From the NCBI GenBank assembly GCA_937896895.1, contig CALBNV010000078.1, positions 1,408 through 65,407 on the forward strand: a stretch of DNA of 64,000 bases, read 5' to 3'. The notes below the pieces were generated by a model. It had not been told where the DNA came from and searched no databases. It was given only the letters and a program-made list of their open reading frames with translations. This DNA is from an uncultured Bacteroidales bacterium (GTDB lineage Bacteria > Bacteroidota > Bacteroidia > Bacteroidales > F082). This document shows positions 1 to 64,000 of this stretch, piece after piece; position 1 is the stretch's first letter, and each line of letters starts with the position of its first letter. Position numbers and translations under genes: made by a program.

Positions 1-1375
1 TGGAGATGATATTGCCGACTATCTGTTTGATTTTCAGTTTGTCGGAGCTTACGAAAAGATGTGTCGGAAGTTCTTTGTGATAAACGAAACGCAGCTGTTT
101 GTTCTCGGCTATCGGTGAGAACATGGCACGGAGCTGGTCGCACAGCTCGCTGATGTCGAAGTCGGAGCGGACGTAATACTGGCGTCCCTGGTCGAGGCTC
201 GAGAACTCAAGGAGGTTCGACAGGAGCGAGAGGATGTGTTCTGATGAATATTTCATTGAATTGAGCCTCATAACATCTTGAGGCTGAAGCGGTTCGGTCT
301 TCATAAGGTCGATATATCCGATTATCGACGACAGCGGTGTCTTGATGTCGTGGGAGACCGAAAGCAGCAGTTTGTGACGGCTCTCCATGATTTCGGCGGT
401 TCGCTGCATGGCCTCTTCGCGTTCTCTTCTCGCCTTGGCGACTTTTTTCATGTCATGGAAAATCAACGTGATGAAAAGCAGGATGCAAGCCATTGCCACA
501 GTGCCGCTGTAGATGGAATAATCCAAATTCCTTTTTATCAGCACCTCGCTCTTCCGTATCTCCGTCATGACGCTGCTGAGCGTCTGCTTGTGAAGCGTCA
601 GGAGCAACACCGAGATCTCCTCAGAGATTCTCTGGTCGGCCTTGATCAGATTTTGGTATCTGTCCTCAACGGCTTTGATGTTTTTGAGATATTCCGCACG
701 GCCTTTCTCGCTGTATAGCTGTATGTCGCGCTTCAGACTCATTGTGTCTGCCGAAACTTCGTCTATCGTGTCGAACGTCATGTTTGTCACCATGATGACG
801 CTGTCGATGGCGTTGTCGGACGAGAACAGTCGCTCGAAAAAACCCTTTTTGCGGGCCTTGCGCACGATGGTGTCTTGCGTGGTGGTCACGATAACCTGCT
901 GTCTCCTTTCGGACTTGTAATTGATGATGATGTCATACAATTCATCGTATGGGTTGAAATCGTTGTATTGTTTTGATATGTTGCTTATAATCAGTTTCTT
1001 GCGGTCGAGAAGCGTGACGATATCGTCGAGGATGACCTTGTTTGTGGTGTCGTTTCCCGAATAAAAAACGATGGAGTCGTTGACGGCTTTTATGGAGTCC
1101 AACTTGTTTTTGTAAAGCGAAAACTGTTTTTTGTTACCCGAAAAAGTGTAAAGCTGTGCGTACGACTGAACTTCGTTCACTGTGATTATCAGGTCGTTGG
1201 TCAGGTTAAGGATTTTCTCGTTCCGTTTTATGTTAAGTCGTTGCTCCTCAATGGAAAGCCGGAGGCCGGAGATGTAATGAATCATCCCGACGCATAACAG
1301 CGAGACCAGCAGATATATGATTGCGGCGCTTATCCTGACCCTGCGCTCGTTGCCGCTTTTGTTCGTGTCTTTCAT
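1..1375 (-). CDS. sensor histidine kinase, N-terminal portion (3' end runs off the left edge)
   Basis: Absent from the ORF track because no stop codon lies in the window. My reverse-strand translation from the ATG (complement of 1373-1375) gives MKDTNKSGNERRVRISAAIIYLLVSLLCVGMIHY (TM helix). It then reaches an H-box, LLLSVSHDIKTPLSSIIGYIDL, at about 310-380. The + strand ORFs 278-718 and 642-920 are antisense shadows. Confidence 0.75.
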   Translation of the reverse strand, partial: MKDTNKSGNERRVRISAAIIYLLVSLLCVGMIHYISGLRLSIEEQRLNIKRNEKILNLTNDLIITVNEVQSYAQLYTFSGNKKQFSLYKNKLDSIKAVNDSIVFYSGNDTTNKVILDDIVTLLDRKKLIISNISKQYNDFNPYDELYDIIINYKSERRQQVIVTTTQDTIVRKARKKGFFERLFSSDNAIDSVIMVTNMTFDTIDEVSADTMSLKRDIQLYSEKGRAEYLKNIKAVEDRYQNLIKADQRISEEISVLLLTLHKQTLSSVMTEIRKSEVLIKRNLDYSIYSGTVAMACILLFITLIFHDMKKVAKARREREEAMQRTAEIMESRHKLLLSVSHDIKTPLSSIIGYIDLMKTEPLQPQDVMRLNSMKYSSEHILSLLSNLLEFSSLDQGRQYYVRSDFDISELCDQLRAMFSPIAENKQLRFVYHKELPTHLFVSSDKLKIKQIVGNIIS

Positions 1376-1489
1376 ACCTTTTATAAAATATGCAAATTTA
1401 GATTATTTTTTTGATTGGTAAAATGATTATTTTAATATCTTTGCCATAATTTTTTTTGATAAATCAAATAGATAAATAATTGTTAATCA

Positions 1490-2512
1490 ATGGTTAATAT
1501 GAGAAGATTGCTCGTGCTGCTTGTGGCGGTGACGCTCGTTGGCTGCGCTGATAAGTCTGCGCCAAAGGAAAAGTTCAATCCGGTGATACCCGTCAAAGTG
1601 ATGACGGTGGAGGAAATTGACAAGGACAACTACAGAAATTACATCGGAGTATTGAAGAGTGAGGTGGAGATGCCGCTTTCGTTCATGTATGGCGGAACGA
1701 TTGTCGGGGTGTACACCCATAACGGACAGTATGTGAAAAAAGGCGATTTGCTGGCTCGTGTCGATGATGTTGCGGCACGCAGTTTGCATGAGACGGCACT
1801 CGCGTCGTTGCGTCAGGCGGAAGACGGTTATGAACGCCTGAAGAAGGTCCACGATGAAGGGGGAATCAGTGACGTCCGCTGGGTGCAGATGCTCACTGAC
1901 TTGGAAAAAGCGCGTCAGGCTGAGATCTCGACGCGCAATCACTTGGAGTGCTGTTCTTTGTACGCCCCGCAGGATGGCGTGGTGAGCATGGACGACATAT
2001 CTGTGGGGACCGACATTCGTCCGACGCAGACTTTCTGCCGGCTTGTTGACCTTGACAAGATGGTCGTGACGTTCACCGTTCCGGAAAAAGAAGTCGGTCT
2101 GGTGAGTGTCGGCGACAAGGCTTTCTCAAGGCTTCCGGCACTGAATAACGAGGAATATGAAATTATGGTATATGACAAATCGCTGATTGCCAATCCGTTA
2201 GGGCATACATACGCGGTGCGGGCAAGATTCGTGTCGGAGGCGAATAAAGCGTTGCTGCCAGGCATGATAGCCAAAATCAGCATGTCGGCGGCGGCCACGA
2301 CAGGCATCATCGTGCCGGCATCGTGTGTGCAGACTGTCGCTAAAGGTACCGCGGTGTGGGTGGTGAAAGACGGAGCCGTGTCGCGTCGCATGATAGAAGT
2401 CGGCGAATTTGTCAGAAACGGAGTCCTCGTGAAGAGCGGGTTGGATTACGGTGACGTCGTGGTGATGGAAGGTTATCACAAACTATATGAGGGCGCAAAG
2501 GTTTCATACTGA
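1490..2512 (+). CDS. efflux RND transporter periplasmic adaptor (membrane fusion protein)
   Basis: 340 aa with a lipoprotein-type signal (LLVAVTLVGC) and MFP-like layout. It sits directly upstream of an AcrB-type permease and a TolC-type gene. Confidence 0.85.
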   Translation: MVNMRRLLVLLVAVTLVGCADKSAPKEKFNPVIPVKVMTVEEIDKDNYRNYIGVLKSEVEMPLSFMYGGTIVGVYTHNGQYVKKGDLLARVDDVAARSLHETALASLRQAEDGYERLKKVHDEGGISDVRWVQMLTDLEKARQAEISTRNHLECCSLYAPQDGVVSMDDISVGTDIRPTQTFCRLVDLDKMVVTFTVPEKEVGLVSVGDKAFSRLPALNNEEYEIMVYDKSLIANPLGHTYAVRARFVSEANKALLPGMIAKISMSAAATTGIIVPASCVQTVAKGTAVWVVKDGAVSRRMIEVGEFVRNGVLVKSGLDYGDVVVMEGYHKLYEGAKVSY

Positions 2513-2546
2513 ATGAGATAAAGTCATAACCCGAAATTTGTCGTTT

Positions 2547-5500
2547 ATGGAGAAAAAAAGAAATATAGTCGAGTCGGCGATGAAGAACAACGGGATAGTG
2601 TTTTTCTTCCTGATTGTTCTTGTCGTGTTCGGATTCTGGGCGTTGCCCCAGCTGAAGAAGAACGAGTTCCCTGACGTCACGATACGCCAGGGTGTCGTCG
2701 CGGTTGTCTATCCCGGCGCGACGGCCCAGGAGATAGAGGAGCGTGTGGCCGGCGTCACGGAACAGTATCTGTTCACCTTCGGCGATGTGAACAAGAAAAA
2801 GACTTACTCGTATTCAAGAGACGGCATGTTGTACATCTTCGTGACATTGAACAACGACACGAAAGACGCGAAGATGACATGGTCGCGCATCCGTCAGGGA
2901 CTGACGTTGTTCAAGACACAGTCGCTGCCGCAGGGTGTTCTCGCCACCGCCGTCATTGATGATTTCGGCAATGCGTCGTCGCTGCTTCTCGCCATCGAGA
3001 GCGACCAGCGCCCGTCAAGGGAATTGCGGGAATATGCAGACAAGCTCGCGGCCAAGCTGCGTGACATCGAGACGATGGGCAACATCAAGGTGATAGGCGA
3101 GGAGAAGGAGGAGATAGCGATACACATGGACCCGTCACTCATGACGATGTATCCCGTGTCGCCATCGACAATATCTGCGGAATTGGCCGCCCACAGCCTT
3201 CGTACGATTACGGGAAAGGCTGATAACGAAGACGGTAACGCCATCGTGCACGTCAATGTCCCTTATGGCAGCGTCTATGACCTGTCAGAACTTATCGTGT
3301 TCTCTGATCCGGTGACGGGACAGACGGTGAAACTGCGCGACGTGGCACGCATCGAACGCCGTTATCAGGAGGCTTCAGAATATATATTGTATTCCGACAG
3401 TCTCGTGGATAACAACAGATGCATCATGCTCTCAATGGAGATGCGCCCAGGCTACAATATCGTCGATTTCGGAAAGGAAGCCGATGAGGTCATTGACGCG
3501 TTTCTCGCCAAGACTCCTCAGGACATCCGCGTGCACCGCATCACCGACCAGCCCGTGGTGGTGAACAAATCGGTGTGGTCGTTCATGAAAGACCTTATCG
3601 CCGCCATCTTGATAGTCATCGTCGTCATGCTGACCCTGTTCCCGATCCGCACTGCCCTCGTGTCATCGACATCGGTGCCTGTGTGTATCGCCGCCGCATG
3701 GGCTGTCATGTATCTGTTTGGAATTGAACTGAATACCGTCACTCTGGCCGCACTTATCGTCGTATTGGGCATGGTGGTCGATGACTCTGTGGTGGTGATA
3801 GACGGCTACATCGACTACGTGAACGAAGGCTATTCGCGGTGGTATTCCGCCACGGTATCGACAAGAAACCTGATGTCGTCGATGATCATAGCGACATGCG
3901 CCATAACATGTATCTTCTTCCCGATGCTGTCAATCATGAAAGGCACGGAGCTTGGCGACTTCATCAATTTGTTCCCTTGGGCGATATTCATCACACTGGC
4001 GTTCAGCTTCTTGTACGCCATCTGGGTTATCCCTTACATGTCTGTCAGAATGATTGGGCCAACCAATAAGAACAAGCCTTCCGCCATCGACAAGATGCAG
4101 TCAGTGTTCTTCTCAGGCTTGCAGAACGGCTACAAGAAACTCCTTGACATCTGTTTCAAACATAAAGTGGGTACGATAGCCGTGGCGGTGCTTTTCGTTT
4201 TGTTAGGCTTGTTCCTGTTTACACGGCTCAACATTCAGATGCTTCCGAAGGCTGAACGTGACAGTTTCGCCGTCGAGATTCATCTGGCACATGGCTGCTC
4301 GATAGAGGAGACGGCAGAGGCCGCCGACGTGCTTTCCAAACTCTTGAAACAAGACAAACGCGTCGTCTCTGTGACATCGTTCATCGGGATGTCATCGCCG
4401 CGTTTCCACATGACATACGCACCTCAACTTGCATCAAACGCCTATTCACAGTTCATAGTTAATACCGTTTCTGAGACTGCCACAAAGGAAATGATTGCCG
4501 AATACGCCCAGAAATATGAGAACATTTTGCCGAACGCGCAGATACGCTTCAAGCAGATGGACTATAATTCTTCACCTGCACCTGTCGAATATTTCCTCAT
4601 GGCCGATGAATATGAACTGATGGAACCGATTCGCGACTCAATCATCAAATTCATGAAACAGGACGAAAATCTTTTCTACGTGAATTCGGATTATGATGAT
4701 ACTGAAGAGATTATCGAAGTGGAACTCATTCCGGAAGAGGCGAACCAACTCGGGGTGACGCAGGCCGTGTTGTCGGTGTATCTGTCGAATGCCTTGTCGG
4801 GCAACAAAATGCTCTCGGTATGGGAAGGTAATTACAGATTGACGACATCAATTTACACTGAAGGAGTTCACGATATTGATTATGAGTCGATTAACGATTT
4901 GCTGGTTCCGACAATAAAGCCTGGGATGTGGGTGCCGTTACGTCAAGTCGCCAAGCTGCGTCCGCATTTCATCCACAACAACCTCACGCACCGTAATGGC
5001 AGACGCAGCATCACCATCTCTGCTGACGTCATGCCGAATGCCGGTCAGCTTGCGGAGTTCAAGAAAATCGACGACTACATCAAGACCCTTGACATCCCTG
5101 AAGACGTGACGATACAGCAAGGCGGCTCGGCACGCCTGACGAAGGAGACGATGCCGTCAATCATCATGTCGATAGTGGCCGCCATAATCGTGATGTTTGT
5201 CATCCTGATTTTCCACTACCAGGGAATCGGCATCTCGGTGCTCTCGCTCTCTGTGTCAGTGCTTTGCATCTTCGGCTCGACATTCGGACTGTGGCTGTTC
5301 GGTTTGGATATGTCGGTGACGGCGATACTTGGTCTTATCTCACTCATCGGCATCATCGTGCGAAATGCCGTCATTATGTATGATTACGCTAATGAACTTA
5401 TTGAGAAAGAACATCTTACACCTGGTCAGGCCGCATATAACGCTGGTATGCGCCGCATGCGCCCGATATTCTTGACTTCTGTCGCGGCCGCTCTCGGCGT

Positions 5501-5663
5501 CGTCCCGATGATAATCGCGCGGACGCTGCTCTGGGAGCCGATGGGCGTGGTGATATGCTTCGGAACACTCATCACTTTCCCGCTTGTGGTGACGGTGCTT
5601 CCTGTCGCTTTCAGCCTCGCCTTTGACGGCAAGAAGAATAAACGTGAAATTGAAGAAGAATAG
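2547..5663 (+). CDS. efflux RND transporter permease (AcrB/HAE1-like)
   Basis: About 1038 aa from ATG 2547; the track starts at an in-frame TTG at 2538. It shows the typical 12-TM architecture with two large periplasmic loops, between the adaptor and the outer membrane factor. Confidence 0.9.
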   Translation: MEKKRNIVESAMKNNGIVFFFLIVLVVFGFWALPQLKKNEFPDVTIRQGVVAVVYPGATAQEIEERVAGVTEQYLFTFGDVNKKKTYSYSRDGMLYIFVTLNNDTKDAKMTWSRIRQGLTLFKTQSLPQGVLATAVIDDFGNASSLLLAIESDQRPSRELREYADKLAAKLRDIETMGNIKVIGEEKEEIAIHMDPSLMTMYPVSPSTISAELAAHSLRTITGKADNEDGNAIVHVNVPYGSVYDLSELIVFSDPVTGQTVKLRDVARIERRYQEASEYILYSDSLVDNNRCIMLSMEMRPGYNIVDFGKEADEVIDAFLAKTPQDIRVHRITDQPVVVNKSVWSFMKDLIAAILIVIVVMLTLFPIRTALVSSTSVPVCIAAAWAVMYLFGIELNTVTLAALIVVLGMVVDDSVVVIDGYIDYVNEGYSRWYSATVSTRNLMSSMIIATCAITCIFFPMLSIMKGTELGDFINLFPWAIFITLAFSFLYAIWVIPYMSVRMIGPTNKNKPSAIDKMQSVFFSGLQNGYKKLLDICFKHKVGTIAVAVLFVLLGLFLFTRLNIQMLPKAERDSFAVEIHLAHGCSIEETAEAADVLSKLLKQDKRVVSVTSFIGMSSPRFHMTYAPQLASNAYSQFIVNTVSETATKEMIAEYAQKYENILPNAQIRFKQMDYNSSPAPVEYFLMADEYELMEPIRDSIIKFMKQDENLFYVNSDYDDTEEIIEVELIPEEANQLGVTQAVLSVYLSNALSGNKMLSVWEGNYRLTTSIYTEGVHDIDYESINDLLVPTIKPGMWVPLRQVAKLRPHFIHNNLTHRNGRRSITISADVMPNAGQLAEFKKIDDYIKTLDIPEDVTIQQGGSARLTKETMPSIIMSIVAAIIVMFVILIFHYQGIGISVLSLSVSVLCIFGSTFGLWLFGLDMSVTAILGLISLIGIIVRNAVIMYDYANELIEKEHLTPGQAAYNAGMRRMRPIFLTSVAAALGVVPMIIARTLLWEPMGVVICFGTLITFPLVVTVLPVAFSLAFDGKKNKREIEEE

Positions 5664-5686
5664 TTTTTGATTCAAGACATAACAAC

Positions 5687-7021
5687 ATGAGAAATAATAT
5701 GAAAAAATATATTTTTGCCGCAGTGATAGTGCTTCTCGCCACATGGCTCAAGGCGCAAGACGTGCTGACCATCGACTCGTGTTTCGCATTGGCGAAGGCA
5801 AACAACGCTGAACTGAAGACAAAACGTCTCGACATACAGAGGGCGCAAGAGGTTAAGGCACAGGTTTTTACCAAGTATTTCCCTCAAGTCAGCGGGTCGG
5901 TGATGGGTTATGCCGCCGCAAATCCGCTGTTGAGGTTCGGTGTCGAAGACATTTCAAATGAAGATGTACGTGTGTTGTTGCAAGGCATAGTGGAATTCTT
6001 TGAACCCATTACCGGTTTCAACGGTGAGTTCGCGTTTCTTGAAAATGGTGTGACTGCCGGACTCACAGTCGGACAGCCCGTGTTCATGGGCGGCAGGATT
6101 GTCAATGGCAACAAACTCGCGAAATTAGGTGTCAACGCCGCCGAGCTGAATGCCGAAGTCACTGAACGTGAAGTGCTTGAGAATATTGAGACGACATATT
6201 ACCTCGTGGTCGGACTTCAGCAGAAAGTCAAGACAATCGACAATGCACTTGCTCTTCTCGATACGTTGGACAGAGTGGTGCAGGTGTCGCTGAAAGCCGG
6301 CCTCATCACTTCCAATGACGCGTTGCGCGTGTCGCTTGAACGTAACAAACTAAACGCACAGCAGCTGCAACTCAACAATGGGATTCATCTTGCGTCAATG
6401 CTGCTCTGCCAGCAGATCGGCATCGAACTGCCTGAAAACGGCCTGACCCTTGAATTTCATGACGAAACTGTCAGTCAGGATGAGAATCCGGATTTTGTCA
6501 GACCTGAAGCGGAACTCCTTGACCTGCAGATACAGGCGGAGAAGCTGCGTAAGAAAATGACCCTTGGCGAATCGCTGCCTAATGTCATCGTGGGAGGCAC
6601 CGGCTATTATGGTAATTTGATTAACAAGAGATTCAAAGCCAACGCCATCGCCTTCGCACGTCTCTCAATCCCGATGACACAGTGGTGGGAGACTTCACAC
6701 AAACTCAAAGAACATAAAATAAAGATTGAGATGTATGAACTTGACAGACAGGATCTTACAGAGAAGATGTCGCTTCAGGAAAAACAAGTTTACAATAACA
6801 TGATTGAGGCGGAGGTGCTGCTAAAGTCCGATTCAGCTGCCTACGATATGGCCCGCGAAAACTACAGGATTGCAAGTATCAACTACTCGGCTGGACTTAA
6901 CACAATCAGCGATGTCCTCGAAGCGAGCACTTTGATGTTGCAAGCCGACAACGCCATCATCGACAGGAATATCTCTCTCATTTCGGCCAAACGCAGATAC
7001 CACGATTTGACGGGGAAGTAG
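5687..7021 (+). CDS. TolC-family outer membrane efflux protein
   Basis: 444 aa with a signal peptide (IFAAVIVLLATWLKAQ) and a two-repeat OMF-like sequence. It is the third gene of the RND operon. Confidence 0.85.
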   Translation: MRNNMKKYIFAAVIVLLATWLKAQDVLTIDSCFALAKANNAELKTKRLDIQRAQEVKAQVFTKYFPQVSGSVMGYAAANPLLRFGVEDISNEDVRVLLQGIVEFFEPITGFNGEFAFLENGVTAGLTVGQPVFMGGRIVNGNKLAKLGVNAAELNAEVTEREVLENIETTYYLVVGLQQKVKTIDNALALLDTLDRVVQVSLKAGLITSNDALRVSLERNKLNAQQLQLNNGIHLASMLLCQQIGIELPENGLTLEFHDETVSQDENPDFVRPEAELLDLQIQAEKLRKKMTLGESLPNVIVGGTGYYGNLINKRFKANAIAFARLSIPMTQWWETSHKLKEHKIKIEMYELDRQDLTEKMSLQEKQVYNNMIEAEVLLKSDSAAYDMARENYRIASINYSAGLNTISDVLEASTLMLQADNAIIDRNISLISAKRRYHDLTGK

Positions 7022-7043
7022 TTCTGTCGGAAATATGTTAATT

Positions 7044-7079
7044 AAAGCGCATTGAATGTCAGTGCGCTTTAACTTTTTT
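7044..7079. terminator. bidirectional stem-loop terminator between convergent genes
   Basis: AAAGCGCA (7044-7051) pairs with TGCGCTTT (7063-7070) and is followed by a T-run. It lies between the stop codons of the TolC-like (+) and DUF1343 (-) genes. Confidence 0.5.
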
Positions 7080-8268
7080 AGTAGATAAGATATTTCTCCC
7101 TGATTTTCAGATATTTATCAATGTCATCCTGCCACGATGCGCGAATCTCGTCTTCCGTGACGCCATCGTTTATCATCTCGCGCAGACTCTTCACGCCTGC
7201 GAGTTTCTCGAAGTAACTGTTGAAGAACTTGTCATCGTCTTTGAGCTGTTCCCGTGCGTCGATAAGCCATTGAAGCTGAATGCGTTGTTTGTTTTTCTTG
7301 AAGTTGTTTGCATATCCGGTGAGGTCTTTCCCATGACATTCCTTGTCGGAATACAACGGAGCGTTGTGGCCGGCAGCGGTTCTTGGAGTGAATGAGAAAG
7401 CATCGTTCATCTGCGGGTGTCCGTAGATCTGGAACGGCATCTCTGTCCCGCGTCCGACGCTGACATCGGTGCCCTCGAAGAGACAGAGCGATGGGTAGAG
7501 ATAAACCGCCTGCCAGTTTGGAAGGTTAGGTGACGGCTTCACCGGAAGTCTGTATATCGCGTTTCTGACATAATTTCTCATCGGGATGACAGTGAGCTCG
7601 CATTGGACGCTGTCTCTCAGCCAATGCTCGCCGTTGACCATCTCGGCGTATTCCCCGATTGTAAGTCCATAGACCACAGGCACTTGGTGCATCCCGACAA
7701 ATGATGAGAACTCTGGCTCAAGCACAGGGCCGTCAACGTAAAAACCGTTGGGGTTGGGGCGGTCTAGGACGATGACTGGTATGTCGTTTTCGGCGGCGGC
7801 TTCCATTACGTATGTCATTGTTGAGATGTAAGTGTAAAAACGCACCCCGACATCCTGAAGGTCAAACAGCAGAATGTCAATGCCTTGCAGCTGCTCCGCG
7901 GTCGGCTTTTTGTTTTTTCCGTACAGCGAGACTATCGGAAGGCCGGTCTTGGCATCGATGCCAGAAGCGATCGCCGCGCCTTCGTCGGCCAATCCGCGGA
8001 ATCCGTGTTCAGGCGAGAAAATCCTGACGACGTTGATGCCAGAGTTTAACAACGTATCGACAAGATGCACTCCGGCGAACGTACTCGCTTGATTTGCAAC
8101 GACTCCGACGTTTTTGTCCTTCAGCAACGGAAGGTAAAACTCTGTCCTTGACGCTCCGACACCGGCGTCTTCGGCGTCAAGCAATAATATTTTTTTGCAC
8201 CCTTGCGCATTGACATTCAATGATATTAATAAAATTGTCACAAAAACGGATAAAAAAAATTTTCGCAT
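7078..8268 (-). CDS. DUF1343 family protein (exo-beta-N-acetylmuramidase NamZ-like)
   Basis: 396 aa with a signal peptide. Motifs GVVANQAS, RIFSPEHGFRG, DLQDVGVRFYTYISTM and VLDRPNPNG are characteristic of DUF1343/YbbC/NamZ proteins. Confidence 0.8.
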   Translation of the reverse strand: MRKFFLSVFVTILLISLNVNAQGCKKILLLDAEDAGVGASRTEFYLPLLKDKNVGVVANQASTFAGVHLVDTLLNSGINVVRIFSPEHGFRGLADEGAAIASGIDAKTGLPIVSLYGKNKKPTAEQLQGIDILLFDLQDVGVRFYTYISTMTYVMEAAAENDIPVIVLDRPNPNGFYVDGPVLEPEFSSFVGMHQVPVVYGLTIGEYAEMVNGEHWLRDSVQCELTVIPMRNYVRNAIYRLPVKPSPNLPNWQAVYLYPSLCLFEGTDVSVGRGTEMPFQIYGHPQMNDAFSFTPRTAAGHNAPLYSDKECHGKDLTGYANNFKKNKQRIQLQWLIDAREQLKDDDKFFNSYFEKLAGVKSLREMINDGVTEDEIRASWQDDIDKYLKIREKYLIY

Positions 8269-8297
8269 ACGAGATATTTATTTATTTTTGCAATTAT

Positions 8298-9527
8298 ATG
8301 AAAAATATGAACGCGGCAACATTTATATCGAAAAGAATTTTTTCATTGTCGAAGGCAAATCTCTCTTCGACGGTAATGCGTATCGCCGTTGCCAGTGTCG
8401 CCCTCGGAATCGCTATCATGTTGGTTTCCATCGCTATAGTTGTAGGTTTTAAGAATCAAATAAAGGACAAGGTCATCGGGTTTGTCGCGCCGATTCATGT
8501 ACAGACGTTGAACCAAAATGAGTCGATAGAAGAGACGCCTTTTTTGTATGACAGCGTGCTGAAAGCACGTCTTGACAAGCCTTTCATCACTGCAGTGTAT
8601 CCGACGGCTAACAAGGCCGGCATCATCAAAACCGATGACGAGATTCAGGCGGTTGTGCTCAAAGGCGTCGATTCAAGCTATGACTGGGATTACATCGGAG
8701 CGAATCTTAAAGTCGGAGATGTTCCGCAATATGTTGATGATGAACGTTCTAACGAAATAATAATATCGAAAATCATCGCGGACAAGATGGAACTTTCTGT
8801 CGGCGATGACGTCAGGATTTGGTTTGTCGATAGTGACATGAAGGCGAGGGGAAGGAAGTTTTCGGTCAAAGGCGTTTATGAGACAGGTCTTTCGGAATGC
8901 GATGAGCGTTTCGTCTATTGCGACCTGAATCAGATAAGAAAACTTAATGGTTGGAAAGACGAAGAGGTCGGCCATCTCGAGATACGTATTGATGAAAAAG
9001 TTGATGTCGCCGAGGCGAACCGTTTTGTCTATTTCAGCATTCCGCCTGAACTTGTGTCATATACCGCCATGGAAAGCTACCCGCATATTTTCGACTGGCT
9101 CAATCTGCAAGACATGAATGTGCTCATCATCATCGTGTTGATGCTGCTTGTGGCGGGTATAACAATAATCAGTATGTTGCTGATAATTATACTCGAAAAG
9201 ACTTCAACCATCGGATTGCTGAAATCAATGGGGGCGAGCAACCAACTGGTAAGGCAAATTTTCCTGAGGCGTTCATGCCGCATATTATTAATAGGTATGC
9301 TGATTGGCAATGTGGTCGGAATAGGCATCTGCCTGATCCAGAAGACGACGAATATAATCTCACTGTCGCCGGAATCTTACTATCTGTCGTCGGTGCCAAT
9401 CGAGTTAAATTGGACTTATTTTGCAATGCTTAACATCGGGACATTTGTGGTGTGGATTGTGATGCTTTTGATTCCAACTATGTTGATAAATAATATAAGA
9501 CCTTCAAAATCAATAAGATTTGAGTAA
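8298..9527 (+). CDS. ABC transporter permease, FtsX/LolE-like
   Basis: Has an N-terminal TM, a large periplasmic MacB-like domain and a C-terminal FtsX 3-TM bundle (KSMGASNQLVRQIF). I prefer the start at ATG 8298 (MKNMNAATF) because the track start at 8220 overlaps the divergent gene. Confidence 0.8.
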   Translation: MKNMNAATFISKRIFSLSKANLSSTVMRIAVASVALGIAIMLVSIAIVVGFKNQIKDKVIGFVAPIHVQTLNQNESIEETPFLYDSVLKARLDKPFITAVYPTANKAGIIKTDDEIQAVVLKGVDSSYDWDYIGANLKVGDVPQYVDDERSNEIIISKIIADKMELSVGDDVRIWFVDSDMKARGRKFSVKGVYETGLSECDERFVYCDLNQIRKLNGWKDEEVGHLEIRIDEKVDVAEANRFVYFSIPPELVSYTAMESYPHIFDWLNLQDMNVLIIIVLMLLVAGITIISMLLIIILEKTSTIGLLKSMGASNQLVRQIFLRRSCRILLIGMLIGNVVGIGICLIQKTTNIISLSPESYYLSSVPIELNWTYFAMLNIGTFVVWIVMLLIPTMLINNIRPSKSIRFE

Positions 9528-9551
9528 TTTAAATTAAAAAGTAACTGAAAA

Positions 9552-9977
9552 ATGGGAAATTTTACAATTGAACCTTTAAAAGGATTCGGCGATCTCAGAT
9601 TTAAGATGACGCTTGATGAAGTGGTGAAACTCATTGGAAAACCAGACAAACAGGAAAAGATTGAACCAATAGAAGAGGGTGATGACAACAATGTCGTTGT
9701 CCTTGATTACTACGACCTTGACATGTCGTTGTATTTCGAGGGCAACGCTGTGCCAAAGCTTTACAACATCTATACCGTCAATGAAAACACGACTCTTTAC
9801 GATGCGAAACTGTTTGACCTCAACAAGGATGAAATCATCGAGTTGATGAAACAGAACGGCTGCGAGAAATACACGGAAGACACAGACGACGGCGACTGCG
9901 TCACTTTCGATGATGTCAATATTGACATGTATTTTGAAGAGAATGAGTTGGTTGAGGTTTTCTGGGGAGAAGAGTGA
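9552..9977 (+). CDS. hypothetical small acidic protein
   Basis: 141-aa ORF, very acidic, with no TM or signal peptide. Coding is supported only by ORF length and spacing. The antisense ORFs 9576-10010 and 9797-10030 are rejected. Confidence 0.5.
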   Translation: MGNFTIEPLKGFGDLRFKMTLDEVVKLIGKPDKQEKIEPIEEGDDNNVVVLDYYDLDMSLYFEGNAVPKLYNIYTVNENTTLYDAKLFDLNKDEIIELMKQNGCEKYTEDTDDGDCVTFDDVNIDMYFEENELVEVFWGEE

Positions 9978-10032
9978 GGCTGATGGTTTTGAGATGAAAA
10001 TATTCTGCACCTTGAGTTTTCAGGGTGCATTT

Positions 10033-10938
10033 TTATTTGAAGCGCGGATGATGCTGAATCATGACCTGACGCAGATATTCATCGGAGATATGAGTGTAAA
10101 TCTCTGTGGTACAGATGTTTGAGTGTCCGAGCATCTGCTGCACTGCACGCAGGTCGGCGCCGCCTTCGATGAGGTGTGTGGCGAAAGAATGCCGGAATGT
10201 GTGCGGGCTTATCTCCTTGTGGATGCCTGCTTTCTCGGCGAGGCCTTTCACCAAAAGGAACACGCTCTGACGTGTCAGGCTCGTGCCGCGTCTGCTGATG
10301 AAGACCTTGTCGCTGAATTTCGGCTTGATGTCTTGATGCAGGCGTTCGCCTTTGACGTAAAGCATCAGCTCTTTCAATGTCTTTCTGCCTATCGGGACGA
10401 GCCGTTCCTTGTCACCTTTGCCAAAGACTTTTAAAAACTCGTCTTTTTCAAATATATCGCTGACATTCAATGAGATGACTTCCGAGACGCGCAATCCGCA
10501 ACCATACATCACCTCGATAATCGCTTTATTGCGGTGACCAAACGGCTGACTTAAATCAATGCTTGAAATCATTTTCATAATCTCCTCGAAACTAAGTACT
10601 TCCGGCAGATGTCTCCCGATGGATGGCGATGAGATGAGTTCGGTGGGATTCTCCTCACAGATGTTTTCCTGAATGAGATAACGGTAAAAACTTTTCAGGC
10701 CGGATAATATCCTCGCCTGCGATGTCGCGCTGATGCCGAGTTCGAAAAGCTGCGCGAAAAACTCCTCAATCCTTTCCTGACCGATGTCGCTGATTGACAT
10801 GCTAACTCCTTTATTCTCAAGAAACTGCCTGAAAAGTTCAACGTCATGGCTGTACGCCGCCACGCTGTTGTCGGACAGCGAAAGCTCAAGTCTGAGATAG
10901 TCGGAGAAACGCCGGATTATGGTTGAGTCGAGAATCAT
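10033..10938 (-). CDS. xerD: site-specific tyrosine recombinase XerD
   Basis: 301 aa with an N-terminal SAM-like domain. The catalytic region shows R (GLRVSE), HTFRHSFATHL, LGHSNICTTEIYTH and the final Tyr. Confidence 0.85.
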   Translation of the reverse strand: MILDSTIIRRFSDYLRLELSLSDNSVAAYSHDVELFRQFLENKGVSMSISDIGQERIEEFFAQLFELGISATSQARILSGLKSFYRYLIQENICEENPTELISSPSIGRHLPEVLSFEEIMKMISSIDLSQPFGHRNKAIIEVMYGCGLRVSEVISLNVSDIFEKDEFLKVFGKGDKERLVPIGRKTLKELMLYVKGERLHQDIKPKFSDKVFISRRGTSLTRQSVFLLVKGLAEKAGIHKEISPHTFRHSFATHLIEGGADLRAVQQMLGHSNICTTEIYTHISDEYLRQVMIQHHPRFK

Positions 10939-11014
10939 TATTTTTTAGAATTATCGTGCAAAGATATTCAAAAAAATGTAAATTTGCAGTTTGAAAATTC
11001 TAAATTTTACAAAT

Positions 11015-12649
11015 ATGAGAAAAATATTACTTTCATTGGTGGCCTTTTTGTTAACAGGTTCATTATCAGCACAGAACGTGGCGCGAGAATGCGTCTTGTT
11101 TGAAGTTTTCACAGGTGTTAACTGTCCGTATTGTCCTGCGGCGGCGAATGGAATCATGGATATGCTCGAAGAGGGTTACAACATTGCGCCAGTGGCATTT
11201 CACGACAGGAATTTCTCGGTGCCTGAATTTTACACGGACGAAACCGAGGCGAGGAAGAACCTCTATGGCAGTTGGGTCAGCGGCTATCCGACATCCATTT
11301 GCGACGGCGTATCTCATCTGTCGGGCGGCGGCGGAGCATCGGAGACGTTGTTCAACACATATAGGAACTGGTACAACCAGCGTATCAATGTCATGAGCCC
11401 TTACACAATCGAGCTTTCGTACCAGTATCTTGAAGGCTCAACATGCCAGGTCACGGCGGTCGTGAACAAGGTCGGCGAGTGTTCCGCTGCAAACATGCGT
11501 CTTGTCATAGCATTGACAGAATCGCACATCGACCGCGCATGGCAGGGGATGAGCGAACTCAACGCTGTCACGCGCGACCTGATCCCGACACAGAACGGGA
11601 CGACATTGACGAGTGATTCTCAGGTTGTTACGGAGACATTCAGCATGGAAGGCTTCCCGAAGGAGAACATGCAGCTTGTCGCCTGGGTGCAGAGCTGGAC
11701 GACGAAAGAGGTCTTCCAGACGGTGAAACTTTCGATGGCACAGCCGGATCTTAACAAGGATGTCGCACTCAGAGGCATCGACGCCTTGGTGGCCGACAAC
11801 TGCTCCGGTTTTATCCAGCCGATTCTTGAAGTCAAGGCTTGTGGAAAAGAAAATGTCACGAGTATGGAAATCGAGACAAGAGATGCAAACGGTCAGGTGC
11901 TTAACACTTACAACTGGTCGGGGAACGCCGCACAAGGTGAAATGATTCTCGTCAACATGGATGAATACAGCATCGGCGACGCATCTTCACTGGAGTTCGT
12001 GGTGACAAAAGTCAACGGCAGCACTGATGATGCGGCCTTCGACAACAGCCTGTCGAGGACATTGGGAACCGCCAAAGATATGGACGGGACGATTTATTTC
12101 CAAATCAAAACACCGGAGAATCCTGACGAAATGATTATTCAAGTTGAAGATATGCAAACTAATCAAGTCATTGAATATTATACATTTGACAAAGGAAGTA
12201 CGGCTTACAAATTCTATGCTTATCTGCCATCGGCGGGGTGCTACAGACTACAAGTCCTTAATCCGTATGGTACAGGTTGCGGAAAAGGATTCGGACAAAT
12301 TAAAGACGGCTCAGGTCAGTCAATTATCAATTTCTCAAAGTCAAGTAATATATACACATACAGACTTGGTGTAGAGATGCACGCGACGGCGGCGGCTGTC
12401 GGTGAAAATTCTGAAAACGCAAGTGCTGTGGTCTATCCGAATCCCGTGTCTTCACAGATCAACATCAATTCTGAAAACATCATCGGCGTTGAGATTTACA
12501 ATGTGGCGGGGCAGATGGTTTACTCAAGCGACGCAGAGGCTTCATACCTCGTCATCGACGCAGGTTCATTTGATGACGGACTGTATCTCATCAACATCAA
12601 AAACGCTGACGGGACGGTGTCATCACAGAAAATTGTCATCAAAAAATAA
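11015..12649 (+). CDS. T9SS-sorted secreted protein with N-terminal thioredoxin-like (CPYC) domain
   Basis: Signal peptide from ATG 11015 (MRKILLSLVAFLLTGSLSAQ), a CxxC motif (VNCPYCP), and a C-terminal T9SS type-A sorting domain (VYPNPVSSQININ...LYLINIKNADGTVSSQKIVIKK). Confidence 0.7.
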   Translation: MRKILLSLVAFLLTGSLSAQNVARECVLFEVFTGVNCPYCPAAANGIMDMLEEGYNIAPVAFHDRNFSVPEFYTDETEARKNLYGSWVSGYPTSICDGVSHLSGGGGASETLFNTYRNWYNQRINVMSPYTIELSYQYLEGSTCQVTAVVNKVGECSAANMRLVIALTESHIDRAWQGMSELNAVTRDLIPTQNGTTLTSDSQVVTETFSMEGFPKENMQLVAWVQSWTTKEVFQTVKLSMAQPDLNKDVALRGIDALVADNCSGFIQPILEVKACGKENVTSMEIETRDANGQVLNTYNWSGNAAQGEMILVNMDEYSIGDASSLEFVVTKVNGSTDDAAFDNSLSRTLGTAKDMDGTIYFQIKTPENPDEMIIQVEDMQTNQVIEYYTFDKGSTAYKFYAYLPSAGCYRLQVLNPYGTGCGKGFGQIKDGSGQSIINFSKSSNIYTYRLGVEMHATAAAVGENSENASAVVYPNPVSSQININSENIIGVEIYNVAGQMVYSSDAEASYLVIDAGSFDDGLYLINIKNADGTVSSQKIVIKK

Positions 12650-12654
12650 CTGAT

Positions 12655-14013
12655 ATGAAGAAAGTCCATTTCATTGCGGTCGGCGGGAGTGCGATGCACA
12701 ATCTCGCGATCGCCCTGCACAGGAAGGGTTACGAGGTCACAGGTTCTGACGATGAGATCTTTGAGCCGTCGCGCTCGCGTCTCGAAAAAGAAGGCATCCT
12801 CCCTGAGGAGTTCGGCTGGCACCCGGAGTTGCTCGACGACTCGTATGAGGCCGTCATCCTCGGGATGCACGCACGCATCGACAATCCGGAACTCATTCGC
12901 GCACAGGAACTTGGACTTAAGATCTATTCATATCCGGAATATCTTTACGAGCAGAGCAAAGACAAAATCCGTATCGTTGTCGGCGGCAGCCACGGGAAGA
13001 CCACCATCACTTCGATGATTCTTCACGTGATGAAACATGCCGGCATTGAGACGGATTTCATGGTCGGGGCGCAGCTTGAGGGCTTCGATGTGATGGTGCG
13101 CCTCAGCGAAACGGCGAAGTACATGGTCATCGAGGGCGATGAATATCTGACGTCGCCCATCGACCGTGTGCCGAAATTCCACAAATATCATCCTAATATC
13201 GCGGTAATCAGCGGGATAGGGTGGGACCACGTCAACGTCTTCCCGACTTTCGACAGCTATCTCGAACAATTCAGGATTTTCATCAGGACGATAGAGAAGG
13301 GCGGCTGCCTCATTTACGACGGCAACGACAACGAGTGCGGGAAACTCGCGGCAGCCGCGAAAGTGCCTGTCTTCGGCTATGACTTCCACAAAAGCCGTGT
13401 CGCCGACGATTGCACTTACTTGGTCCTTCCGAACGGTAAGGAAGAGAAAGTGCAGGTCTTCGGCCAACATAACATGAAGAATATCAACGCGGCACGTTTC
13501 GTTGCTCATCAGATAGGCGTCAACGACGCGATGTTTTATGAAGCGATGAAGACGTTCAAGGGCGCGGCACGCAGGCTTGAGATGCTTTTTGAAGACAAAG
13601 AGAAAGACAATGTCGTCTTCCGCGACTTTGCACACGCTCCGTCGAAAGTGCTTGCGACGGTAAAGGCATTGCGTGAGCAGTATTCAAAGAAGAACCTACT
13701 GGTTGTCTTTGAGCTGCATACATACAGCAGCCTCAGTGAGGTATTCATCGACCATTATGCGAATTGTCTTGACGACTGCGACCAAGCCGTCGTCTTCTAC
13801 GACCCGCACGCTGTCGCCATCAAGAAGTTGGAGATGATGACCGACGGGCGCATCGTTGAAGGGTTCAGACGTCCCGACATCAGGGTCGTCCATTCGAAAG
13901 ACGAGCTTGTCGCGCTCTTGAACGAGAAGCCATACGAAAACACCGTCGGCGCATTCATGAGCAGCGGCGACTTCAACGGCTTGACGACTGAAGACCTGAA
14001 GAGAGTCTTTTAG
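12655..14013 (+). CDS. mpl: UDP-N-acetylmuramate:L-alanyl-gamma-D-glutamyl-meso-diaminopimelate ligase
   Basis: 452 aa with a Mur ligase layout. The N-terminus is HFIAVGGSAMHNLAIAL, the P-loop is VGGSHGKTTITSM, and the length is Mpl-like. Confidence 0.8.
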   Translation: MKKVHFIAVGGSAMHNLAIALHRKGYEVTGSDDEIFEPSRSRLEKEGILPEEFGWHPELLDDSYEAVILGMHARIDNPELIRAQELGLKIYSYPEYLYEQSKDKIRIVVGGSHGKTTITSMILHVMKHAGIETDFMVGAQLEGFDVMVRLSETAKYMVIEGDEYLTSPIDRVPKFHKYHPNIAVISGIGWDHVNVFPTFDSYLEQFRIFIRTIEKGGCLIYDGNDNECGKLAAAAKVPVFGYDFHKSRVADDCTYLVLPNGKEEKVQVFGQHNMKNINAARFVAHQIGVNDAMFYEAMKTFKGAARRLEMLFEDKEKDNVVFRDFAHAPSKVLATVKALREQYSKKNLLVVFELHTYSSLSEVFIDHYANCLDDCDQAVVFYDPHAVAIKKLEMMTDGRIVEGFRRPDIRVVHSKDELVALLNEKPYENTVGAFMSSGDFNGLTTEDLKRVF

Positions 14014-14044
14014 GTGCTGCCGTACACACGCTGCCGTGTGACAG

Positions 14045-16504
14045 CTAAAAGCTGAACGTAATCTTAATCTTGTAAGCGAAGTTATCGCTCATTTTATCAA
14101 AGGAATACGGGCCGTAGCGGTACATGCATGAAAAACCGATGTGGGAGGTTCCGAGGTCAAGGATGTTGCCGATGGCGAGGCCGCTCTCGTAATAGCCGTC
14201 TTTTATGGATTTGAAGTCGTGGGCTGTTGTCGTGTATCTGTCGGGGTCTTCTAAATCGCCGATGCCGATGTTGGTGACGAAGATGAACTCCGGCCTGAAT
14301 CTGCTGGATCTGAAAAGCCTGCCGAAGTTATGGCTGAAAAACAACGCCGCGAACCTGTCGCAGAAGAACTCGTTCGACCCCATCGTCGAGAAACTCTCCG
14401 TCGCATATATCCCGAATCCGGAGCCTGTCCCGAACATGCTGAAGACCTCGTTGAAAGGGATGTCGCCGAAGACATAACCGGCTTGGATTGTCAACGACGT
14501 CTTGCCGATGTAACGGAATTTCCAGTGGTCGGAATACTGAAGCTGGATCTTGTCGAAATTGTGTGGGCTGCTGAAAACGCCTTTCATACCTTTCTGGTAG
14601 CCGACCCAGATCTCGGGCTTGCCTCTCTCGACGACGACAAGGCCTTTCGGACTGCCCATCAGTCGCTCTCCTAAAGCGATTCTCAATCTGAAATCGAGCT
14701 TTGAAATCTTGAACTGCCCCCAATAGTCGTTGCGCTTGCCGTAATAATCATCATCAACGCCGCTGACGCTGAACTTCACGAATCCCTGGAAAATCCTGCC
14801 GAAACGACGTGACAACTCGGCCGACAGCGAGGTGTTGAGCGTTGTCCATTTGGTATAATAATATTTGAAATAACTCTCATCGAGAGCGTTGTATTCGTTT
14901 CCTGAAAAACCGTAGTCTCCGACTTTTACAAATTTCCTGTCGAAGGTGAGATTCATGTCGAGGTTATGTTTCTTGTCCATCCTGACGAAGAAGTTCCCGC
15001 CATAATTCGGTTTTTTTGCAGCGAACCAATAGCCGCCGTACGCGCCTACGCTGATTCGTTTCGACACTTTCTGGTTTGTCTTCGCGCCGACTCCGAGGTA
15101 AAAACCGTTTGCGTCGTTGTATGAAAGGATCTCGTTGAGTTTCAAGTCTATCGGCCCTGCCGGAATGCAGCCGTCTCCCATGATTGTCATGGCGTTGTCA
15201 AAAAGTTTGTCGGCATCAATCTTGGCCTTTTTCTCCATTCTGTTGACGAAAGCGTTGGTCCTCGCGACTCTTCTGCTCACGCTGTCGTTGCGGTATTGCC
15301 GCCAGAAATCTTCGTCTTTATCCGTTGAGTTATCTGCGATGTCGATGTCGGTGTTGCCGAAAATCTTGTCGCTGATGTCTTCGTTCACTCTGATGTTGCT
15401 GATGTAGCTTTTGCCGATTCCGAGCAGCTTGACAGTGTTTTCCTGTCCCGGCTTGGCTGAAATATACACTTCGTCTTTGCCGTCGGTGAACATCTCTAAA
15501 AACTCTATGTCGGTGTTGAGCTGTTGCGGGAACCACACTGAATCATTGACTTTCGCATACAACTGCTGGATCTTTAACTTGATGTTGAACAAGGCGTCGG
15601 ACTTTTGTTCCACCGCAGGTTCGGCCTTGACGTTCGCCACCGCCCAGCCGTCGGAGTGTATCGTCAGAACGCCTCTCAGCCCGTCGAAAGTCGCTCCGCG
15701 CCTCGGCTTGAAGGAAATCTGGAAAATCGTGTCGTTACCTCCGGCGGGCACCTCCGACTCGATGTTGAAGAAATATCTCGACGTGCTTCCCGGAGTGATG
15801 GGGTTGACGTAGTCTTTGTTGTCGATTCTGATGAAATCGTCGTAGAAACTCAGGCTCTGCATTCCCTCGATGACGTAGAAATACATCGGGTTCGACAGCC
15901 CTGTGATGAAGTTTGCCTTGATCTCCTTCTTGTTTTTGTTCGGCTTCTTGTGATATTTTTCCGAAACGGTCTCCATGATCATCAGGTCGCTGCGGCGCAC
16001 GAAGTTGTTGATGTTCATCAGCGCGGTGTCGGTGATCAAGGTGGTGTCGAGCGTCAGAATCATCCTGTCGAAGATGGTGTACGAATATGAATTGAGGTTT
16101 TCCGGATTGTTGCGCTTACGGTTTCTGATCACGTTTTCGATGATGCGATGTGCGGGGTTCTCGCCAGCGTGAATGACAACTTCTTGTAATTCAATGTCTT
16201 CGCTCTGCATGATGATCTGAAGGCTCACCTCACCGCCTTCTGTGATGTCAATCTTCTTCGATTTGTATCCGACGTATGAAAACGTCAGTTTCTTGATTTC
16301 ATCGCGGCTTCTTATCTCAAAATTGCCGTCAATGTCGGTCGTGGTTCCGAGAGTGCCGTTGTCGTTTATCACGATGTTGACGAACGCCAGGTTCTGCTTC
16401 GTCAGACTGTCGGCAACGTGACCGTCTATTTTGTAAATCTGGGCGTTTGTCGCTAATGTTATGAATATCAATATTATATTTAGAAAAAACCTGATAGTTT
16501 TCAT
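14045..16504 (-). CDS. carboxypeptidase-regulatory-like domain protein (DUF5686-type large outer-membrane-associated protein)
   Basis: 819 aa with a signal peptide. The N-terminal CarboxypepD_reg-like segment is IDGHVADSLTKQNLAFVNIVINDNGTLGTTTDIDGNFEI. The C-terminal half is beta-rich and ends in an aromatic residue. Confidence 0.6.
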   Translation of the reverse strand: MKTIRFFLNIILIFITLATNAQIYKIDGHVADSLTKQNLAFVNIVINDNGTLGTTTDIDGNFEIRSRDEIKKLTFSYVGYKSKKIDITEGGEVSLQIIMQSEDIELQEVVIHAGENPAHRIIENVIRNRKRNNPENLNSYSYTIFDRMILTLDTTLITDTALMNINNFVRRSDLMIMETVSEKYHKKPNKNKKEIKANFITGLSNPMYFYVIEGMQSLSFYDDFIRIDNKDYVNPITPGSTSRYFFNIESEVPAGGNDTIFQISFKPRRGATFDGLRGVLTIHSDGWAVANVKAEPAVEQKSDALFNIKLKIQQLYAKVNDSVWFPQQLNTDIEFLEMFTDGKDEVYISAKPGQENTVKLLGIGKSYISNIRVNEDISDKIFGNTDIDIADNSTDKDEDFWRQYRNDSVSRRVARTNAFVNRMEKKAKIDADKLFDNAMTIMGDGCIPAGPIDLKLNEILSYNDANGFYLGVGAKTNQKVSKRISVGAYGGYWFAAKKPNYGGNFFVRMDKKHNLDMNLTFDRKFVKVGDYGFSGNEYNALDESYFKYYYTKWTTLNTSLSAELSRRFGRIFQGFVKFSVSGVDDDYYGKRNDYWGQFKISKLDFRLRIALGERLMGSPKGLVVVERGKPEIWVGYQKGMKGVFSSPHNFDKIQLQYSDHWKFRYIGKTSLTIQAGYVFGDIPFNEVFSMFGTGSGFGIYATESFSTMGSNEFFCDRFAALFFSHNFGRLFRSSRFRPEFIFVTNIGIGDLEDPDRYTTTAHDFKSIKDGYYESGLAIGNILDLGTSHIGFSCMYRYGPYSFDKMSDNFAYKIKITFSF

Positions 16505-16603
16505 TCTTGACTTGAAATTTTCTGCAAAAATAATATTTTTTCAAATAAGGTTGCCGCTTTTGGAATTTTACCGTATTTTTGTGAAAATTTTGAGAGTTTT
16601 ATT

Positions 16604-17233
16604 ATGGCAGACGGATATTTGGAAAGACGCATGGATGAGTTCAATTTCGGCGCGAAAAAGACGGTGAAACACGTTTCATTGGACACTTTATTTGAAAAAA
16701 ACCGCAGTTACCGTGGTTATAAGACGGATTTCATAGTTCAGCAAGACATGCTTGAGCGCATCGTCAACGTGAACACCAAGATTGCATCGGGCAAAAATCA
16801 GCAAGCGCTTCGTTTTAAGTTAGTTACGAAAGGCGAAGACGCTGATTTCGTCAACGGAAACATCAAGCTCGGCGGAATGCTGCCCGAACTTCATCTGCCG
16901 TACGAAGGCACTGAACCGGAGGCTTTCGTCATCGTCTGCGGCTCCGTCCCTGAAAACAAAATCCTCGACATCGACCTCGGAATATCGCTTCAGAGCATGT
17001 CGCTGAAAGCAACGGAAATGGGACTTAACGCATTGATTATTTGCGCGTTCAATAAAGCCAATATCGCAGAACATTTCAATCTGAAATACGAACCGCTGGC
17101 GATTCTCGCAGTCGGAAAAGGCACAGAAAACATAAAGTTGAAACCGATCTCGCCGGAGGAAAGCAAGGCTTATTTCCGTGAGGACGGCGTTCATTATGTT
17201 CCGAAACTGAGATTAGAAGACATAATTTTGTAA
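16604..17233 (+). CDS. nitroreductase family protein
   Basis: 209 aa with a nitroreductase-like sequence (RSYRGYK...QQALRFKLV...LGISLQSMSLKATEMGL). Confidence 0.7.
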   Translation: MADGYLERRMDEFNFGAKKTVKHVSLDTLFEKNRSYRGYKTDFIVQQDMLERIVNVNTKIASGKNQQALRFKLVTKGEDADFVNGNIKLGGMLPELHLPYEGTEPEAFVIVCGSVPENKILDIDLGISLQSMSLKATEMGLNALIICAFNKANIAEHFNLKYEPLAILAVGKGTENIKLKPISPEESKAYFREDGVHYVPKLRLEDIIL

Positions 17234-17251
17234 AATCAAAAATTTAATATC

Positions 17252-17650
17252 ATGACAAGACAGGAATATTATCAGAAAAATCAGGAATGGCTTGCTGAAA
17301 AAGCCAAGGAAGAAGGCGTGGTTGCATTACCTAAAGGCATATATTACAAGGTGTTAGCGTCTGGCGAAGACAACGGAGTCACCGCCACGAGAAACAGCAT
17401 CGTCACGGCTCATTATGCAGGAAGAACCATCGATGGCAAGCAGTTTGACAGCAGCTTCGGCGGCGAGCCGCTCACGATACGCCTCCGCGAACTCATCGAA
17501 GGCTGGGTCATTGCGATGCAGCAGATGCACGTCGGCGACAAATGGGAGCTTTACCTTCCGTCCGAAATGGGCTACGGCAACTATTCGATGCCAGGAATCC
17601 CGGCCGGCTCAACACTGATCTTTGAAATAGAACTGCTTGCTATTCAGTAG
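17252..17650 (+). CDS. FKBP-type peptidyl-prolyl cis-trans isomerase
   Basis: 132 aa with the canonical FKBP core (VTAHYAGRTIDGKQFDSSF...LIEGWVIAMQQMHVGDKWELYLPSEMGYG...IPAGSTLIFEIELL). Confidence 0.9.
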   Translation: MTRQEYYQKNQEWLAEKAKEEGVVALPKGIYYKVLASGEDNGVTATRNSIVTAHYAGRTIDGKQFDSSFGGEPLTIRLRELIEGWVIAMQQMHVGDKWELYLPSEMGYGNYSMPGIPAGSTLIFEIELLAIQ

Positions 17651-17726
17651 GAGATCGAGGTGATTAGGAGTTTTAGGTAATTAGGAATTTAAGGAAAACC
17701 GCGTGGCGGTTGCATATCAATTAGTT

Positions 17727-19010
17727 ATGAATGAGATTTTGATTCTCCGCTCGTCGTTTCAGACCGATGAGTATGTAAAAAAAGAATACGCCGAGCTGCT
17801 GCGCTTGCTCACAGAGAAATGTGGTGCAAGTTTCAGGGTGATAGGCGAGGAGATGCCGCTTCCACAAATCAAGAAGCATGATACAATCCTTGTGGCGACA
17901 GGTGGAGTTGAAGGACTTTTTGTCAAACTCCTTGAAAATGAATTTGTTGCTGAAAATGTCACGCTGATTGCCGACGGCAGGAACAACTCGCTCGCGGCAT
18001 CAATGGAGATCCTGACTTATCTCAATGAAAAAGGCGGAAACGGCAAAATCATTCACGGAACTAACGAGGAAATCGTTGCGGATCTGCTTGGTCCACAACA
18101 AATTAAGTCGGATGAAAAACTTGTCTCAAATGTCAATGCCGAAAACGTTAAAAGCAGCAGACTCATTGAATTTAATCGAATCGCCATCTTCGGCGAGCCG
18201 TCCGACTGGCTCATCGCAAGCGGCGTTGACCGTGAATTTGTCAAGGAAAAATTCAACGTCGATTTTGTGAATGTCGATATTGAACGTCTTGTTGCGCGAG
18301 TGCAACTCATTGATGATGAGATGGTTGAACTGTTAGCTAAAGATTATGAAGACTCCAGCATCTCCTTCGGTGAAGCGAATCACCGCGATTTGTTGAACTC
18401 ACTGAAACTGTATTTGGCGATAAGTCAGATTTGCCATGAGGAAAACTGCACTTGTCTGACAATCAGGTGTTTTGACATAGTGAAACGGCTCAATGCGACG
18501 AGTTGTCTCGCGCTTGCGATGCTCAACGACGAAGGTATCGACGCTTCGTGCGAGGGCGACCTGCAATCGCTGCTTACCATGATTGTGGCTCGTAGGATTG
18601 CATGGCAGCCCGCGTTCATGGCAAACCCGTCAGGTATGTCGAAAGAAAACGGAACCACTACCTTCGCGCATTGCACCGTACCGATGTCGATGTGCAGAAA
18701 ATATGGTTTCAGAAGTCACTTCGAGTCAGGACTTGGAATCGCGATAGCAGGGGAGATGCCTGTCAATCAGAAATATACGATTTTCAAATGGGGCGGCAGA
18801 CGGCTTGAGCGTTTCTTCGTCGAAGAGGTTGACGCGGTCGAAAAACCGTATAGCGAGCATCTTTGCAGAACACAGATAACGTTTAAATTCTATAAGGCGG
18901 AATACATGCTGAACTGCCCGATCGGCAACCACCACATTATTATTAAAGGTGCGGTTGCCGCAAAAATCAGGCAAGCGATGAAAGAAATCGGAGTGGAGGA
19001 GGTGATGTAA
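17727..19010 (+). CDS. L-fucose/L-arabinose isomerase-like family protein (tentative)
   Basis: About 427 aa from ATG 17727. The central region (LTIRCFDIV...TSCLALAMLNDEGIDASCEGDLQSLL) resembles the sugar-isomerase fold family. This is recalled by eye only. Confidence 0.4.
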   Translation: MNEILILRSSFQTDEYVKKEYAELLRLLTEKCGASFRVIGEEMPLPQIKKHDTILVATGGVEGLFVKLLENEFVAENVTLIADGRNNSLAASMEILTYLNEKGGNGKIIHGTNEEIVADLLGPQQIKSDEKLVSNVNAENVKSSRLIEFNRIAIFGEPSDWLIASGVDREFVKEKFNVDFVNVDIERLVARVQLIDDEMVELLAKDYEDSSISFGEANHRDLLNSLKLYLAISQICHEENCTCLTIRCFDIVKRLNATSCLALAMLNDEGIDASCEGDLQSLLTMIVARRIAWQPAFMANPSGMSKENGTTTFAHCTVPMSMCRKYGFRSHFESGLGIAIAGEMPVNQKYTIFKWGGRRLERFFVEEVDAVEKPYSEHLCRTQITFKFYKAEYMLNCPIGNHHIIIKGAVAAKIRQAMKEIGVEEVM

Positions 19011-19063
19011 AACAAAAATGAGGTCTATGGGTCATTTTGCGTGATGAGACATAGGCGCTATTG

Positions 19064-19540
19064 TCACGGGTGTTTGTGATTTGCGGTCCAGTCCATCGCA
19101 GCCTTCGCCCTGTTCCTGGACTCTTCAAGGATCTCAAGGGCTTGGCTGTTGAGCCACCGCTCCTCTTCGGTCACGGGCGTTATGACGATGCCGTGCGGCC
19201 TCGAATGATGGTTCTCGTCGAGATACGCGAACGTGGCGAAACCATCGGCGGCCGTCTTCTCCGGCTCGCGGCTGCGGTACATCTTCGTGTAAACGGTGAT
19301 GGTCGATTTGCCTGCCGCCACGACCTTGCTCTCGAATGTCACGATGTCGCCCGCGAAAATCGGGAACTTGAAGTCGATGCCGTGAAGCACCAGAAGCACC
19401 GTGTCCTTCGTGTCAACGTACTGCGCCACAGCGAAATATGAACTCTCCAGGAAATACTCCGAACAGCGTCCGGCAAAAAAGGTCTGGTGATGGTTGAGGT
19501 CGGCCAACTTGATGAGCCGCTGGGAAAAAGTTGCTTGCAT
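19064..19540 (-). CDS. acyl-CoA thioesterase (hotdog fold)
   Basis: 158 aa with an acyl-CoA thioester hydrolase-like sequence (NHHQTFFAGRCSEYFLES...IDFKFPIFAGDIVTFESKVV). Confidence 0.65.
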   Translation of the reverse strand: MQATFSQRLIKLADLNHHQTFFAGRCSEYFLESSYFAVAQYVDTKDTVLLVLHGIDFKFPIFAGDIVTFESKVVAAGKSTITVYTKMYRSREPEKTAADGFATFAYLDENHHSRPHGIVITPVTEEERWLNSQALEILEESRNRAKAAMDWTANHKHP

Positions 19541-19938
19541 TGTGTCGGTTTTTATTATGTTATGAGTTTGTCTATTACAGGGTAAATGGATGTTTGACGT
19601 GGAAACTGCCGCCGGTGATCACAGACGACAGCCTCGTCCTGACACCCGTCACGAATCGAGCCTGCAAAATATTCTCTCTTCGTGACTTTTCACCCTGAAA
19701 TCCGCTGCAAAAATACACCTCTTTTCCGAAAACTTCATCAAAAATTTGAAATTTGTTGCCCGACTGAAAATATTTTAATTTTTCTCTTGCATGTTGCCAA
19801 TGAGTAACATATCTTTGCTGGCTGAAATTTGACAGATGAAAAATGATAAAAATCGATGTGATACGGGACGTAAAATCATAGATGCTGCTGTTCAAATCAT
19901 TGACAGGATTATTCACAGGTAAATTTAAACTAAAAAAT

Positions 19939-20781
19939 ATGACAGACGAAAAATTAAAGATTTTGGAAGGTTACGCCCCGACTTACCGTTTCAGGATGCA
20001 GCTGCATTCGATGGTTTACGGCAGGGACGCCGGCAAGGTGCGGGAAGTGGAATCGTTCCTGAAGGAGATTGTTGAAAAAAGTGATTTCTCGATGTGCGTC
20101 CGCGCCGATGATTTTGAGAAAATCGTTGAGTCAGACAGAGTTAAGAGTATGTTTGAGACCGGGCACGGCACGAGCAACGGAGGCATCGAGACACGCCGGG
20201 AATGGGTGAGACGAATGTACGGAGTCAATCCAAACAGCCTTGAAAACTCCGATTTCCCGAAATACGGCGTCCTGACCGGAAAAAACAAGGTCGCCGACCT
20301 CGCGCGTGACCCGGACTTGTTCTATCATTACGGCTCCATAATGCTGACTTTGCGAAAGGAGAATTTCATCGACCGCACGACGATGACCGTCGGAAGCAGC
20401 TTCAACTTCGATGAGTCGCTGCTCAAGTCCCCGACTTTTGTCAAAGACCCCAAGGCATTATGTATCAAGGGATTCCCGACAGACCCGACTTTGAATAAGG
20501 GCGGCTGGTTCAACGGGCTGATGTTCTTTTACGACATGTTGAAAAGCGGAAAACTCTCCGTTTCAAAGCCAAATTGCCTCTCCATCGCCGCCGATGACAT
20601 GCCTGGATTCGAGAATTACGAGCTGCAGTTCCACGGCGAGATCGTCTTCTCGCGCGATGTCGAGGCGGTGACGTATTTCCCGCTCCAAGGCAACGAAGAG
20701 GAGATAATCGCAAAGACGGCGCCGAAACTCGACGCGCTCGGAATCAGACATGACGGGTTCATGTCGGGCCTGCTGTTGTGA
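19939..20781 (+). CDS. hypothetical protein
   Basis: 280 aa from ATG 19939 (MTDEKLK); the track start at 19882 adds an unlikely leader. I recognise no family with confidence. Confidence 0.5.
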   Translation: MTDEKLKILEGYAPTYRFRMQLHSMVYGRDAGKVREVESFLKEIVEKSDFSMCVRADDFEKIVESDRVKSMFETGHGTSNGGIETRREWVRRMYGVNPNSLENSDFPKYGVLTGKNKVADLARDPDLFYHYGSIMLTLRKENFIDRTTMTVGSSFNFDESLLKSPTFVKDPKALCIKGFPTDPTLNKGGWFNGLMFFYDMLKSGKLSVSKPNCLSIAADDMPGFENYELQFHGEIVFSRDVEAVTYFPLQGNEEEIIAKTAPKLDALGIRHDGFMSGLLL

Positions 20782-20884
20782 TAAGTGTCTGATATTTAAG
20801 CAAATAAAAAATAATTGAGAAATCGCTTGACTCGTCCGTAACGTCATGGTGTAATTTTGCAGCGAATAACAAGTGCACGGTGTT

Positions 20885-21712
20885 ATGAATGTAAACAAAT
20901 TAAAAATCGGTGACTTTTCGCGCCTCTGCCGCGTGACGGTTCGGACGCTCAGGCATTACGAGGAAATCGGGCTGTTCAAGCCTGAAATCGTCGATGAATG
21001 GACCGGCTACCGGTATTATTCGGTCGGTCAGTTCCAGAAAATGCAGGACATCTTGATGTTGAAGGAGTTGGGATTTTCGTTGGAAGAGATTCGCGAGCTT
21101 TTTGAAGAAGAGACACATTATCCTTCGATAAAAGTCCTTGAAGACAAGATTCGCATCTGCGAGACTGAGCTTCAGCGACTTAAGAAACGTCAGACACAGC
21201 TGAAGGCGTTGGTGAAGTCCCAAAAAAAGAAACAGAAAATGGAACAAATCACAATTGAGAGACTGCCGGCGATTATCGTAGCGGCGCACAGAACGGTCAT
21301 TCCGTGTTATGAAAGACTTGGCGAGCTGATTTGCAACGTCATCATGCCGGAAATGATCAGGATTAACTGCAAATGCGCTAATCCAGGTTATTGTTATACA
21401 ATAGAATATGGCGGTTATAAACCGCAAAACATCGACATTGAATATTGTGAACAGATGACCGAGAAAGGCGTGGACACCGACATCATTAAATTCAAGGAGA
21501 TCTCTGAAGTGCCGACGGCGGTCTGCATGAAGGTTTTTGGAAGTTACGACAAACTTTATCAAGCCTATCTTGATGTTTTCGCGTGGATTGAGAAGGAAGG
21601 CTACAAGGTCACCGGCGAACCGCGAGCCAACTACGTCGATGGCGTATGGAACGAGGACAACCCTGAAAGGTGGCTGACAATCATCCAAGTGCCGGTGGAG
21701 AAAGTCGGATAA
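20885..21712 (+). CDS. MerR family transcriptional regulator with GyrI-like effector-binding domain
   Basis: The N-terminal MerR HTH is KIGDFSRLCRVTVRTLRHYEEIGL...YRYYS. A coiled coil follows, then a GyrI/BmrR-type C-terminal domain. Confidence 0.85.
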   Translation: MNVNKLKIGDFSRLCRVTVRTLRHYEEIGLFKPEIVDEWTGYRYYSVGQFQKMQDILMLKELGFSLEEIRELFEEETHYPSIKVLEDKIRICETELQRLKKRQTQLKALVKSQKKKQKMEQITIERLPAIIVAAHRTVIPCYERLGELICNVIMPEMIRINCKCANPGYCYTIEYGGYKPQNIDIEYCEQMTEKGVDTDIIKFKEISEVPTAVCMKVFGSYDKLYQAYLDVFAWIEKEGYKVTGEPRANYVDGVWNEDNPERWLTIIQVPVEKVG

Positions 21713-21798
21713 AAGAAGAAAGCACGTCTTCGGGATTTTCGGAGATGTGCTTTAAAATCGTTTGAATTAGAAATTTAAAATATTGTGAATCAACGGAA

Positions 21799-22149
21799 AT
21801 GAATAAATTAAACATCTATTATTGCTCCAAATGCGGCAATGTCGGCATTACCTACGGCAAACCGTCAATTGAATGCTGCGGAAGCAAAATCGAACCCGTG
21901 TTCATTGAAAATGGAAACACGACTCCTGCCATCACGGAGATGGATGGCGAATACCTTTTGGAATACACTTGCCCGATGACAAAGGACGACTATATTGCCG
22001 CTGTCGTGTCGGAACGTTACGACCGTATTGAGCTCATCCGTCTGTTTCCCGAACAGGCCGCAGAGGTGCGCGTGGCGCAAGTGAAAGGAACGAAGATTTA
22101 CACCGTATTTTGCCGACATGGTAAAGTGTGGTGTGAGGTAATGAAATAA
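21799..22149 (+). CDS. small Cys-rich (CxxC...CC) protein, desulforedoxin/zinc-ribbon-like N-terminus; function unknown
   Basis: 116 aa, starting MNKLNIYYCSKCGNVGITYGKPSIECCGSKIEP. Assignment is weak. Confidence 0.35.
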   Translation: MNKLNIYYCSKCGNVGITYGKPSIECCGSKIEPVFIENGNTTPAITEMDGEYLLEYTCPMTKDDYIAAVVSERYDRIELIRLFPEQAAEVRVAQVKGTKIYTVFCRHGKVWCEVMK

Positions 22150-22166
22150 TCTAAAACATTGAAACC

Positions 22167-23069
22167 ATGAACATTCGTTTAGAACAACCTGAAGATTACC
22201 GCGAGGTGGAGAACCTCACCCGCGAGGCATTTTGGAACGTCTATTGCCCCGGATGCAAGGAGCATTTCGTGCTCAACCAATATCGAAGCAACCCCGACTT
22301 CATTCCGGAACTCGATTTCGTGATGGAAGAAGACGGAAAAATCATCGGCCACGTGATGTTTTCCAAAGCCGAAATCGTGAAGACTGACGGCTCGCCTTTC
22401 TCGGCCTGGACTTTCGGTCCCATCAGCATTCATCCCGACTACAAGCGCAAAGGCTACGGCCTTAAACTGCTTCAATATTCCATCGGGAAAGCCAAAGAGA
22501 TGGGCGTCGGCGTGCTGTGCATGGAAGGCAACATCGACTTCTACAAACATGCCGGTTTTGTCTTGGCCAGCAGTTTGAAAATCCATTATCACGGCGAACC
22601 TATTGAAAGTGAAGTGTCGTATTTTTTAGCTCAGGAAATCATTCCGGGCTACCTGAACGGAGTCGAAGGCACATATCATACGCCGGAAGGTTATTTCGTG
22701 TGCGATGAAAAACCGGAAGCATTCGCGGCATACGAAGCGACTTTTCCCGCCAAGGAGAAACATCTGCAAGAGGGTCAACTGCCGCAATTCTGCCAGAGTT
22801 GCGGCATGCCTCTCGGCAAAGACGGAGACTGCGGCAGGGAAACCGACGGCAGCATCAACTTCGACTATTGCCAGTTCTGCTACAGGGACGGCAAGTTCAC
22901 GCAGGACTGCAGCATGGAGGAGATGATCGAACATTGTTCGCAATTCGTAGACGAGGTAAACAAACACATGCCCAAACCCATGACACGTGAAGAGTACAAA
23001 CAAATGATGCACGGCTATTTCCCGATGCTGAAACGTTGGAAACGAAAAACACAGAACAACCAGCAATGA
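22167..23069 (+). CDS. GNAT family N-acetyltransferase fused to a C-terminal zinc-ribbon domain
   Basis: GNAT core (HPDYKRKGYGLKLLQY), then CQSCGMPL...DYCQFCYRDGKF. The stop overlaps the next start (ATGA). Confidence 0.75.
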   Translation: MNIRLEQPEDYREVENLTREAFWNVYCPGCKEHFVLNQYRSNPDFIPELDFVMEEDGKIIGHVMFSKAEIVKTDGSPFSAWTFGPISIHPDYKRKGYGLKLLQYSIGKAKEMGVGVLCMEGNIDFYKHAGFVLASSLKIHYHGEPIESEVSYFLAQEIIPGYLNGVEGTYHTPEGYFVCDEKPEAFAAYEATFPAKEKHLQEGQLPQFCQSCGMPLGKDGDCGRETDGSINFDYCQFCYRDGKFTQDCSMEEMIEHCSQFVDEVNKHMPKPMTREEYKQMMHGYFPMLKRWKRKTQNNQQ

Positions 23070-23599
23070 ACATATTGATCTTATCAGGAAGTCCACGGAT
23101 CGGGGGTAACACCGACCGGCTTGTGGAAGCTTTTGCAAATGGGGCTTCAAAAAAACACCACGTCGAAGTCATTCCGGTACACGGATACAAGGTAAATCCA
23201 TGCATGGGATGCAACGTATGCTTCGGAAATGAAGGAAACCTCTGTTGTCAGAATGACGACATGCAAAAAATTTATGGAAAAATGGAACAGGCCGACATGC
23301 TTGTACTGGCTTCACCCGTGTATTTCTACGGTTTGAGTGCCCAAATGAAAGCCGTAATCGACCGCTTGCACAACCCGATACGCGACACCTTCAAAATAAA
23401 GAAAACGGCATTGCTTCTGGTGGGTGCCGCTTCATTGCCGGAACTTTTCGACAGCATCATCGCCCAATACCGGCTTTGTGTGAAATTCTTCAAATTGGAA
23501 GACATGGGCCATGTACTGGTACGAGGAGTAAGGGAAAAAGGGGACATTGTAAACACGACGGCTTTGCAGGAAGCCCTGAAATTAGGACAGAATATATGA
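23066..23599 (+). CDS. flavodoxin-like/NADPH-dependent FMN reductase family protein (iron-sulfur flavoprotein-like)
   Basis: Starts MNILILSGSPRIGGNTDRL, with a PCMGCNVC cysteine cluster. I prefer the start at 23066, which forms an ATGA overlap with the upstream gene. Confidence 0.8.
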   Translation: MNILILSGSPRIGGNTDRLVEAFANGASKKHHVEVIPVHGYKVNPCMGCNVCFGNEGNLCCQNDDMQKIYGKMEQADMLVLASPVYFYGLSAQMKAVIDRLHNPIRDTFKIKKTALLLVGAASLPELFDSIIAQYRLCVKFFKLEDMGHVLVRGVREKGDIVNTTALQEALKLGQNI

Positions 23600-23997
23600 A
23601 AACGAGACTTTTATTCATAGCGACATTCGCGTTGCTGCTGGGTTGCAGCCGCGACAGAACCGAATACGAAATACGGTATTGTTTCGACAACACCGACATG
23701 CATTCCGATTTTCTGGAAGCCTACGAACTCACGAGCGACACCACCGGAAACGGCAAATGGCGGAGCGAAAGGCACCATCTGGACACCGTGATAACCGACG
23801 GTGACACTGTGGAATGGGCCTCCGGCACCCTGAAGGACGTGGCACGCGGGAACTGCGTGGCACTGCTGATCAACACATCGGGGTGGAGGGCATGCGGTGG
23901 AGGAAACTACAAGCTCGACACTATTTTTCACCTCAAAAAAGGTGAGGACAACTACATCTACATCACCCCGTCATTTGAATGGAAAAACAGATATTGA
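23596..23997 (+). CDS. hypothetical lipoprotein
   Basis: Has a lipobox (MKTRLLFIATFALLLGCS) from ATG 23596. The start overlaps the previous stop. Confidence 0.6.
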   Translation: MKTRLLFIATFALLLGCSRDRTEYEIRYCFDNTDMHSDFLEAYELTSDTTGNGKWRSERHHLDTVITDGDTVEWASGTLKDVARGNCVALLINTSGWRACGGGNYKLDTIFHLKKGEDNYIYITPSFEWKNRY

Positions 23998-24027
23998 GCA
24001 AGGAAACAGCACAAAAAGAAGAAAATC

Positions 24028-24582
24028 ATGAACCTGGGCAATAAAATTTTGGAAACACAAAGATTGATACTCCGTCCGTGGCGCGAGGACGATGCGGAAG
24101 CACTTTACAAGTACGCCTCCGACCCCGAAGTAGGGCCGCGTGCCGGCTGGCCGCCGCACCAAAGCGTAGAGGAGAGCCGCGAAATCATCAACGGAATATT
24201 CAGCGGTGAAGGCATGTGGGCGGTGGAATTAAAGGAAACCGGCGAACCGATCGGCTGCGTGGGTTATCTGCCGTCCTCGGCCTCGAATCTGCCGATTGCC
24301 GACGACGAAGCCGAAGTAGGTTATTGGATTGCCAAACCATATTGGAACCAAGGCATCTGCACCGAGGCCATGAAAGCTGTCGTTGATTATTGTTTTGAAG
24401 TGAAGGGCTTCACGCGTCTTTGGGGCGATTATTTCCCGGAAAATCCAGCTTCCGGCAGAGTGATGGAAAAATGCGGGTTTTCCGACACCGGAAGGACAAC
24501 CACCTGCCCCAACCTTGAAGTTGGCGGCGACCGTCCGGTGAGAATCATGAGTCTGTCGCAAAATGAGGGAAAACAAATATGA
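24028..24582 (+). CDS. GNAT family N-acetyltransferase (RimJ/RimL-like)
   Basis: 184 aa (LILRPWREDDAEALYKYASDPEV...WNQGICTEAMKAVVDY). Confidence 0.8.
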   Translation: MNLGNKILETQRLILRPWREDDAEALYKYASDPEVGPRAGWPPHQSVEESREIINGIFSGEGMWAVELKETGEPIGCVGYLPSSASNLPIADDEAEVGYWIAKPYWNQGICTEAMKAVVDYCFEVKGFTRLWGDYFPENPASGRVMEKCGFSDTGRTTTCPNLEVGGDRPVRIMSLSQNEGKQI

Positions 24583-25139
24583 ATACCTTCTACACAAACG
24601 ACCGCGCTGAATGGCGCAAATGGCTCGGCGAGCATTTCGAGACGGAGAAAGAAATCTGGTTCGTCTTTCCCGTGAAGGCGGCGGAAGAGGGGAGCCTTTC
24701 CTACAACGATATGGTGGAGGAAGCACTTTGTTTCGGTTGGATTGACAGTACAATCAAGCACATCGACCCAACCCATCGGGCGCAGCGCATCACGCCGCGC
24801 AATCCGAAAAGCACGTATTCACGTCCCAACATCGAGCGGCTGATCTGGCTTGACGCACACAATTTGATTCATCCGAAAGTCAGGCCTTCGGTGCTGCCTT
24901 TGATTCAGACACCATTCCTTTTTCCGGAGGATATTCTTGCGGAAATCAGGAAAGACGAGGAAACATGGAAAAATTACGGCAACTTTTCGGAGCCTTACCG
25001 GCGCATCCGGGTTGCCTATATTGATGCAGCACGCAAGCGTCCGGAGGAATTTCAGAAACGATTGGAAAATTTTATCCAGAAAACAAAAGAAAACAAAATC
25101 ATACAAGGTTATGGCGGAATCGAAAAATATTACAAGTGA
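24579..25139 (+). CDS. YdeI/OmpD-associated family protein
   Basis: 186 aa with the EWRKWL...EALCFGWIDS...RITPRNPKSTYS pattern. It has an ATGA overlap with the upstream GNAT gene. Confidence 0.7.
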   Translation: MNTFYTNDRAEWRKWLGEHFETEKEIWFVFPVKAAEEGSLSYNDMVEEALCFGWIDSTIKHIDPTHRAQRITPRNPKSTYSRPNIERLIWLDAHNLIHPKVRPSVLPLIQTPFLFPEDILAEIRKDEETWKNYGNFSEPYRRIRVAYIDAARKRPEEFQKRLENFIQKTKENKIIQGYGGIEKYYK

Positions 25140-25143
25140 GAAA

Positions 25144-25767
25144 ATGAAACAAGAGATAAATCCCCAAGAAACAACGCGAGCTCAAGCCTTTAGTTTTTGG
25201 ATGTCGTCGCCCATGCCAATGGTGACTTTGGTGAAGACCATCGACGTCTCTCGATTGGTGAAAGTAAGCAAACGGAAACATCTGTCGTTCAACATGTTGA
25301 TGTGCTGGTGCATCGGCAAGGCGGCGAGTCAAATTGAAGAGTTTTATAAGTTACCAGAAAACGGCAAGTTTTATCAATACGACCAATTGGCCGTCAATGT
25401 GATTGTCAACAATAAAAATGGCGGAATCAACTCATGCGACATAGCCTTCACAAATGATTTGTTGCAATTCAGTAAGGATCATGCTGAATTAACGCGAAAA
25501 ACAACTGACGAATGCAAGAGCTTTTTCCTCGAAGACAAGATGGTTGTGGGCACATCGGCCATGATTGACACCGAACTCGACTGCATTGTAAATCAATATA
25601 CTGAGCAATTCTGCAATCCGATGGTGATGTGGGGGAAATATCGGAAAGGATTATTCAAAACAATGTTGCCGGTGTCATTTCAGTTTCATCATGTTCAAAT
25701 GGATGGCGGTCATGGTGCTCGATTTTTGGAGAATTTACAGGCGGAAATCAGAAAGTTTTTGACATGA
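25144..25767 (+). CDS. chloramphenicol acetyltransferase-like (CAT family) protein
   Basis: 207 aa from ATG 25144, with the CAT-type catalytic motif FQFHHVQMDGGHGARF near the C-terminus. Confidence 0.7.
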   Translation: MKQEINPQETTRAQAFSFWMSSPMPMVTLVKTIDVSRLVKVSKRKHLSFNMLMCWCIGKAASQIEEFYKLPENGKFYQYDQLAVNVIVNNKNGGINSCDIAFTNDLLQFSKDHAELTRKTTDECKSFFLEDKMVVGTSAMIDTELDCIVNQYTEQFCNPMVMWGKYRKGLFKTMLPVSFQFHHVQMDGGHGARFLENLQAEIRKFLT

Positions 25768-25872
25768 AATATATTGTGCGACATGGTTGAAAAGAAAGAT
25801 ACATTTATGGCAAAACGTTTCGGATGTTCGTCAGGAGACACTAATCTGTCGGCGGAGCTGTTGTTGGAGAAT

Positions 25873-25925
25873 AAGCCGAAACTTGTCCAAAATGCCGAAA
25901 AAAACGCAGGTTTGGACAAGTTTTG
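25873..25925. repeat. 53-bp repeat element, copy A (internal 13-bp palindrome)
   Basis: AAGCCGAAACTTGTCCAAAATGCCGAAAAAAACGCAGGTTTGGACAAGTTTTG. It is 50/53 identical to 27451-27503 in the same orientation. Arms AAACTTGTCCAAA and TTTGGACAAGTTT are inverted repeats. Confidence 0.9.
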
Positions 25926-25984
25926 ACTTGACTGATTAATTGTTGTATATGTTGTAACTTGTTTCTAATCAAATATTTAATGTT

Positions 25985-27403
25985 TTAATAAAACAAATCA
26001 TCAAGTACAACATTGTTGGCTGAAATTTCAGAATACATGTTTGTTTTTGTTCCGTATGTTGTTATAATTGTTATTTGGAATCCCTTGCGTTGCTTGGTTT
26101 CCGACATGAATGTTTCGGCACGGTGTATGATTTTGTTGTATTCATCTTTTTGAAGAGAATATTCGTTTCTGGAGAATTTGATTTCACAGATGCTGATGAT
26201 GCCGTCTGCTCTGTCGATTATCAAGTCTATTTGGGCGGACGGTTCGGTGGATGTGCTGCGCCAGGAATAATATTCGGTGTGGATTCTGTCCAAGTGCATT
26301 GCGGAAAGAATCTGGTCGATGTGGCACATGCAGACTCGTTCGTATGCAAGGCCGTAGAATGTGCTGATTTGCGGCGATCCGATTTTGTTGCTCCAGAAAT
26401 GCTTGTCGGTGCTTGGCTTCTTGCAAAAGGCATTATGGAATACCGTGTAGAAATCAATCATCTGGTAGATGCCGCCATTGTGTTTTGTGCCGTTGTTGTA
26501 CATTCTTATGAAGTCGCAATATTGCAAGTCATCGAGCATGCGTGTTAGGTTGCCGCTTGTGGGTATGTTGAGTTTCTCTGAAATTTCGTTGCGTGTAAGT
26601 CCTTTCTTGTGTTCGCATAGAAGCCTGATTATTTCCATGTAACCGTTGGGATTCTTGTATAAAGAACTGAATAGGCGGCTGTATTCGTCTTTCATTTCAG
26701 CCTCATCGCCGAAAAACAGTCTGTCGATATTGTTTGCCACACTGTCGTTGAAATCGATTTTGCTCAGATAATACGGTATGCCCCCCGTTGTCATAAACAT
26801 CTGAAGCATGTCCATTCTTGTCCAGCATGTCTTGTGGTTTTTCGCGTAGAGTTCTACTTGTTTCAATGTGAAAGGACGCAGGTGGATGCTGTGGGTTATT
26901 CTGTTGTGAAGGCCGCCTTTGTTGTTCACAATGTTTCTGAGCATCCACGATGTCGCCGAGCCGCAGACGACAAACATCATGTTGTCCATCCATGAAGCTT
27001 TTCCGTTCCAGAAATAGTCGAGGGCGTGCGTGAAGCCTGAATGTTGGGTGTCGAAGCAGGGGAGTTCATCGATGAACACGACGATTCTTCCGTTTCGTCT
27101 TTTCTTTTTTGCAAGCAATGATGCAAGGACGTCGAACATGTCAATCCATGTCTTGGGTCTCGCTCCTGAATATCCGTGTGTCCGCAAGGCTGAAAAGAAT
27201 GCACTCATTTCCTCTTCCCGGTTGCCGTCGATGATGCCAGTCGCGTAAAAGTCGAATTTGTCCTCAAAGTATTGTCTTACAAGGAAGGTCTTGCCAACTC
27301 TTCGTCTGCCGAATAAAGCAATGAATTCCGCTTTTCCGCTTGATTTGAAATTGTCGAGCAATTCAAATTCTCGTTCTCGCCCTATTATCTTTTCCATTGT
27401 CAT
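25985..27403 (-). CDS. AAA-type ATP-binding protein (archaeal-ATPase/DUF234-like orphan ATPase)
   Basis: 472 aa with Walker A GRRRVGKT and Walker B VVFIDELP. A winged-helix-like segment sits near residue 270. A TATCTTTG -7 box (complement of 27425-27432) lies 22 nt upstream of the ATG. Confidence 0.75.
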   Translation of the reverse strand: MTMEKIIGREREFELLDNFKSSGKAEFIALFGRRRVGKTFLVRQYFEDKFDFYATGIIDGNREEEMSAFFSALRTHGYSGARPKTWIDMFDVLASLLAKKKRRNGRIVVFIDELPCFDTQHSGFTHALDYFWNGKASWMDNMMFVVCGSATSWMLRNIVNNKGGLHNRITHSIHLRPFTLKQVELYAKNHKTCWTRMDMLQMFMTTGGIPYYLSKIDFNDSVANNIDRLFFGDEAEMKDEYSRLFSSLYKNPNGYMEIIRLLCEHKKGLTRNEISEKLNIPTSGNLTRMLDDLQYCDFIRMYNNGTKHNGGIYQMIDFYTVFHNAFCKKPSTDKHFWSNKIGSPQISTFYGLAYERVCMCHIDQILSAMHLDRIHTEYYSWRSTSTEPSAQIDLIIDRADGIISICEIKFSRNEYSLQKDEYNKIIHRAETFMSETKQRKGFQITIITTYGTKTNMYSEISANNVVLDDLFY

Positions 27404-27450
27404 TCAATGTTTTGAAACAGGCTGCAAAGATAATGAAATTATTTTACATA

Positions 27451-27503
27451 AAGCCGAAACTTGTCCAAAATGCCTAAAAAAACGCAAGTTTGGACAGGTT
27501 TTG
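27451..27503. repeat. 53-bp repeat element, copy B
   Basis: AAGCCGAAACTTGTCCAAAATGCCTAAAAAAACGCAAGTTTGGACAGGTTTTG, a direct repeat of 25873-25925. Confidence 0.9.
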
Positions 27504-27845
27504 CCGGATTGGATTATGTCATGAATGTAAATTTAATTGAAAAATCCGGTTTGTTTTTGTTTTGTCTTGATAAAAATTCATGTATTTGCCGTGTCATACT
27601 GAAAATATGACAAAACATATATAAAAGCGTTTTGCTTTATTTCTTCTGCTTGAAAATTTGGCGATTTAAAAGTAAATGAAGAAAAATAAGTAAGATGTTC
27701 ATGCTTTGTGCGTGAGCTTTACTTGTTTCTGTATTAACTGGGTCACGCCAAATACCTCAAGCAGCGGAAACGAGTTGAGTTTCACGCTTTTTTTGTGCTT
27801 TGTCGGAAACAAGATGACAAAATACTGAAGCAAAAACTTTGTGAT

Positions 27846-28223
27846 ATGTCAACGTCAAACGAACGTATCATCTTGAACATCGGGAAGAGAATGGTTAAGG
27901 TTGCCGTGCATGAAATCCTGTATGTTGTCTGCGAAGACTACATCTGTTCTTTGACTGTGTCAGACGGTAGGACATATCAGGTTTCACGTTCATTGCAGTC
28001 TGTCCATGAGGAGTTGGACGGTTGTGGATTTCAGTACATCAGCCGAGATGTGCTGGTAAACATGCACCATGTAGTGGAGCTTCAGCGCACATCTGCCAGA
28101 AAATGGTGCGCCAAAATGAGCGACGGAAGCGTGTTTTTCGTTGCTTCGAGGCGGCAGAAAGGCTTCATGGAGGCATTTCTGACTACACGTTCACGAGCGA
28201 ATACGACACGCTCACGTGAGTAA
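27846..28223 (+). CDS. stand-alone LytTR-domain DNA-binding protein (no receiver domain)
   Basis: 125 aa from ATG 27846. The LytTR pattern is VAVHEILYVVCEDYICSLTVSDGRTYQVSRSLQSVHEEL...FQYISRDVLVNMHHV. The track start at 27795 is a GTG. Confidence 0.75.
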   Translation: MSTSNERIILNIGKRMVKVAVHEILYVVCEDYICSLTVSDGRTYQVSRSLQSVHEELDGCGFQYISRDVLVNMHHVVELQRTSARKWCAKMSDGSVFFVASRRQKGFMEAFLTTRSRANTTRSRE

Positions 28224-28237
28224 ACCTACACGCTCAC
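28185..28237 (+). promoter_or_regulatory. three phased 10-bp direct repeats (ACACGTTCAC, ACACGCTCAC, ACACGCTCAC): candidate LytTR operator
   Basis: Repeats sit at 28185-28194, 28206-28215 and 28228-28237, in 21/22-bp phasing. The last two are separated by a 12-bp spacer. The same pair recurs at 37256-37287. Confidence 0.55.
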
Positions 28238-28606
28238 GAAAAATAATGACACAGTTGTATTTTGTCGATTGAAAACATTTATTTTTGGGGAAGTAAGATT
28301 CGCAGACAATATTTTTTGAATGTCGCTGTTAGTAACATGTTATTTGCAGTCTCATTCAGAATGTGGTTGGTAAAAACGTAAACATGAATGAAATTTGCAA
28401 AATAATAACCTTGACAAACATCTGGAGGCTCGGGAAAAACAACTTCAGCAGGTTGGTGCCTCGTCGGATGGATGATGCAGAGATGCTCTCTGACGACGTT
28501 CCTGATTTGTTGGCAGGCAGTGATCGGGAAACCAGAGATGGCAGGCAAAAGGCAGCCAATAATTAAAATTATACATAAAAATTGTCGAAATAATAAATTT
28601 GGAAAT

Positions 28607-28855
28607 ATGAAAAAAGACAAATTGATTCAAGAGTTTGAAAACTTGAAAATTGAAAATGCCAATAGCTTTGTTGGTGGTAAACATAATGAAAACTTTTGCG
28701 ATCGTGAAATATATGCATGGACCGCTGATCCCAACGGACCAGCAGGAAATGGGCAAATGGATCCAACTGGCAGATACCAACAGGTGTTCGATTTGGACCC
28801 CACAACCAATGATACAATTGTAGGAGACACAATTTCAAACCGTCCCAGGTGGTAA
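28607..28855 (+). CDS. RiPP precursor peptide with double-glycine leader
   Basis: 82 aa. The leader is MKKDKLIQEFENLKIENANSFVGG, with hydrophobic residues at -4, -12 and -15. The 58-aa core is rich in Asp and Thr. The cognate C39-ABC exporter and maturases lie downstream. Confidence 0.75.
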   Translation: MKKDKLIQEFENLKIENANSFVGGKHNENFCDREIYAWTADPNGPAGNGQMDPTGRYQQVFDLDPTTNDTIVGDTISNRPRW

Positions 28856-28870
28856 TTTTAATTTTTACGA

Positions 28871-28900
28871 TTGCGTTGGGCGATATTTCGCCCAACGCAA
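28871..28900 (+). terminator. perfect 12-bp stem-loop just after the precursor gene (attenuator or transcript-stabilising hairpin)
   Basis: TTGCGTTGGGCG-ATATTT-CGCCCAACGCAA starts 16 nt after the precursor stop codon. Only TTT follows, so it is probably a leaky terminator. Confidence 0.5.
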
Positions 28901-28918
28901 TTTGACAGATACTCCACC

Positions 28919-30493
28919 ATGAAAAAAGTAAGCATATTCGTTTATCTGTTTGTAAGTTTTTCTTTCGTTTGGGCGCAGTATCCAAACGATGGTTTGTATT
29001 ACAAAGCAAACATGGCTTATTGGACGCGCGATGATTCGGTAACCTATGCGCTTTATTCCAAGTTAGATTCCATCGAGCCAATTGATAGTTTTTACGACTT
29101 GTGGAACTATTATTTTGCTTCCGAGATGATGGAAGACTCGTTGAAAAGCAAAGAATTGTTGTTCCGTCTGGTCGCAAAAGGTTTGGACAAAGGCGGAGTC
29201 GAGCAGGCTTTTTTACATGACATCGGATTGCATAAGCGTTCCTATTGGACCGAACTGGATTCCGTAATCAGCATCGCGGAGAGCAAAAGATGCCAGCCTT
29301 TCATTGATTCATTAGCGACGATGAGGGAAATTGACCAAGCCGTCAGGCAAAAACCATGGACGGACGAAAACAGAAGAAAAATGAGGGTCATTGATTCAAT
29401 TAACACTGTTAAACTCGAGTTGCTGATAGCACAATATGGTTTCCCGACATGGGAACTTGTCGGCCGCGACGGTGCTGAAAACGCATGGCTTATCGCTCAG
29501 CATTCTGCAACGCTCTTGCCTTGGTATTTGAAACACTACAGACAAGCCGTGCAGGAAAACAATGCTGATATTCACTGTTTAGCACTTATGGAAGACAGAT
29601 TTCTAATGCATCAAGGCCGTCCTCAGATCTATGGTACTCAATTAAGTTTTAGCGATTCTGCGGTTGGATTTCACCCAATAGCCGATGTGAAGCATGTCAA
29701 TGAACGCAGGTTTGCTGTTGGTTGGTGCCCCATTGAGAAGATTGCAAAAAGCCATGTTGGGGTTGATTCGGTTTTGATTTTCGCTGGAGATCTGGATTAT
29801 TCAAATAATTATTATCCAAGTATTGTGAATTTGTATACTTCCCAACCAACTGATGAAAACGTTACGAGGAATTTTGTAATTGAGAAAACCACGATGTATT
29901 GTTTCCCATGCGATTTGGAAGCGTTTTCCTGTCATTTGTTTGAGATTGAGAAAGACACTGCAAGGGCGGTAATCCAAGCCAAAAAGATTGTACTATGTGG
30001 AAGGCGCATTGATGAGGAATGGAATTTACCCCAATTGTTGATGGATTCGGTAAGAGCAAATTACACCGAACTTCGTGCCGATTATGAAAGGATGATAACC
30101 AGGGATGACGACATGATGCTTAATGCGATAACTTTTTTCGACACGCTTGTCAAGGTTTTGGAAAGTGGTTCTTATCCTCGTTACACCATCGATGCGTGGA
30201 ATGGAAACATCAAAAAACTTATTTCAACCAAGTCAAAAACATTGACAAAGAATGACTACGGTGCCTTTTTCGAATGGCTGTACAATCAAGTCGCTGTCGG
30301 TAACTATCATCTTTTCGACTACGCGGAATTGTATGATGAAGTGTATCATCGCCTATATGGGAAATCGTATTACGGGCAGAAACGTTTCGAGAAAAAAGTA
30401 CGGATATATAAACCGAAGAATGTTGATGAGCGCCGCGCTGGAATAATGCTTCCGAGTTTGGAAATGTGGGAAAGAACAATGGAAATGTTGTGA
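28919..30493 (+). CDS. secreted hypothetical protein (524 aa) embedded in the RiPP cluster; central region DUF6624-like (tentative)
   Basis: Signal peptide MKKVSIFVYLFVSFSFVWAQ from ATG 28919. The track start at 28871 is a TTG inside the hairpin. The segment IDQAVRQ...QYGFPTWELVGRDGAENAWLIAQHS...YGTQ resembles a Bacteroidota DUF family, from memory. Confidence 0.6.
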   Translation: MKKVSIFVYLFVSFSFVWAQYPNDGLYYKANMAYWTRDDSVTYALYSKLDSIEPIDSFYDLWNYYFASEMMEDSLKSKELLFRLVAKGLDKGGVEQAFLHDIGLHKRSYWTELDSVISIAESKRCQPFIDSLATMREIDQAVRQKPWTDENRRKMRVIDSINTVKLELLIAQYGFPTWELVGRDGAENAWLIAQHSATLLPWYLKHYRQAVQENNADIHCLALMEDRFLMHQGRPQIYGTQLSFSDSAVGFHPIADVKHVNERRFAVGWCPIEKIAKSHVGVDSVLIFAGDLDYSNNYYPSIVNLYTSQPTDENVTRNFVIEKTTMYCFPCDLEAFSCHLFEIEKDTARAVIQAKKIVLCGRRIDEEWNLPQLLMDSVRANYTELRADYERMITRDDDMMLNAITFFDTLVKVLESGSYPRYTIDAWNGNIKKLISTKSKTLTKNDYGAFFEWLYNQVAVGNYHLFDYAELYDEVYHRLYGKSYYGQKRFEKKVRIYKPKNVDERRAGIMLPSLEMWERTMEML

Positions 30494-30527
30494 AAAATGA
30501 TGGATGTTAATTTGATGCGTTAAAGAT

Positions 30528-31475
30528 ATGGTAGTAGTGTTTTCCATAAATGAAGATAATTCTACAGAAGATGTGGTTGATTGGTTTGACCATTATGGAG
30601 AGAACTTTTATCGCATAAATAATATAGATGATATAAATTCTTTTATAGAAAAACATCAAATGTTATTGATTCCTGAAACGGAAAATGCAGTGACTTCGGT
30701 ATGGTATCGAAAATCTCCCTCAAAGTCTTTGACAACAAATGTCTTCAACAATCCAAATACTGACAGAAGTGTTAGATTGTTTGCTTATTCTGAGCAAAAT
30801 GGCTTGTTTGAATCACTGTTCTCTTTGCTTGGAGAGAAGAAATGGCTAAACCATTGGTCGAATAGTTCTCCTGCAAAATTCCATCAATTGTTACTGGCAT
30901 CAAAATGTGGATTGAATGTCCCTGCTACGTATGTTACGAATTCCAAAGAACAATTATTGGATTTCATGTCACACCATGCCAGCATGATTGTTAAGCCTAT
31001 ACAAGATGTCGAATCCATTGAATTAGATGGGAAACGTTATTTTCAATACACAAAGGTACTTCACCGGGAAGATATTAACAGATTAAATAATACATTTTTT
31101 CCTGGCTTATTCCAAAAGGAAATTAAAAAGAATCTGGAAATCAGATCTTTCTATTTGGATGGCAAATTATATAGTATGGCGATATGCTCTTCATTTGACA
31201 GGCAAACTCAAATGGATTTTCGCCGATATAATGACAAATATCCCAATAGGACTATTCCATACCAATTACCAAAAGAAATCGAAAAGAAGTTGAACATCTT
31301 TATGGAGGAAATGAACTTAAACTGTGGCTCCATAGACTTGATATTGGATGATTCTGGAGATTACTATTTTTTGGAAGTAAACCCAGTTGGTCAATTCGGA
31401 ATGGTATCCTATCCATGCAATTATTATTTGGAAAGAAAAATAGCAAACTTTTTAATTCAATCAAATAATGAATAA
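30528..31475 (+). CDS. ATP-grasp peptide maturase (grasp-with-spasm/microviridin-type ligase family)
   Basis: 315 aa. The N-terminus MVVVFSINEDNSTEDVVDWF is typical of RiPP ATP-grasp ligases. ATP-grasp motifs are NLEIRSFYLDGK, DFRRYN and YYFLEVNPVGQFG. Confidence 0.8.
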   Translation: MVVVFSINEDNSTEDVVDWFDHYGENFYRINNIDDINSFIEKHQMLLIPETENAVTSVWYRKSPSKSLTTNVFNNPNTDRSVRLFAYSEQNGLFESLFSLLGEKKWLNHWSNSSPAKFHQLLLASKCGLNVPATYVTNSKEQLLDFMSHHASMIVKPIQDVESIELDGKRYFQYTKVLHREDINRLNNTFFPGLFQKEIKKNLEIRSFYLDGKLYSMAICSSFDRQTQMDFRRYNDKYPNRTIPYQLPKEIEKKLNIFMEEMNLNCGSIDLILDDSGDYYFLEVNPVGQFGMVSYPCNYYLERKIANFLIQSNNE

Positions 31476-31609
31476 ATCGTTTAAGGAAATTGTATATAAA
31501 AACAGGCTGCCCATCACTCTTTTGTTTATGGAAAATGTTGTTACAGAGAACACAAAACCATATATTTCCATAACCATTGATTATAAGAATGGTAAAAAAA
31601 TGATCGCTC

Positions 31610-32770
31610 ATGATTTTTACAAGCATATATCAACGTATTAAAGAAAACAAGCCGTTGTATTTCCGCTTTTGGGCGAATTGCATCTTGGTAAAGGGCTACA
31701 AGAACGGCATCCTGTTTGATTTGCAAAGAGGACGAAGCGTGAATGTCTCGCGTCTCTTTTGCGAAACATACGAACGCTATAAAGGCGAATGCATCAGTTC
31801 TGTTTTTAAAGATGAAAACTTTGATGAAAGGAAAGGCTATGTTAAAATGCTCGATTTCTTTATCAAAAACGACTTCGGAATCCTGACAGATGACGTAAAT
31901 ACACTTCCTGATTTGTCAATGGAATATGACTCCCCTTTCTGGGCCACCAACGTCATCTTGGAGACAGACAGCGATGCCGACCCAGGTTTTATGCTTGATG
32001 TCATTGAAAAACTATCTCAAGGGCATGTCCAAGCCGTACAGATTAACGACTGCGGCCATATTACAGTTCAACAACTTAGAAGGATAGGGGAAATCACAAT
32101 CAACAGCCAACTTCATTACATCAACATATACACAAATTACAGAACAGCATATTCCCAAAAACAATTGAATTTCATATATAGGAACAACCGTTTTCGTAAC
32201 ATTATTTTTATGGGAGCTCCGAGAGAACGAGATTTCAACAATGAAGAAATGGGGTTGGCTAATATCGCTTACATGAAGAAGGTGATAGATTTTAAATGTT
32301 GTGGAAATGTCAGAAAAGATCTGTTTGTTTTCAATCAACCATTTTTCATCGAAGCTCACTCCTGCAACACATGTCTGAACCGCAAAATAAGTATTGATAA
32401 AAACGGGGTGATAAAAAATTGTACATTAATGGAGAATGGATTCGGCAATATACAGGACTATTCGGTCAGAGAGATTGTAGATTTGCCTGGTTTTCAAAAT
32501 TTGTGGAATCTTTCGAAAGACGAAATTGATGTTTGCAAAGATTGTGAATACAGATATATTTGCACTGATTGCCGCCATTTCATCAAAGACAAAGAAAACA
32601 TCAAGTCCCAACCATCAAAATGCAAATACAACCCATACATCGGTAAGTGGGAGGGGGAAAATGGCTATGTTTCTGTAGAAGAATGTGGTAAATATTTACA
32701 AAACACAGGGTATATTCCTAATGAAGATATAATATGTGAATTAAATAAAAGAATCGAAAATACTCAATGA
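31610..32770 (+). CDS. SPASM-domain peptide maturase lacking the radical-SAM CxxxCxxC motif
   Basis: 386 aa. The C-terminal Cys pattern is CNTCLNRKISIDKNGVIKNC ... CKDCEYRYICTDC ... C, which is SPASM-like. There is no CxxxCxxC anywhere in the protein. The stop overlaps the ABC gene start (ATGA). Confidence 0.75.
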   Translation: MIFTSIYQRIKENKPLYFRFWANCILVKGYKNGILFDLQRGRSVNVSRLFCETYERYKGECISSVFKDENFDERKGYVKMLDFFIKNDFGILTDDVNTLPDLSMEYDSPFWATNVILETDSDADPGFMLDVIEKLSQGHVQAVQINDCGHITVQQLRRIGEITINSQLHYINIYTNYRTAYSQKQLNFIYRNNRFRNIIFMGAPRERDFNNEEMGLANIAYMKKVIDFKCCGNVRKDLFVFNQPFFIEAHSCNTCLNRKISIDKNGVIKNCTLMENGFGNIQDYSVREIVDLPGFQNLWNLSKDEIDVCKDCEYRYICTDCRHFIKDKENIKSQPSKCKYNPYIGKWEGENGYVSVEECGKYLQNTGYIPNEDIICELNKRIENTQ

Positions 32771-34953
32771 GTTTCCCTTTTCCTTTCTTCCCTCAACTCG
32801 ACGCCATGGACTGCGGGCCGGCTTGCCTCCGCATGATAGCGAAATATTATGGCCGTCATTATACCCTCGAAGGGCTGAGGCAACGCTGCCACATCAGCCG
32901 CGAGGGGGTGAGCCTGCTCGGGATAAGCAGCGCCGCCGAGGAGATAGGGTTCAAGACCATTGGCGTACACCTGCCGTTCAGCCAGCTAAAAGACGAAGTG
33001 CCGCTGCCGTGCATCGTCCATTGGCGACAAAACCATTTCGTGGTGGTGTATAAGATAAAGCGCGGAACGGTGTATGTGGCAGACCCCGCATCAGGGCTGC
33101 TGAAATATTCCGAAAAGGAATTTTTAGACGGATGGATAAGCCGGCACGACAACGGCAACGAAGGCATAGCACTGCTGCTCGAGCCGCAACCCGACTTCTA
33201 CGCCGAAGAAGGCGAGAAACCCGACAAGGCAAAGTTCTCGTTCATACTCAAATACCTGAAACCTTACAGGAAACTCATCGCGCAGCTGTTCATGGGAATG
33301 ATAATGGGCACGCTGCTGCAGCTCATATTCCCGTTCTTCACCCAGAGCATCGTTGACTATGGCATCGGCAACAGCAACCTGAGTTTCGTCACGCTGATAC
33401 TCGTGGCGCAGCTCACCCTATACGTCGCACAGACCGCCGTGGAGTTCATCCGCTCGTGGATATTGCTGCACATAAGCACGCGTATAAACATCAGCATCAT
33501 ATCCGACTTCCTGATAAAACTGATGAAACTGCCGATAGGCTTCTTCGACACCAAGATGATAGGCGACCTCATGCAGCGCATCGGCGACCACCAGCGCATC
33601 GAGTCATTCCTCACCTCATCGACACTCAACACGCTGTTCTCGTTCGTCACGTTCATCGTGTTCGCAGTGATACTCGCTTTTTACAGCATAAAACTGCTTG
33701 TCGTGTTCCTGATCGGCAGCACACTCTATGTCATCTGGGTCTTGATATTCCTGAAATATCGCCGCGAACTCGACTACAAGCGTTTCTCACAGGCGTCGGC
33801 GGAACAGAGCAATCTCATACAGATGATAACAGGAATGCAGGAGATTAAGCTCAACAACTGCGAGAAACAGAAACGCTGGGAATGGGAGAACATCCAGGCC
33901 AAACTCTTCAAGGTGAGCGTCAGTAGCCTGAAACTCAGCCAGTGGCAGCAGAGCGGCGCGGTGTTCATCAACGAGACGAAGAACATCTTGATTTCTTATA
34001 TCTCCGCAAGGGCGGTGATACAGGGCGACATGAGCCTCGGCATGATGATGGCAGTGCAGACCATCGTCGGACAGCTCAACTCGCCGATAAGCCAGATGAT
34101 CGGTTTCATACAGAGCGCACAGGATGCAAAGATAAGCCTCGAACGTCTCGGCGAGATACACAACAAGAAAGACGAGACGGAAGATGGCGACGGCCGCACC
34201 TCGATATTCACCGACGACAGAGGCATCGGCATTGAGAGCCTCACTTTCCATTACGACCCATTGTCGGACGCGGTGCTCAACGACGTGAACCTCACCACTC
34301 CTGAAGGGAAGGTGACAGCCATCGTGGGCATGAGCGGAAGCGGCAAGACGACGTTGGTGAAGCTGCTGCTCGGCTTCTACCCGCCGACAGGCGGAAGCAT
34401 CCGCGTCGGCGGAATAAACATGAAGAACATCGACCCGAAGGCATGGCGCGACCGCTGCGGAACGGTTATGCAGGAAGGCTTCATCTTCTCCGACAGCATC
34501 GCAAAGAACATAGCTATCGGCGAAGACCACATCGACGAGCGACGGCTGCTCCACGCCGCGAAAGTGGCGAACATACAAGACATGATAGAGAGCCTGCCTC
34601 TCGGCTACAATACAAAAATCGGGCAGGAAGGCAACGGCATCTCGCAAGGCCAGAAACAGCGCATACTGATCGCCCGCGCAGTCTATAAAAACCCCGATTA
34701 TATCTTCCTCGACGAGGCGACTAACTCGCTCGACGCGAACAACGAGCGCGTCATCATGGACAACCTGCAGGAGTTTTTCAAGGGGAAGACGGTCGTTGTT
34801 GTGGCGCACCGACTGAGCACCGTCAAGAACGCCGACCAGATTGTCGTCATCAACCACGGAAAAATCACCGAGACGGGCACTCACGAGGAACTGACCGCAC
34901 GACGCGGCGAATACTACACTCTGGTTAAGAATCAACTTGAACTTGGAAAATGA
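32767..34953 (+). CDS. peptidase C39 domain-containing ABC transporter (bacteriocin/RiPP processing-export ATPase/permease)
   Basis: 728 aa. The N-terminal C39 domain has a catalytic Cys (QLDAMDCGPACL), His (NHFVVVY) and ADPASG. A 6-TM domain follows. Walker A is GMSGSGKTT, the signature is ISQGQKQR and Walker B is IFLDEATNSLD. Confidence 0.9.
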   Translation: MSFPFPFFPQLDAMDCGPACLRMIAKYYGRHYTLEGLRQRCHISREGVSLLGISSAAEEIGFKTIGVHLPFSQLKDEVPLPCIVHWRQNHFVVVYKIKRGTVYVADPASGLLKYSEKEFLDGWISRHDNGNEGIALLLEPQPDFYAEEGEKPDKAKFSFILKYLKPYRKLIAQLFMGMIMGTLLQLIFPFFTQSIVDYGIGNSNLSFVTLILVAQLTLYVAQTAVEFIRSWILLHISTRINISIISDFLIKLMKLPIGFFDTKMIGDLMQRIGDHQRIESFLTSSTLNTLFSFVTFIVFAVILAFYSIKLLVVFLIGSTLYVIWVLIFLKYRRELDYKRFSQASAEQSNLIQMITGMQEIKLNNCEKQKRWEWENIQAKLFKVSVSSLKLSQWQQSGAVFINETKNILISYISARAVIQGDMSLGMMMAVQTIVGQLNSPISQMIGFIQSAQDAKISLERLGEIHNKKDETEDGDGRTSIFTDDRGIGIESLTFHYDPLSDAVLNDVNLTTPEGKVTAIVGMSGSGKTTLVKLLLGFYPPTGGSIRVGGINMKNIDPKAWRDRCGTVMQEGFIFSDSIAKNIAIGEDHIDERRLLHAAKVANIQDMIESLPLGYNTKIGQEGNGISQGQKQRILIARAVYKNPDYIFLDEATNSLDANNERVIMDNLQEFFKGKTVVVVAHRLSTVKNADQIVVINHGKITETGTHEELTARRGEYYTLVKNQLELGK

Positions 34954-36275
34954 GCGACGAAATAATTGATAACAAAAGCGAAAGCTCCGAGCAGCACCTC
35001 AAAGGTCTCAACATCCACAGCGAGCAGGTCCAGGACATCATGGGGCGTCCTCCGGGATGGTTGGTGAGGTGCGGAATTTCAATCATTTTGCTGGTGATTG
35101 TGCTGTTGCTCGTTGGCAGCGCGTTCGTCAAATATCCTGAAGTGCTGACGGCGGCGATAAAAATCAACGCCTACAACCTGCCGGCGCAGGTGAAGGCACG
35201 CAGCACCGGGCGCATCGACACTCTGTTTGTCAGGGAAGGCGACACAGTTAATGCAGGTGCTCCGCTGGCTCTGATTGAGAATCCTGCAAAATATGAAGAT
35301 GTCATTTTCCTGAAAGAAAACATGGCTTCAGTGGCGCACGACTCGGCGTGGCATTGTGACAGACCGCTCCAGCTCGGCGAGGTGCAGAACAGTTATCTGT
35401 CGTATGTCCAGGCGGTTAATGCCTTGACGTTCTTTGTCGGGAACGACTATCTCGGCGAGATGATAGCGTCGAAGAGAAAACAGATTGACGTCATGTCGAA
35501 GACGCTGAATAACTACAAACGGCAGTCGAGGATTGGGGCAGAGCAACTGTCGGTGGCGAAAGAGAAATTCGCCGTTGACTCCACATTGTTCAAAAAAGGA
35601 GTGATATCAAAAGTCAATTTCAGCGAGAGCAGGAATGTTTTTCTCCAGCAGCGTATGGCATATCAGTCGATGCTCATCGAGACTGACAACATGAGGCTGA
35701 GTCTGCTGCAAGCCGAACAGTCGGTGACGGAGCTGGAACAGAGCCGCAGTGAGCAACACAACGACCTTTCACTACAGCTTGAAATAGCGAGAGGACAGCT
35801 TGAGGCAAGCATCAGGCAATGGGAACAAAGCTGTCTTCTCGTGAGTCCGGCAAGAGGGACTATTGCGCTGACGATGTTCTGGCAACGGAACCAGAACATC
35901 ACCGCAGGTGAGACGATGCTCGCCGTGGTGCCCGTTGAAAGGTCATCATATTTCGGCAAGATTTATCTTTCTCAACAGGGAGCCGGCAAGGTTAAAACAG
36001 GGCAGAACGTGAATATCAAACTTGATGATTATCCGTATATGGAGTTCGGTTTCGTGCAGGTCGGGCTGTCGAAGATGTCGCTGATGCCATACGAGGACGC
36101 CTCCGCCGGCAATATATACGTCATGGAGGTTGAACTTCCCGACAGCCTTGTCACACAATATGGAAAGTTCATCCCGTATCGTCCGGAGATGTCAGGCACA
36201 GCGGAAATCATCACGGAAGACATGTCGGTCCTTGTGAGATTGATAAACCCGATTCGGGCGGTGCTGAGGAGGTGA
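34950..36275 (+). CDS. HlyD family secretion adaptor protein
   Basis: 441 aa with an N-terminal TM (GISIILLVIVLLLVGSAF), a long coiled coil and a C-terminal beta domain. It has an ATGA overlap with the ABC gene. Confidence 0.85.
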   Translation: MSDEIIDNKSESSEQHLKGLNIHSEQVQDIMGRPPGWLVRCGISIILLVIVLLLVGSAFVKYPEVLTAAIKINAYNLPAQVKARSTGRIDTLFVREGDTVNAGAPLALIENPAKYEDVIFLKENMASVAHDSAWHCDRPLQLGEVQNSYLSYVQAVNALTFFVGNDYLGEMIASKRKQIDVMSKTLNNYKRQSRIGAEQLSVAKEKFAVDSTLFKKGVISKVNFSESRNVFLQQRMAYQSMLIETDNMRLSLLQAEQSVTELEQSRSEQHNDLSLQLEIARGQLEASIRQWEQSCLLVSPARGTIALTMFWQRNQNITAGETMLAVVPVERSSYFGKIYLSQQGAGKVKTGQNVNIKLDDYPYMEFGFVQVGLSKMSLMPYEDASAGNIYVMEVELPDSLVTQYGKFIPYRPEMSGTAEIITEDMSVLVRLINPIRAVLRR

Positions 36276-36499
36276 TGTCCGACTGGCGTTTCTGGTTCTG
36301 GTGGCAGGCGGGCGGTGTATCTTAACAGAAGCTCCATACTTCGACAATGCGCCATCCATTTTGAAAAAATATTTTTAAGAAACGCCTGAAAATCAATGGC
36401 CGACGACTGAAAACAAGAACGAGTGTCAAAGTCAGGAAATAATTTCCCCGCCGTCCGTGAAATTCTTTGCGAACTTATGCGAGAGTTATCAATTTTTCG

Positions 36500-36507
36500 T
36501 AAGTTTG
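36500..36507 (+). promoter_or_regulatory. Bacteroidota-type -7 promoter box TAAGTTTG
   Basis: Matches TAnnTTTG and lies 16 nt upstream of ATG 36524. Confidence 0.4.
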
Positions 36508-36523
36508 CAAAAATATTTTCGAG

Positions 36524-37174
36524 ATGGAAACAAAACTTTTTGATGACGAGAAATACATTGATAACTCGTTGGATTACAACTTAGTAAGTGATATTTTGGA
36601 TTTTTTGGCGTACATGATGACCCCGCAGTCGAAAAGTTCTATCGCAAGTAACATCAGGTACATAAACTATTCATATAAGAAGGTCGTAGTTGACAAGCAT
36701 GTCGATTATTGTATTGAGAACAATCTCCTCATATCGAAAAGGAAAATTTACAACGGCAGGGACGAGACAAATGTCTTTTTTTTGCCCGTGTCAGCGCAGC
36801 TTGACAGGCTTTATGACATTTCCAAAGATGCCCAAAGGCTGAAAAAAGTCAGCAGATACAAGAACTTGCAATATTTTTCGATTTATGGCTTGTCCGACCT
36901 TCGTGATGCGATTTTCAGTTATTTCAACGGCAAAATTACGTATTTGTACAGACTTGCTGAAAACCCCCAATGTGATGAGTATGTCAAGGCGATGTTTTAT
37001 GATGAGAGGTATTTCGGTTTTTTAAGCAGGCTTGCCCATAAGCAGACACGATGCGACAATCTTTTGCTTCTTACCGACCATGAATATGATGATATAGACG
37101 AAGACGGCGTTCAAATTCAAATAAGGCCGGTGTATGAATGGAGTGCGGAGTTTTTCAGTGAAAAGCCACATTGA
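36524..37174 (+). CDS. hypothetical protein
   Basis: 216-aa ORF with its own -7 box. No TM or signal peptide, and no recognisable family. Confidence 0.55.
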   Translation: METKLFDDEKYIDNSLDYNLVSDILDFLAYMMTPQSKSSIASNIRYINYSYKKVVVDKHVDYCIENNLLISKRKIYNGRDETNVFFLPVSAQLDRLYDISKDAQRLKKVSRYKNLQYFSIYGLSDLRDAIFSYFNGKITYLYRLAENPQCDEYVKAMFYDERYFGFLSRLAHKQTRCDNLLLLTDHEYDDIDEDGVQIQIRPVYEWSAEFFSEKPH

Positions 37175-37255
37175 TAATATAACGTGAGTTTGACCAAATT
37201 AACAGCTTGAAACTAAATCAGTTATGAAGCGGAGTGCACGCCGCCAATGAATATG

Positions 37256-37287
37256 ACACGCTCACAGGCATGAACTTACACGCTCAC
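37256..37287 (+). promoter_or_regulatory. second copy of the ACACGCTCAC-N12-ACACGCTCAC direct-repeat element (candidate LytTR operator)
   Basis: Identical 10-mers at 37256-37265 and 37278-37287. The flanking sequence is also similar to 28201-28290. It lies about 115 bp upstream of ATG 37403. Confidence 0.55.
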
Positions 37288-37402
37288 AAGAAATAATGAC
37301 AAGGATGTAAATTGTTGATTTAAAATAAATACCTTCGCAACAGCAAACTGAAATAATTTAAAAGAGCCAACGTTATGAGTGGCGTAAACAAATTTTTTAA
37401 TT

Positions 37403-38707
37403 ATGAGACATGTCCTTTCTTTATGGTTTGTCTTGCTAACTTGCAGTGTGTTTTCGCAAAATAGCAACGTGTTGAATGTCAGTGTAATGGTGGCTGATTC
37501 AACTGGAAAGGCAATAAAAGACGTAGCCATATACAACTCAAAACAAAAAGTCATTGGTATTACCGACAGTTACGGAACTGCCACAATATCTGTAAATTAT
37601 GGTGATTTTGTGGCATTTTCGCATATCAGTTTCGAAACGTTAAGGGTAAGCGTTTCCGACAAGAGCAACATGCTCATCATCATGAATGAAAAGAAGAACA
37701 TGTTACCTGAAGTTGAAATTGTTGAAAACACGCCTCATCTGGCATATAACAACAAGGACGTTTGGATTGTCGATTACACCGTCGGCGAAGAAGGAATCTT
37801 TGCCATTACCACCACTGGAAGAAATTCGCATCTGTTACATCTCGGATTTGAACAAGACACGTTGTCAAAAAAGGAAATAAGCACCAAATACGAGCACATC
37901 ACACGAGATGTCTTCGGGAACATCCATCTGATTGGTCCTGACTCAACTTATCAAGTGTATTCCGACAGACAAACAATGCATCTTTTGTACGGTGCGACTT
38001 TGGGGAAATACAATGAAACCTTCGCGCCGATTGCCACACTGACAGACAGCATTCTCGTGACAAAGAAATCGTTTTACGACGGACAGGAGATTGCGTTTTT
38101 TAAAGTAAATCTTAACAATAAGAAAAGCGTGTTTCTTTGCGATGTTTATAGCGAGGCCAAAGAAATGGCGAAAAATTGGAACAGAGACAATGTAAGACTA
38201 CAACGTATTCTGAATTCCGACTTGGAACTCTTTTACAGCCCGATTGAACGACCAGAACACCGAGCGGAAATCAAGGAGAACATGCTTAAACGCCTTATGT
38301 TAAAAGAAATTTACGCACCAGTATTTAACATTGAAAATCACGTCTTTATCTTTGATTTTAACAAAAACGCCATCTATAAATATAACAAAGTCGGGGATTA
38401 TGAAGACAGAATTGAAATTGTATTTCATAGAGGTTTTCGTAACAGCATCGAAAAAAAATGGTGCAACAACATCATTTTCGACACATCGAGGCAGGAATGC
38501 TATGCACAGTTTTTGGAAGACGGTATTGTGACATTAAAAAAAATTGACCTAAAAAATGGCAATGTGATTGGTACCTATATACTTGATGCTCACGTTTTTC
38601 CGACAAACATTCAAGTTTATGATGGCGTTGTTTATTATCAATTCATTGATGTCCGTCAAACTTACGGACAAGATTGCAGAAGTTTATACAAAATGACTTT
38701 AAAATGA
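37403..38707 (+). CDS. secreted hypothetical protein with N-terminal carboxypeptidase-regulatory-like domain
   Basis: 434 aa with signal peptide MRHVLSLWFVLLTCSVFSQ. The CarboxypepD_reg-like segment is NVSVMVADSTGKAIKDVAIYNSKQKVIGITDSYGTATI. The remainder is unknown. Confidence 0.6.
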   Translation: MRHVLSLWFVLLTCSVFSQNSNVLNVSVMVADSTGKAIKDVAIYNSKQKVIGITDSYGTATISVNYGDFVAFSHISFETLRVSVSDKSNMLIIMNEKKNMLPEVEIVENTPHLAYNNKDVWIVDYTVGEEGIFAITTTGRNSHLLHLGFEQDTLSKKEISTKYEHITRDVFGNIHLIGPDSTYQVYSDRQTMHLLYGATLGKYNETFAPIATLTDSILVTKKSFYDGQEIAFFKVNLNNKKSVFLCDVYSEAKEMAKNWNRDNVRLQRILNSDLELFYSPIERPEHRAEIKENMLKRLMLKEIYAPVFNIENHVFIFDFNKNAIYKYNKVGDYEDRIEIVFHRGFRNSIEKKWCNNIIFDTSRQECYAQFLEDGIVTLKKIDLKNGNVIGTYILDAHVFPTNIQVYDGVVYYQFIDVRQTYGQDCRSLYKMTLK

Positions 38708-38869
38708 TAATCGTTGAAAATAAAAAATATTTGTGCAGTTAATAAAATCGTATCTTTGCGCACGAATTTTTGGGAATGCGTGTCTCGAATCGTCAAAAGC
38801 AGATTGTGAATTCTGTTGGTTTGGACGGTGAAATGAAATAAAATAAAATAAATTGAATTACAATAACTT

Positions 38870-40723
38870 ATGAAAAGACACTTACTTGCAATCATTGCCA
38901 TCATGATGATGGCATTCAACGCAAAAGCCCAGACAAGCGGACAATGCGGCGATAACCTTACGTGGAATTTTGACTCGTCAACAGGAACACTGACAATTAG
39001 TGGGACAGGTGACATGTGGGATGGTGTCTGTCCGTGGTGGGACTATTACCACCAGGTGACAGATTTAGTAATTGGCAACTCGGTAACATCAACAGGTGCC
39101 GGAGCGTTCGCAAATCATCCAAATTTGACAAACGTTACTTTGGGTAATTCTTTGATCAGTATTGGCGAATGTTCTTTTATGGGTTGCACAAAAATGCTAT
39201 CAGTTGAAATTCCAAATTCAGTGTTGTCAATTGGTGACGAGGCGTTTTGTGCATGTTATCAGTTGTGCGATGTAACTATCGGAAATTCAGTTACTTATAT
39301 AGGCGAATCGGCGTTTGAAAGCAGTGGTATCACTTCGATTGTTATTCCTGATTCTGTAGTTACTTTGGGTGGTAGTGTTTTTCACCAATGTAGAGATTTG
39401 GAATCGGTTGTTATCGGGGATTCTGTGATTGCCATACCGGAAAATGCTTTCGGAATGTGTTACAAGTTAAAATCTGTAACAATTGGAAACTCTGTTGTGT
39501 CTATTGGTGGTTATGCTTTCCTTTGGTGCATGGAATTGGAGAACGTGACACTGGGCAACTCTTTGGAAGCTATTGGTGAAATGGCTTTTAGTGAGTGTAT
39601 CAATCTGAAAAACATCGAATTTCCAAATTCATTGAAAACGATAGGTCAAGAGGCGTTTGATGGTGTTGAATTAGAAAGTCTTACATTTGGAAATTCGTTG
39701 GTTTACATAGGAAGACAAGCGTTTTATAACAATTCCCAACTACAATCATTGACGTTTCAGAACTCGCCGTGTACTATAGCAAAAAGTGCTTTTTCATCTT
39801 GTTATGCATTGCAATCTGTCGAATTTGGGAATGCAATAGAAAGCATCGACACGTTGGCATTTTCAGGTTGCCCTATCAGATTGTTGGAGCTGCCGAACTC
39901 GTTGGTACATTTGGGCGACAGGGCATTCAGCGGTAACGATGAGTTGAGAAAAGTCACAATTCCAGCATCTCTTACATCACTTGAAGGCAATGTTTTCACT
40001 TTTTGCCATTATCTTGAGGAAATCATTGTCGATGCAAACAATCCGAAATACGACAGTCGTGATAATTGCAACGCAATAATTGAAACCGAAACGAATACGT
40101 TGATAACGGGTTGCAGAGCCACGTCTTTACCATATTCCGTAGAGGTTATTGGTCGGGAGGCTTTCGCCGGAGCGGGGATGCTCACGTCAATAGATATTGT
40201 CGGACAAGTCAACACTATTGGAGAATATGCCTTCCGTGATTGTACATATTTATCGGATGTCATAATAGGAGATCATGTTGAAACTATTGGCAGTCGAGCG
40301 TTTTATTCAGACTACAATATCAGAGAGATCAGTTGCCATGCGGTGATTCCGCCTGTTTGCGCTGACGATGTTTTTGAACAGGAAGTCGAAGTGTTGGCGA
40401 ATCTTTATGTCCCGAATGGCTGCAAGGAAGCGTATGAAACCTCGCCCAAGTGGATGAATTTCCTGAATATCATCGAACGCGCTGTCGATGTCAATGAAAC
40501 ATCTTTATCCGCTGTTTCCATCAGTCCAAATCCCGCTTCGGATTTCATCAACATTACCTGTGAAAACATGAAATCAATCGAAATCTTGTCGTTGGAAGGA
40601 AAAATCATCAAGAATACGATGGTTTCAGGCAACATAACACAGATTGACATCAGCGATTTAAACAGTGGGGTTTATATTTGCAGAATCGATGGTGACAAAA
40701 TTTGGAAAATCATTAAGAAATAG
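38870..40723 (+). CDS. leucine-rich repeat (BspA-like) surface protein with T9SS C-terminal sorting domain
   Basis: 617 aa with a signal peptide. It has many repeats of about 23 aa (IGNSVTSIGxxAFxxCxxL) and a C-terminal ISPNPASDFINI...GVYICRIDGDKIWKIIKK. Confidence 0.85.
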   Translation: MKRHLLAIIAIMMMAFNAKAQTSGQCGDNLTWNFDSSTGTLTISGTGDMWDGVCPWWDYYHQVTDLVIGNSVTSTGAGAFANHPNLTNVTLGNSLISIGECSFMGCTKMLSVEIPNSVLSIGDEAFCACYQLCDVTIGNSVTYIGESAFESSGITSIVIPDSVVTLGGSVFHQCRDLESVVIGDSVIAIPENAFGMCYKLKSVTIGNSVVSIGGYAFLWCMELENVTLGNSLEAIGEMAFSECINLKNIEFPNSLKTIGQEAFDGVELESLTFGNSLVYIGRQAFYNNSQLQSLTFQNSPCTIAKSAFSSCYALQSVEFGNAIESIDTLAFSGCPIRLLELPNSLVHLGDRAFSGNDELRKVTIPASLTSLEGNVFTFCHYLEEIIVDANNPKYDSRDNCNAIIETETNTLITGCRATSLPYSVEVIGREAFAGAGMLTSIDIVGQVNTIGEYAFRDCTYLSDVIIGDHVETIGSRAFYSDYNIREISCHAVIPPVCADDVFEQEVEVLANLYVPNGCKEAYETSPKWMNFLNIIERAVDVNETSLSAVSISPNPASDFINITCENMKSIEILSLEGKIIKNTMVSGNITQIDISDLNSGVYICRIDGDKIWKIIKK

Positions 40724-40850
40724 TTTTAAGAGAGAAATGTTGAGAATGAAGATAACAACGTCATTCTTAACTCTGAAAACTTCTAACTAATATAAAATGA
40801 AATAGTTGCGGAAAAATATATAAAATACAGTAAACCGCTTTTTTGAGAAA

Positions 40851-41558
40851 ATGGATTTAAGTAAGATAAAACTCATTGCCGTCGATGCCGACGACACTCT
40901 CTGGGACAACCAGACCTATTACGACCGCGCGGAGGACGTTTTCACCGAGACGCTGAAGGAATACGGCCCGGCGGCGGAGCTTTCCGAGAAACTGTTTGAG
41001 ATTGAATCGGCGAACATGCCGTTGCTCGGCTACGGCGGCAAGGCGGTCTGCATCTCGATGATGGAGACCGCGCTGAAAATCTCTGATTATAAGATAGATG
41101 GCCGCAAACTGCAGAAAATCATCACAACGGTGAAGTCGTTGTTCTCGATTCCCGTGCCGCCGCTGAAAGGCGTCGCCGAGACATTGCAGGTCATGCGCGA
41201 CTCGCAGCGTTACCGCATAATCCTCCTCACAAAAGGCGACATCCTCGACCAGGAAAACAAAGTCAAGAGGTCGGGGCTTGAAGAGTATTTCGATAAGGTC
41301 GTTGTCGTTTCAAACAAGGGACTCGCTGAATATCAGCGACTTTGCAAAGACGAGAACGTGAAACCTGAAGAGTTCCTGATGATCGGCAATTCGTTCAAGT
41401 CGGATATAAGCCCCGTTTTGGAAATGGGTGGCTACGGAATCCATATCCCGTTCCACACGACGTGGCGGCATGAGGTCGTTGAGACATACGAGCACCCGAA
41501 TGTCGTGAAAATCAGTGAGTTCTCGGAAGTGTTGGATGTTCTGGAAATGAAACGTTGA
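40851..41558 (+). CDS. HAD family hydrolase
   Basis: 235 aa with the DxDxT motif (AVDADDTLW). Downstream HAD motifs are LLTKGD and IGNSFKSD. Confidence 0.8.
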   Translation: MDLSKIKLIAVDADDTLWDNQTYYDRAEDVFTETLKEYGPAAELSEKLFEIESANMPLLGYGGKAVCISMMETALKISDYKIDGRKLQKIITTVKSLFSIPVPPLKGVAETLQVMRDSQRYRIILLTKGDILDQENKVKRSGLEEYFDKVVVVSNKGLAEYQRLCKDENVKPEEFLMIGNSFKSDISPVLEMGGYGIHIPFHTTWRHEVVETYEHPNVVKISEFSEVLDVLEMKR

Positions 41559-41571
41559 GTGTGTTTGGCTT

Positions 41572-42855
41572 TTAATCTTTCAAGCAGCCGATAGGGACAA
41601 CGAGAACGCCATCGGGACGACGGTAGGCGTATGAGCCGACGCCGGTTAAGACCATCATGAATGACGGCTGCGGCATTTTCGTCGTGTCGATTTTGTCGGC
41701 CATTTTCTTGAGCGTCGCCGCCGCTTTTTCGATGTTGTCCAAGCCGCCGAGTTTGATCTCAATCAGGGCATACGAGCCGTTGCGTCGGTGAAGTACCGCA
41801 TCGCATTCAAGGCCTTTCGAGTCGCGGTAATGGAAGATTTTCCCGTCCATGGCATCGGCGTATGTGCGCAGGTCGCGGACTGCCATCGTCTCGAAGAACA
41901 ATCCGAAGCTGCAAAGGTCATTCAAAAGGTCATCGGGGCTTATGCCGAGTGCTGCGGTGGCGATGCTCGGGTCCGTAAAATACCGTGTGTCAGTGCTTTG
42001 TATAGCAATCTTACTTCTTAGATTCGGATTCCATGCGGGCATGTCCTCAATCACAAAAATCTTCCTCAGCGCACCGACATAGTCGGAAATCGTCTCCGAT
42101 GAAATTGATTTGTTGTCATTGTCGATTATCTCGGCGTTCATCTTCTCGAAACTTATTGACGAGCCTTGGTTGCGGGCGTATGACCTGAGAAGCAGACGTG
42201 CACGTTCGCTGCTGCGTCTGATGTTATCAACTCTGTGAATGTCAACATTGTAAATTGCGTCGAAATAATCAAACGCTTCGTCAAGGGCTGCGTTTTTCCT
42301 CAGCAATGTCGATTTCGGCCATCCGCCGCGGCATATAAGAAATGCCAGCTGTTCGATGTTGATGTCGTTTGACGGCGTGCCGAAATCGACCCCGTTGAAG
42401 AGGTCGCTGAGGCTGACGCTTCCCGACGACTCCTCCGATTCCCACAGGCTCATGGTTCTCATCTTGAGCCGTCCTATTCGGCCTGTCCCGCTGTGTATCA
42501 ACGAATCCTGCTCCGGCGGCACGCTGCTTCCCGTCAGGATGAAATGCCCTTCGCCTTGACGCTCGTCAACCTCCGACCTGACCATGTCCCACAGCGGAGT
42601 CATCGTCTGCCACTCGTCAATCAACCTCGGCGTGTCGCCTTCAAGCAACTTCTTCGGCTGCATCTGGAAATCCTGTTGCGCCTCCTTTAAAACAGTAATG
42701 TCGCCCAAATTGAGGATGCTTCCCGCAACTTGTTTGGCGGTCGTAGTCTTGCCGCACCACTTAGGACCCTCAATCAAAATCGCACCTTTCCCTTCAAGCC
42801 TCCGCCGTAGCATATAGTCGGCAATCCTTTGCTTGTATTTTACTTCTTTTGACAT
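41572..42855 (-). CDS. AAA-type ATP-binding protein with DUF4143-like C-terminal domain
   Basis: 427 aa with Walker A GPKWCGKTT. The C-terminal region has the ECDAVL...IEIK pattern typical of this orphan ATPase family. A TATCTTTG -7 box lies at the complement of 42883-42890. Confidence 0.75.
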   Translation of the reverse strand: MSKEVKYKQRIADYMLRRRLEGKGAILIEGPKWCGKTTTAKQVAGSILNLGDITVLKEAQQDFQMQPKKLLEGDTPRLIDEWQTMTPLWDMVRSEVDERQGEGHFILTGSSVPPEQDSLIHSGTGRIGRLKMRTMSLWESEESSGSVSLSDLFNGVDFGTPSNDINIEQLAFLICRGGWPKSTLLRKNAALDEAFDYFDAIYNVDIHRVDNIRRSSERARLLLRSYARNQGSSISFEKMNAEIIDNDNKSISSETISDYVGALRKIFVIEDMPAWNPNLRSKIAIQSTDTRYFTDPSIATAALGISPDDLLNDLCSFGLFFETMAVRDLRTYADAMDGKIFHYRDSKGLECDAVLHRRNGSYALIEIKLGGLDNIEKAAATLKKMADKIDTTKMPQPSFMMVLTGVGSYAYRRPDGVLVVPIGCLKD

Positions 42856-42916
42856 AAAAATTCTATCATTTTATTTCGGCTGCAAAGATACACATTATTT
42901 TGGAGTTACAATATTT

Positions 42917-43100
42917 TTCCGACATTTTTTCTAAAATTTTTCCGACACTTTTCCCAAAGTTATTCCGATACTTTTTCCAAAGTTATTCCGATACTTTTTC
43001 CAAAGTTATTCCGATACTTTTCCCAAAGTTATTCCGATACTTTTCCCAAAGTTATTCCGACACTTTTTCCAAAGTTATTCCGATACTTTTTCCAAAATAT
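42917..43100. repeat. tandem array of 8 x 23-bp units (consensus TTCCGATACTTTTTCCAAAGTTA)
   Basis: Units start at 42917, 42940, 42963, 42986, 43009, 43032, 43055 and 43078, with exact 23-bp phasing. The first and last units are degenerate. Internal variation is limited to GAT/GAC and TTTTTCC/TTTTCCC. Confidence 0.95.
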
Positions 43101-43180
43101 AACTCATTTATATTATTAACCGAATTGAATTTTAATGTATTTTTGCATCTCAAATCAGTTTTGAATTTTACGTTGAAATC

Positions 43181-43531
43181 ATGAACATCGAACAATTCCG
43201 TGAATATTGCTTGTCGCTTCCTTTCGCGACAGAAGACATGCCTTTCGATGATACCGTGTTGGTTTTCAGGCTTAAAGGCAAGATCTTCGGTGCGATAATT
43301 TTAGACAAACCGAATTTGGTCGTTTTGAAATGCGAGCCCGAATATGCTCTTGAACTTCGTGAACATTATCCTGAAATCGAAGGTGCTCACCATTGGAACA
43401 AAAAATATTGGAATCAGATTCATCTCGACGGGCAAATTCCTGATGAACTTGTTGAATCTCTTTGCAGGCATTCTTTCGGCGAAGTGAACAAGAAATTGCC
43501 GAAAAAGGAACAGGTCAAATTTAATTGTTAA
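43181..43531 (+). CDS. MmcQ/YjbR family DNA-binding protein
   Basis: 116 aa, characteristic sequence (FREYCLSLPFATEDMPFDDTVLVFRLKGKIF...HWNKKYWNQI). Confidence 0.8.
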   Translation: MNIEQFREYCLSLPFATEDMPFDDTVLVFRLKGKIFGAIILDKPNLVVLKCEPEYALELREHYPEIEGAHHWNKKYWNQIHLDGQIPDELVESLCRHSFGEVNKKLPKKEQVKFNC

Positions 43532-43555
43532 TAAATATTAACAAAAAATAAGAAA

Positions 43556-44482
43556 ATGTTAAAAAATTTTAAATCACTACTTTTGATTGCTGTAATTGCA
43601 CTCACATTTGCTTCTTGCGAAGATGAAAGAAATACTGTGAGTTATTGGGAAACTGACGAGGCCTGGTTTCAGACCGGAAAGGAAATCGATGAAAACTTTG
43701 TCGATGCCTTTTATATTGTTTCCACAAATGTCATGCGCTCTTTTGATTCTTTGGGGAAGGAACATTATACGGCGGTTCTGGACGAAAACGAAAGAAAGAC
43801 CTTGGCGATTGAAATGGAATTTGTCCAAAAGACAATTTTCCCCGATTCGATAAATTACTATTCGCCTTATTATCATCAGTTTACGATGAGTACCTTGGCG
43901 TTGTCTCAAGATGATTTCGAGGTGATTTATGACAGTGTGAAAAATGAAGTCTTCGACGCGTTCGATTATTATATGCGGACATGGAATAACGGCCGACGTT
44001 TTGTGATAATCGGCTTCAGCCAGGGTGCGATGATGACAAAGGAACTCCTGAAATATATTGACAGTGAACAATATAGCCGTCTTGTTGCGGCATACGTGAT
44101 TGGAAACGGAATAAGTGAAGAGGATTTGGAATGCGAACATATTGTCCCTGCGGAATCGGCGTCAGACACCGGCGTCACAATCTCGTTCAACTCGGTGGAA
44201 AGTCCCGACGGCATCTGGACGCCTGTCTATGAAAACTCCGTAACATGCATAAATCCAATAAATTGGACCACCGACGCAACTCCGGCCGATTTCAGTTTCG
44301 GCGGGCAGAATGTTACAGCAACGGTTGACACCGTCTTGAATGTCGTGATAGTTGAGGATTTTGAAAAACCGGAACTGCCATTCACAGAGGTATGGCCGGA
44401 AGACTGTCTGCATTTCTATGACATACAGTTTTATAATAACTCATTGAGAGAGAACGTCTTATTAAGAGCCTACAAACGTTAA
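43556..44482 (+). CDS. lipoprotein, alpha/beta-hydrolase-like (DUF3089-like, tentative)
   Basis: 308 aa with a lipobox (LTFASC) and nucleophile elbow GFSQG. Confidence 0.5.
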   Translation: MLKNFKSLLLIAVIALTFASCEDERNTVSYWETDEAWFQTGKEIDENFVDAFYIVSTNVMRSFDSLGKEHYTAVLDENERKTLAIEMEFVQKTIFPDSINYYSPYYHQFTMSTLALSQDDFEVIYDSVKNEVFDAFDYYMRTWNNGRRFVIIGFSQGAMMTKELLKYIDSEQYSRLVAAYVIGNGISEEDLECEHIVPAESASDTGVTISFNSVESPDGIWTPVYENSVTCINPINWTTDATPADFSFGGQNVTATVDTVLNVVIVEDFEKPELPFTEVWPEDCLHFYDIQFYNNSLRENVLLRAYKR

Positions 44483-44568
44483 ATTTTATTTACAATTAAA
44501 AGTTAATAATTCTTTACAAATGGTGAAAACGGATTTTGTAAGAAAATATTCAAATATCGTAAAATTAC

Positions 44569-45279
44569 ATGATAATGAATAAATTATACGATACAATGCT
44601 GTCAAAACGCGATGATTCTCAAGTTGCGGGATTATCACGTTTCTTCAAGACCGGCAAAGGACAATACGGCGAAGGTGACAAGTTTCTTGGCATTAAAGTC
44701 CCGGTGACACGAGGCGTTGTCAAGGAACTTTGGAAAGAGACGACTTTCGACGAGCTTGAAGAATGCATCGCGAGCGAATATCACGAGGTCAGGCTCGCCG
44801 CGCTTTTGACACTTGTGCAGATATTCAAACACTCTAAAAATATCAGAAAAGAGTGCGTTGATTTTTATCTTTCTCATACTCAATACATTAATAATTGGGA
44901 TCTGGTCGATTTGAGCTGTTACGAGATTCTTGGCGCATGGCTTCTCGACAAGGACAGGACGTTGCTTTATGACCTTGCCGGAAACGGGAAAACCATCTGG
45001 GAGCAACGAATCGGGATTGTCAGCACGATGGCGTTCATTAGGAATGGCGAGCTTGACGACACTTATAAAATCGCCGACATTTTCCTTGAAAAGCCTTTGC
45101 CGTTGCATGACTTGCTGCAAAAAGCCGTCGGCTGGCTTGTGCGTGATGCGGGCAAACGCGACATGGACCGTCTTCGCGAATGGCTGGAGCCGCGACATGA
45201 AACGATGCCGCGGACGATGTTGCGGTACGCGATAGAGAAACTGCCTGAAGGGGAGAGGAAAGGGTATCTGAAGCAATAA
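44569..45279 (+). CDS. DNA alkylation repair protein (AlkD-like HEAT-repeat glycosylase family)
   Basis: 236 aa (RFFKTGKGQYGEGDKFLGIKVPVTR...NNWDLVD...WEQRI). Confidence 0.8.
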   Translation: MIMNKLYDTMLSKRDDSQVAGLSRFFKTGKGQYGEGDKFLGIKVPVTRGVVKELWKETTFDELEECIASEYHEVRLAALLTLVQIFKHSKNIRKECVDFYLSHTQYINNWDLVDLSCYEILGAWLLDKDRTLLYDLAGNGKTIWEQRIGIVSTMAFIRNGELDDTYKIADIFLEKPLPLHDLLQKAVGWLVRDAGKRDMDRLREWLEPRHETMPRTMLRYAIEKLPEGERKGYLKQ

Positions 45280-45305
45280 AAAAAGCACTCGGTTGAGTGC
45301 TTTTT
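45280..45305. terminator. bidirectional rho-independent terminator
   Basis: AAAAAGCACTC-GGTT-GAGTGCTTTTT lies between the convergent alkD-like and rplS genes. Confidence 0.7.
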
Positions 45306-45323
45306 CTTCTTTCAAGTCGTTGA

Positions 45324-45686
45324 TTAGTTTTCTTTCTTCTTGAGAACTTCCTTGATTCTTGCTTTCTTTCCGCGGAGACCTCTGAGGTAGTAAATCCTTG
45401 CCCTGCGGACTGAACCGATCTTGTTGACTTCGATGCTGTCAATCATCGGGTCTGCAATCGGGAAGATTCTCTCAACGCCGACGTTGTTGGAAATTTTTCT
45501 GACTGTGAACGTTGCCACCTTGCCTTCACCAGCACGTTGAAGCACAACACCCTGGAATTTCTGCAAACGCTCCTTGTTTCCTTCAACAATCTTGTAAGTC
45601 ACGGTGATGGTGTCACCTGACTTGAATTGCGGAAAATCTTTCACTTGTACTTGATTTTCAACAAATTGGATTAACGGGTTTTTCAT
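45324..45686 (-). CDS. rplS: 50S ribosomal protein L19
   Basis: 120 aa with the canonical L19 sequence (FKSGDTITVTYKIVEGNKERLQKFQGVVLQ...VRRARIYYLR). Confidence 0.95.
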   Translation of the reverse strand: MKNPLIQFVENQVQVKDFPQFKSGDTITVTYKIVEGNKERLQKFQGVVLQRAGEGKVATFTVRKISNNVGVERIFPIADPMIDSIEVNKIGSVRRARIYYLRGLRGKKARIKEVLKKKEN

Positions 45687-45766
45687 TTTATTTATTATTT
45701 ATTTGTTTAATTTTCTGACTTTAAAAAAACGTGCAAATATATAAAAAAAATCAATGCACAAAACAT

Positions 45767-46459
45767 TTATTTATTTTTTTTCAAAAATTCGTACATCTCC
45801 GGCCTTCTGGCTTTTGTCCTCTCTAATGCCTGCTGGTATTTCCAGGCGTTTATGACCGCGTCGTTGCCCGACAGAAGCACGTCGGGGACGGCCCATCCTT
45901 TGTACTCGCGCGGCCTTGTGTAAACCGGCGGTGACACCATCCCGTCCTGAAAAGAGTCGGAAAGCGCCGATGTCTCGTCGGAGAGAGCGCCGGGGATTAA
46001 CCGGACGAGGCTGTCGGTGAGTACCGCCGCGGCAAGCTCGCCACCTGAAAGGACGTAGTCGCCGATAGAGATTTCCATTGTCACCAAATGTTCGCGGATG
46101 CGCTCGTCGATGCCTTTGTAATGCCCGCAAAGCATGATGAGGTTCTGGTTCATAGATAGCTGATTGGCAACAGGTTGCGTGAGCATGATGCCGTCAGGAC
46201 TCATGTAGATGACTTCATCGTAATCGCGTTCCGATTTGAGTTTTGAGATACAGTTGTCAACTGGCTCAATCATCATCACCATGCCGGCGCCGGCCGAAAA
46301 CGGATAGTCGTCAACACGCTTGTGTTTGTCGGTACTGTAGTCGCGAAGGTTGTGTAAATGTATGTCAACCAAGCCTTTGTTGATTGCTCTCTTTACAATG
46401 GATTCGGTGAACGGGCCGTTGAACATTTCCGGAAAAATGGTGATGATGTCTATGCGCAT
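45767..46459 (-). CDS. trmD: tRNA (guanine37-N1)-methyltransferase
   Basis: Starts [13 protein letters not shown] at the complement of 46457-46459, with motifs [11 protein letters not shown] and GDYVLSGGE. It lies upstream of rplS, as in the conserved operon. Confidence 0.9.
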
Positions 46460-46554
46460 TTTGTATAATTGTTGAAAAAAATTCAAGTTGCAAAATTAGT
46501 AAAAAATTCAAAAAAAATTGTACTTTTGCAGCCGTATTAATAAAGGTATAAAAG

Positions 46555-48201
46555 ATGAAGAGAATTTTATCGTTAATTGCTTTTCTGACAATGCTTTGCG
46601 GAGCATACGCACAGGTCGCACCGAGCCGTTACTGGGTGCAGTTCACCGACAAAAACAACTCGCCTTATTCAATTGACAGGCCGGAAGAGTTTCTTAGTCA
46701 GCGTTCTATCGACCGCCGCGTGAAATACGGCATAGAGATTGACGAGTTGGACATCCCTGTGAATCAGTGCTATATCAACGCTGTGGCTGAATGCGGGGCC
46801 GAAATCCTTAATCCTTCCAAGTGGCTTAATGGTGTGACAATCAGGACTTTTGATGAGTCAGTTCTCGATGATATAAATGCGTTGGAATTTGTTTCAGAAG
46901 TCCGTGCATGCGTCGATGAACCTGTAAAAAAGGAAATCAAGGACAAGTTTTATTTCGAAAATATACGTTATGAGATTGAGGGTAGAAATATCTGTGATAA
47001 TTATTATGGCTATGCCTATCCGCAGATAAATCAGTTGAACGGCATCGCAGTACATCAGGCTGGTTACACTGGTGAAGGCGTTTTGATTGGGATTTGTGAC
47101 GGAGGGTTCGCTGGTGCCGACAACATTGATCTCTTTGCGGCGGCCCGCAACGAAGGCCGGTTGCTCGGGACGCGCGATTTCGTCCACGGTGGCATCAATG
47201 TCTTCAACGAAAGCGCTCATGGCACCGCCGTATGGGGGCTTATCGGTGGCAAGATAGAAAACACATACGTCGGGACAGCCCCTGATGCCATGTTTTTCCT
47301 TTGCAGGACGGAAGATGTCGGATCGGAGAATGTCATAGAAGAATACAATTGGGTGTCGGGCGTCGAGCTTCTCGACAGCATCGGCGCCGACATCATGAAC
47401 TCGTCACTCGGCTATATCACTTTCGATGACCCTCTGATGAATCATACCTACGACCAGATGGATGGCAAGACATGCGTCGCCACGATAGGTGCCGAGATAG
47501 CCTGTTCACGCGGCATTATGGTGGTCAACTCCGCCGGCAACGAAGGCTCGGTGGGTAACGAATGGCGCTGGATGGGTGTGCCGGCTGACGGCGAGAACGT
47601 GTTCACGGTAGGCGCAGTCAATGTCAACGGGGTGCGCGCGGAGTTCAGTTCGATAGGACCAACAAGCGACAACAGGATAAAGCCTGACGTGATGGCTCAC
47701 GGACAGGATGTGTATGTCACTGGCAGCATGAACGACTGGTTCAGCCCAGGCAGCGGCACGTCGTTTTCATCGCCAGTCACTTGCGGAATGACGGCATGTC
47801 TCATGCAGGCGATGCCACAGAAAACACCAGCCGAAGTCAGAGACTGCATCAGAAGAGCAGGCAACAGGTCGGACAATCCAGATAGCTTCTATGGCTATGG
47901 CATCCCCGATTACATGGAAGCGCTGAATTTCCTGTCGATTTCCGAGACAGAAAACACATCTGATTTATGCATGAAAATCTATCCAAATCCATCAAATGGC
48001 GTTATTTTTGTTGATTTCGGCGTGGAAGGCGATAAAAACGTTCAGGTGTTCGATGTGTTAGGTAAAATGATTTATAATGTTGATATTCAAGATGATGACT
48101 CAAAGATTCAAGACTTTTTGACAAATTTGTCCTCAGGGGTGTATCTTGTGAAAATGACATCTGAATCACAAAATGAGACGTTGAAAGTCGTTAAGAATTA
48201 A
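46555..48201 (+). CDS. S8 family serine peptidase with T9SS C-terminal sorting domain
   Basis: 548 aa. The catalytic triad contexts are GICDGGF (Asp), AHGTAVW (His) and GTSFSSP (Ser). The C-terminus is IYPNPSNGVIFVDF...GVYLVKMTSESQNETLKVVKN. Confidence 0.85.
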   Translation: MKRILSLIAFLTMLCGAYAQVAPSRYWVQFTDKNNSPYSIDRPEEFLSQRSIDRRVKYGIEIDELDIPVNQCYINAVAECGAEILNPSKWLNGVTIRTFDESVLDDINALEFVSEVRACVDEPVKKEIKDKFYFENIRYEIEGRNICDNYYGYAYPQINQLNGIAVHQAGYTGEGVLIGICDGGFAGADNIDLFAAARNEGRLLGTRDFVHGGINVFNESAHGTAVWGLIGGKIENTYVGTAPDAMFFLCRTEDVGSENVIEEYNWVSGVELLDSIGADIMNSSLGYITFDDPLMNHTYDQMDGKTCVATIGAEIACSRGIMVVNSAGNEGSVGNEWRWMGVPADGENVFTVGAVNVNGVRAEFSSIGPTSDNRIKPDVMAHGQDVYVTGSMNDWFSPGSGTSFSSPVTCGMTACLMQAMPQKTPAEVRDCIRRAGNRSDNPDSFYGYGIPDYMEALNFLSISETENTSDLCMKIYPNPSNGVIFVDFGVEGDKNVQVFDVLGKMIYNVDIQDDDSKIQDFLTNLSSGVYLVKMTSESQNETLKVVKN

Positions 48202-48348
48202 ATAGTTGCAGAATATTTAAAATTTTTTTGAAAAAAATCGTTGCGAAAGTGTTGCACGTATTGAAAAAATATGTATTTTTGCGGCGTCTTTTGAGAGGGA
48301 GTTAAATGCTAAAGGTTCTTTGAGAAACTCCTGATCGGAGATGGCGAA

Positions 48349-48435
48349 GCCCAGGTGGTGAAATTGGTAGACACGCTACTTTGAGGGGGTAGTGACGAAT
48401 GCGTCATGCAAGTTCGACTCTTGTCCTGGGCACCA
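48349..48435 (+). tRNA. tRNA-Leu (anticodon GAG), CCA encoded
   Basis: Folded by hand. The acceptor stem is GCCCAGG/CCTGGGC and the D-arm is GTG-AAATTGGTAGA-CAC. The anticodon stem CTACT/GGTAG carries loop TTGAGGG. It has a long variable arm and T-loop TTCGACT. Confidence 0.85.
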
Positions 48436-48461
48436 ACGGAATCCAAGAAATTCCACCCAAA

Positions 48462-48545
48462 GCCCATGTGGTGAAATTGGTAAACACGCTACATTCAGGG
48501 TGTAGTGAGCGGACGCTCTTGGAAGTTCGAGTCTTCTCATGGGCA
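48462..48545 (+). tRNA. tRNA-Leu (anticodon CAG)
   Basis: The acceptor stem is GCCCATG/CATGGGC. The anticodon stem CTACA/TGTAG carries loop TTCAGGG. It has a long variable arm and T-loop TTCGAGT. Confidence 0.85.
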
Positions 48546-48556
48546 CAGAAACAGAA

Positions 48557-48579
48557 TCGGCAAATGCCGATTTTTTTTT
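48557..48579 (+). terminator. rho-independent terminator after the tRNA pair
   Basis: TCGGC-AAAT-GCCGA followed by nine T residues. Confidence 0.75.
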
Positions 48580-48773
48580 GTACATACATTGATTTTAAAG
48601 TCTATGAAATTTGTTGATGATAAAAAACAAAAAAAGACTTGCGTTGCTTAAAAATGTTATTTATCTTTGCGAAATTTTTCTTATGTAGGAAAAATGAATT
48701 TGATACGATAGAATCAAGATATTCAGAGATTTATGAAGGTTGCGTTAATAGAAATATAATAGAAAAATAGACA

Positions 48774-49754
48774 ATGGCAAATTTCGCTTTAATAGGTGTT
48801 GCAGGATATATCGCACCACGTCATTTGAAAGCAATAGCTGACACGGGCAACAAGCTTGTGGCCGCATACGACAGGTTCGACAGCGTCGGACGTCTCGACA
48901 GTTTCTTCCCCGATTGCTCGTTCTTTACGGAACAGGAGCAGTTCGACAGATTCTGCAGCAAGGTTAAGGGCACTGACGAAAACATCGACTGGCTGTCGGT
49001 CTGTACTCCTAACTACACACACGACGCGTTCATCCGCTACGGCCTTCGTATCGGTGCCAACGTCATCTGCGAGAAACCTGTGGTGCTAAACCCGTGGAAT
49101 ATAGATGCGTTGATGAAAGTGGAGGAGGAGACAGGCATGAAAGCCTATAACATATTGCAGCTCAGACTTCATGACAGCATCGTGGCCCTGAAAAAGAAAG
49201 TGGAGGAAGGCCCGAAAGACAAGATTTACAACATTGATTTGACATATATCACATCGCGTGGCAAATGGTATTATTCGTCATGGAAAGGCGACAACCACAA
49301 GAGCGGCGGCGTCGCCACGAATATCGGAGTGCATTTCTACGACATGCTACAGTGGATTTTCGGTCCGGTGCAGGAGAACATAGTTCACGTGATGAGCTTC
49401 GACCGTGTGGCGGGCTATCTCGGACTGAAGAACGCCAGGGTGCGTTATTTCTTGAGTATCAATGCCGAATGCCTTCCGCCAAATGCGGTTCAGGGTGAAA
49501 AGAAAACGTACCGCACGCTGAATATCGACGGCGATGAGTTCGAGTTCAGCGAGGGGTTCACCGAACTTCACACAAAGAGTTATCAGAACATCTTGGCTGG
49601 CAATGGATTCAGAATCTCGGAGGCACGGAACTGCATCCAGATTGTACACGACATACGTAATTCAAAGCCAATCGGTCTTGTCGGTGACTATCATCCGCTT
49701 GCGAAGATGCCATTGGCGAAGCATCCGTTCGGGTGGGAAGATGTAATGTATTGA
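48774..49754 (+). CDS. Gfo/Idh/MocA family oxidoreductase (WbpB-like sugar-nucleotide dehydrogenase)
   Basis: 326 aa. The N-terminal Rossmann segment is FALIGVAGYIAPRHLKAI, with ICEKP and the SWKGDxxKSGG pattern. It is the first gene of the glycan locus. Confidence 0.8.
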   Translation: MANFALIGVAGYIAPRHLKAIADTGNKLVAAYDRFDSVGRLDSFFPDCSFFTEQEQFDRFCSKVKGTDENIDWLSVCTPNYTHDAFIRYGLRIGANVICEKPVVLNPWNIDALMKVEEETGMKAYNILQLRLHDSIVALKKKVEEGPKDKIYNIDLTYITSRGKWYYSSWKGDNHKSGGVATNIGVHFYDMLQWIFGPVQENIVHVMSFDRVAGYLGLKNARVRYFLSINAECLPPNAVQGEKKTYRTLNIDGDEFEFSEGFTELHTKSYQNILAGNGFRISEARNCIQIVHDIRNSKPIGLVGDYHPLAKMPLAKHPFGWEDVMY

Positions 49755-49781
49755 GTATTTGAGGATTTAAAGGCATCGGAA

Positions 49782-50915
49782 TTGATAGAAGAGAATAAGA
49801 TACCGGTTTTTAACAACGTCCGCGAAGGTGACATTGTCAGGTGGTGCAAGAGACACCAGAAAGGTATCTCCAACGATGTCGCGTTCGACATATCATCTCT
49901 GAAAGACGAAGAGCTTGAAAAGGTTTTCAGGGTTCTGTTTAAGCCTATAACGGATGAAAATGTTGCGTGGTTGAGAAGATATTCGGCCGACAGCTTCAAT
50001 GTGCCCGACGGTACGGCTCATGTCGTTCTTGCCGAATGGCTTCTTAACAACCAGCGTTATCTTAACAGATATTTGATTTCTGTAAATCAAAAGCTTGAGA
50101 CCGGTGGTTATCTGATTGCCTCATTCGAGACGGCGAAAAAACGCCACGACAAATATTACAAGGCGGGGCATCCGAGGTGGTTTGCGAGACTGCTGTACGG
50201 ATTCGATTTCTTCTGGCATCGCATGTGCCCTAAGATGAAGCTGACCAAGAAGTTCTATTTCTGTGTCACCGGAAAAGTCAGACGTGCATTACCGCGTGTA
50301 GAGGTGCTTGGCAGACTGTATTATTGCGGCTTCGAGTTATATAGGGAGCTGTATGTCGGCGAACATTATTTCATCATCGCAAAAAAAGTTAAGGAACCGA
50401 GCACGGATGAACATCCGTCGTACAGCCCTCTGATCAAACTGAAGAGAGTGGGCAAGGACGGTAAGATAATAAACGTATATAAGTGCCGCTCGATGTACGC
50501 CTATTCAGAGTATCTTCAGAAAGAGATGTTCGACTCAAACAATCTCGACAAGGGAGGCAAGATACACGATGACTTCCGCATCACCGAGTGGGGACGCATC
50601 ATGCGGAAGTACTGGATTGATGAGTGGCCGATGTTTATCAATGTGTTGAAGGGAGAAATGACAATAATCGGCGTGAGGCCGTTGAGCCAGCATTATTTCA
50701 GTCTGTATTCGCCTGAACTTCAGCAGCTCAGGACGAAATTCAAGCCCGGAATGCTGCCTCCGTTCTATGCTGACAATCCGGAAACGCTTGAGGAAATCCA
50801 GGAAAGTGAGATGCGTTACCTGAAAGCGTATGAGAAACACAAGCTGCGCACAAAGTGGGTGTATTTCTGGAAAATCATGAAGAATATCTTGATTAAACAC
50901 AAACGTTCCAACTGA
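49782..50915 (+). CDS. sugar transferase (bacterial sugar transferase/phosphoglycosyl-transferase catalytic domain at C-terminus)
   Basis: The C-terminal region KCRSMY...DDFRITEWGRIMRKYWIDEWPMFINVLKGEMTIIGVRP is characteristic. The N-terminal 200 aa or so is unassigned. The only in-frame start near the 5' end is TTG 49782, so the start is uncertain. Confidence 0.7.
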   Translation: MIEENKIPVFNNVREGDIVRWCKRHQKGISNDVAFDISSLKDEELEKVFRVLFKPITDENVAWLRRYSADSFNVPDGTAHVVLAEWLLNNQRYLNRYLISVNQKLETGGYLIASFETAKKRHDKYYKAGHPRWFARLLYGFDFFWHRMCPKMKLTKKFYFCVTGKVRRALPRVEVLGRLYYCGFELYRELYVGEHYFIIAKKVKEPSTDEHPSYSPLIKLKRVGKDGKIINVYKCRSMYAYSEYLQKEMFDSNNLDKGGKIHDDFRITEWGRIMRKYWIDEWPMFINVLKGEMTIIGVRPLSQHYFSLYSPELQQLRTKFKPGMLPPFYADNPETLEEIQESEMRYLKAYEKHKLRTKWVYFWKIMKNILIKHKRSN

Positions 50916-51193
50916 TTTTATCTTAAGATTGACGCTGTTTTGGATGTTGAAATAAGGTTGATAATTTTATTAAAAATGTCAATGCTGTGTGTCAATCAAT
51001 GAAAAACAAATGTTATATTTGCACTTTTGGGAATTTAGACGCATGAAAGAAACTGTCAATGCGGAAAAACTTGACGGTATCTTTGTAACGTCTTGATTTT
51101 TATCTGATTATTGGAATGCCTATTGGGTCAGATGTGACTCAAGGGGCGAAGCTATGCAAAGACATCAGTGTGTTTTTTTGAGTAATTTCACGC

Positions 51194-52042
51194 ATGAGAG
51201 AAGATAATTGGGATGTAGTGATTAAGCCGAAGGACCGCATGTTGGCCATCGACTTCAAGGAGATGTGGCGCTACCGCGACCTCTTCACGCTTTTTGTCAG
51301 GAGGGATATATCGACCGCATATAAGCAGACAGTGCTCGGACCGCTCTGGTGGATCATCAACCCGGTGCTGTCGATGGTCGTCATGGTGGTGGTTTTCGGA
51401 GGCATAGTCGGCATTCCGACGGATGGTGTGCCGGCGACAATGTTCTACCTGCTCGGCCCGGCGGTGTGGGGGTATTTCTCAAGTTGTCTGACAGCTACTT
51501 CCAACTCATTCGTAACCAATTCAAACATCTTCGGGAAGGTCTATTTCCCGAGGATGATAATGCCGTTTGTGGCGGTAACGACAAATTTGGTCTCGTTTGG
51601 GGTGCAGATGCTGATCTTCGCCGGATTCTACACATACTATGTGGCAACAGGCGTGTCGATAGCACCCAATCTTGTCGGGCTTCTTTTCCCGTTCCTCGTT
51701 GTGATGCTCGCACTCACGGCGGCTGGCTTCGGCATGGTGGTGTCTTCGATGACGACAAAATACAGGGATTTGCAGTTGGTGTTCACATATTTTGTGAATC
51801 TGTGGATGTATGTCACGCCGGTGATATATCCTTTGAGCATGGTGACGAACCCGAAGCTTCACACTCTGATGTCGTTGAACCCGGTGACGCCGATACTCGA
51901 AGCCGTGAAATACGGCCTGATGGGAGTCGGCGACTTCAGCTGGCTGTGGCTCGGTTATAGTTTTGTGTTTATGGTGGTTCTGTTGGCATTCGGCATCATT
52001 GTCTTCAACAGGACACAGAAATCGTTTATGGATACGGTTTGA
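51194..52042 (+). CDS. ABC-2 type polysaccharide export permease (Wzm-like), copy 1
   Basis: 282 aa, 6 TM, with the pattern FKEMWRYRDLFTLFVRRDISTAYKQTVLGPLWWIINP. Confidence 0.85.
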   Translation: MREDNWDVVIKPKDRMLAIDFKEMWRYRDLFTLFVRRDISTAYKQTVLGPLWWIINPVLSMVVMVVVFGGIVGIPTDGVPATMFYLLGPAVWGYFSSCLTATSNSFVTNSNIFGKVYFPRMIMPFVAVTTNLVSFGVQMLIFAGFYTYYVATGVSIAPNLVGLLFPFLVVMLALTAAGFGMVVSSMTTKYRDLQLVFTYFVNLWMYVTPVIYPLSMVTNPKLHTLMSLNPVTPILEAVKYGLMGVGDFSWLWLGYSFVFMVVLLAFGIIVFNRTQKSFMDTV

Positions 52043-52114
52043 CCAAAACCAAAACTAAAACCAAAACTAAAACCAAAACCCAAACCCAAATCGAAACTAA
52101 AACTAAAAGCAAAA
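52043..52114. repeat. 12 tandem hexamers (C[CT]AAAA-like)
   Basis: CCAAAA CCAAAA CTAAAA CCAAAA CTAAAA CCAAAA CCCAAA CCCAAA TCGAAA CTAAAA CTAAAA GCAAAA. The array starts immediately after the wzm1 stop codon and is complementary to the GGTTTT-type tract at 52489-52519. Confidence 0.9.
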
Positions 52115-52118
52115 TTAT

Positions 52119-52472
52119 ATGAGGAACTTTAAGAATTATAAGGTGTGGAGGGATGCTGTTGATTTTTCCACAAAAATTTATCAGGTGACTGATAAAATGC
52201 CTTGGTTTGAGAAAAAAGGACTGTGTGATCAGTTGCAGAGGGCATCAGTGTCAATTAGCTCTAATATAGCTGAAGGCTGTGCGAGACATTCTGACTCTGA
52301 TTTTTCACATTTTTTAGATATAGCACTTGGATCTGCTAATGAAGTTGAAACTCAATTGATTATATCGAAAAATGTTGGTTATATAGAAGAAAAAATATTT
52401 TGTGAATTAATTGGTGGTGTCCGAGATATTCAAAAACAAATATCCGGACTGATAAAGATAATCCGAAAGTAA
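52119..52472 (+). CDS. four-helix-bundle protein (23S rRNA intervening-sequence protein family)
   Basis: 117 aa (FKNYKVWRDAVDFSTKIYQVTDKMP...LCDQLQRASVSISSNIAEGCAR...FLDIALGSANEVETQL), which is the family hallmark. Confidence 0.85.
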   Translation: MRNFKNYKVWRDAVDFSTKIYQVTDKMPWFEKKGLCDQLQRASVSISSNIAEGCARHSDSDFSHFLDIALGSANEVETQLIISKNVGYIEEKIFCELIGGVRDIQKQISGLIKIIRK

Positions 52473-52488
52473 TCAAACCACTCTTAAT

Positions 52489-52519
52489 GGTTTTGGTTAT
52501 GGTTAAGGTTTTTGGTTTG
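52489..52519. repeat. GGTTTT-type simple repeat, inverted partner of 52043-52114
   Basis: GGTTTTGGTTATGGTTAAGGTTTTTGGTTTG. Its reverse complement is CAAACCAAAAACCTTAACCATAACCAAAACC. Confidence 0.8.
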
Positions 52520-52522
52520 ATT

Positions 52523-53365
52523 ATGGAGAATTTCACGACAGAGATAAAACCCAAGGACAAGCTGTTCAACCTTGATTTGAAGGAGGTCTGGGCGAAGAAG
52601 TATCTGCTTTGGCTGTTCATCAAGCGTGACATCCTCGTGCAGTTCAAGCAGACGATCTTCGGTTTGGGGTGGTATTTCATCTCGCCATTGATTTCCACTG
52701 GCATTTACATCATCATATTCAGCCGCGTGGCGGGCATCCCGACCGATGGCATCCCGCAGCCGTTGTTCTATCTTTCCGGTGTGTGTCTGTGGAACTATTT
52801 CTCGCAGTGCCTGACCAAGATTTCCGAGACTTTTTCCTCGAATGCCGACCTTTTCGGAAAGGTGTATTTTCCGAGGCTGATAATACCGATTTCGCAGGTG
52901 GTGTCGCATCTTTTCAGGTTCTCGATCCAGATGGCATTGTTTGTGGTAGTTTATGTTGTCTATGCGATTCTCGGCACGCATGTAAGTCCGAACTGGTACC
53001 TGTTGCTGTTCCCTGTTTTGGTGTTCATGCTTGGGTTCACGGCGATGGGTTTAGGGTTGATAATCACATCGATGACGACGAAATACCGCGACCTGAAGAA
53101 TTTCTTCGGAGTGTTTGTCTCATTGTGGATGTATGCCACGCCGGTTGTGTATCCAATGAGTGTAATAAAGAACGAGACGTTGGCAAACATCATGAGGCTC
53201 AATCCGTTGACATCCATCACAGAGGCGTTCAAGTACGGTGCCATGGGCGCCGGCGAGTTCAGCTGGGGCTGGCTCGCCTACAGTTTCGGCATCATGGTTG
53301 CGTTGCTGCTGATTGGCATGCTGATGTTCAACAGGAGGCAGAAGGTGTTTATTGACACTATATGA
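52523..53365 (+). CDS. ABC-2 type polysaccharide export permease (Wzm-like), copy 2
   Basis: 280 aa from ATG 52523 (MENFTTEIKPKD). By eye it is roughly half identical to copy 1 along its whole length. The track start at 52487 translates the simple repeat. Confidence 0.85.
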   Translation: MENFTTEIKPKDKLFNLDLKEVWAKKYLLWLFIKRDILVQFKQTIFGLGWYFISPLISTGIYIIIFSRVAGIPTDGIPQPLFYLSGVCLWNYFSQCLTKISETFSSNADLFGKVYFPRLIIPISQVVSHLFRFSIQMALFVVVYVVYAILGTHVSPNWYLLLFPVLVFMLGFTAMGLGLIITSMTTKYRDLKNFFGVFVSLWMYATPVVYPMSVIKNETLANIMRLNPLTSITEAFKYGAMGAGEFSWGWLAYSFGIMVALLLIGMLMFNRRQKVFIDTI

Positions 53366-53850
53366 TATGGAAAAGATAACATTATGCAAGTAAAACATAA
53401 TGTTTGTTAAGCATAATAAGAAGTTTATAAAGACTCTCTCATACTTCATCGGAGACCCGTTTTCCAGGCGTTTTTTGTTGGAATGAGAAATGCGTTCCTG
53501 ATGAAAAGAAACAGATTAAATGTGGGATATTGTTTTTTGCACAACGCAAACAAAGGTTTGATTCTTCGCATTGGTCCAGACAAAGGTGGGAGATTTTGAG
53601 TAGTAACAAACCTAAATATAAAACAACCGTGCATCGCCTAAGTGCAACTCCGCTGTAACTTAAATTTTGGTATATTTTTCAAAGGTGATGATAGAGAGTG
53701 TCGAGAGACCCTTGGCCGACCCTCGACCAAAAAAAGATAGTTAAAACACAGAGAAAGAACAGATGAAACAATAACCTCACGCGCTAAAATGTATATAACT
53801 AATATATATTAACAATCTGTAACCGTTCACAAAATTGGATAATAGACAAA

Positions 53851-54465
53851 ATGTTTAAATTTAGAAAAATCAAAAGATGGTATAAGGAGTGGTATTTTAA
53901 AAGGTATGGTATAGATAAAAAAGATTACGCCAAAATTTCATCTTTTGGACTGCCCATACTGGATATAAAAGGACACCTTCAAATTGACACTAGAATTCAT
54001 CTGACAAATACATTATCAGAATCAACGTTAGGTGTAAATAGACCATGTAAATTTCTCATTTACGAAAACGCATATCTTCATTTTAAAGGATATTGTGGAA
54101 TGAGTAATACCGTAATCATTGCAGCAAAAGGTATTACAATTGGAGAACGGGTAATTATAGGTGCAGGCTGCACAATTATGGATACAGACTGCCATTCCTT
54201 GGAGCCTACGGAATGGATGACAGAGGAAGATGAGTTACATGCGCAAAAAAAAGAGATTGTAATTGGAGACAATGTATTTCTTGGAACACAATGTATAATA
54301 TTAAAGGGCGTCCATATAGGTGACAATTCTATAATTGCGGCAGGTTCTGTAGTTTCTAGAGATGTTCCTGCAAATCAAATATGGGGAGGTAATCCCGCAA
54401 TGTATCTTAAGGAAAATAGTTTCAATTCTTCACATGAAAATTTCCATAATAATACCCACCTTTAA
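53851..54465 (+). CDS. hexapeptide-repeat (LbH) acetyltransferase
   Basis: 204 aa with left-handed beta-helix repeats (IGERVIIGAGCTIMD...IGDNVFLGTQCIILKGVHIGDNSIIAAGSVV). Confidence 0.8.
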   Translation: MFKFRKIKRWYKEWYFKRYGIDKKDYAKISSFGLPILDIKGHLQIDTRIHLTNTLSESTLGVNRPCKFLIYENAYLHFKGYCGMSNTVIIAAKGITIGERVIIGAGCTIMDTDCHSLEPTEWMTEEDELHAQKKEIVIGDNVFLGTQCIILKGVHIGDNSIIAAGSVVSRDVPANQIWGGNPAMYLKENSFNSSHENFHNNTHL

Positions 54466-55222
54466 TAGCTCAAAGATTGTTCATCGTGCGCTTGAAAGTA
54501 TAGTATTCCAAACATATCAAAATTGGGAAGTGCTTCTTATGGATGGGGCATCCACAGATGATACAGTGCGTGTTGCAGAGTCTTTTGCCGACTCTCGTAT
54601 TCTTATCTATTCAGAGCCAGACGAAGGAATTTACGACGTCATGAATAAAGGTATTGACAGAGCAACTGGCGATTGGCTTTACTTTTTAGGTAGTGATGAC
54701 TGTTTGTACAATGAGCATTCGTTGGAACTAATAGCCCAAGAGTTAGATGATAAATACGATGTTGTATATGGTGATGTTAATTCGGAATTGCCAATAACAC
54801 ATAAGGGCGAGTGGAAATTAGAGACTCTTCTGGCTAATAGATGTCATCAGTGTATCTTCTATCGCCGCTCTTTCTTTGGTGATTCGCTTCGCTATAATCT
54901 GCGGTATCGTTTTTTAGCTGATTATGACATAAATCTTCGTTGGTTTTTAGGGAAGACTTATAATTCAAAATATGTTCCGATTACTATTGCGTATTATGGT
55001 ATGAATGGTGTTAGTGCCAATCCTGAAAACACAAAGAATGATTTGTTATGGCAAGATATTGGTTTAAATTTGCTCCGCTATGGATGGAGAACATTACCAC
55101 CTATATACAAGAAACGTGCTGCGAGGCTTTGGGCAGATCATACCAAAAGTATTTTCCAATATGTGATAGCAAAAATGATTTGGAGTTATTATTTTGTTAT
55201 TTCAAAAATTGTAAAAGAGTAG
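54434..55222 (+). CDS. glycosyltransferase family 2
   Basis: Starts MKISIIIPTFNSSKIVHRALESI from ATG 54434, with motifs LMDGASTDDT and GSDD. Confidence 0.8.
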   Translation: MKISIIIPTFNSSKIVHRALESIVFQTYQNWEVLLMDGASTDDTVRVAESFADSRILIYSEPDEGIYDVMNKGIDRATGDWLYFLGSDDCLYNEHSLELIAQELDDKYDVVYGDVNSELPITHKGEWKLETLLANRCHQCIFYRRSFFGDSLRYNLRYRFLADYDINLRWFLGKTYNSKYVPITIAYYGMNGVSANPENTKNDLLWQDIGLNLLRYGWRTLPPIYKKRAARLWADHTKSIFQYVIAKMIWSYYFVISKIVKE

Positions 55223-55279
55223 ACATTTTAGTTGTCCTTTGTTTACTATCCAAGATATACAACGTTAGCGTATTAGAAT

Positions 55280-56203
55280 ATGAATAGCACCCCTCTCGTT
55301 TCGGTTATCATTCCAAACTATAATCATGCTCGGTATTTGGATCAGCGCATACAGACTGTGCTGAATCAGACATATCAAAACTTCGAGGTTATCATCTTAG
55401 ATGACTGCTCGACGGATAATAGTCTTGAGGTGATTGCCAAATACAAAGATAACCATCATGTTTCGCAAGTGGTCGTCAATGAACAGAACTCTGGTAGCAC
55501 CTTCAAACAATGGGACAAAGGCATACATCTTGCCAATGGCGAACTTATCTGGATTGCAGAAAGTGATGACTATTGCGAGTTGAATATGTTGGAGGAACTA
55601 GTGAAAGCAATGATGAAAAAGAAGAATGTAGTTGTAGCATTTTCATCATTTGTAATATTTTCCGATGACGGATATATTAGTAAAGCCAAAGAAAGAGGAA
55701 CATTATATTTTAGAAGTCCACAATTTATTTCTAAACGAATGTTGCGTGGTAATGTAATAATGAATGCGAGTGGTGCAATCTTTAACAAAGAAATCTATCA
55801 TCAGATTTCACAAAATTTTCAAACTTTTCAAAGTGCTGGAGATTATATGTTTTGGACAGAGGTCGTGGCGTTCGGTGAAATAGCAATGGTAAAGAAAAAT
55901 TTAACTTACTTTAGAATACATACTGGTTCTGTTACGAGCGATAATGTCTCAAAAGGTGTTACGCCATTTGAGGAAAAAAGAGTGTTTGATTATATTTGTC
56001 AACATTATGTTCCTTCGAAATGGCAAAAACATATTGCTCGTTCAATTAGAAATAAGGCATTCTCAGCTCGAAATTTTGATTCAATGGAAATAAAAAGTAG
56101 AATACTTAGATGTTGGAAAATTGAGCATCATGTACCGCTATTAGAAAAGTGCTATTTATTATTGTCTCATTTTTTGGAGAACCATTTAGAAATAATTATT
56201 TAG
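55280..56203 (+). CDS. glycosyltransferase family 2
   Basis: Contains VSVIIPNYNHARYLDQRIQTVLNQTY, ILDDCSTDNS and AESDD. Confidence 0.85.
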   Translation: MNSTPLVSVIIPNYNHARYLDQRIQTVLNQTYQNFEVIILDDCSTDNSLEVIAKYKDNHHVSQVVVNEQNSGSTFKQWDKGIHLANGELIWIAESDDYCELNMLEELVKAMMKKKNVVVAFSSFVIFSDDGYISKAKERGTLYFRSPQFISKRMLRGNVIMNASGAIFNKEIYHQISQNFQTFQSAGDYMFWTEVVAFGEIAMVKKNLTYFRIHTGSVTSDNVSKGVTPFEEKRVFDYICQHYVPSKWQKHIARSIRNKAFSARNFDSMEIKSRILRCWKIEHHVPLLEKCYLLLSHFLENHLEIII

Positions 56204-56206
56204 TTT

Positions 56207-57370
56207 ATGAATATCTTGTTTGTATCACCAAGTTATAATCCTCTCGATGGTACAGGTTGGGGATCTGTACAAAGAACAAACCTTTTATTTGAGGCTTGTA
56301 CACAATTAGGACACGTGGATGTTATCACCTTTGTAGATAATGTTGTATCTTCAAGGGAAGATTGCATTATCTTATACGCAAAATCAGATAATGAGATACA
56401 ACACAAGGAAGGACGAGTACAAAAACTGTTACGAATGTTTGCTCCGTGGAATCCATATACAATGTTCCCGAAAAATGCTCATAGAGCGGCTATCGTTCGT
56501 CAGTTTGTTCTACAAAAGTCATATGACCTGATCGTTTGTCGATATATTCCATCGGCAATGGAATGTGGATTACTTGATTATACTAATAAGTTAGTTATTG
56601 ATGTAGATGATAATCCATTAGATGTCGAACGAACAGCCGCCCGCACATCTCGAACGCTACGTAATCGTTTATACCACTGTTATCGTGCGATGGTCATTGG
56701 CGATGTTTTGCAAAAAATCCAAAACCAATGTCATTTTACATTCTTTGCTAATCCCTCCCAAGCCATCTTCAAGAACTCCGCTTATTTACCAAATATACCT
56801 TTTTACGACTATGATATGAAAGTTGTTGATTTTTCGAAAACGACAAATCGAATTCTCTTTGTTGGAAATATGAGTTATGGTCCTAATAGTGCCGGAGTTT
56901 TGCATTTTATTAAAAATATACTTCCTCTTGTACAAAAAGAAATACCAGACGTGGAGTTACACTTGGTAGGAGGGTGTAATGATGAAGCATTTCTTACTCA
57001 ATGCAAAAACACAGAAAGAGTACAATATATGGGCTTCGTGGATAGTCTTGAAGAAGAATATTCTCAAGCAAGGGTTGTGGCCGTACCTATATATGGTGGC
57101 GCAGGAACAAACATAAAAGTTTTGGAAGCCATGAAGATGAGCCGACCTTGTGTCACCACTATATATGGTGTACGAGGTTTTTTAGATTATTTCCACAACG
57201 GACAAGAAATTCTTGTTGCGGATGACAATCAACAGTTTGCTTGCGCTATTGTGGAAATGTTGAGCAATGAAACTAAGAATCACGAAATTTCTCTGCGTGC
57301 TCAAGAGGTCGTGACGACTCATTTCTCTCGTGAAGCTTTTAATGCGATAGTCAAACAAAATTTATCATAG
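56207..57370 (+). CDS. glycosyltransferase family 4 (GT-B fold)
   Basis: 387 aa. The C-terminal region PIYGGAGTNIKVLEAMKMSRPCVTT is typical of the GT1/GT4 nucleotide-sugar binding domain. Confidence 0.75.
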   Translation: MNILFVSPSYNPLDGTGWGSVQRTNLLFEACTQLGHVDVITFVDNVVSSREDCIILYAKSDNEIQHKEGRVQKLLRMFAPWNPYTMFPKNAHRAAIVRQFVLQKSYDLIVCRYIPSAMECGLLDYTNKLVIDVDDNPLDVERTAARTSRTLRNRLYHCYRAMVIGDVLQKIQNQCHFTFFANPSQAIFKNSAYLPNIPFYDYDMKVVDFSKTTNRILFVGNMSYGPNSAGVLHFIKNILPLVQKEIPDVELHLVGGCNDEAFLTQCKNTERVQYMGFVDSLEEEYSQARVVAVPIYGGAGTNIKVLEAMKMSRPCVTTIYGVRGFLDYFHNGQEILVADDNQQFACAIVEMLSNETKNHEISLRAQEVVTTHFSREAFNAIVKQNLS

Positions 57371-57373
57371 AAT

Positions 57374-58444
57374 ATGTTAGTCTCCTTCATTATCCCTTCC
57401 TACAATTCTGCACACACGGTTAAAAGGTGCTTGGATAGTATATATGCGTTATCTCTCAAACAAAGTGAGTTTGAGGTAATCTTTGTCGATGATTGCAGTA
57501 CGGACAACACCACTGATATTGTTCAAAACTATTGTCTCAACACCCAAGAATCAAAGTCCGGCAAAGTGGAGAACTTGATCTTGCTGCGTCAGCCTAAAAA
57601 CAACCGTCAAGGAGCGGCACGAAATAGAGGCATTGCCGTGGCTAAAGGGGAATATATCTGCCTCGTTGATAGCGATGATGCTGTTGCAGAAGGCATTGTA
57701 TCGGCTATCCAATTAGCCAAGGAACTGCAAACCGATATGACCGCCTTTCATTATGTGAACGCTAATGAACATGGACAGATAACCGGGGAGAAAGAACATC
57801 TATCGTTTGCTCCAAAACAAATCTTCTCCGGCATTGAGATGCAACTAACCCATTCGTATTGGTGTTCAGCGCCTTGGGCATATATCTATAGCAAAGCCTT
57901 CTTAGACCAATCCTATTATCCTTTCTCGGAAGGCGTACTCTATGAGGATTCGGACTTCGTGAGTGCCCACCTCTATTATGCTCAGCGGATGGCATACTCG
58001 CCGGAAACGGGATATGTCGTTTATTATCGCGATGGCTCTACTACCCACAGTAATAGCCATAAGAACAATTCCGACTACCTGTTATTAGGAACACGAATGT
58101 TAGCTTTATACAACCGTATCCAACAAGACATAGTTCAACAAAAGCGAACGAATGATGGTATTCACAAATTTGCTGATGATGTGTTAGAGGGGGCTTGTTG
58201 GAATGTGACGAAATCGTTGAAACGATTGTATAAATTGCCTAATAGTGAAGAGATTCGTGCCTTTTACGAGTGTGTAGATGCTTATGTGAATCGTCATCAG
58301 CTATACGCAGACCCGCTTATGCATCAGTTACAATATTCGTATTTATGGAACACGTGGTCGGCGTTTTGCATGAAACATAAATATCTCTCTATTATGGTCA
58401 ATAGTGTATTATCTATTGGTTATAGGTTTTTGCACCATCTGTGA
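57374..58444 (+). CDS. glycosyltransferase family 2
   Basis: Contains MLVSFIIPSYNSAHTVKRCLDSI, FVDDCSTDNT and VDSDD. Confidence 0.8.
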   Translation: MLVSFIIPSYNSAHTVKRCLDSIYALSLKQSEFEVIFVDDCSTDNTTDIVQNYCLNTQESKSGKVENLILLRQPKNNRQGAARNRGIAVAKGEYICLVDSDDAVAEGIVSAIQLAKELQTDMTAFHYVNANEHGQITGEKEHLSFAPKQIFSGIEMQLTHSYWCSAPWAYIYSKAFLDQSYYPFSEGVLYEDSDFVSAHLYYAQRMAYSPETGYVVYYRDGSTTHSNSHKNNSDYLLLGTRMLALYNRIQQDIVQQKRTNDGIHKFADDVLEGACWNVTKSLKRLYKLPNSEEIRAFYECVDAYVNRHQLYADPLMHQLQYSYLWNTWSAFCMKHKYLSIMVNSVLSIGYRFLHHL

Positions 58445-58449
58445 AATAT

Positions 58450-59346
58450 CTATACGAATTGTGTCATAAAAACAGGCAGATAAGTCATCTCCTGCTCGTG
58501 ATGCAAATCTTTGGTGTAAATTAAATATCGATTCCCTATTCTTGAGGAAAATTTCTTGCAAAAGGCATCCAGTGAAGCATGTGTCTTGTAACCAGATGAT
58601 TTAACTTCAATGGGACAAATCTTGCTTCCTTGAGAAAGTAAGAAATCAACCTCATAGTTGTGATTACTATTGGGGACAGGCCATGTGTGATAGAATAGTT
58701 TATGCCCCGATGCAACTAACATTTGTGCAACCATATTCTCATACACGTAACCCAAAACGGCGGACAATTTATCCGACAATAGTTTTTGATAGATAATATT
58801 ATCAATACAACTTTTATCCCAAAACGCTAAAGTGGTAAATAGACCTGTATCTGATAGGTACATCTTATATTGTCTATAATTCGTATGCATGGATAAACCT
58901 ACATTCGGATCATCGGCATGATGCGCAATATTTACCGTTAAGCTGTCCTCTAAATCATGGAGCAGTTCGGCAAATGTATTTTCTGTGGAGGCTCCTATAA
59001 CGGTCGTCTTTTTATAACGCGAAGCATTACCTGTTAATTGGGATGGAATAGCTTGGAAAAGTTTGGAAATTTTACCGCTTGGGTCTATTTTGTGAAAATC
59101 ATCCATATATAACTCAATGATTTCGCGCTTGACAGCATCTACCTCCGCTAAGTTTTGTGTGGATATATACTTGCAGACTGCTTGTGGCATTCCTCCCACT
59201 AACATATACAGCCGGAATTTGCGTAACAAGTCACGTACGACAGCGTCACCGATGGAACGACGACTATTAAATGATTGGTGTAATAATGGAACGGTTACGG
59301 AATCTTGCATGGCCCATGAGAATTCTTCGTAATCCAGCAGTAATGA
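58450..59346 (-). pseudogene. 5'-deleted AAA/DUF4143 ATPase gene remnant (C-terminal two-thirds only)
   Basis: The reading frame is open from just after a TAA (complement of 59347-59349) and begins ..SLLLDYEEFSWAMQDS. There is no Walker A domain. The rest aligns in style with the 41572-42855 ATPase family (GGMPQAV...EVDFLL...IEVKSS). A promoter-like TACCTTTG box is retained at the complement of 59366-59373. Confidence 0.7.
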
Positions 59347-59406
59347 TTAATATTGAAAAACGCGGCAAAGGTACTAAAGATAAATGATATATGTAAATTT
59401 TTAATA

Positions 59407-59454
59407 GGAATCCCCAAATTTTTTATACAAAAAACCAGCGGAATCCCCAAATTT
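59407..59454. repeat. two copies of GGAATCCCCAAATTT, 33 bp apart
   Basis: Copies at 59407-59421 and 59440-59454, upstream (gene sense) of the ATPase remnant. Confidence 0.85.
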
Positions 59455-59500
59455 AGATATTTCTCTATATGAAATAAACAAGATAAAACAAAATAATTAT

Positions 59501-59557
59501 ATGCAAAAACTCCTCTCTATCGTAATCCCCGTTTATAAGGTGGAATTACATCCGTAA
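59501..59557 (+). pseudogene. 18-codon stub of a family-2 glycosyltransferase N-terminus
   Basis: MQKLLSIVIPVYKVELHP then stop. LSIVIPVY(N/K)VE is the usual GT2 start. The stub abuts the glf fragment. Confidence 0.55.
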
Positions 59558-59969
59558 ATGTATGGCGCCCACATCTTCCACACCAACAACAAAGAGGTTT
59601 GGGACTTCGTGAACTCGCTGGTGGAGTTTAATCGCTATACGAACTGCCCTGTCGCCAACTACAAGAGCGAACTCTACAACTTACCCTTCAACATGAACAC
59701 TTTCTGCCAGATGTGGAAAGATGTTCACACACCCGAAGAAGCAAAGGCTCGCATTGAGGAACAGAAAGCAGAAGCCGTAGCCTGGTATGGAACAGTATTA
59801 TCCTGTCAATGATGATAAGAACAATGCGCTTGCAGAGCAATATCGGGAACTTGCGGCAAAAGAGGAGAATGTAATCTTTGGCGGTCGTTTGGCGGAATAT
59901 AAATACTACGACATGGCTCCTGTCGTTGAACAGGTAATGGAAAAATGTAATGGTTTGTTTGTGAAATGA
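59558..59969 (+). pseudogene. glf: UDP-galactopyranose mutase (glf) remnant: internal fragment plus C-terminal fragment in a different frame
   Basis: 59558-59812 encodes YGAHIFHTNNKEVWDFVNSLVEFNRYTNCPVANYKSELYNLPFNMNTFCQMW. 59787-59969 encodes YYPVNDDKNNALAEQYRELAAKEENVIFGGRLAEYKYYDM. The N-terminal FAD-binding part and about 200 central residues are missing. Confidence 0.75.
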
Positions 59970-59983
59970 AAAATTGAACATAT

Positions 59984-61264
59984 ATGCCTACAGCAATTGA
60001 ATTTGAAAACATCTCCAAGCAGTACCGCTTGGGATTGGTGAGTACCAAAACCTTGAGCCACGATGTCAGAAGGTTCTGGATTACCAATGTCTTGGGCAAA
60101 GAAGACCCGTATCTGAAGATAGGTGAGACCAACGACCGCTCCACGAAAGGCAGTTCGGAATACGTCTGGGCCTTGCGCGACATCAACTTCAAGGTGGAGC
60201 AGGGCGATGTTGTCGGTATTATCGGCAAGAATGGCGCCGGCAAGAGCACGCTGCTGAAACTCTTGTCGAAAGTTACCGGCCCCACAACGGGAACTATTCG
60301 TGCTAAAGGCCGTATCGGTTCCTTGCTTGAAGTGGGAACGGGCTTTCATTCCGAAATGACGGGCCGTGAAAACATTTTCCTGAATGGAGCAATCTTGGGT
60401 ATGACAAAAAATGATATTCAGCGAAAACTTGATGAGATTGTTGATTTCTCAGGTTGTGAGCGTTATATTGATACGCCTGTGAAGCGTTATTCATCAGGTA
60501 TGATGGTGCGTCTTGGTTTTGCCGTTGCTGCTCATCTCGATCCTGAAATCTTGGTTGTGGACGAAGTGTTGGCTGTTGGTGATGCCGAATTTCAGAAGAA
60601 AGCCATTGGCAAGATGCAGGATGTGAGTAAGGGAGAAGGGAGAACGGTGTTGTTTGTGAGTCATAACATGGCGAGTGTTCAAAGATTATGTAAACGAGGT
60701 GTACTACTTGAGAAAGGTAATATACGTACGATTGGTCCGATATCAGATGTGATATCTGAGTATTTAAAAGATGATGTCGTGAAAACCGAATATATCAATA
60801 GTAATCCAAGTCTTACTGATCAGATTAATTTACTATATGCAAAAATAGGACCCGCTTTTGGTGATTTGATATATCCGACTACTCCAATAAATATAGATTT
60901 TCGTATTCGCATCAATAAACCTGTTGGTCATTTGGTTGTTGGCTTTAATTTGTTAAGTTCATATCAGACTTACTTGGCACGTGCGGATTATAATGATTAT
61001 AATGGTTTATTGACTTTGGAACCAGGCGAATATGATTTCCATTTTCAAATACCTGCTAATACGTTGTCAAACGGAGATTATCGAATAGTTCTAGATACAG
61101 CGGAGCGTAATGTTAAAAATTATGCAGGAGAGGATTCTCAATTACTATTTACAGTATCGGTTGATGAGAAAAGTACAATTAATACATTTAGTGAGGATTG
61201 TGATTTTAAAAAATCTATTATTAGAGAACCTTGGTTGGTGGATTATAAATTCATAAAGGGATGA
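59984..61264 (+). CDS. polysaccharide ABC exporter ATP-binding protein (Wzt/TagH-like) with extra C-terminal domain
   Basis: 426 aa. Walker A is GKNGAGKST, the signature is YSSGMMVRLGFA and Walker B is ILVVDEVL. About 170 additional C-terminal residues sit where Wzt carries its carbohydrate-binding domain. Confidence 0.85.
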   Translation: MPTAIEFENISKQYRLGLVSTKTLSHDVRRFWITNVLGKEDPYLKIGETNDRSTKGSSEYVWALRDINFKVEQGDVVGIIGKNGAGKSTLLKLLSKVTGPTTGTIRAKGRIGSLLEVGTGFHSEMTGRENIFLNGAILGMTKNDIQRKLDEIVDFSGCERYIDTPVKRYSSGMMVRLGFAVAAHLDPEILVVDEVLAVGDAEFQKKAIGKMQDVSKGEGRTVLFVSHNMASVQRLCKRGVLLEKGNIRTIGPISDVISEYLKDDVVKTEYINSNPSLTDQINLLYAKIGPAFGDLIYPTTPINIDFRIRINKPVGHLVVGFNLLSSYQTYLARADYNDYNGLLTLEPGEYDFHFQIPANTLSNGDYRIVLDTAERNVKNYAGEDSQLLFTVSVDEKSTINTFSEDCDFKKSIIREPWLVDYKFIKG

Positions 61265-61339
61265 AATCTGGTATGTCCTATAAAAAATTCTCACGCATAT
61301 CGTATAGGTAATGATGCTTCTCAAGATTCTTAGGAAATA

Positions 61340-62344
61340 GTGAAACAGAACAATTTTAACATACTAAGATTAATTTGCGCGCTTCTTGTGATAGTATCGC
61401 ATTCGTGGGATCTTGCGGGGAGTGCTGAGATGGAACCGTTATTGGTTTTAACGGATGGCCGATTAGTCTGTTCTGCTATTGGTCTTTGTGGATTTTTTAC
61501 AATTAGTGGTTATCTTGTCTATATTAGCTTAATGAGAAGTCGTACTATTGGAGTTTATATAGAAAAAAGATGGTTGAGGATATTTCCAGGGTTGATTGTT
61601 TGCCTCTTACTTACGTTATTTGCCTGTTCTTGGGTCTATAAAGGAATGGGGTGTTATTGGTTGAAAAGTGGAACGTGGAATTATTTGTGGGGAAACCTTA
61701 CTCTTTATGATGTGCATTTTACCATACCTGGGGTATTTGAAAACAATCCTTATCCAATGTCTATTAATGGTTCTATTTGGACATTATGTTATGAGTTTAC
61801 GATGTATCTGTTTATTATTCCTTTATTCTTCATGCGTGGTAGAAAAACACAGATTATTTTACCTATTATTGCATTGATGTTGATTTTGATAAAGAATGTT
61901 CTATTTCTCAATAAGTTTGAGCATGCAACATTCATGAGTTATATGAATCTTAATCAATTTTGTAGTTTCGCACAGTTCTTCATTCTTGGTATGATAATAG
62001 CAATCTTAGAGCGCGAGAAGATATTGAAAGAGAAGTGGAAGAGACATAATTGGTTATTAGCGATATGTATTATTTTATTTGTTGGTTGTATAATAATGAA
62101 ACAAATTGCTGTAGGCATGGTTTTTATGTCCATTTTATTTATACAGGTTGGGAAAAAGAATTGGCAACCACTGTCTCAGTTTATTAATAAGATCGGCGAC
62201 TTGTCTTATGGAATATACATATATGGTTTTGTAATTCAGCAGTTTATATTATGTGGGTTTCCTAATACCCCCCCCCTGTATTGTGTTGATAATAAGTATG
62301 TTATGCGCTACTCTGATTGCCTATGCCTCTTGGCATCTCGTTGA
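61340..62344 (+). CDS. acyltransferase family 3 (O-acyltransferase), frameshifted near the 3' end at a C9 tract
   Basis: GTG start, multi-TM, with N-terminus FNILRLICALLVIVSHS typical of acyltransferase_3. After the C9 tract the assembled frame ends in 23 atypical residues. The +1 frame continues CIVLIISMLCATLIAYASWHLVEKKALKLKERL to a TGA at 62376-62378, which overlaps the next ATG. Confidence 0.8.
   Translation: MKQNNFNILRLICALLVIVSHSWDLAGSAEMEPLLVLTDGRLVCSAIGLCGFFTISGYLVYISLMRSRTIGVYIEKRWLRIFPGLIVCLLLTLFACSWVYKGMGCYWLKSGTWNYLWGNLTLYDVHFTIPGVFENNPYPMSINGSIWTLCYEFTMYLFIIPLFFMRGRKTQIILPIIALMLILIKNVLFLNKFEHATFMSYMNLNQFCSFAQFFILGMIIAILEREKILKEKWKRHNWLLAICIILFVGCIIMKQIAVGMVFMSILFIQVGKKNWQPLSQFINKIGDLSYGIYIYGFVIQQFILCGFPNTPPLYCVDNKYVMRYSDCLCLLASR
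62268..62276 (+). repeat. homopolymer C9 inside the acyltransferase gene
   Basis: Nine consecutive C residues, counted directly from the sequence lines. Confidence 0.95.
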
Positions 62345-62374
62345 AAAGAAAGCTCTAAAATTGAAGGAAAGATT

Positions 62375-63262
62375 ATGATATCATATATCGTTTGCTCAAG
62401 AACTGCAAATTTGGCAGATAAAATAGTTAAAAATATTGCCACTACGGTTGGCTGTGACTATGAGTTGGTTGTGATTGATAATAGCCATAAGGAGTATAAT
62501 ATCTTTACAGCCTATGAAGAAGGGGTAAAGAGAGCGAAGGGGGATATTCTTTGTTTTGCTCATGATGATGTTGTAAATTATCATACTTCTAATTGGGGTG
62601 TCAATGTAGAGCGGCATTTCGCTGAAGACGATAGCTTAGGTTGTGTCGGTATTGTTGGAACTCATTTTGCTCCTAACACTCCTTTTGAGTGGTATCATTG
62701 TCTCTTACAGTCCGGAGGTTGTATTATGACGACGAACGGTAAGAGCGAGAATATGCAATATTTAGATCATTTCACGGATGGAAAAACTATCATAGAAGCT
62801 GTTGTGCTAGATGGACAATGGATGTGTATCAGGAGGTCGCTGTTTGACAAGGGATTGATACGATGGGATAAGGAGAATTTTGATGGATGGCATTGTTATG
62901 ATACGGATATCTGTTTTCAAGTAAGGAATGCTGGATATAAAGTGGGAATTGTAGCAGATGTATTAATTGAACATACTTCCTTCGGTACATGTACAAAAGC
63001 GTGGATAGAAGCGACAAAGAAAGTATATGAGAAATGGAAACATACGCTCCCTCAAGTAGCTGGTATGCAAATGTCTGAAGAAGAAACCAAAATTAGAACA
63101 CAATATATAGAACTCGCTATGGGGCATTTTTTTAGCGTAGTTAAGGCAACCGAAGAACTGAAAAATATTAGGCATTCTCATGCATATCAAATAGGAAAGG
63201 GGATTGTGCGACCTATTGCGAAGATGGTTAAATCACTTGTGTGTGGGGGGGGGGATTCGTAA
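62375..63262 (+). CDS. glycosyltransferase-like family protein (GT2-related, Glyco_tranf_2_5-like)
   Basis: 295 aa (ISYIVCSR...LVVIDNS...CFAHDDV...). The last codons CGGGDS run through the G10 tract. Confidence 0.65.
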   Translation: MISYIVCSRTANLADKIVKNIATTVGCDYELVVIDNSHKEYNIFTAYEEGVKRAKGDILCFAHDDVVNYHTSNWGVNVERHFAEDDSLGCVGIVGTHFAPNTPFEWYHCLLQSGGCIMTTNGKSENMQYLDHFTDGKTIIEAVVLDGQWMCIRRSLFDKGLIRWDKENFDGWHCYDTDICFQVRNAGYKVGIVADVLIEHTSFGTCTKAWIEATKKVYEKWKHTLPQVAGMQMSEEETKIRTQYIELAMGHFFSVVKATEELKNIRHSHAYQIGKGIVRPIAKMVKSLVCGGGDS

Positions 63263-64000
63263 AGTAGATATAGTATTGATAACATATAATCAAGCTAACT
63301 TTATAAATGAGGCAATCGAAGGTTTATTGCGACAAAATAGTGAAGCGTTGAGTATCCGTGTTATTGTGGCAGACGATCATAGTACGGATAATACTCTAGA
63401 AATTATTCGTACTGCCAGTCAAACTGAAAAAGGGAAAAAGTTGGAATGGTTATTTTTGACGGAAGAACAAAATATGGGTATCGCTGCCAACTATAAACGA
63501 GCAATAGCAGCCACATCAGCCGACTATGTGGCTATTTTGGAGGGAGATGACTATTGGACAGACTCATATCGATTACAGAAACATGTTGATTATATGTCCA
63601 CTCATGCGGATTGTGTGATTACTAAGAATCAATATCTGCAATATAGCCAACAACGAAAAGAATGGGGGATTTTAGCAAAAGAGCCTCAGATAATGGTTCT
63701 GCGAGAAATAATCAATCATTATCCTTTGGCGAATTTATCGGCTACGGTGTATAGAGGAGATGTGTTACGTAATATAGGAGACAAAGTCTTTGAGTATGGG
63801 GAGAAACAGCGACGAGAGGCTACTGATTGGTATATGACGCTTGAAGTGATAAAACATGGGTATATGTACATTTTTGATGATGTAATGTCTGTTTATCGCG
63901 TTGATACGGGTGATAATATTTCAAGGGTGGAAAAAACATATCAAGAAGAGTTGGATAAAGTTAAGATATGCTATGAGCAAACGTTAGAATTATTAGGGAA
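63243..64000 (+). CDS. glycosyltransferase family 2, partial (continues past the right edge)
   Basis: Absent from the ORF track (no ATG and no stop in the window). My translation gives (GTG)GGGIRKVDIVLITYNQANFINEAIEGLLRQN...IVADDHSTDNT...EGDDYW, open to position 64000. The only in-frame start candidates are GTG 63243 and upstream TTG codons. Confidence 0.7.
   Translation, partial: MGGGIRKVDIVLITYNQANFINEAIEGLLRQNSEALSIRVIVADDHSTDNTLEIIRTASQTEKGKKLEWLFLTEEQNMGIAANYKRAIAATSADYVAILEGDDYWTDSYRLQKHVDYMSTHADCVITKNQYLQYSQQRKEWGILAKEPQIMVLREIINHYPLANLSATVYRGDVLRNIGDKVFEYGEKQRREATDWYMTLEVIKHGYMYIFDDVMSVYRVDTGDNISRVEKTYQEELDKVKICYEQTLELLG
63245..63254 (+). repeat. homopolymer G10 at the junction of two glycosyltransferase genes
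   Basis: Ten consecutive G residues, counted directly from the sequence lines. Confidence 0.95.

Follow-up and report, generated by a model that had tools for sequence, protein, structure and literature searches.

A predicted grasp-with-SPASM graspetide cluster with probable control by a stand-alone LytTR protein in a gut Bacteroidales bacterium

What would be made by a small operon of an uncultured Bacteroidales bacterium in which an ATP-grasp ligase stands beside a SPASM-domain protein, and is the operon still functional? A first-pass annotation of the window, i.e. the whole stretch of 64,000 nucleotides that was analysed, had described a complete peptide cluster of five genes. All five are present and intact (Table 1), but the cluster as listed was not complete: the LytTR regulator, the DUF6624 protein and the 57-aa LPL protein had been overlooked, the latter two encoded inside 28607-36275, and there is no outer-membrane factor or TolC-type gene in the operon; this component would have to be encoded elsewhere. 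Also overlooked were the 21-22-nt spaced repeats that accompany the regulator and recur upstream of a 434-aa gene, and a strong hairpin that follows the precursor gene. The proposed gut-type Bacteroidales host is supported by the flanking proteins, which cluster at 90% identity or higher with proteins from Bacteroidales MAGs, among them Candidatus Limimorpha caballi.

Table 1. Features of the locus and their positions in the window.
Feature	Position	Strand	Evidence
Stand-alone LytTR DNA-binding regulator	27846..28223	+	Pfam LytTR E 1.6e-12
Three direct repeats ACACG(C/T)TCACG, 21-22 nt spacing, candidate LytTR operator	28185..28238	+	Repeat search
Conserved non-coding leader region	28239..28606	+	Two Bacteroidota -7-type motifs: TATTTTTG at 28280, TAAATTTG at 28594
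Precursor peptide, 82 aa (24-aa double-glycine leader, 58-aa core)	28607..28855	+	Family alignment
15-bp-stem hairpin between precursor and downstream genes, candidate attenuator or stabiliser	28869..28902	+	Fold energy
Exported DUF6624 protein, 524 aa, signal peptide ending VWA/Q (cut at the slash)	28919..30493	+	Pfam DUF6624
Graspetide-type ATP-grasp ligase (GwsG), 315 aa	30528..31475	+	TIGR04192
"LPL-family" small protein, 57 aa	31468..31641	+	Conserved motifs, dN/dS, position
SPASM-domain protein (GwsS), 386 aa: RRE-like domain, degenerate barrel, SPASM domain	31610..32770	+	TIGR04193, AF2/Foldseek
C39 peptidase-containing ABC exporter, 728 aa	32767..34953	+	Pfam Peptidase_C39, ABC_membrane, ABC_tran
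HlyD-type periplasmic adaptor, 441 aa	34950..36275	+	TIGR01843, HlyD_3
Second repeat pair (ACACGCTCACA x2, 22 nt apart)	37256..37288	+	Same arrangement before 434-aa gene in L001
434-aa exported protein with SusC-type N-terminal domain	37403..38707	+	Weak SusC/RagA N-terminal matches

Judged from its sequence, the locus is a real and intact grasp-with-SPASM graspetide cluster, with a ring-containing secreted peptide as the predicted product. The earlier family assignment is confirmed by the HMM searches proposed for it, in which both maturases score above the curated NCBIfam thresholds, the ATP-grasp protein with 293.4 bits against TIGR04192 (cutoff 230, E 2e-87) and the SPASM protein with 263.4 bits against TIGR04193 (cutoff 175, E 4e-78). 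The ligase has all the motifs ascribed to it (NLEIRSFYLDGK, DFRRYN and FLEVNPVGQFG), and neither the D and R of DFR nor the E and N of EVNP vary among 46 homologues. The small gene that follows shares 8 nt with the end of the ATP-grasp gene and 32 nt with the beginning of the SPASM gene, its motifs LP[ILV] and [FY]YK[PH]IS are kept in relatives with an ATP-grasp protein 41-88% identical, its dN/dS against a diverged allele is 0.09, and its place between the two maturase genes matches the LPL family of PMC8939145. Loci of this kind are already catalogued by genome mining, as branch 5 in Makarova 2022 and probably also as the Mitchell lab's graspetide group 14 (PMC13097080), and grasp-with-SPASM systems were surveyed in 2022 as 190 loci (PMC8939145). 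Our literature search found no paper on a characterised product of the family, in agreement with the earlier claim.

The 82-aa ORF has the double-glycine leader that was claimed, with GG as residues 23-24, and is one of a small family of peptides whose leader is conserved and whose core varies. In the ten members aligned, M1, K2, K3, K5, L6, E9, I15, A18, G23 and G24 of the leader and T39, D62, D69 and T70 of the core are invariant and D52 nearly so, no cysteine is conserved, and leader positions -4, -7, -12 and -15 of the precursor are F, A, L and F. None of the curated GG-precursor models for Bacteroidota, suggested as a further check, recognises the peptide. The C39 domain of the exporter is intact as described (Peptidase_C39 E 5e-37, with ABC_membrane and ABC_tran also matching), and the exporter reaches 452 bits against TIGR01193, below the cutoff of 524; the adaptor matches HlyD_3 and, below the cutoff, TIGR01843 (E 6e-32). 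The ATGA overlaps said to join the last three genes are real at both the SPASM/ABC and the ABC/HlyD junction.

An inactive remnant would be one explanation for a locus that was found on only 5 contigs, has no outer-membrane factor, and has its closest relative among 185,579 species genomes in one with an ATP-grasp protein only 49% identical. We find this hardly credible, as the reading frames are all intact, 100% identical copies occur in independent samples, and every gene is under purifying selection, with dN/dS of 0.03-0.27 against the diverged allele (0.22 for the precursor). GC3 is 0.74 in the exporter gene versus 0.33-0.45 in the biosynthetic genes, which are a low-GC cassette that recombines between strains apart from the transporter genes. 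The likely explanation of the whole is a functional grasp-with-SPASM graspetide cluster, carried as a strain-variable accessory locus by a relative of Candidatus Limimorpha among the gut Bacteroidales.

The peptide had been expected to be doubly modified, and this depends on the SPASM protein. Its SPASM domain, noticed earlier as a C-terminal cysteine array, is intact, with eight cysteines conserved in the homologue alignment as C231, C255, C271, C309, C312, C318, C321 and C338. The AF2 model, of moderate quality (pLDDT 78, pTM 0.56), consists of a beta-beta-beta-alpha-alpha-alpha domain, four beta-alpha units and the SPASM domain; Foldseek gives SuiB and CteB as top matches with a probability of 1.0 but TM-scores of 0.2-0.3, and pairs the N-terminal domain with the lasso B1 RREs 6jx3 and 5v1v (RRE-only matches E 0.06-0.13). 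An N-terminal CxxxCxxC is absent from the protein and from the 123 homologues compared, none of which matches Pfam Radical_SAM, and by this sequence evidence it is not a radical-SAM enzyme, which leaves a second chemical modification without support. We think that it is most likely an iron-sulfur-containing, leader-binding partner of the ligase, by analogy with the partner-dependent graspetide synthetase MirB/MirC, and that this is more likely than its adding a second modification. The partner role is argued from features that the protein lacks. Eight conserved cysteines are a heavy outlay for a scaffold, and the protein may have a catalytic redox role. It could then be a true second tailoring enzyme, with two auxiliary iron-sulfur clusters adding a cross-link, dehydrogenation or hydroxylation, either independently of SAM or together with a radical-SAM partner whose gene lies elsewhere, and the product would be doubly modified after all. 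A modifying role is assumed in PMC8939145, and it would suit both the clustering of invariant residues, the eight cysteines included, in the SPASM domain and the strict co-location with the ligase, the SPASM gene immediately following the ATP-grasp gene in all 54 related loci that have 3 kb or more of flank on each side. We nevertheless regard it as unlikely: besides the missing motif and Pfam match, the barrel region has no invariant residue, no column of the homologue alignment between residues 37 and 231 being invariant, no ORF anywhere in the 64-kb window has a radical-SAM motif, and the lack of a conserved cysteine in the precursor family argues against thioether formation. To our knowledge there is no precedent for a SPASM domain that catalyses on its own.

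The role of the DUF6624 protein (Pfam match E 5.8e-27) is a more even question. Its gene is at the same position in loci L001-L009 and is present in 15 of the 54 related loci. The AF2 model is all-alpha (pLDDT 91) and has no PDB fold match at E<=0.001; the fold comparison points neither to an enzyme nor to an immunity role. A self-protection protein against a toxic product would be expected to be an accessory function, as the 15 loci suggest, to be encoded directly after the precursor and exported, as the predicted signal peptide indicates here, and to diverge together with the precursor, and the amino-acid identity to L004 is indeed 86% for DUF6624 and 80% for the precursor while the exporter stays at 98%. 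Against this, 23 columns of the protein alignment are invariant, the majority of them polar (D160, S161, N163, Q195, H196, D227, R228, Q237, Y239, Q242, R264 and R265 among them), and resemble an active or binding site, and PMC13097080 names DUF6624 as a candidate for a new biosynthetic enzyme. Immunity instead of biosynthesis is to us a tentative reading, somewhat on the doubtful side.

Upstream, the LytTR ORF opens at GTG 27795, and its likely start is the ATG that gives MSTSNE. L001, L002 and L004 have the gene in the same place, and a LytTR gene also adjoins the locus of a relative with an ATP-grasp protein 47% identical; a single-sequence search found no LytTR gene in the 54 distant loci. 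The 3' half of the regulator gene has diverged along with the cassette of biosynthetic genes (DNA identity to L004 is 72%, versus 98-99% in the flank). The regulator would bind the 21-22-nt spaced repeats, by analogy with the repeat-pair architecture known for LytTR regulators; there are three copies here and in L002, two in L004 and L005, and one in L001, where 43 nt are deleted. In the leader region the 3' part of about 220 nt is about 91% conserved against L004, by a hand count of the alignment. Gene callers place a 60-aa ORF in this region in L002 and L003; in L004 a stop interrupts it. The 81-nt fold that includes the hairpin after the precursor gene has -33.2 kcal/mol (z -6.65, reached by 0 of 200 shuffles), and L004, L006 and L008 have a hairpin at the same place with another sequence, i.e. 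the position is kept and the sequence is not. The second repeat pair is followed by about 90 nt that resemble the promoter-proximal sequence at 28206-28330, and the 434-aa gene is probably co-regulated with the operon; it is absent from L004 and L005, and is therefore not a core part.

Could the peptide then be mainly a cell-cell signal, and not an inhibitor or antimicrobial, with C39-ABC export and feedback through LytTR as in the ComC/BlpC-type circuits of Gram-positives? The regulator and spaced repeats directly upstream, the co-divergence of its 3' half with the precursor cassette, the same repeats before a second gene, and allele differences between strains that resemble pherotypes would all agree with it. 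There is however no sensor kinase, the LytTR protein is without a receiver domain, a heavily tailored core of 58 residues and an exported DUF6624 protein better suit a bioactive product, and characterised graspetides are all protease inhibitors (PMC8939145), so we consider a signal quite improbable.

For the functional cluster that we favour, the following scheme can be proposed. The stand-alone LytTR protein would act on the ACACGCTCACG repeats (21-22 nt spacing) to drive transcription of the operon, and probably also drives the 434-aa gene behind the second repeat copy, while the hairpin may keep the precursor mRNA in excess over that of the enzymes. In the cytoplasm the SPASM protein would bind the leader MKKDKLIQEFENLKIENANSFVGG through its RRE-like N-terminal domain; the protein would perform no radical-SAM chemistry and most likely be an iron-sulfur partner with MirB/MirC as precedent. 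The ligase, probably in complex with the LPL and SPASM proteins, would form side-chain macrolactones between the conserved core Thr (T39, T70) and Asp (D52, D62, D69), and the exporter would cut after Gly24 and export the core together with the HlyD adaptor. Outside the cytoplasm the DUF6624 protein could act as a tailoring or processing enzyme or in self-protection. As every graspetide characterised so far is a protease inhibitor, the product is most likely one too; its ring pattern, number of esters and activity are predictions.

The architecture is the one described for Bacteroidota grasp-with-SPASM systems in PMC8939145, with both maturases above the TIGR04192 and TIGR04193 cutoffs, a short LPL-type ORF just ahead of the SPASM gene, an upstream GG-leader precursor, a C39-ABC exporter, an HlyD adaptor and an uncharacterised exported protein, all in a Bacteroidota host. 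It differs from the known systems in that the precursor is from a small family outside all curated precursor models, DUF6624 is a long version with two domains (524 aa), the locus has no neighbouring gene for an outer-membrane protein, and control would be by a stand-alone LytTR protein where Makarova et al. noted an OmpR-type regulator (PMC8939145). In Porphyromonas gingivalis gwsG/gwsS occur on ICEs (bioRxiv 10.64898/2026.08.04.741601), whereas the present locus lies in an accessory part of the chromosome, and none of the annotated genes of the window is an ICE gene.

SuiB (5v1q) and CteB (5why), the best full-length structural matches to the modelled SPASM protein, share its order of leader-binding domain, barrel and SPASM domain with two auxiliary-cluster cysteine sets, but they are only 9-13% identical to it, and the present protein, with neither CxxxCxxC nor invariant barrel residues, would not functionally belong to the radical-SAM superfamily. 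A partner-dependent graspetide synthetase has been reported in MirB/MirC of rosaritide (PMC13097080), a model for a ligase in need of a strictly co-occurring non-ligase protein with an RRE-like N-terminal domain; MirC is however an actinomycete SurA/PpiC-like chaperone with no iron-sulfur domain and no sequence relationship to the SPASM protein, for which we infer the partner role. Compared with microviridin-type pathways of the MvdC/MvdD family, the present locus has a single ligase and additional SPASM, LPL and DUF6624 proteins, the ligase is far under the MvdC cutoff (166 versus 425 bits), and branch-5 leaders are without the microviridin-type activating motif (PMC8939145), which in microviridin leaders is PFFARFL. 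The ATP-grasp proteins are still homologous (TIGR04185 E 1e-48) and share the DFR motif, and common to both would be the side-chain ester chemistry, predicted here, that links Thr/Ser to Asp/Glu on a leader-bearing precursor.

Curated models and synteny both place the locus among the grasp-with-SPASM systems. The five genes noted in the first-pass annotation (precursor, ATP-grasp ligase, SPASM protein, ABC exporter and HlyD-type adaptor) are all found in the ORF list where it had placed them, and the ATGA overlaps at the SPASM/ABC and ABC/HlyD junctions are present in the sequence. The family test that it had proposed places both maturases above the curated cutoffs: the ATP-grasp protein matches TIGR04192 ('grasp-with-spasm system ATP-grasp peptide maturase') with 293.4 bits against a cutoff of 230, over positions 1-318 of the 318 in the profile, and the SPASM protein matches TIGR04193 with 263.4 bits against a cutoff of 175. 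On the same strand, the two maturase genes are separated by 135 nt, which an overlapping 57-aa ORF bridges. The ligase also matches the MvdC, MvdD and SAV_5884 maturase models, and has the DFR motif and the ATP/Mg-binding residues, with D230, R232, E283 and N285 invariant in 46 homologues. The exporter has, as had been read from the sequence, an N-terminal C39 domain with its catalytic Cys in MDCGPACL and His in NHFVVV, together with transmembrane and ATPase domains, as in a peptidase-containing ABC transporter (PCAT) (Pfam PF03412, Peptidase_C39, E 5e-37; PF00664; PF00005), and it scores below the cutoffs of the specific NCBIfam equivalogs. What had been observed is confirmed, and the interpretation is upheld in amended form; a DUF6624 gene, the small LPL gene, a LytTR regulator, direct repeats and a hairpin had been overlooked.

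Features of the grasp-with-SPASM locus, in window coordinates
Feature	Position (nt)	Strand	Length (aa)	Description
LytTR gene	27846-28223	+		stand-alone regulator
Direct repeats	28185-28238	+		three ACACG(C/T)TCACG (ACACGCTCACG), spacing 21-22 nt
Precursor ORF	28607-28855	+	82	MKKDKLIQEFENLKIENANSFVGG, then 58 residues
Hairpin	28869-28902	+		15-bp stem, directly after precursor stop
DUF6624 gene	28919-30493	+	524	between precursor and ligase; Pfam DUF6624, E 5.8e-27; signal peptide ending VWA, followed by Q
ATP-grasp gene	30528-31475	+	315	TIGR04192
LPL gene	31468-31641	+	57	8-nt overlap with ATP-grasp stop, 32-nt overlap with SPASM start
SPASM-domain gene	31610-32770	+	386	TIGR04193
ABC exporter gene	32767-34953	+	728	Peptidase_C39, ABC_membrane, ABC_tran
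HlyD-type gene	34950-36275	+	441
Second repeat pair (ACACGCTCACG)	37256-37288	+		precedes the gene of a 434-aa exported protein; the next 90 nt or so are also similar

Seven related small peptides were found for the precursor in a full HMMER pass of 1.84 billion representative proteins. Two longer proteins from the same pass resemble RCC1-type repeat proteins, and their match is probably due to chance. In an alignment of ten family members, which includes the peptides of the related loci L006 and L008, the leader is nearly fixed (M1, K2, K3, K5, L6, E9, I15, A18, G23 and G24 are invariant). The core is variable, yet T39, D62, D69 and T70 are invariant and D52 nearly so, and no cysteine is conserved. 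Double-glycine leaders are expected to carry hydrophobic residues at the spacing -4, -7, -12 and -15, and counted back from the GG these positions hold F, A, L and F. A leader followed by a core with conserved Thr/Ser/Lys and Asp/Glu is the pattern of a graspetide-type precursor, and the family shows it with Thr and Asp. The curated Bacteroidota precursor models, which the first-pass annotation had suggested as a check, do not match it (TIGR04139, TIGR04149 and PF14406), and neither NCBIfam at E<=10 nor the relevant Pfam models at E<=5 gave any hit. Most precursors of the branch-5 loci are likewise unrecognised by curated precursor models (PMC8939145), so that such a match does not define a grasp-with-SPASM system. 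A 127-aa version of the ORF, starting at 28472, was ruled out because the MKK start is present in all ten aligned members; in the more distant locus L010, the precursor gene call begins three codons earlier than MKK.

The earlier interpretation needs amendment for the SPASM protein. In an alignment of 60 homologues C255, C271, C309, C312, C318, C321 and C338 are invariant and C231 is conserved in at least 90%, in the patterns Gx4C and CxxCx5CxxC, and both TIGR04085 and PF13186 match the protein just below their cutoffs. The eight cysteines could ligate two [4Fe-4S] clusters. Residues 37 to 231 hold no invariant column in the same alignment, and a CxxxCxxC-type motif, which in radical-SAM enzymes binds the SAM-cleaving [4Fe-4S] cluster, is absent from the first 230 residues of every full-length protein among 123 homologues, the sole N-terminal match being the SPASM motif of a 228-aa fragment. 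The Pfam Radical_SAM model (PF04055) is found on none of the 120 listed homologues and does not match the window protein, nor is there any real ORF with a CxxxCxxC motif, as a radical-SAM partner, elsewhere in the 64-kb window. The proposal of a doubly modified product is weakened by the missing motif, both in the protein and in the ORFs of the window, and the wording 'radical SAM enzyme' used in PMC8939145 is contradicted by the protein found here.

The predicted structure points to where the protein may have come from. The AF2 model (pLDDT 78) has three to four strands, three helices and one more strand in residues 17-93, four beta-alpha units in residues 112-221, and the SPASM region from about residue 243. 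SuiB and CteB are its best PDB matches in Foldseek (>400 columns, probability 1.0), followed by SkfB, and the N-terminal domain alone matches the lasso-peptide leader-binding structures 6jx3_B and 5v1v_A (probability 0.96-0.99). A PDB profile search with the sequence had a designed TIM-barrel-like protein as its only match. It appears that the SPASM protein descends from the RRE-radical SAM-SPASM maturases and has lost the SAM-cleaving cluster. The main rival to the partner role proposed below is that the SPASM domain is itself catalytic in a role that is independent of SAM.

A further observation comes from L010, whose ATP-grasp protein is 47% identical to that of the window. Some 900 nt past its C39-ABC exporter, on the downstream side, L010 has a canonical radical SAM/SPASM gene (12409-13767, 452 aa, PF04055 and PF13186), so some grasp-with-SPASM loci do adjoin a true radical-SAM maturase, unlike the window.

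The small LPL ORF between the maturase genes has also been annotated by gene callers on independent metagenome contigs. It carries the motifs LPITLL and DFYKHIST, which are found in its relatives as well, and which recur widely in the forms LP[ILV], close to the N-terminus, and [FY]YK[PH]IS, close to the C-terminus. The LPL motif has been likened to the leader motif that activates other graspetide ligases (Makarova et al., PMC8939145). That it would be a second precursor was ruled out, as it lacks a GG and shows conservation where cores vary. The DUF6624 protein is all-alpha in its AF2 model (pLDDT 91, pTM 0.87), with no PDB match to the fold at E<=0.001 and with only generic helical repeats from Foldseek at E>0.01, which point to no function; sequence and profile searches of the PDB did not find any match either. 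Its alignment has 23 invariant columns, which are mostly polar and include D160, S161, N163, Q195, H196, D227, R228, Q237, Y239, Q242, R264 and R265. In four other graspetide groups DUF6624 is highly frequent, and it has been suggested as a possible undiscovered biosynthetic enzyme (PMC13097080). The branch-5 loci have an abundant secreted family with conserved His and Arg, 'cluster 23' (PMC8939145), which we infer to be DUF6624.

The exact ATP-grasp protein is present on only five metagenome contigs, and one contig, L002, is 100% identical to the window across 11.4 kb. In relatives with 56-88% identity in the ATP-grasp protein, the gene order is unchanged: precursor (79-82 aa), DUF6624 (about 525 aa), ATP-grasp, small ORF, SPASM, C39-ABC and HlyD. 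L006 (60%) has the same biosynthetic genes and an outer-membrane factor where the exporter would be, loci with 47-50% identity have a short DUF6624 of 303 aa, and a Kordia locus (41%) is without it. An alignment-based scan of 185,579 species genomes gave 396 relatives, the best of them only 49% identical; with the single ATP-grasp sequence the scan found nothing, and the alignment query was needed. Bacteroidota account for most of these relatives; a few are MAGs labelled Kiritimatiellae, Acidobacteriota and Gammaproteobacteria. Among the 54 loci with 3 kb or more of flanking sequence on each side, the SPASM gene follows directly downstream of the ATP-grasp gene in all 54, while a C39 domain is present in 29, HlyD in 21 and DUF6624 in 15. 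L006 also has a second, different peptide cluster (454-5488) directly upstream of its grasp-with-SPASM genes, with a 71-aa cysteine-rich peptide that has a GG leader (MKKLMNSKKFEDYKRNEIPAAWAVLGG...), a 79-aa ORF, an HlyD-like gene and three unannotated proteins of 380, 320 and 372 aa.

Compared with the diverged allele L004, all cluster genes of the window are under purifying selection (dN/dS 0.22 for the precursor, 0.17 for DUF6624, 0.15 for the ligase, 0.09 each for LPL, SPASM and HlyD, and 0.03 for ABC). The identity to other strains is a mosaic: L001 shares 4,714 consecutive identical bases with the window (28226-32939) and differs by 3-7% in the remaining ABC gene, and L004 is 98-99% identical in the flanks and 72-95% from the 3' half of LytTR to the SPASM gene. 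The dS values are 0.41-0.78 in this cassette, 0.28 in ABC, 0.09 in HlyD and 0.02 in a flanking ATPase gene. GC3 rises from 0.33-0.45 in the genes from precursor to SPASM to 0.74 in ABC and 0.65 in HlyD, with the step exactly at the ATGA junction, and the same step is seen in three related loci. Mosaic identity, dS and composition together argue that the 3' half of LytTR, the operator, the precursor and the maturases have been exchanged between strains as one unit, a cassette situated upstream of a transporter pair that is more host-like. Such exchange at the strain level suggests a diversifying pressure on the peptide, as would be expected of a molecule with which gut strains compete.

The approximately 20 annotated genes of the window include acetyltransferases, a MerR regulator, an AAA ATPase, a BspA-type LRR protein, a HAD hydrolase and a subtilase, and no conjugation (tra) or integrase genes. 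The flanking proteins cluster at 90% identity or more with proteins of Bacteroidales MAGs, Candidatus Limimorpha caballi among them, and several of the related loci are from bovine, goat and yak gut samples. Secreted proteins with type IX secretion tails are plentiful in the neighbourhood (window 46555-48201 and 38870-40723; L001 1-428): the window has an S8 subtilase and a BspA-type leucine-rich-repeat protein, and L001 has a C10 peptidase. Secreted proteases nearby may matter, since all characterised graspetides are protease inhibitors. Two adjacent tRNA-Leu genes (48349-48546, anticodons GAG and CAG) are located some 12 kb downstream of the cluster, with no sign that the pair is an island boundary. 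An intergenic tandem array at 42917-43096, between a DUF4143 ATPase gene (41572-42855, minus strand) and a DUF3089 gene (43556-44482), consists of 7.8 copies of a 23-nt unit (TTCCGATACTTTTTCCAAAGTTA) with 92% matches, and each unit has a Bacteroidota -7-type promoter motif (TAACTTTG) on the minus strand.

The number of direct repeats at the end of the LytTR gene differs among alleles, with 3, 2 or 1 copies. The second repeat pair and the 434-aa gene have the same arrangement in L001, where a partial and diverged second copy of the LytTR region (15878-16485; 89.5% and 69% identity to window 27482-28275) is found just upstream of the 434-aa gene, and the duplicated operator of the window is thus probably a remnant of a duplicated regulator-promoter module. 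After HlyD the window has a 216-aa ORF (36524-37174), the N-terminal fragment of an SNF2-family helicase whose full length of 1350 aa is kept in L001 (18196 onward) and L005 (11451 onward). The helicase similarity stops at about 37053 in the window, where the repeat module and the 434-aa gene come next, and in L001 these two lie between HlyD and the intact helicase, so that the module is at different insertion points in different strains.

An 81-nt fold that includes the hairpin has a free energy of -33.2 kcal/mol (z -6.65), which was matched by 0 of 200 shuffles, and hairpins of unrelated sequence are found at the same position in three diverged loci. The approximately 220 nt before the precursor start (28385-28606) are about 91% identical to L004 by manual count, although non-coding in that allele, and are more conserved than the 3' half of LytTR (72%) and the precursor core. 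A 60-aa ORF in this region (28384-28566), annotated in two metagenome contigs, was ruled out as a gene by a stop in the L004 allele. Rfam gave nothing for the 5' leader and the hairpin surroundings except one sub-threshold chance match. The consensus fold of the 5' leader comes from two sequences only, in which covariation cannot show, and a sigma-70 promoter scan was no better than shuffles, with a model that does not apply to Bacteroidota.

Gene content, protein families, selection, leader and core pattern and domain make-up are seen directly here; beside them, a plausible course of biosynthesis can be outlined. The LytTR protein would act on the direct repeats, and the hairpin would raise the ratio of precursor to enzyme mRNA. 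The leader may be bound by the RRE-like domain of the SPASM protein, while the ligase, with the LPL and SPASM proteins, would make Thr-to-Asp macrolactones. The C39 domain is expected to cleave after Gly24, and the core would leave through HlyD and an unlinked outer-membrane factor. DUF6624 would be active outside the cytoplasm; as an exported protein, it must work at a stage later than the exporter, on the product or in protecting the cell. Without its co-occurring partner, the ligase of the graspetide pair MirB/MirC is neither active nor soluble (PMC13097080), and it is this precedent, together with the resemblance of the LPL motif to a ligase-activating leader motif, that suggests a partner role for SPASM and LPL. 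We put forward, as a tentative hypothesis that we regard as rather doubtful, that the SPASM protein is a radical-SAM-derived pseudoenzyme which has lost SAM chemistry and kept its leader-binding domain and two iron-sulfur clusters, that it is with LPL an obligatory partner of the ligase, and that DUF6624 is a new extracytoplasmic RiPP-tailoring enzyme. If true, this would be a biosynthetic logic new to graspetides, in a cassette swapped by gut Bacteroidales strains.

In silico prediction of the grasp-with-SPASM system goes back more than ten years, and at least two published genome-mining surveys list such systems. The kind has already been described in silico several times, in the NCBIfam models, as the 190 loci of branch 5 (PMC8939145), probably as graspetide group 14 (PMC13097080) and in a 2026 preprint on P. 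gingivalis (bioRxiv 10.64898/2026.08.04.741601). In the literature we found no paper that gives a product, ring pattern or activity for these clusters. They are widespread in Bacteroidota, and a compact, intact locus from a gut anaerobe with all accessory parts together could serve as a test case for the role of a SPASM domain without a radical-SAM partner domain, for the dependence of the ligase on the LPL and SPASM proteins, and for the role of DUF6624. The locus is of a known but uncharacterised kind, and the cluster would be unsurprising to a RiPP specialist. The gwsG/gwsS clusters of P. gingivalis are borne on ICEs, whereas the present one has no ICE genes among its annotated neighbours. 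Specific to the locus are the small precursor family outside the curated models, the long form of DUF6624, the putative LytTR control with a duplicated operator, the pattern of cassette exchange, and the explicit recognition of the SPASM protein as a pseudo-radical-SAM protein with an RRE. These features do not make a new category, but refine the known picture of the grasp-with-SPASM systems.

Follow-up and report, generated by a model that had tools for sequence, protein, structure and literature searches.

The locus analyzed here raises the question of how a short Asp- and Thr-rich peptide encoded behind a double-glycine leader is modified, and which residues of its core take part. The window, i.e. 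the whole stretch of 64,000 nucleotides from an uncultured Bacteroidales bacterium, harbors the gene of this precursor, the translation of which consists of leader, core and stop codon:

28607-28855, + strand: precursor peptide gene, 82 aa (coordinates include the stop codon)
28607..28678, + strand: double-glycine leader, 24 aa, ending in GG, MKKDKLIQEFENLKIENANSFVGG
28679..28852, + strand: core peptide, 58 aa, KHNENFCDREIYAWTADPNGPAGNGQMDPTGRYQQVFDLDPTTNDTIVGDTISNRPRW

The core contains seven Asp, two Glu, six Thr, one Ser, one Lys and a single Cys (Cys7, TGC codon at 28697-28699), and its aromatic residues are Y12, W14, Y33 and W58. The motif D-P-(N/T)-(G/T) occurs three times, as DPNG within ADPNG (core position 17, nt 28727-28738), DPTG within MDPTG (position 28, nt 28760-28771) and DPTT within LDPTT (position 40, nt 28796-28807). 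An earlier sequence-only reading had given the same core length, composition, aromatic positions, motifs and single Cys, all of which agree with the translation. At least three DP[NT][GT] motifs were obtained once per 1,000,000 composition-preserving shuffles of the core, a figure that overstates the significance since the motif was chosen post hoc; the fair test is the DP dipeptide, which was present at least three times in 1.0% of 1,000,000 such shuffles. The ATG at 28607 is the start common to all precursor relatives, comparison with two homologs gave low pN/pS ratios that indicate purifying selection on both leader (0.14-0.30) and core (0.29-0.46), and no second leader-type ORF is located within the window. 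These findings mark the ORF as a genuine gene. A longer precursor, with an N-terminal extension from 28472, was rejected, as the distant homologs all begin with MKKDKL. The precursor matched no NCBIfam model at E<=0.01 nor at E<=10, and no precursor family of Pfam at E<=1. The only Pfam match, Bys1 (E 0.002), was sub-threshold (18.6 bits compared to a cutoff of 24.3) and is taken as a chance match.

The precursor gene heads a cassette that runs in one direction, with overlapping stops and starts, in the order precursor, stem-loop, DUF6624, ATP-grasp, LPL-family, SPASM, C39-ABC exporter and HlyD. A gene for a LytTR protein is located upstream:

27846..28223, + strand: stand-alone LytTR DNA-binding protein, ~125 aa from the ATG at 27846, frame open to a GTG at 27795; LytTR PF04397, E 1.6e-12
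28869..28902, + strand: stem-loop, perfect 15-bp stem, 14 nt past the precursor stop, no U-run
28919..30493, + strand: secreted DUF6624 protein, 524 aa, signal peptide MKKVSIFVYLFVSFSFVWAQ; PF20329, E 5.3e-27
30528..31475, + strand: ATP-grasp peptide maturase (gwsG), 315 aa; TIGR04192, 293.4 bits compared to a cutoff of 230, profile positions 1-318 of 318
31468..31641, + strand: LPL-family small protein, 57 aa, with RLPITLLF and DFYKHISTY; overlaps the ATP-grasp and SPASM genes
31610..32770, + strand: SPASM-domain protein (gwsS), 386 aa; TIGR04193, 263.4 bits compared to a cutoff of 175
32767..34953, + strand: Peptidase-C39 ABC exporter, 728 aa; matches to TIGR01193 and TIGR03796
34950..36275, + strand: HlyD-family periplasmic adaptor, 441 aa; TIGR01843, E 6e-32

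The same gene order was found in L001 (an NCBI assembly) and in the metagenomic contigs L085-L087, L088, L090, L092, L094 and L095. Ten contexts with the cassette were retrieved for the clade of the window; in each of them the ATP-grasp and SPASM genes form one overlapping string with the precursor gene, and in every close locus the DUF6624 gene sits between precursor and ATP-grasp. The SPASM gene starts 135 nt downstream of the ATP-grasp stop, and the 57-aa ORF bridges this gap. Of 89 loci, 84 contain an equivalent small ORF; 48 of these 84 harbor an N-terminal LP[LIVM], and the C-terminal motif FYKxIS, in the form FYK(P/H/V)IS, is strongly conserved; this C-terminal motif was found nowhere in the sections of PMC8939145 considered here. 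The exporter possesses the catalytic-Cys motif QLDAMDCGPAC at its N-terminus, and its orthologs match Peptidase_C39, ABC_membrane and ABC_tran of Pfam. In L007, L012, L018, L025, L040 and L077 two ATP-grasp/SPASM pairs are located at most 6 kb apart; thus the whole cassette is duplicated at times.

The ATP-grasp protein is homologous to characterized graspetide synthetases. Its relatives in the PDB are AMdnB (7m4s, E 8.6e-33), 5ig8 (4.3e-29), CdnC (7mgv, 3e-22), 5ig9 and 9bou, with E-values extending to 2.2e-14, and a role of the precursor as the substrate of an ATP-grasp RiPP system is supported. The cassette can be assigned to the grasp-with-SPASM system (NCBIfam TIGR04192/TIGR04193, gwsG/gwsS). 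The sections of Makarova et al. 2022 (PMC8939145) considered here describe a Bacteroidetes-specific branch 5 that combines ATP-grasp and SPASM proteins with an LPL-family protein encoded just upstream of the SPASM gene, and whose loci also encode a secreted protein of 'cluster 23' and GG-leader precursors of great diversity. The window resembles this system in that its ATP-grasp and SPASM proteins score above the curated cutoffs, an LPL ORF precedes the SPASM gene, and a GG-leader precursor, a C39-ABC exporter with HlyD, a probable cluster 23 protein (DUF6624) and a Bacteroidota host are present. It differs in that the precursor matches none of the curated models TIGR04139, TIGR04149 and PF14406. 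This is no bar to membership in the system, because most branch 5 precursors likewise miss these models, according to the same sections of PMC8939145. A further difference is the core subfamily with (C/T)x7T, MD, DxD and DTI, which is undescribed in the parts of PMC8939145 and PMC13097080 considered. Carter et al. 2026 stated that a SPASM protein accompanies every group 14 graspetide cluster and flagged DUF6624 as a possible new biosynthetic enzyme (PMC13097080); solely by way of the former statement, the window cassette probably belongs to the 'group 14' graspetides. Clusters with gwsG/gwsS occur widely among Bacteroidota, among them species of the gut, the rumen and the mouth, and were described on conjugative elements of Porphyromonas gingivalis in a 2026 preprint. 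In the literature, no characterized product was found for any grasp-with-SPASM cluster. The window precursor represents a new subfamily within this known but uncharacterized RiPP system.

Homology of the ATP-grasp protein extends to the microviridin-type synthetases (MdnB/MdnC, AMdnB, CdnC), and as in that class a leader-dependent, Thr/Asp-rich substrate and about three rings would be expected. Unlike in microviridins, the core harbors neither TxKxPSDx(D/E)(D/E) nor a conserved Lys for a lactam, and SPASM, LPL and DUF6624 genes are additional obligatory components. The microviridin leader is presumably of the PFFARFL type, whereas that of the window is of the double-glycine type. Scores of the ATP-grasp protein against TIGR04185 and TIGR04184 are far below their cutoffs. 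Partner-protein-dependent graspetide synthetases are known, and as in rosaritide MirC, the window synthetase adjoins a strictly co-occurring, non-catalytic-looking protein (PMC13097080). However, the partner families of MirC are unrelated to the SPASM and LPL proteins of the window, and the likeness is one of analogy.

Close homologs of the precursor alone are limited to two, with 81% and 71% identity, among 5.8 billion proteins. Further relatives were taken from the contexts of ATP-grasp homologs with 56-88% identity and from a profile search. When 1.84 billion representatives were searched exhaustively with a profile, 19 proteins were obtained at E-values up to 0.001; the leader family is thus small as a whole. 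Scanning of genome contigs with the single ATP-grasp sequence yielded no relatives, and an alignment query yielded 80 loci. The relatives share the leader pattern MKKDKLIQEF..LKI.NA...GG, with M1, K2, K3, L6, E9, F10, L13, I15, A18, G23 and G24 being near-invariant despite differing cores, and the cores behind this conserved leader are of unrelated types. In the four nearest species-representative loci (Bacteroidales MAGs, ATP-grasp identity 47-49%) the cores are unlike that of the window, and two of the four lack Cys.

Cores sharing the architecture of the window were aligned (n=15, window included). Type A comprises the window, P0002, L085 and P0003, type B comprises P0124, P0125, L088, P0126, P0129, P0136, P0138, P0141, P0142 and P0144, and P0143 stands between the two. 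Position 7 is occupied by Cys in five and by Thr in ten cores, and by no other residue. T15 (codon 28721-28723) is invariant in all 15 and located exactly eight residues past position 7 in every sequence. G20 is shared by 14 of the 15 cores and falls in a loop that contains PxG and is mostly constant in length. D28 (28760-28762) is also invariant (15/15) and preceded by Met in 14 cores and by Leu in P0003, and D38 (28790-28792), in a cluster reading DxD or DPD, is invariant. Each core contains between one and three DTI motifs, which in the window are D45-T46-I47 (28811-28819) and D50-T51-I52 (28826-28834); between D28 and the DTI motif, the alignment leaves an ambiguity of two residues. The donor/acceptor positions C/T7, T15, T46, D28, D38 and D45 show little or no variation, i.e. 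the cores have conserved donor (Thr/Ser/Lys) and acceptor (Asp/Glu) positions as graspetides do. The sequence-only reading had proposed ester crosslinking by the ATP-grasp enzyme, and this part of its proposal fits both the conserved Thr and Asp positions and the graspetide-type maturase. AlphaFold, run with the family alignment, gave a precursor model with a mean pLDDT of 57, in which core residues 6-16 pair with 25-36 as a beta-hairpin with DPNGPAGN at the turn (block-mean pLDDT 62-86).

It is probable that the gene encodes the precursor of a graspetide made by the grasp-with-SPASM cassette, with rings formed as follows. The leader would dock the peptide on the ATP-grasp protein, for which the LPL and SPASM proteins may serve as partners, and the core would pre-fold as a beta-hairpin around the DPNGPAGN turn. 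The ATP-grasp protein would then phosphorylate the side chains of the conserved Asp residues, namely D28, D38 and those of the DTI motifs, and T15, the residue at position 7 and T46/T51 would attack the acyl-phosphates, giving about three side-chain macrocycles. Nested rings appear most likely, with T15-D28 inside, position 7-D38 outside and one more link in the DTI region at the C-terminus; T15-D28 nested within C7-D38 would be the most economical topology. Because D45-T46 and D50-T51 are adjacent pairs, which cannot link to each other, the third ring is left undefined. Where position 7 is Cys, this residue would take the role of Thr and form a thioester. Finally, the C39-ABC exporter together with HlyD would cleave after GG, remove the leader and secrete the product. 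We infer the crosslinks, their topology and the thioester from the observed gene content and conservation pattern, the ring connectivity being drawn from a model of mean pLDDT 57 and from 15-16 sequences, most of them metagenomic. The conserved core residues might instead be modified by the DUF6624, LPL or SPASM protein. With this precursor subfamily, tests can focus on a few defined residues, i.e. position 7, T15, D28, D38 and the DTI motifs.

Position 7 deserves particular attention. L095 and L096 each contain two tandem precursor-plus-DUF6624 modules (L095 5001-8939; L096 2050-5988), one with Cys7 and the other with Thr7, upstream of a single ATP-grasp/LPL/SPASM set. Judging from this arrangement, the same enzyme set must accept both Cys and Thr at position 7. 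Since the two residues alternate at this position, and do so within a locus with one ATP-grasp, Cys7 is probably a ring nucleophile in the role of Thr; a small residue with a structural role is the alternative. Cys is accepted by ester-forming graspetide synthetases as a substitute for the natural nucleophile; in the papers considered, the thioesters that result are described solely as non-native products from engineered substrates (PMC12291112, PMC13097080). A natural Cys/Thr swap at one donor site provides a handle on whether such enzymes make thioesters in nature. The tandem modules also indicate that precursor and DUF6624 are duplicated jointly, and suggest a role of the secreted protein specific to its peptide, e.g. 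in immunity or periplasmic maturation. The two DUF6624 copies are 59% identical. The DUF6624 protein, for which no match was found in the PDB, probably represents the family that is known from graspetide loci as 'cluster 23'. A native Cys7-Asp thioester (thiolactone) ring, combined with a radical-SAM-less Fe-S SPASM partner and with peptide-specific periplasmic DUF6624 immunity or maturation factors, is conceivable but on balance unlikely. What lifts the peptide above routine is that Cys and Thr alternate at a probable donor and that the precursor has been duplicated together with DUF6624; in other respects it is an ordinary member of its class.

The conserved position 7 could also be the target of the SPASM protein, which would introduce a single thioether or ether there and leave only the remaining Thr/Asp pairs to the ATP-grasp protein. 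Radical SAM/SPASM enzymes form Cys thioethers as well as Thr ethers, and the SPASM protein of the window is universally paired with this ATP-grasp. It retains the full set of eight SPASM cysteines (C231, C255, C271, C309, C312, C318, C321 and C338), the C-terminal pattern of which (Cx10Gx4C, followed by Cx2Cx5Cx2C and C) resembles that of radical SAM/SPASM maturases, and 26 of 38 family members match Pfam SPASM. Makarova et al. 2022, in the sections considered, name the family a radical SAM enzyme, propose thioethers for branch 5 and suggest that the small upstream protein may act in a PqqD-like manner, another likeness to radical SAM/SPASM systems (PMC8939145). However, none of the 89 SPASM proteins compared, which comprise that of the window and 88 homologs from loci L001-L093, contains the radical-SAM motif CxxxCxxC, their first 230 residues include a single conserved Cys (C24), and Pfam Radical_SAM (PF04055) matched none of 38 family members at E<=1. 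Lacking a site for the SAM-cleaving cluster, the protein cannot, to judge from these homologs, perform canonical radical-SAM chemistry. In addition, the L006 and L007 cores contain no Cys at all. Modification of position 7 by the SPASM protein is therefore improbable.

These results also bear on the class of the product. Sactipeptide and ranthipeptide chemistry was rejected, as the SPASM protein lacks the radical-SAM motif and the core contains one Cys. Several conserved core Cys residues would be expected for such peptides, but the window has one and ten of the 15 aligned cores harbor Thr in its place. Unlike in sactipeptide, ranthipeptide and PqqE-type systems, the SPASM protein has neither a radical-SAM motif or domain nor a match in the PDB; the best hit of the family profile against PDB sequences was a designed repeat protein at a non-significant E of 0.14, and a single-sequence AlphaFold model was unusable (mean pLDDT 39.5). 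The argument of the sequence-only reading that a single Cys speaks against a multi-thioether product holds, with related cores ranging from no Cys to three or more. Its discussion of the SPASM partner in terms of sactipeptides and ranthipeptides turned out to be inapplicable, and to ask which residue this protein links by a thioether is probably the wrong question. As a working view, the protein may bind Fe-S and serve as a partner or scaffold, or it may be a tailoring enzyme with non-radical redox chemistry. To regard it as a radical SAM enzyme would be a mistake, and this alters the choice of worthwhile experiments.

The sequence-only reading had suggested, as a possibility, one omega-ester ring per DPxG unit; in such a model the participating Thr and Asp would be located within or beside the unit. 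Repeated ring modules occur in other graspetides, and three DP[NT][GT] motifs in 58 residues are far above what the composition of the core predicts (1 in 10^6 shuffles, for the post hoc motif). The alignment of precursors from homologous loci, the check that had been proposed for this idea, confirmed the conserved Thr and Asp positions but not the DPxG pattern: the motif count is three in the window, one in three relatives and zero in the other eleven, although their enzymes are orthologous. Type B cores have Gly opposite D17 of the window; P29 and T30 are variable (DGTG, DKRT, DEIV), and T42 and T43 are missing even in the nearest homologs (DP-VN, DPIVN). The first unit, DPNG, looks like a turn-former, because AlphaFold positions DPNGPAGN in the turn of the predicted hairpin. 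One ring per DPxG unit is thus very improbable. As part of the graspetide reading set out above, and with the same confidence, the DPxG motifs are probably sub-lineage-specific elements that form turns or act as spacers, and not ring units. A DP dipeptide near the acidic cluster, though not as a DPxG unit, is retained in 14 of 15 cores, which indicates that Pro near this cluster matters.

Export of the unmodified peptide as a double-glycine bacteriocin or signal that is sensed via LytTR, with the ATP-grasp and SPASM proteins acting elsewhere, would accord with the GG leader, C39-ABC exporter, HlyD and LytTR regulator that are also found at Gram-positive class II bacteriocin and pheromone loci, but is highly improbable, since the precursor gene always lies beside the ATP-grasp/SPASM pair with overlapping genes (linked modification enzymes in ten of ten contexts, where an unmodified class II bacteriocin should have none), the nucleophile and acid positions are conserved, the window contains no other precursor candidate, and no receiver domain was detected by Pfam in the LytTR protein.

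The LytTR gene is located in the same place in L001, L085, L086 and L088, and its product is likely the regulator of the cassette. A candidate operator spans its stop codon:

28186..28260, + strand: direct-repeat array, three to four copies of (G)ACACGCTCAC at ~22 nt spacing

An exact 11-nt repeat is present at 28206 and 28228, and the repeats are retained in L001 and L085. The ~22-nt spacing fits that of the direct repeats in LytTR operators. The ~230 nt upstream of the precursor start (28380-28606) hardly differ between the window, L001 and L085 and are better conserved than the core; this region could be a promoter or a 5' leader. An Rfam scan of 28100-29000 gave no family for 28380-28606; its only match, Lacto-rpoB on the opposite strand over the hairpin, reached 27.1 bits, below the gathering score of 40, and is taken as chance. 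Scans for promoter and terminator consensus sequences gave counts not above those in shuffles.

The stem-loop behind the precursor gene has a free energy of -28.5 kcal/mol (z -6.6), and none of 200 shuffles was equally stable. Hairpins of other sequence are located at the equivalent site in L001, L085, L090, L092, L006, L007, L008 and L002, and compensatory changes are visible in comparison with L001 and L085. The element is likely a partial terminator or an mRNA-stabilizing structure that would raise the level of precursor transcript over that of the enzymes.

Two neighboring genes were also noted. A 472-aa ATPase (Pfam ATPase_2, AAA_14, DUF234), which matches the PADLOC candidate defence family PDC-S27 (E 1e-175), is encoded at 25985-27403 on the - strand, and an ATPase of this type is located directly upstream of the cassette in the window, L085 and L086. 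A BspA-type leucine-rich-repeat protein with a T9SS C-terminal sorting domain, encoded at 38870-40723, fits a Bacteroidota host.

Follow-up and report, generated by a model that had tools for sequence, protein, structure and literature searches.

The gwsS Gene and Its Neighborhood

The gene gwsS occupies positions 31610..32770 on the + strand of the window (the whole 64-kb stretch of DNA that was analyzed) and encodes a 386-aa protein that belongs to the SPASM-domain peptide maturases of grasp-with-spasm systems (NCBIfam TIGR04193). All other features described below are likewise on the + strand. The precursor peptide (82 aa; 28607..28855) has a double-glycine (GG) leader, MKKDKLIQEFENLKIENANSFVGG, followed by a Thr/Asp-rich core. 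It is encoded by the sole small open reading frame (ORF) with a GG leader near the cluster, and gene calls in other assemblies likewise give an 82-aa product. Alignment with related precursors revealed a conserved leader and a variable core in which T39, D64-P65, and D74-T75 are invariant; no conserved Cys was detected in the cores. The adjacent gene (28919..30493) encodes a 524-aa DUF6624 protein (PF20329, E = 5.8e-27) that starts with MKKVSIFVYLFVSFSFVWAQ and has an N-terminal signal peptide. A DUF6624 gene is found at the same position in close relatives and was identified in 16 of 80 related loci.

The ATP-grasp graspetide ligase is encoded by gwsG (30528..31475; TIGR04192, 293.4 bits versus a cutoff of 230), with the DFR motif at residue 230. 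Homologs of gwsG were present in 74 of the 80 related loci, and in the 63 loci in which gwsG and gwsS share a strand and are no more than 400 bp apart, gwsG was directly upstream. Between them lies an ORF for a 57-aa ‘LPL-family’ small protein (31468..31641) with the motifs LPITLLF and DFYKHIS. The first 8 nt of this ORF are shared with the 3′ end of gwsG and its last 32 nt with the 5′ end of gwsS. Downstream, a C39 peptidase-domain ABC exporter (32767..34953; Peptidase_C39, 5e-37; ABC_membrane; ABC_tran), the start of which overlaps the gwsS stop, is followed by its HlyD-family periplasmic adaptor (34950..36275; TIGR01843, 6e-32; HlyD_3). As judged from its domains, the exporter would cleave the precursor after GG and export the peptide. 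The order precursor, (DUF6624), gwsG, LPL, gwsS, and exporter is conserved from Bacteroidota to Acidobacteriota. A 216-aa downstream protein and an upstream LytTR protein were not homologous to the genes at the same positions in another locus (L084).

GwsS Is a Full-Length Member of a Conserved Family

GwsS scored 263.4 bits against TIGR04193 (cutoff 175, E = 3.7e-78), with residues 17-348 aligned to positions 1-333 of the 342 positions of the profile. With this score above the cutoff, an adjacent TIGR04192 gene, and a seven-Cys SPASM array that lacks CxxxCxxC, GwsS is a full-length member of this curated, known family. Because profile position 1 aligns at residue 17, the N-terminus of GwsS is complete. 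We identified 301 homologs (E ≤ 1e-5), and the family comprised 2,198 clusters (50% identity, E ≤ 1e-30). A broken gwsS remnant was observed in one related locus (L001).

GwsS contains 16 Cys (residues 24, 51, 61, 148, 230, 231, 252, 255, 271, 309, 312, 318, 321, 338, 359, and 376). The initial annotation had described a SPASM-like Cys array in the 386-aa translation, and re-translation of 31610..32770 reproduced the spacings exactly: C252-x2-C255; C255-x10-G266-x4-C271; C309-x2-C312-x5-C318-x2-C321; and C338. This is the SPASM motif Cx9-15Gx4C ... Cx2Cx5Cx3C ... C, with Cx2C in place of the last, canonical Cx3C. The Cx2C variant was detected in 119 of 120 homologs and in a true radical-SAM/SPASM family taken from a related locus. 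The SPASM domain (residues 248-340; 32351..32629) contains seven invariant Cys. Its assignment is borderline by generic domain models and far beyond chance at the family level: TIGR04085 gave 27.6 bits for the isolated C-terminal fragment and 24.1 bits for whole GwsS (cutoff 27), PF13186 gave 20.5 bits (cutoff 21.5), and 26 of 42 GwsS relatives matched PF13186 at E ≤ 1 (best 1.7e-8).

The seven SPASM Cys (255, 271, 309, 312, 318, 321, and 338) were retained in all 252 full-length members, and an eighth universal Cys, C231 (codon 32300..32302), was retained in 251 of 252. The next best conserved were C24 (89%) and C359 (52%); within the clade of GwsS itself, C24, C231, and C359 are all well conserved in addition to the seven SPASM Cys. 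Mean pairwise identity was 0.67 in the SPASM region versus 0.20-0.27 in the N-terminal domains. Invariant residues other than Cys were E248, N253, K259, D311, E313, R315, D320, R322, and Y340-N-P-Y343. The SPASM domain is followed by a clade-specific C-terminal extension (residues 341-386; 32630..32767; YNPYI.KW..E.GY..VEECG...), which was missing from 105 of the 252 members, and C359 was present in 132.

The Radical-SAM Site Is Absent Family-Wide

The initial annotation held that no CxxxCxxC is present, and none was detected in GwsS or in nearby frames. A relaxed three-Cys pattern (C-x2-24-C-x1-5-C) was likewise absent from residues 1-240. A six-frame scan of positions 30400-33000 yielded no usable CxxxCxxC, the sole match being an out-of-frame open stretch of 38 aa inside gwsG. 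The 57-aa ORF just upstream of gwsS, in another frame, contains no Cys. An alternative upstream start that would add the motif is excluded by stop codons that close the in-frame sequence 5′ of gwsS. The same 386-aa protein is encoded on at least six contigs, including those from samples SRR6425800, SRR21151004, and ERZ27247130. Since independent assemblies encode an identical protein, the lack of CxxxCxxC is not a sequencing error.

Screening of relatives extended this result. No CxxxCxxC was detected upstream of the SPASM motif in any of the 252 full-length relatives or in any of 77 genome-encoded orthologs, and none of 42 members matched Pfam Radical_SAM (PF04055), even at E ≤ 1. When the GwsS family was aligned with a true radical-SAM/SPASM maturase family by hhalign, only the SPASM region aligned (E = 0.016), with the SPASM Cys of the two families paired. 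The missing radical-SAM site is therefore the normal state of the TIGR04193/gwsS family and not a peculiarity of the present locus, and the earlier statement that the protein cannot initiate radical chemistry in the classical way applies to the family as a whole.

The eight invariant Cys would allow GwsS to bind two auxiliary [4Fe-4S] clusters. Because exactly eight Cys are universal, two such clusters would be fully served and no Cys triad would be left over. Cys231 is a candidate for the fourth ligand of auxiliary cluster I, a role that we assume by analogy with anSME.

Domain Architecture and Predicted Structure

The AF2 model of the N-terminal half of GwsS had a mean pLDDT of 87.9. Within it, residues 17-93 (31658..31888; pLDDT 89-95) form an RRE-like (PqqD-like) peptide-recognition domain, with four β-strands followed by three helices. 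The predicted strands 24-28, 32-37, and 42-47 and helices 48-57, 62-67, and 74-86 correspond to the winged-helix fold of the RRE (a three-stranded sheet and three helices), and residues 17-20 form an extra strand. Foldseek matched this region to lasso B1 (6jx3_B, prob 0.99), the PbtF RRE (8t19, prob 0.95, TMt 0.67, rmsd 3.0), and TbiB1 (5v1v, prob 0.93). Pfam PqqD (PF05402) was not matched by any of 42 GwsS members at E ≤ 1, and scans of the N-terminal half with Pfam and NCBIfam at permissive E-values revealed neither PqqD nor Radical_SAM. A role in peptide recognition, one of those put forward in the initial annotation, gains support from this predicted fold, and the N-terminal domain is most likely a peptide-binding domain of the RRE type.

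Residues 112-222 (31943..32275) are predicted to form a shortened β/α domain of about four β/α units and two strands, with pLDDT of 91-97 over most of its length. A radical-SAM core would be about twice as long. A structural comparison of the kind proposed in the initial annotation placed CteB and SuiB, both RRE/radical-SAM/SPASM maturases, at the top of the PDB matches: in Foldseek searches with the N-terminal half, CteB (5why/5wgg) ranked first (prob 0.96-0.97, ~215 columns) along with SuiB, followed by generic TIM barrels. The E-values for CteB and SuiB were marginal (~1e-3) and the TM-scores low. In the full-length model, pTM was 0.38 and the SPASM region had pLDDT of 40-60. Sequence comparisons did not link the β/α domain to radical-SAM families, either with Pfam (42 members, E ≤ 1) or with hhalign. 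Searches of PDB sequences with phmmer gave no match to GwsS at E ≤ 10, and the family profile matched a designed TIM barrel alone (7uek, ‘OT3’), which fits a β/α repeat and is silent on ancestry. We read residues 112-222, from their modeled fold, as a putative decayed radical-SAM core from which the cluster loop is gone.

The initial annotation had pointed to NVILETDSDADPGFMLDV as the place where the missing motif would normally sit. In the AF2 model, which has a strand at 112-119 and a helix at 125-137, these residues (114-131; 31949..32002) run from the first strand of the β/α domain through a short loop into its first helix; none of them is Cys. P0261 is a genuine radical-SAM/SPASM maturase whose N-terminal domain is comparable, and its CxxxCxxC starts at residue 114. 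The topology thus fits the proposed place, while hhalign gave no residue-level alignment there; since the profile-profile alignment covered the SPASM region only, the placement rests on topology.

A Small LPL Protein Is Encoded between gwsG and gwsS

Of the 63 loci examined, 61 have a small ORF between gwsG and gwsS, and most of the encoded proteins combine a P-h-h-x-h motif at the N-terminus with a FYKPIS-type motif at the C-terminus. Gene calls on independent contigs include the LPL ORF of the present locus. Natural LPL::GwsS fusions were also identified. One (P0216) was recovered on six contigs, including some from two different samples, and its locus has no separate small gene; the other (P0224) was recovered on one contig. 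The initial annotation had suggested that the protein may be a partner of the ATP-grasp ligase, a suggestion that is supported by the presence of gwsG in nearly all related loci, by the small adaptor-like protein between the two genes, and by these fusions.

The name of the LPL family comes from Makarova et al. (2022; PMC8939145), who compared LPL with PqqD and saw a resemblance between its motif and the Phh[x1-2]h motif of leaders. In the locus studied here, the P-h-h-x-h motif is missing from precursor leaders and is carried by LPL, a split that the same authors remarked upon (PMC8939145). LPL is unlikely to be the RRE, given that an RRE-like domain is already part of GwsS.

Proposed Role of GwsS and Alternatives

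On balance, we consider it somewhat probable that GwsS is a radical-SAM-derived protein that has lost SAM cleavage and now serves as a non-radical, Fe-S, peptide-binding partner of the graspetide ligase. The graspetide synthetase would have three parts, with GwsS as its non-radical partner subunit, and we infer that GwsS acts as a scaffold or recognition subunit rather than as a redox catalyst. In the proposed mechanism, LPL would be anchored to GwsS via its invariant C-terminal FYK(P/H)IS motif and its N-terminal P-h-h-x-h motif would serve GwsG as a leader in trans; the binding partners given here to the two LPL motifs are conjectural. GwsS would help to recruit and position hypervariable precursors that bear a GG export leader only, GwsG would form side-chain ester or amide rings, and the C39-ABC/HlyD exporter would cut after GG and secrete the product. 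The invariant residues other than Cys count against a partner role. They exceed the needs of cluster binding and so point to a possible active site in the SPASM half.

This conservation would favor the alternative that GwsS is a true enzyme, in which the two SPASM clusters carry out SAM-independent peptide chemistry before or after ring closure by GwsG (e.g., oxidation, desaturation, or cross-linking via a residue bound to a cluster). Conservation of the SPASM domain is very strong and includes many invariant polar residues around the Cys, and the RRE would deliver a substrate; moreover, the curated name of TIGR04193 includes ‘maturase’, and Makarova et al. expect further modifications in such loci (PMC8939145). 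To our knowledge, no catalytic SPASM domain that lacks a radical-SAM cluster has been described, which counts against such an enzyme. Profile scans of the operon revealed no redox partner. In the hypervariable precursor cores, invariance is limited to Thr and Asp positions, and neither a Cys nor an aromatic residue is conserved as a target; the presence of all eight Cys suggests fully ligated clusters of the electron-transfer type rather than an open site. A sactionine-like, thioether-forming role on precursor Cys was disfavored, since Cys is not conserved in related cores. Overall, we regard a true enzyme as unlikely, with an appreciable chance of being correct. It is rather doubtful that the SPASM clusters perform chemistry, independently of SAM, on the LPL protein or on the peptide once its rings are closed. 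If they do, GwsS would be the first catalytic ‘SPASM-only’ maturase, and its conserved non-Cys residues would mark the active site.

A further alternative is that GwsS is a ‘pseudo-rSAM’ subunit that provides its RRE and auxiliary clusters in trans to a radical-SAM protein encoded elsewhere. NCBIfam includes a ‘pseudo-rSAM protein’ family (TIGR04150) that is weakly similar to GwsS in the SPASM region (E = 0.0014), and ORFs with a radical-SAM motif were identified in 9 of the 80 related loci. However, GwsS scored 17.7 bits against TIGR04150, for which the cutoff is 250, and the match was confined to the SPASM region. No ORF with the motif was detected within ~6 kb in 71 of the 80 loci, and among ORFs of ≥ 150 aa in the window, none had a plausible CxxxCxxC, the one match being a spurious overlapping ORF. 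A nearby radical-SAM gene acting in trans was rejected on these grounds. The invariable neighbor of gwsS is an ATP-grasp gene, not a radical-SAM gene, and we judge a subunit of this type to be highly improbable.

Still less credible is a non-canonical radical-SAM enzyme with a SAM-cleaving cluster on dispersed Cys, as in Dph2, or on one of the SPASM clusters. The conservation of C24, C231, and C359 within the GwsS clade would favor it. A third, Dph2-like cluster on these three residues was nevertheless rejected because 48% of members lack C359 and 11% lack C24, with no co-variation, and the eight universal Cys correspond to two clusters; the half-length β/α core and the lack of a Radical_SAM HMM signal also argue against it. 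Finally, despite the remnant in L001, there is next to no chance that gwsS is a decaying relic or an assembly artefact without function, given an intact frame that is identical in independent samples, 2,198 family clusters with invariant motifs and strict gene order, and start and stop codons that overlap neighboring genes, an arrangement often seen with translational coupling.

Proteins of the GwsS type are found throughout one branch of the graspetide gene clusters; they form ~2,200 sequence clusters, which are mostly from Bacteroidota, and their hosts include gut and oral species. In the literature, they are often called radical-SAM enzymes (PMC8939145), and in a preprint on a P. gingivalis ICE they are called ‘ligases’; to go by their sequences, they cannot be classical radical-SAM enzymes. 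No experiment on GwsS function was reported in the literature searched, and a literature search on ‘pseudo-rSAM’ returned no match. The function of GwsS bears on whether a SPASM domain is ever functional alone and on how ATP-grasp ligases handle hypervariable precursors, and the LPL protein and its natural fusion to GwsS provide a concrete handle on the role of GwsS.

Comparison with Known Systems

The system closest to the present locus is that of TIGR04193/GwsS itself, with which the protein shares the TIGR04192 partner, the seven-Cys motif, the lack of CxxxCxxC, the small upstream ORF, and the C39-ABC/HlyD exporter. Within this family, the present clade adds the C-terminal extension of ~45 aa and a DUF6624 gene between precursor and gwsG (16/80 loci). 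The grasp-with-spasm system was reportedly defined by Haft and Basu in 2011. It corresponds to branch 5 of the graspetides in Makarova et al. (2022; PMC8939145) and to group 14 of Carter et al. (2026; PMC13097080).

The sactisynthase CteB (5wgg/5why) and the streptide Lys-Trp cyclase SuiB (5v1q) consist of RRE, radical-SAM, and SPASM domains, and the domains of GwsS follow in the same order. The SPASM domains of CteB and SuiB each hold two auxiliary clusters. In contrast to both enzymes, GwsS lacks the CxxxCxxC loop and a Radical_SAM HMM signal, has a β/α core of about half the length, has Cx2C rather than Cx3C as its last SPASM spacing, and is partnered with an ATP-grasp ligase. The TIGR04150 ‘pseudo-rSAM protein’ of the GG-Bacteroidales system resembles GwsS as a curated SPASM protein named as having no working radical-SAM site. 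By its score, GwsS is not a member of TIGR04150. Proteins of that family are presumably paired with a genuine radical-SAM maturase; the partner of GwsS is an ATP-grasp ligase.

Peptide chaperone logic is known from PqqD/PqqE and from the microviridin ligases MdnB/MdnC, in which the leader activates in trans; unlike GwsS, PqqE is a working radical-SAM enzyme. MirC, the obligatory partner of the graspetide ligase MirB (rosaritide), is strictly co-occurring and non-catalytic; MirB depends on it for stability and activity, and the two proteins co-purify (Carter et al., 2026; PMC13097080). MirC differs from GwsS in its SurA-like chaperone domain, its lack of an Fe-S motif, and its unrelated sequence. 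MirC resembles GwsS in that its N-terminal domain is weakly RRE-like, and its function is the one that our model would assign to GwsS.

Absence of the Radical-SAM Motif in GwsS

The gwsS gene (31610-32770, +) encodes a 386-residue SPASM protein with 16 Cys. The SPASM-like array described in the initial annotation proved exact, comprising C252-x2-C255, C255-x10-G266-x4-C271, and C309-x2-C312-x5-C318-x2-C321, followed by C338. The claimed absence of CxxxCxxC was also borne out: the motif occurs nowhere in the protein, and no relaxed three-Cys pattern was detected within its first 240 residues. Across all six frames of positions 30400-33000, a single CxxxCxxC was recovered, out of frame, in a 38-aa open stretch inside the upstream gene. 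An alternative upstream start and a sequencing error, the two routes by which a motif might have been overlooked, can both be ruled out, since stop codons lie in-frame upstream of gwsS, position 1 of the TIGR04193 profile aligns at residue 17, the small ORF next upstream, which is read in a different frame, encodes no Cys, and at least six contigs (among them ones from samples SRR6425800, SRR21151004, and ERZ27247130) encode exactly this 386-aa protein.

Family Membership and Distribution of Cysteines

GwsS matched NCBIfam TIGR04193 (“grasp-with-spasm system SPASM domain peptide maturase”) with 263.4 bits against a cutoff of 175, and the gene at 30528-31475 matched TIGR04192, the corresponding ATP-grasp maturase, with 293.4 bits against 230. 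Relatives of GwsS carry the same family name at NCBI and JGI, and the nearest protein cluster in the homologue search was at most 91% identical to it. GwsS is an ordinary member of an established and curated family, for which a profile search over 1.84 billion representatives returned 2,198 clusters (50% identity) at E ≤ 1e-30 and 4,209 at E ≤ 1e-3; genome matches were for the most part from Bacteroidota, with several from Acidobacteriota. The missing motif is the norm across TIGR04193 and is implicit in the curated name, which does not use the words “radical SAM”. Haft and Basu, who defined the system in 2011, reportedly already remarked on the absence of the motif. GwsS is weakly similar, in the SPASM region, to a separate family named “pseudo-rSAM protein” (NCBIfam TIGR04150). 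Published descriptions of GwsS disagree with one another; in Makarova et al. (2022; PMC8939145) it is classed among radical-SAM enzymes. These loci are the Bacteroidetes “branch 5” of that study and also the “group 14” of Carter et al. (2026; PMC13097080). The gene symbols gwsG and gwsS are in use in a 2026 preprint; no functional characterisation of GwsS was found in the literature searched.

An N-terminal CxxxCxxC was absent from all 120 first-round homologues (two of which have a chance CIDVCKDC within the SPASM region), from all 77 full-length orthologues from genome loci, and from all 252 full-length members, distant cluster representatives included. No sequence of a 42-member alignment matched Pfam Radical_SAM, even at E ≤ 1. 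The seven SPASM Cys were conserved in 252/252 members, C231 in 251, C24 in 224, and C359, located in a C-terminal extension missing from 105 members, in 132. Two fully ligated [4Fe-4S] clusters need eight Cys, as in anSME, and the eight universal Cys match this need and are predicted to bind two such clusters. At the level of sequence, this census decides the absence of a SAM-cluster site across TIGR04193, and the missing site is a trait of the entire family. The inference that GwsS cannot initiate radical chemistry in the classical way thus stands: with the motif absent family-wide and no spare triad, it cannot bind the classical SAM-cleaving cluster.

Domain Anatomy of GwsS

AlphaFold2 models were generated for full-length GwsS (mean pLDDT 75, pTM 0.38, SPASM region ill-defined) and for residues 1-245 with a 106-sequence alignment (mean pLDDT 87.9). 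They predict an RRE-like winged-helix domain at residues 17-93 (strands, then three helices) and a domain of about four β/α units plus two strands at residues 112-222, where strand 112-119 is followed by a five-residue loop and helix 125-137; the SPASM domain comprises residues 248-340. Foldseek searches of the PDB, in which E-values were marginal and TM-scores low, ranked SuiB 5v1q (E = 1.9e-4, 417 columns) and CteB 5wgg (prob 0.99) highest for the full model. The N-terminal model retrieved CteB 5why/5wgg (prob 0.96-0.97, ~215 columns), then the RREs lasso B1 6jx3_B (prob 0.99), PbtF 8t19 (0.95, TMt 0.67), and TbiB1 5v1v (0.93), and after these SuiB and generic TIM barrels. This ranking suggests that the domain order of GwsS is that of RRE / radical-SAM / SPASM peptide maturases. 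The 18-residue stretch NVILETDSDADPGFMLDV (residues 114-131), proposed initially as the place where the motif would normally sit, is modeled as first strand, loop, and helix, the cluster-loop site in such enzymes.

The models make a decayed radical-SAM core a well-grounded reading of the β/α domain. Because of the marginal E-values and low TM-scores, and because sequence profiles gave no link to radical-SAM families beyond the SPASM domain, homology is suggested rather than demonstrated. Profile-profile comparison with a true radical-SAM/SPASM family paired the six Cys of the motif core one to one, and the Cx2Cx5Cx2C variant is common to both. Conservation is uneven, with mean pairwise identities of 0.27 (RRE-like domain), 0.20 (β/α domain), 0.67 (SPASM domain), and 0.62 (C-terminal extension).

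Operon, Precursor, and Flanking Genes

The operon comprises genes for an 82-aa precursor (28607-28855; leader MKKDKLIQEFENLKIENANSFVGG), a DUF6624 protein with a signal peptide (28919-30493, +), GwsG (30528-31475; DFR motif present), a 57-aa small protein (31468-31641, +), GwsS, a C39-ABC exporter (32767-34953), and an HlyD adaptor (34950-36275), an order shared by close relatives. Among 80 genome loci, gwsG was present at 74; in the 63 loci with both genes on the same strand and within 400 bp, it lay directly upstream of gwsS. Related precursors have a conserved leader and a variable core, with T39, D64-P65, and D74-T75 invariant and no conserved Cys; the invariant Thr and Asp would suit ester or amide rings. 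The DUF6624 gene, between the precursor gene and gwsG, recurs in 16 of the 80 related loci; Carter et al. (2026; PMC13097080) point to DUF6624 as a biosynthetic enzyme class that may await discovery, though in graspetide groups that do not include the SPASM-associated one.

Within 30528-36275, GC3 is 0.33-0.41 in gwsG, the small gene, and gwsS versus 0.74 in the C39-ABC gene and 0.65 in the HlyD gene, and the gwsS stop overlaps the ABC start despite this abrupt shift. The jump inside the operon suggests separate origins for the maturase cassette and the exporter. High GC probably explains a long antisense ORF at 33787-34935. In a Bacteroidales MAG from horse faeces (locus L001), a gwsS fragment consisting of the gene's 3' portion and the initial ~100 nt of the ABC gene (5922-6950; 75.7% nucleotide identity to window positions 31843-32871), with no full-length reading frame and no adjoining gwsG, precedes a cassette with two radical-SAM-motif ORFs (7873-12724) and a second copy of the ABC 5'-end (12734-12828). 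This arrangement looks like the footprint of cassette exchange before the same exporter.

A LytTR DNA-binding protein is encoded just upstream of the precursor (27795-28223, +), and a distant gws locus (L087, 7861-9359) encodes a histidine kinase and a LytTR response regulator; these genes may point to quorum-type regulation of the kind known for many bacteriocins. A run of small resistance- or modification-type genes, 3 kb upstream of the cluster (24028-25767, +), encodes a GNAT acetyltransferase, a protein with an OmdA/YdeI ‘bacteriocin-protection’ domain (24579-25139, +), and a protein resembling chloramphenicol acetyltransferase (25093-25767, +). Directly downstream of HlyD are genes for proteins of 216 aa (36524-37174, +) and 434 aa (37403-38707, +), neither with a Pfam match; the former is not homologous to the 211-aa protein in the same position at locus L084, and the latter has a hydrophobic, signal-peptide-like N-terminus. 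Type IX secretion C-terminal sorting domains on a BspA-type leucine-rich-repeat protein (38870-40723, +) and an S8 subtilase (46555-48201, +) are consistent with a Bacteroidota origin. Two AAA-ATPase genes on the opposite strand flank the region (25985-27403, -, ATPase_2/AAA_14; 41572-42855, -, AAA_14/DUF4143). Since trmD lies at 45767-46486 (-) and a scan of 20 flanking ORFs (17.7-28.2 kb, 37.4-50.9 kb) found no transfer genes, the cluster may be chromosomal, unlike its counterpart on an ICE in P. gingivalis.

The LPL Protein and Its Fusions to GwsS

A small ORF occupies the ~100-250 bp gap between gwsG and gwsS in 61 of 63 loci where these genes are adjacent. Most such ORFs encode an N-terminal (L/F)P(L/I/V)x(Y/F) and a strongly conserved C-terminal FYKPIS(K/R); the window protein reads ...NRLPITLLF...DFYKHISTY, and the C-terminal FYK(P/H)IS motif is kept across phyla. 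The 57-aa ORF belongs to the “LPL family” of Makarova et al. (PMC8939145), who proposed a PqqD-like chaperone and likened the LPL motif to the Phh[x1-2]h ligase-binding leader motif that branch-5 precursors are missing. To that account we add the RRE-like domain of GwsS itself, whose presence means that LPL is probably not the RRE, and natural LPL::GwsS fusions, of which we found no mention in the literature searched.

LPL is fused to the GwsS N-terminus in two of the 150 best family representatives, from at least two lineages. P0216 (452 aa; locus L087, 4001-5359) reads ...LPLSFRY...SFHKPIGR, then a linker and GwsS; it was found on six contigs, two different samples among them, and its locus runs precursor, GwsG, fusion, C39-ABC and lacks a stand-alone small gene. 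P0224 (436 aa; locus L089, 554-1864), found on one contig, carries an Acidobacteriota-type LPL. Fusion of two genes is a classical sign that their products work together in one complex, and these fusions point to a physical LPL-GwsS complex.

Proposed Role of GwsS

We slightly favor a composite model in which GwsS is a non-radical partner subunit acting with LPL and GwsG. GwsS would carry two structural or electron-transfer clusters and anchor LPL through the invariant C-terminal motif of LPL, whose P-h-h-x-h motif would act in trans as a leader for GwsG. GwsS may also assist in recruiting and positioning hypervariable precursors, whose own leaders would serve export.

The main rival, SAM-independent catalysis by the highly conserved SPASM domain itself, draws on a pattern of invariant polar residues; however, the precursors have no conserved target residue and the operon encodes no redox partner, and we hold it to be a distinctly weaker possibility. 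A radical-SAM partner acting in trans is improbable: no ORF with a plausible radical-SAM motif was detected in the 64-kb window, and such ORFs occur in just 9 of the 80 related loci. Even less probable is a non-canonical SAM site in GwsS, since no conserved Cys triad remains for a SAM-binding cluster, making a Dph2-style dispersed site unlikely. That gwsS is a relic is barely credible.

The partner-subunit model has a precedent in the graspetide ligase MirB, which depends on its co-occurring partner MirC for both activity and solubility (Carter et al., 2026; PMC13097080). The N-domain of MirC is weakly RRE-like, and GwsS likewise has a predicted RRE-like domain.
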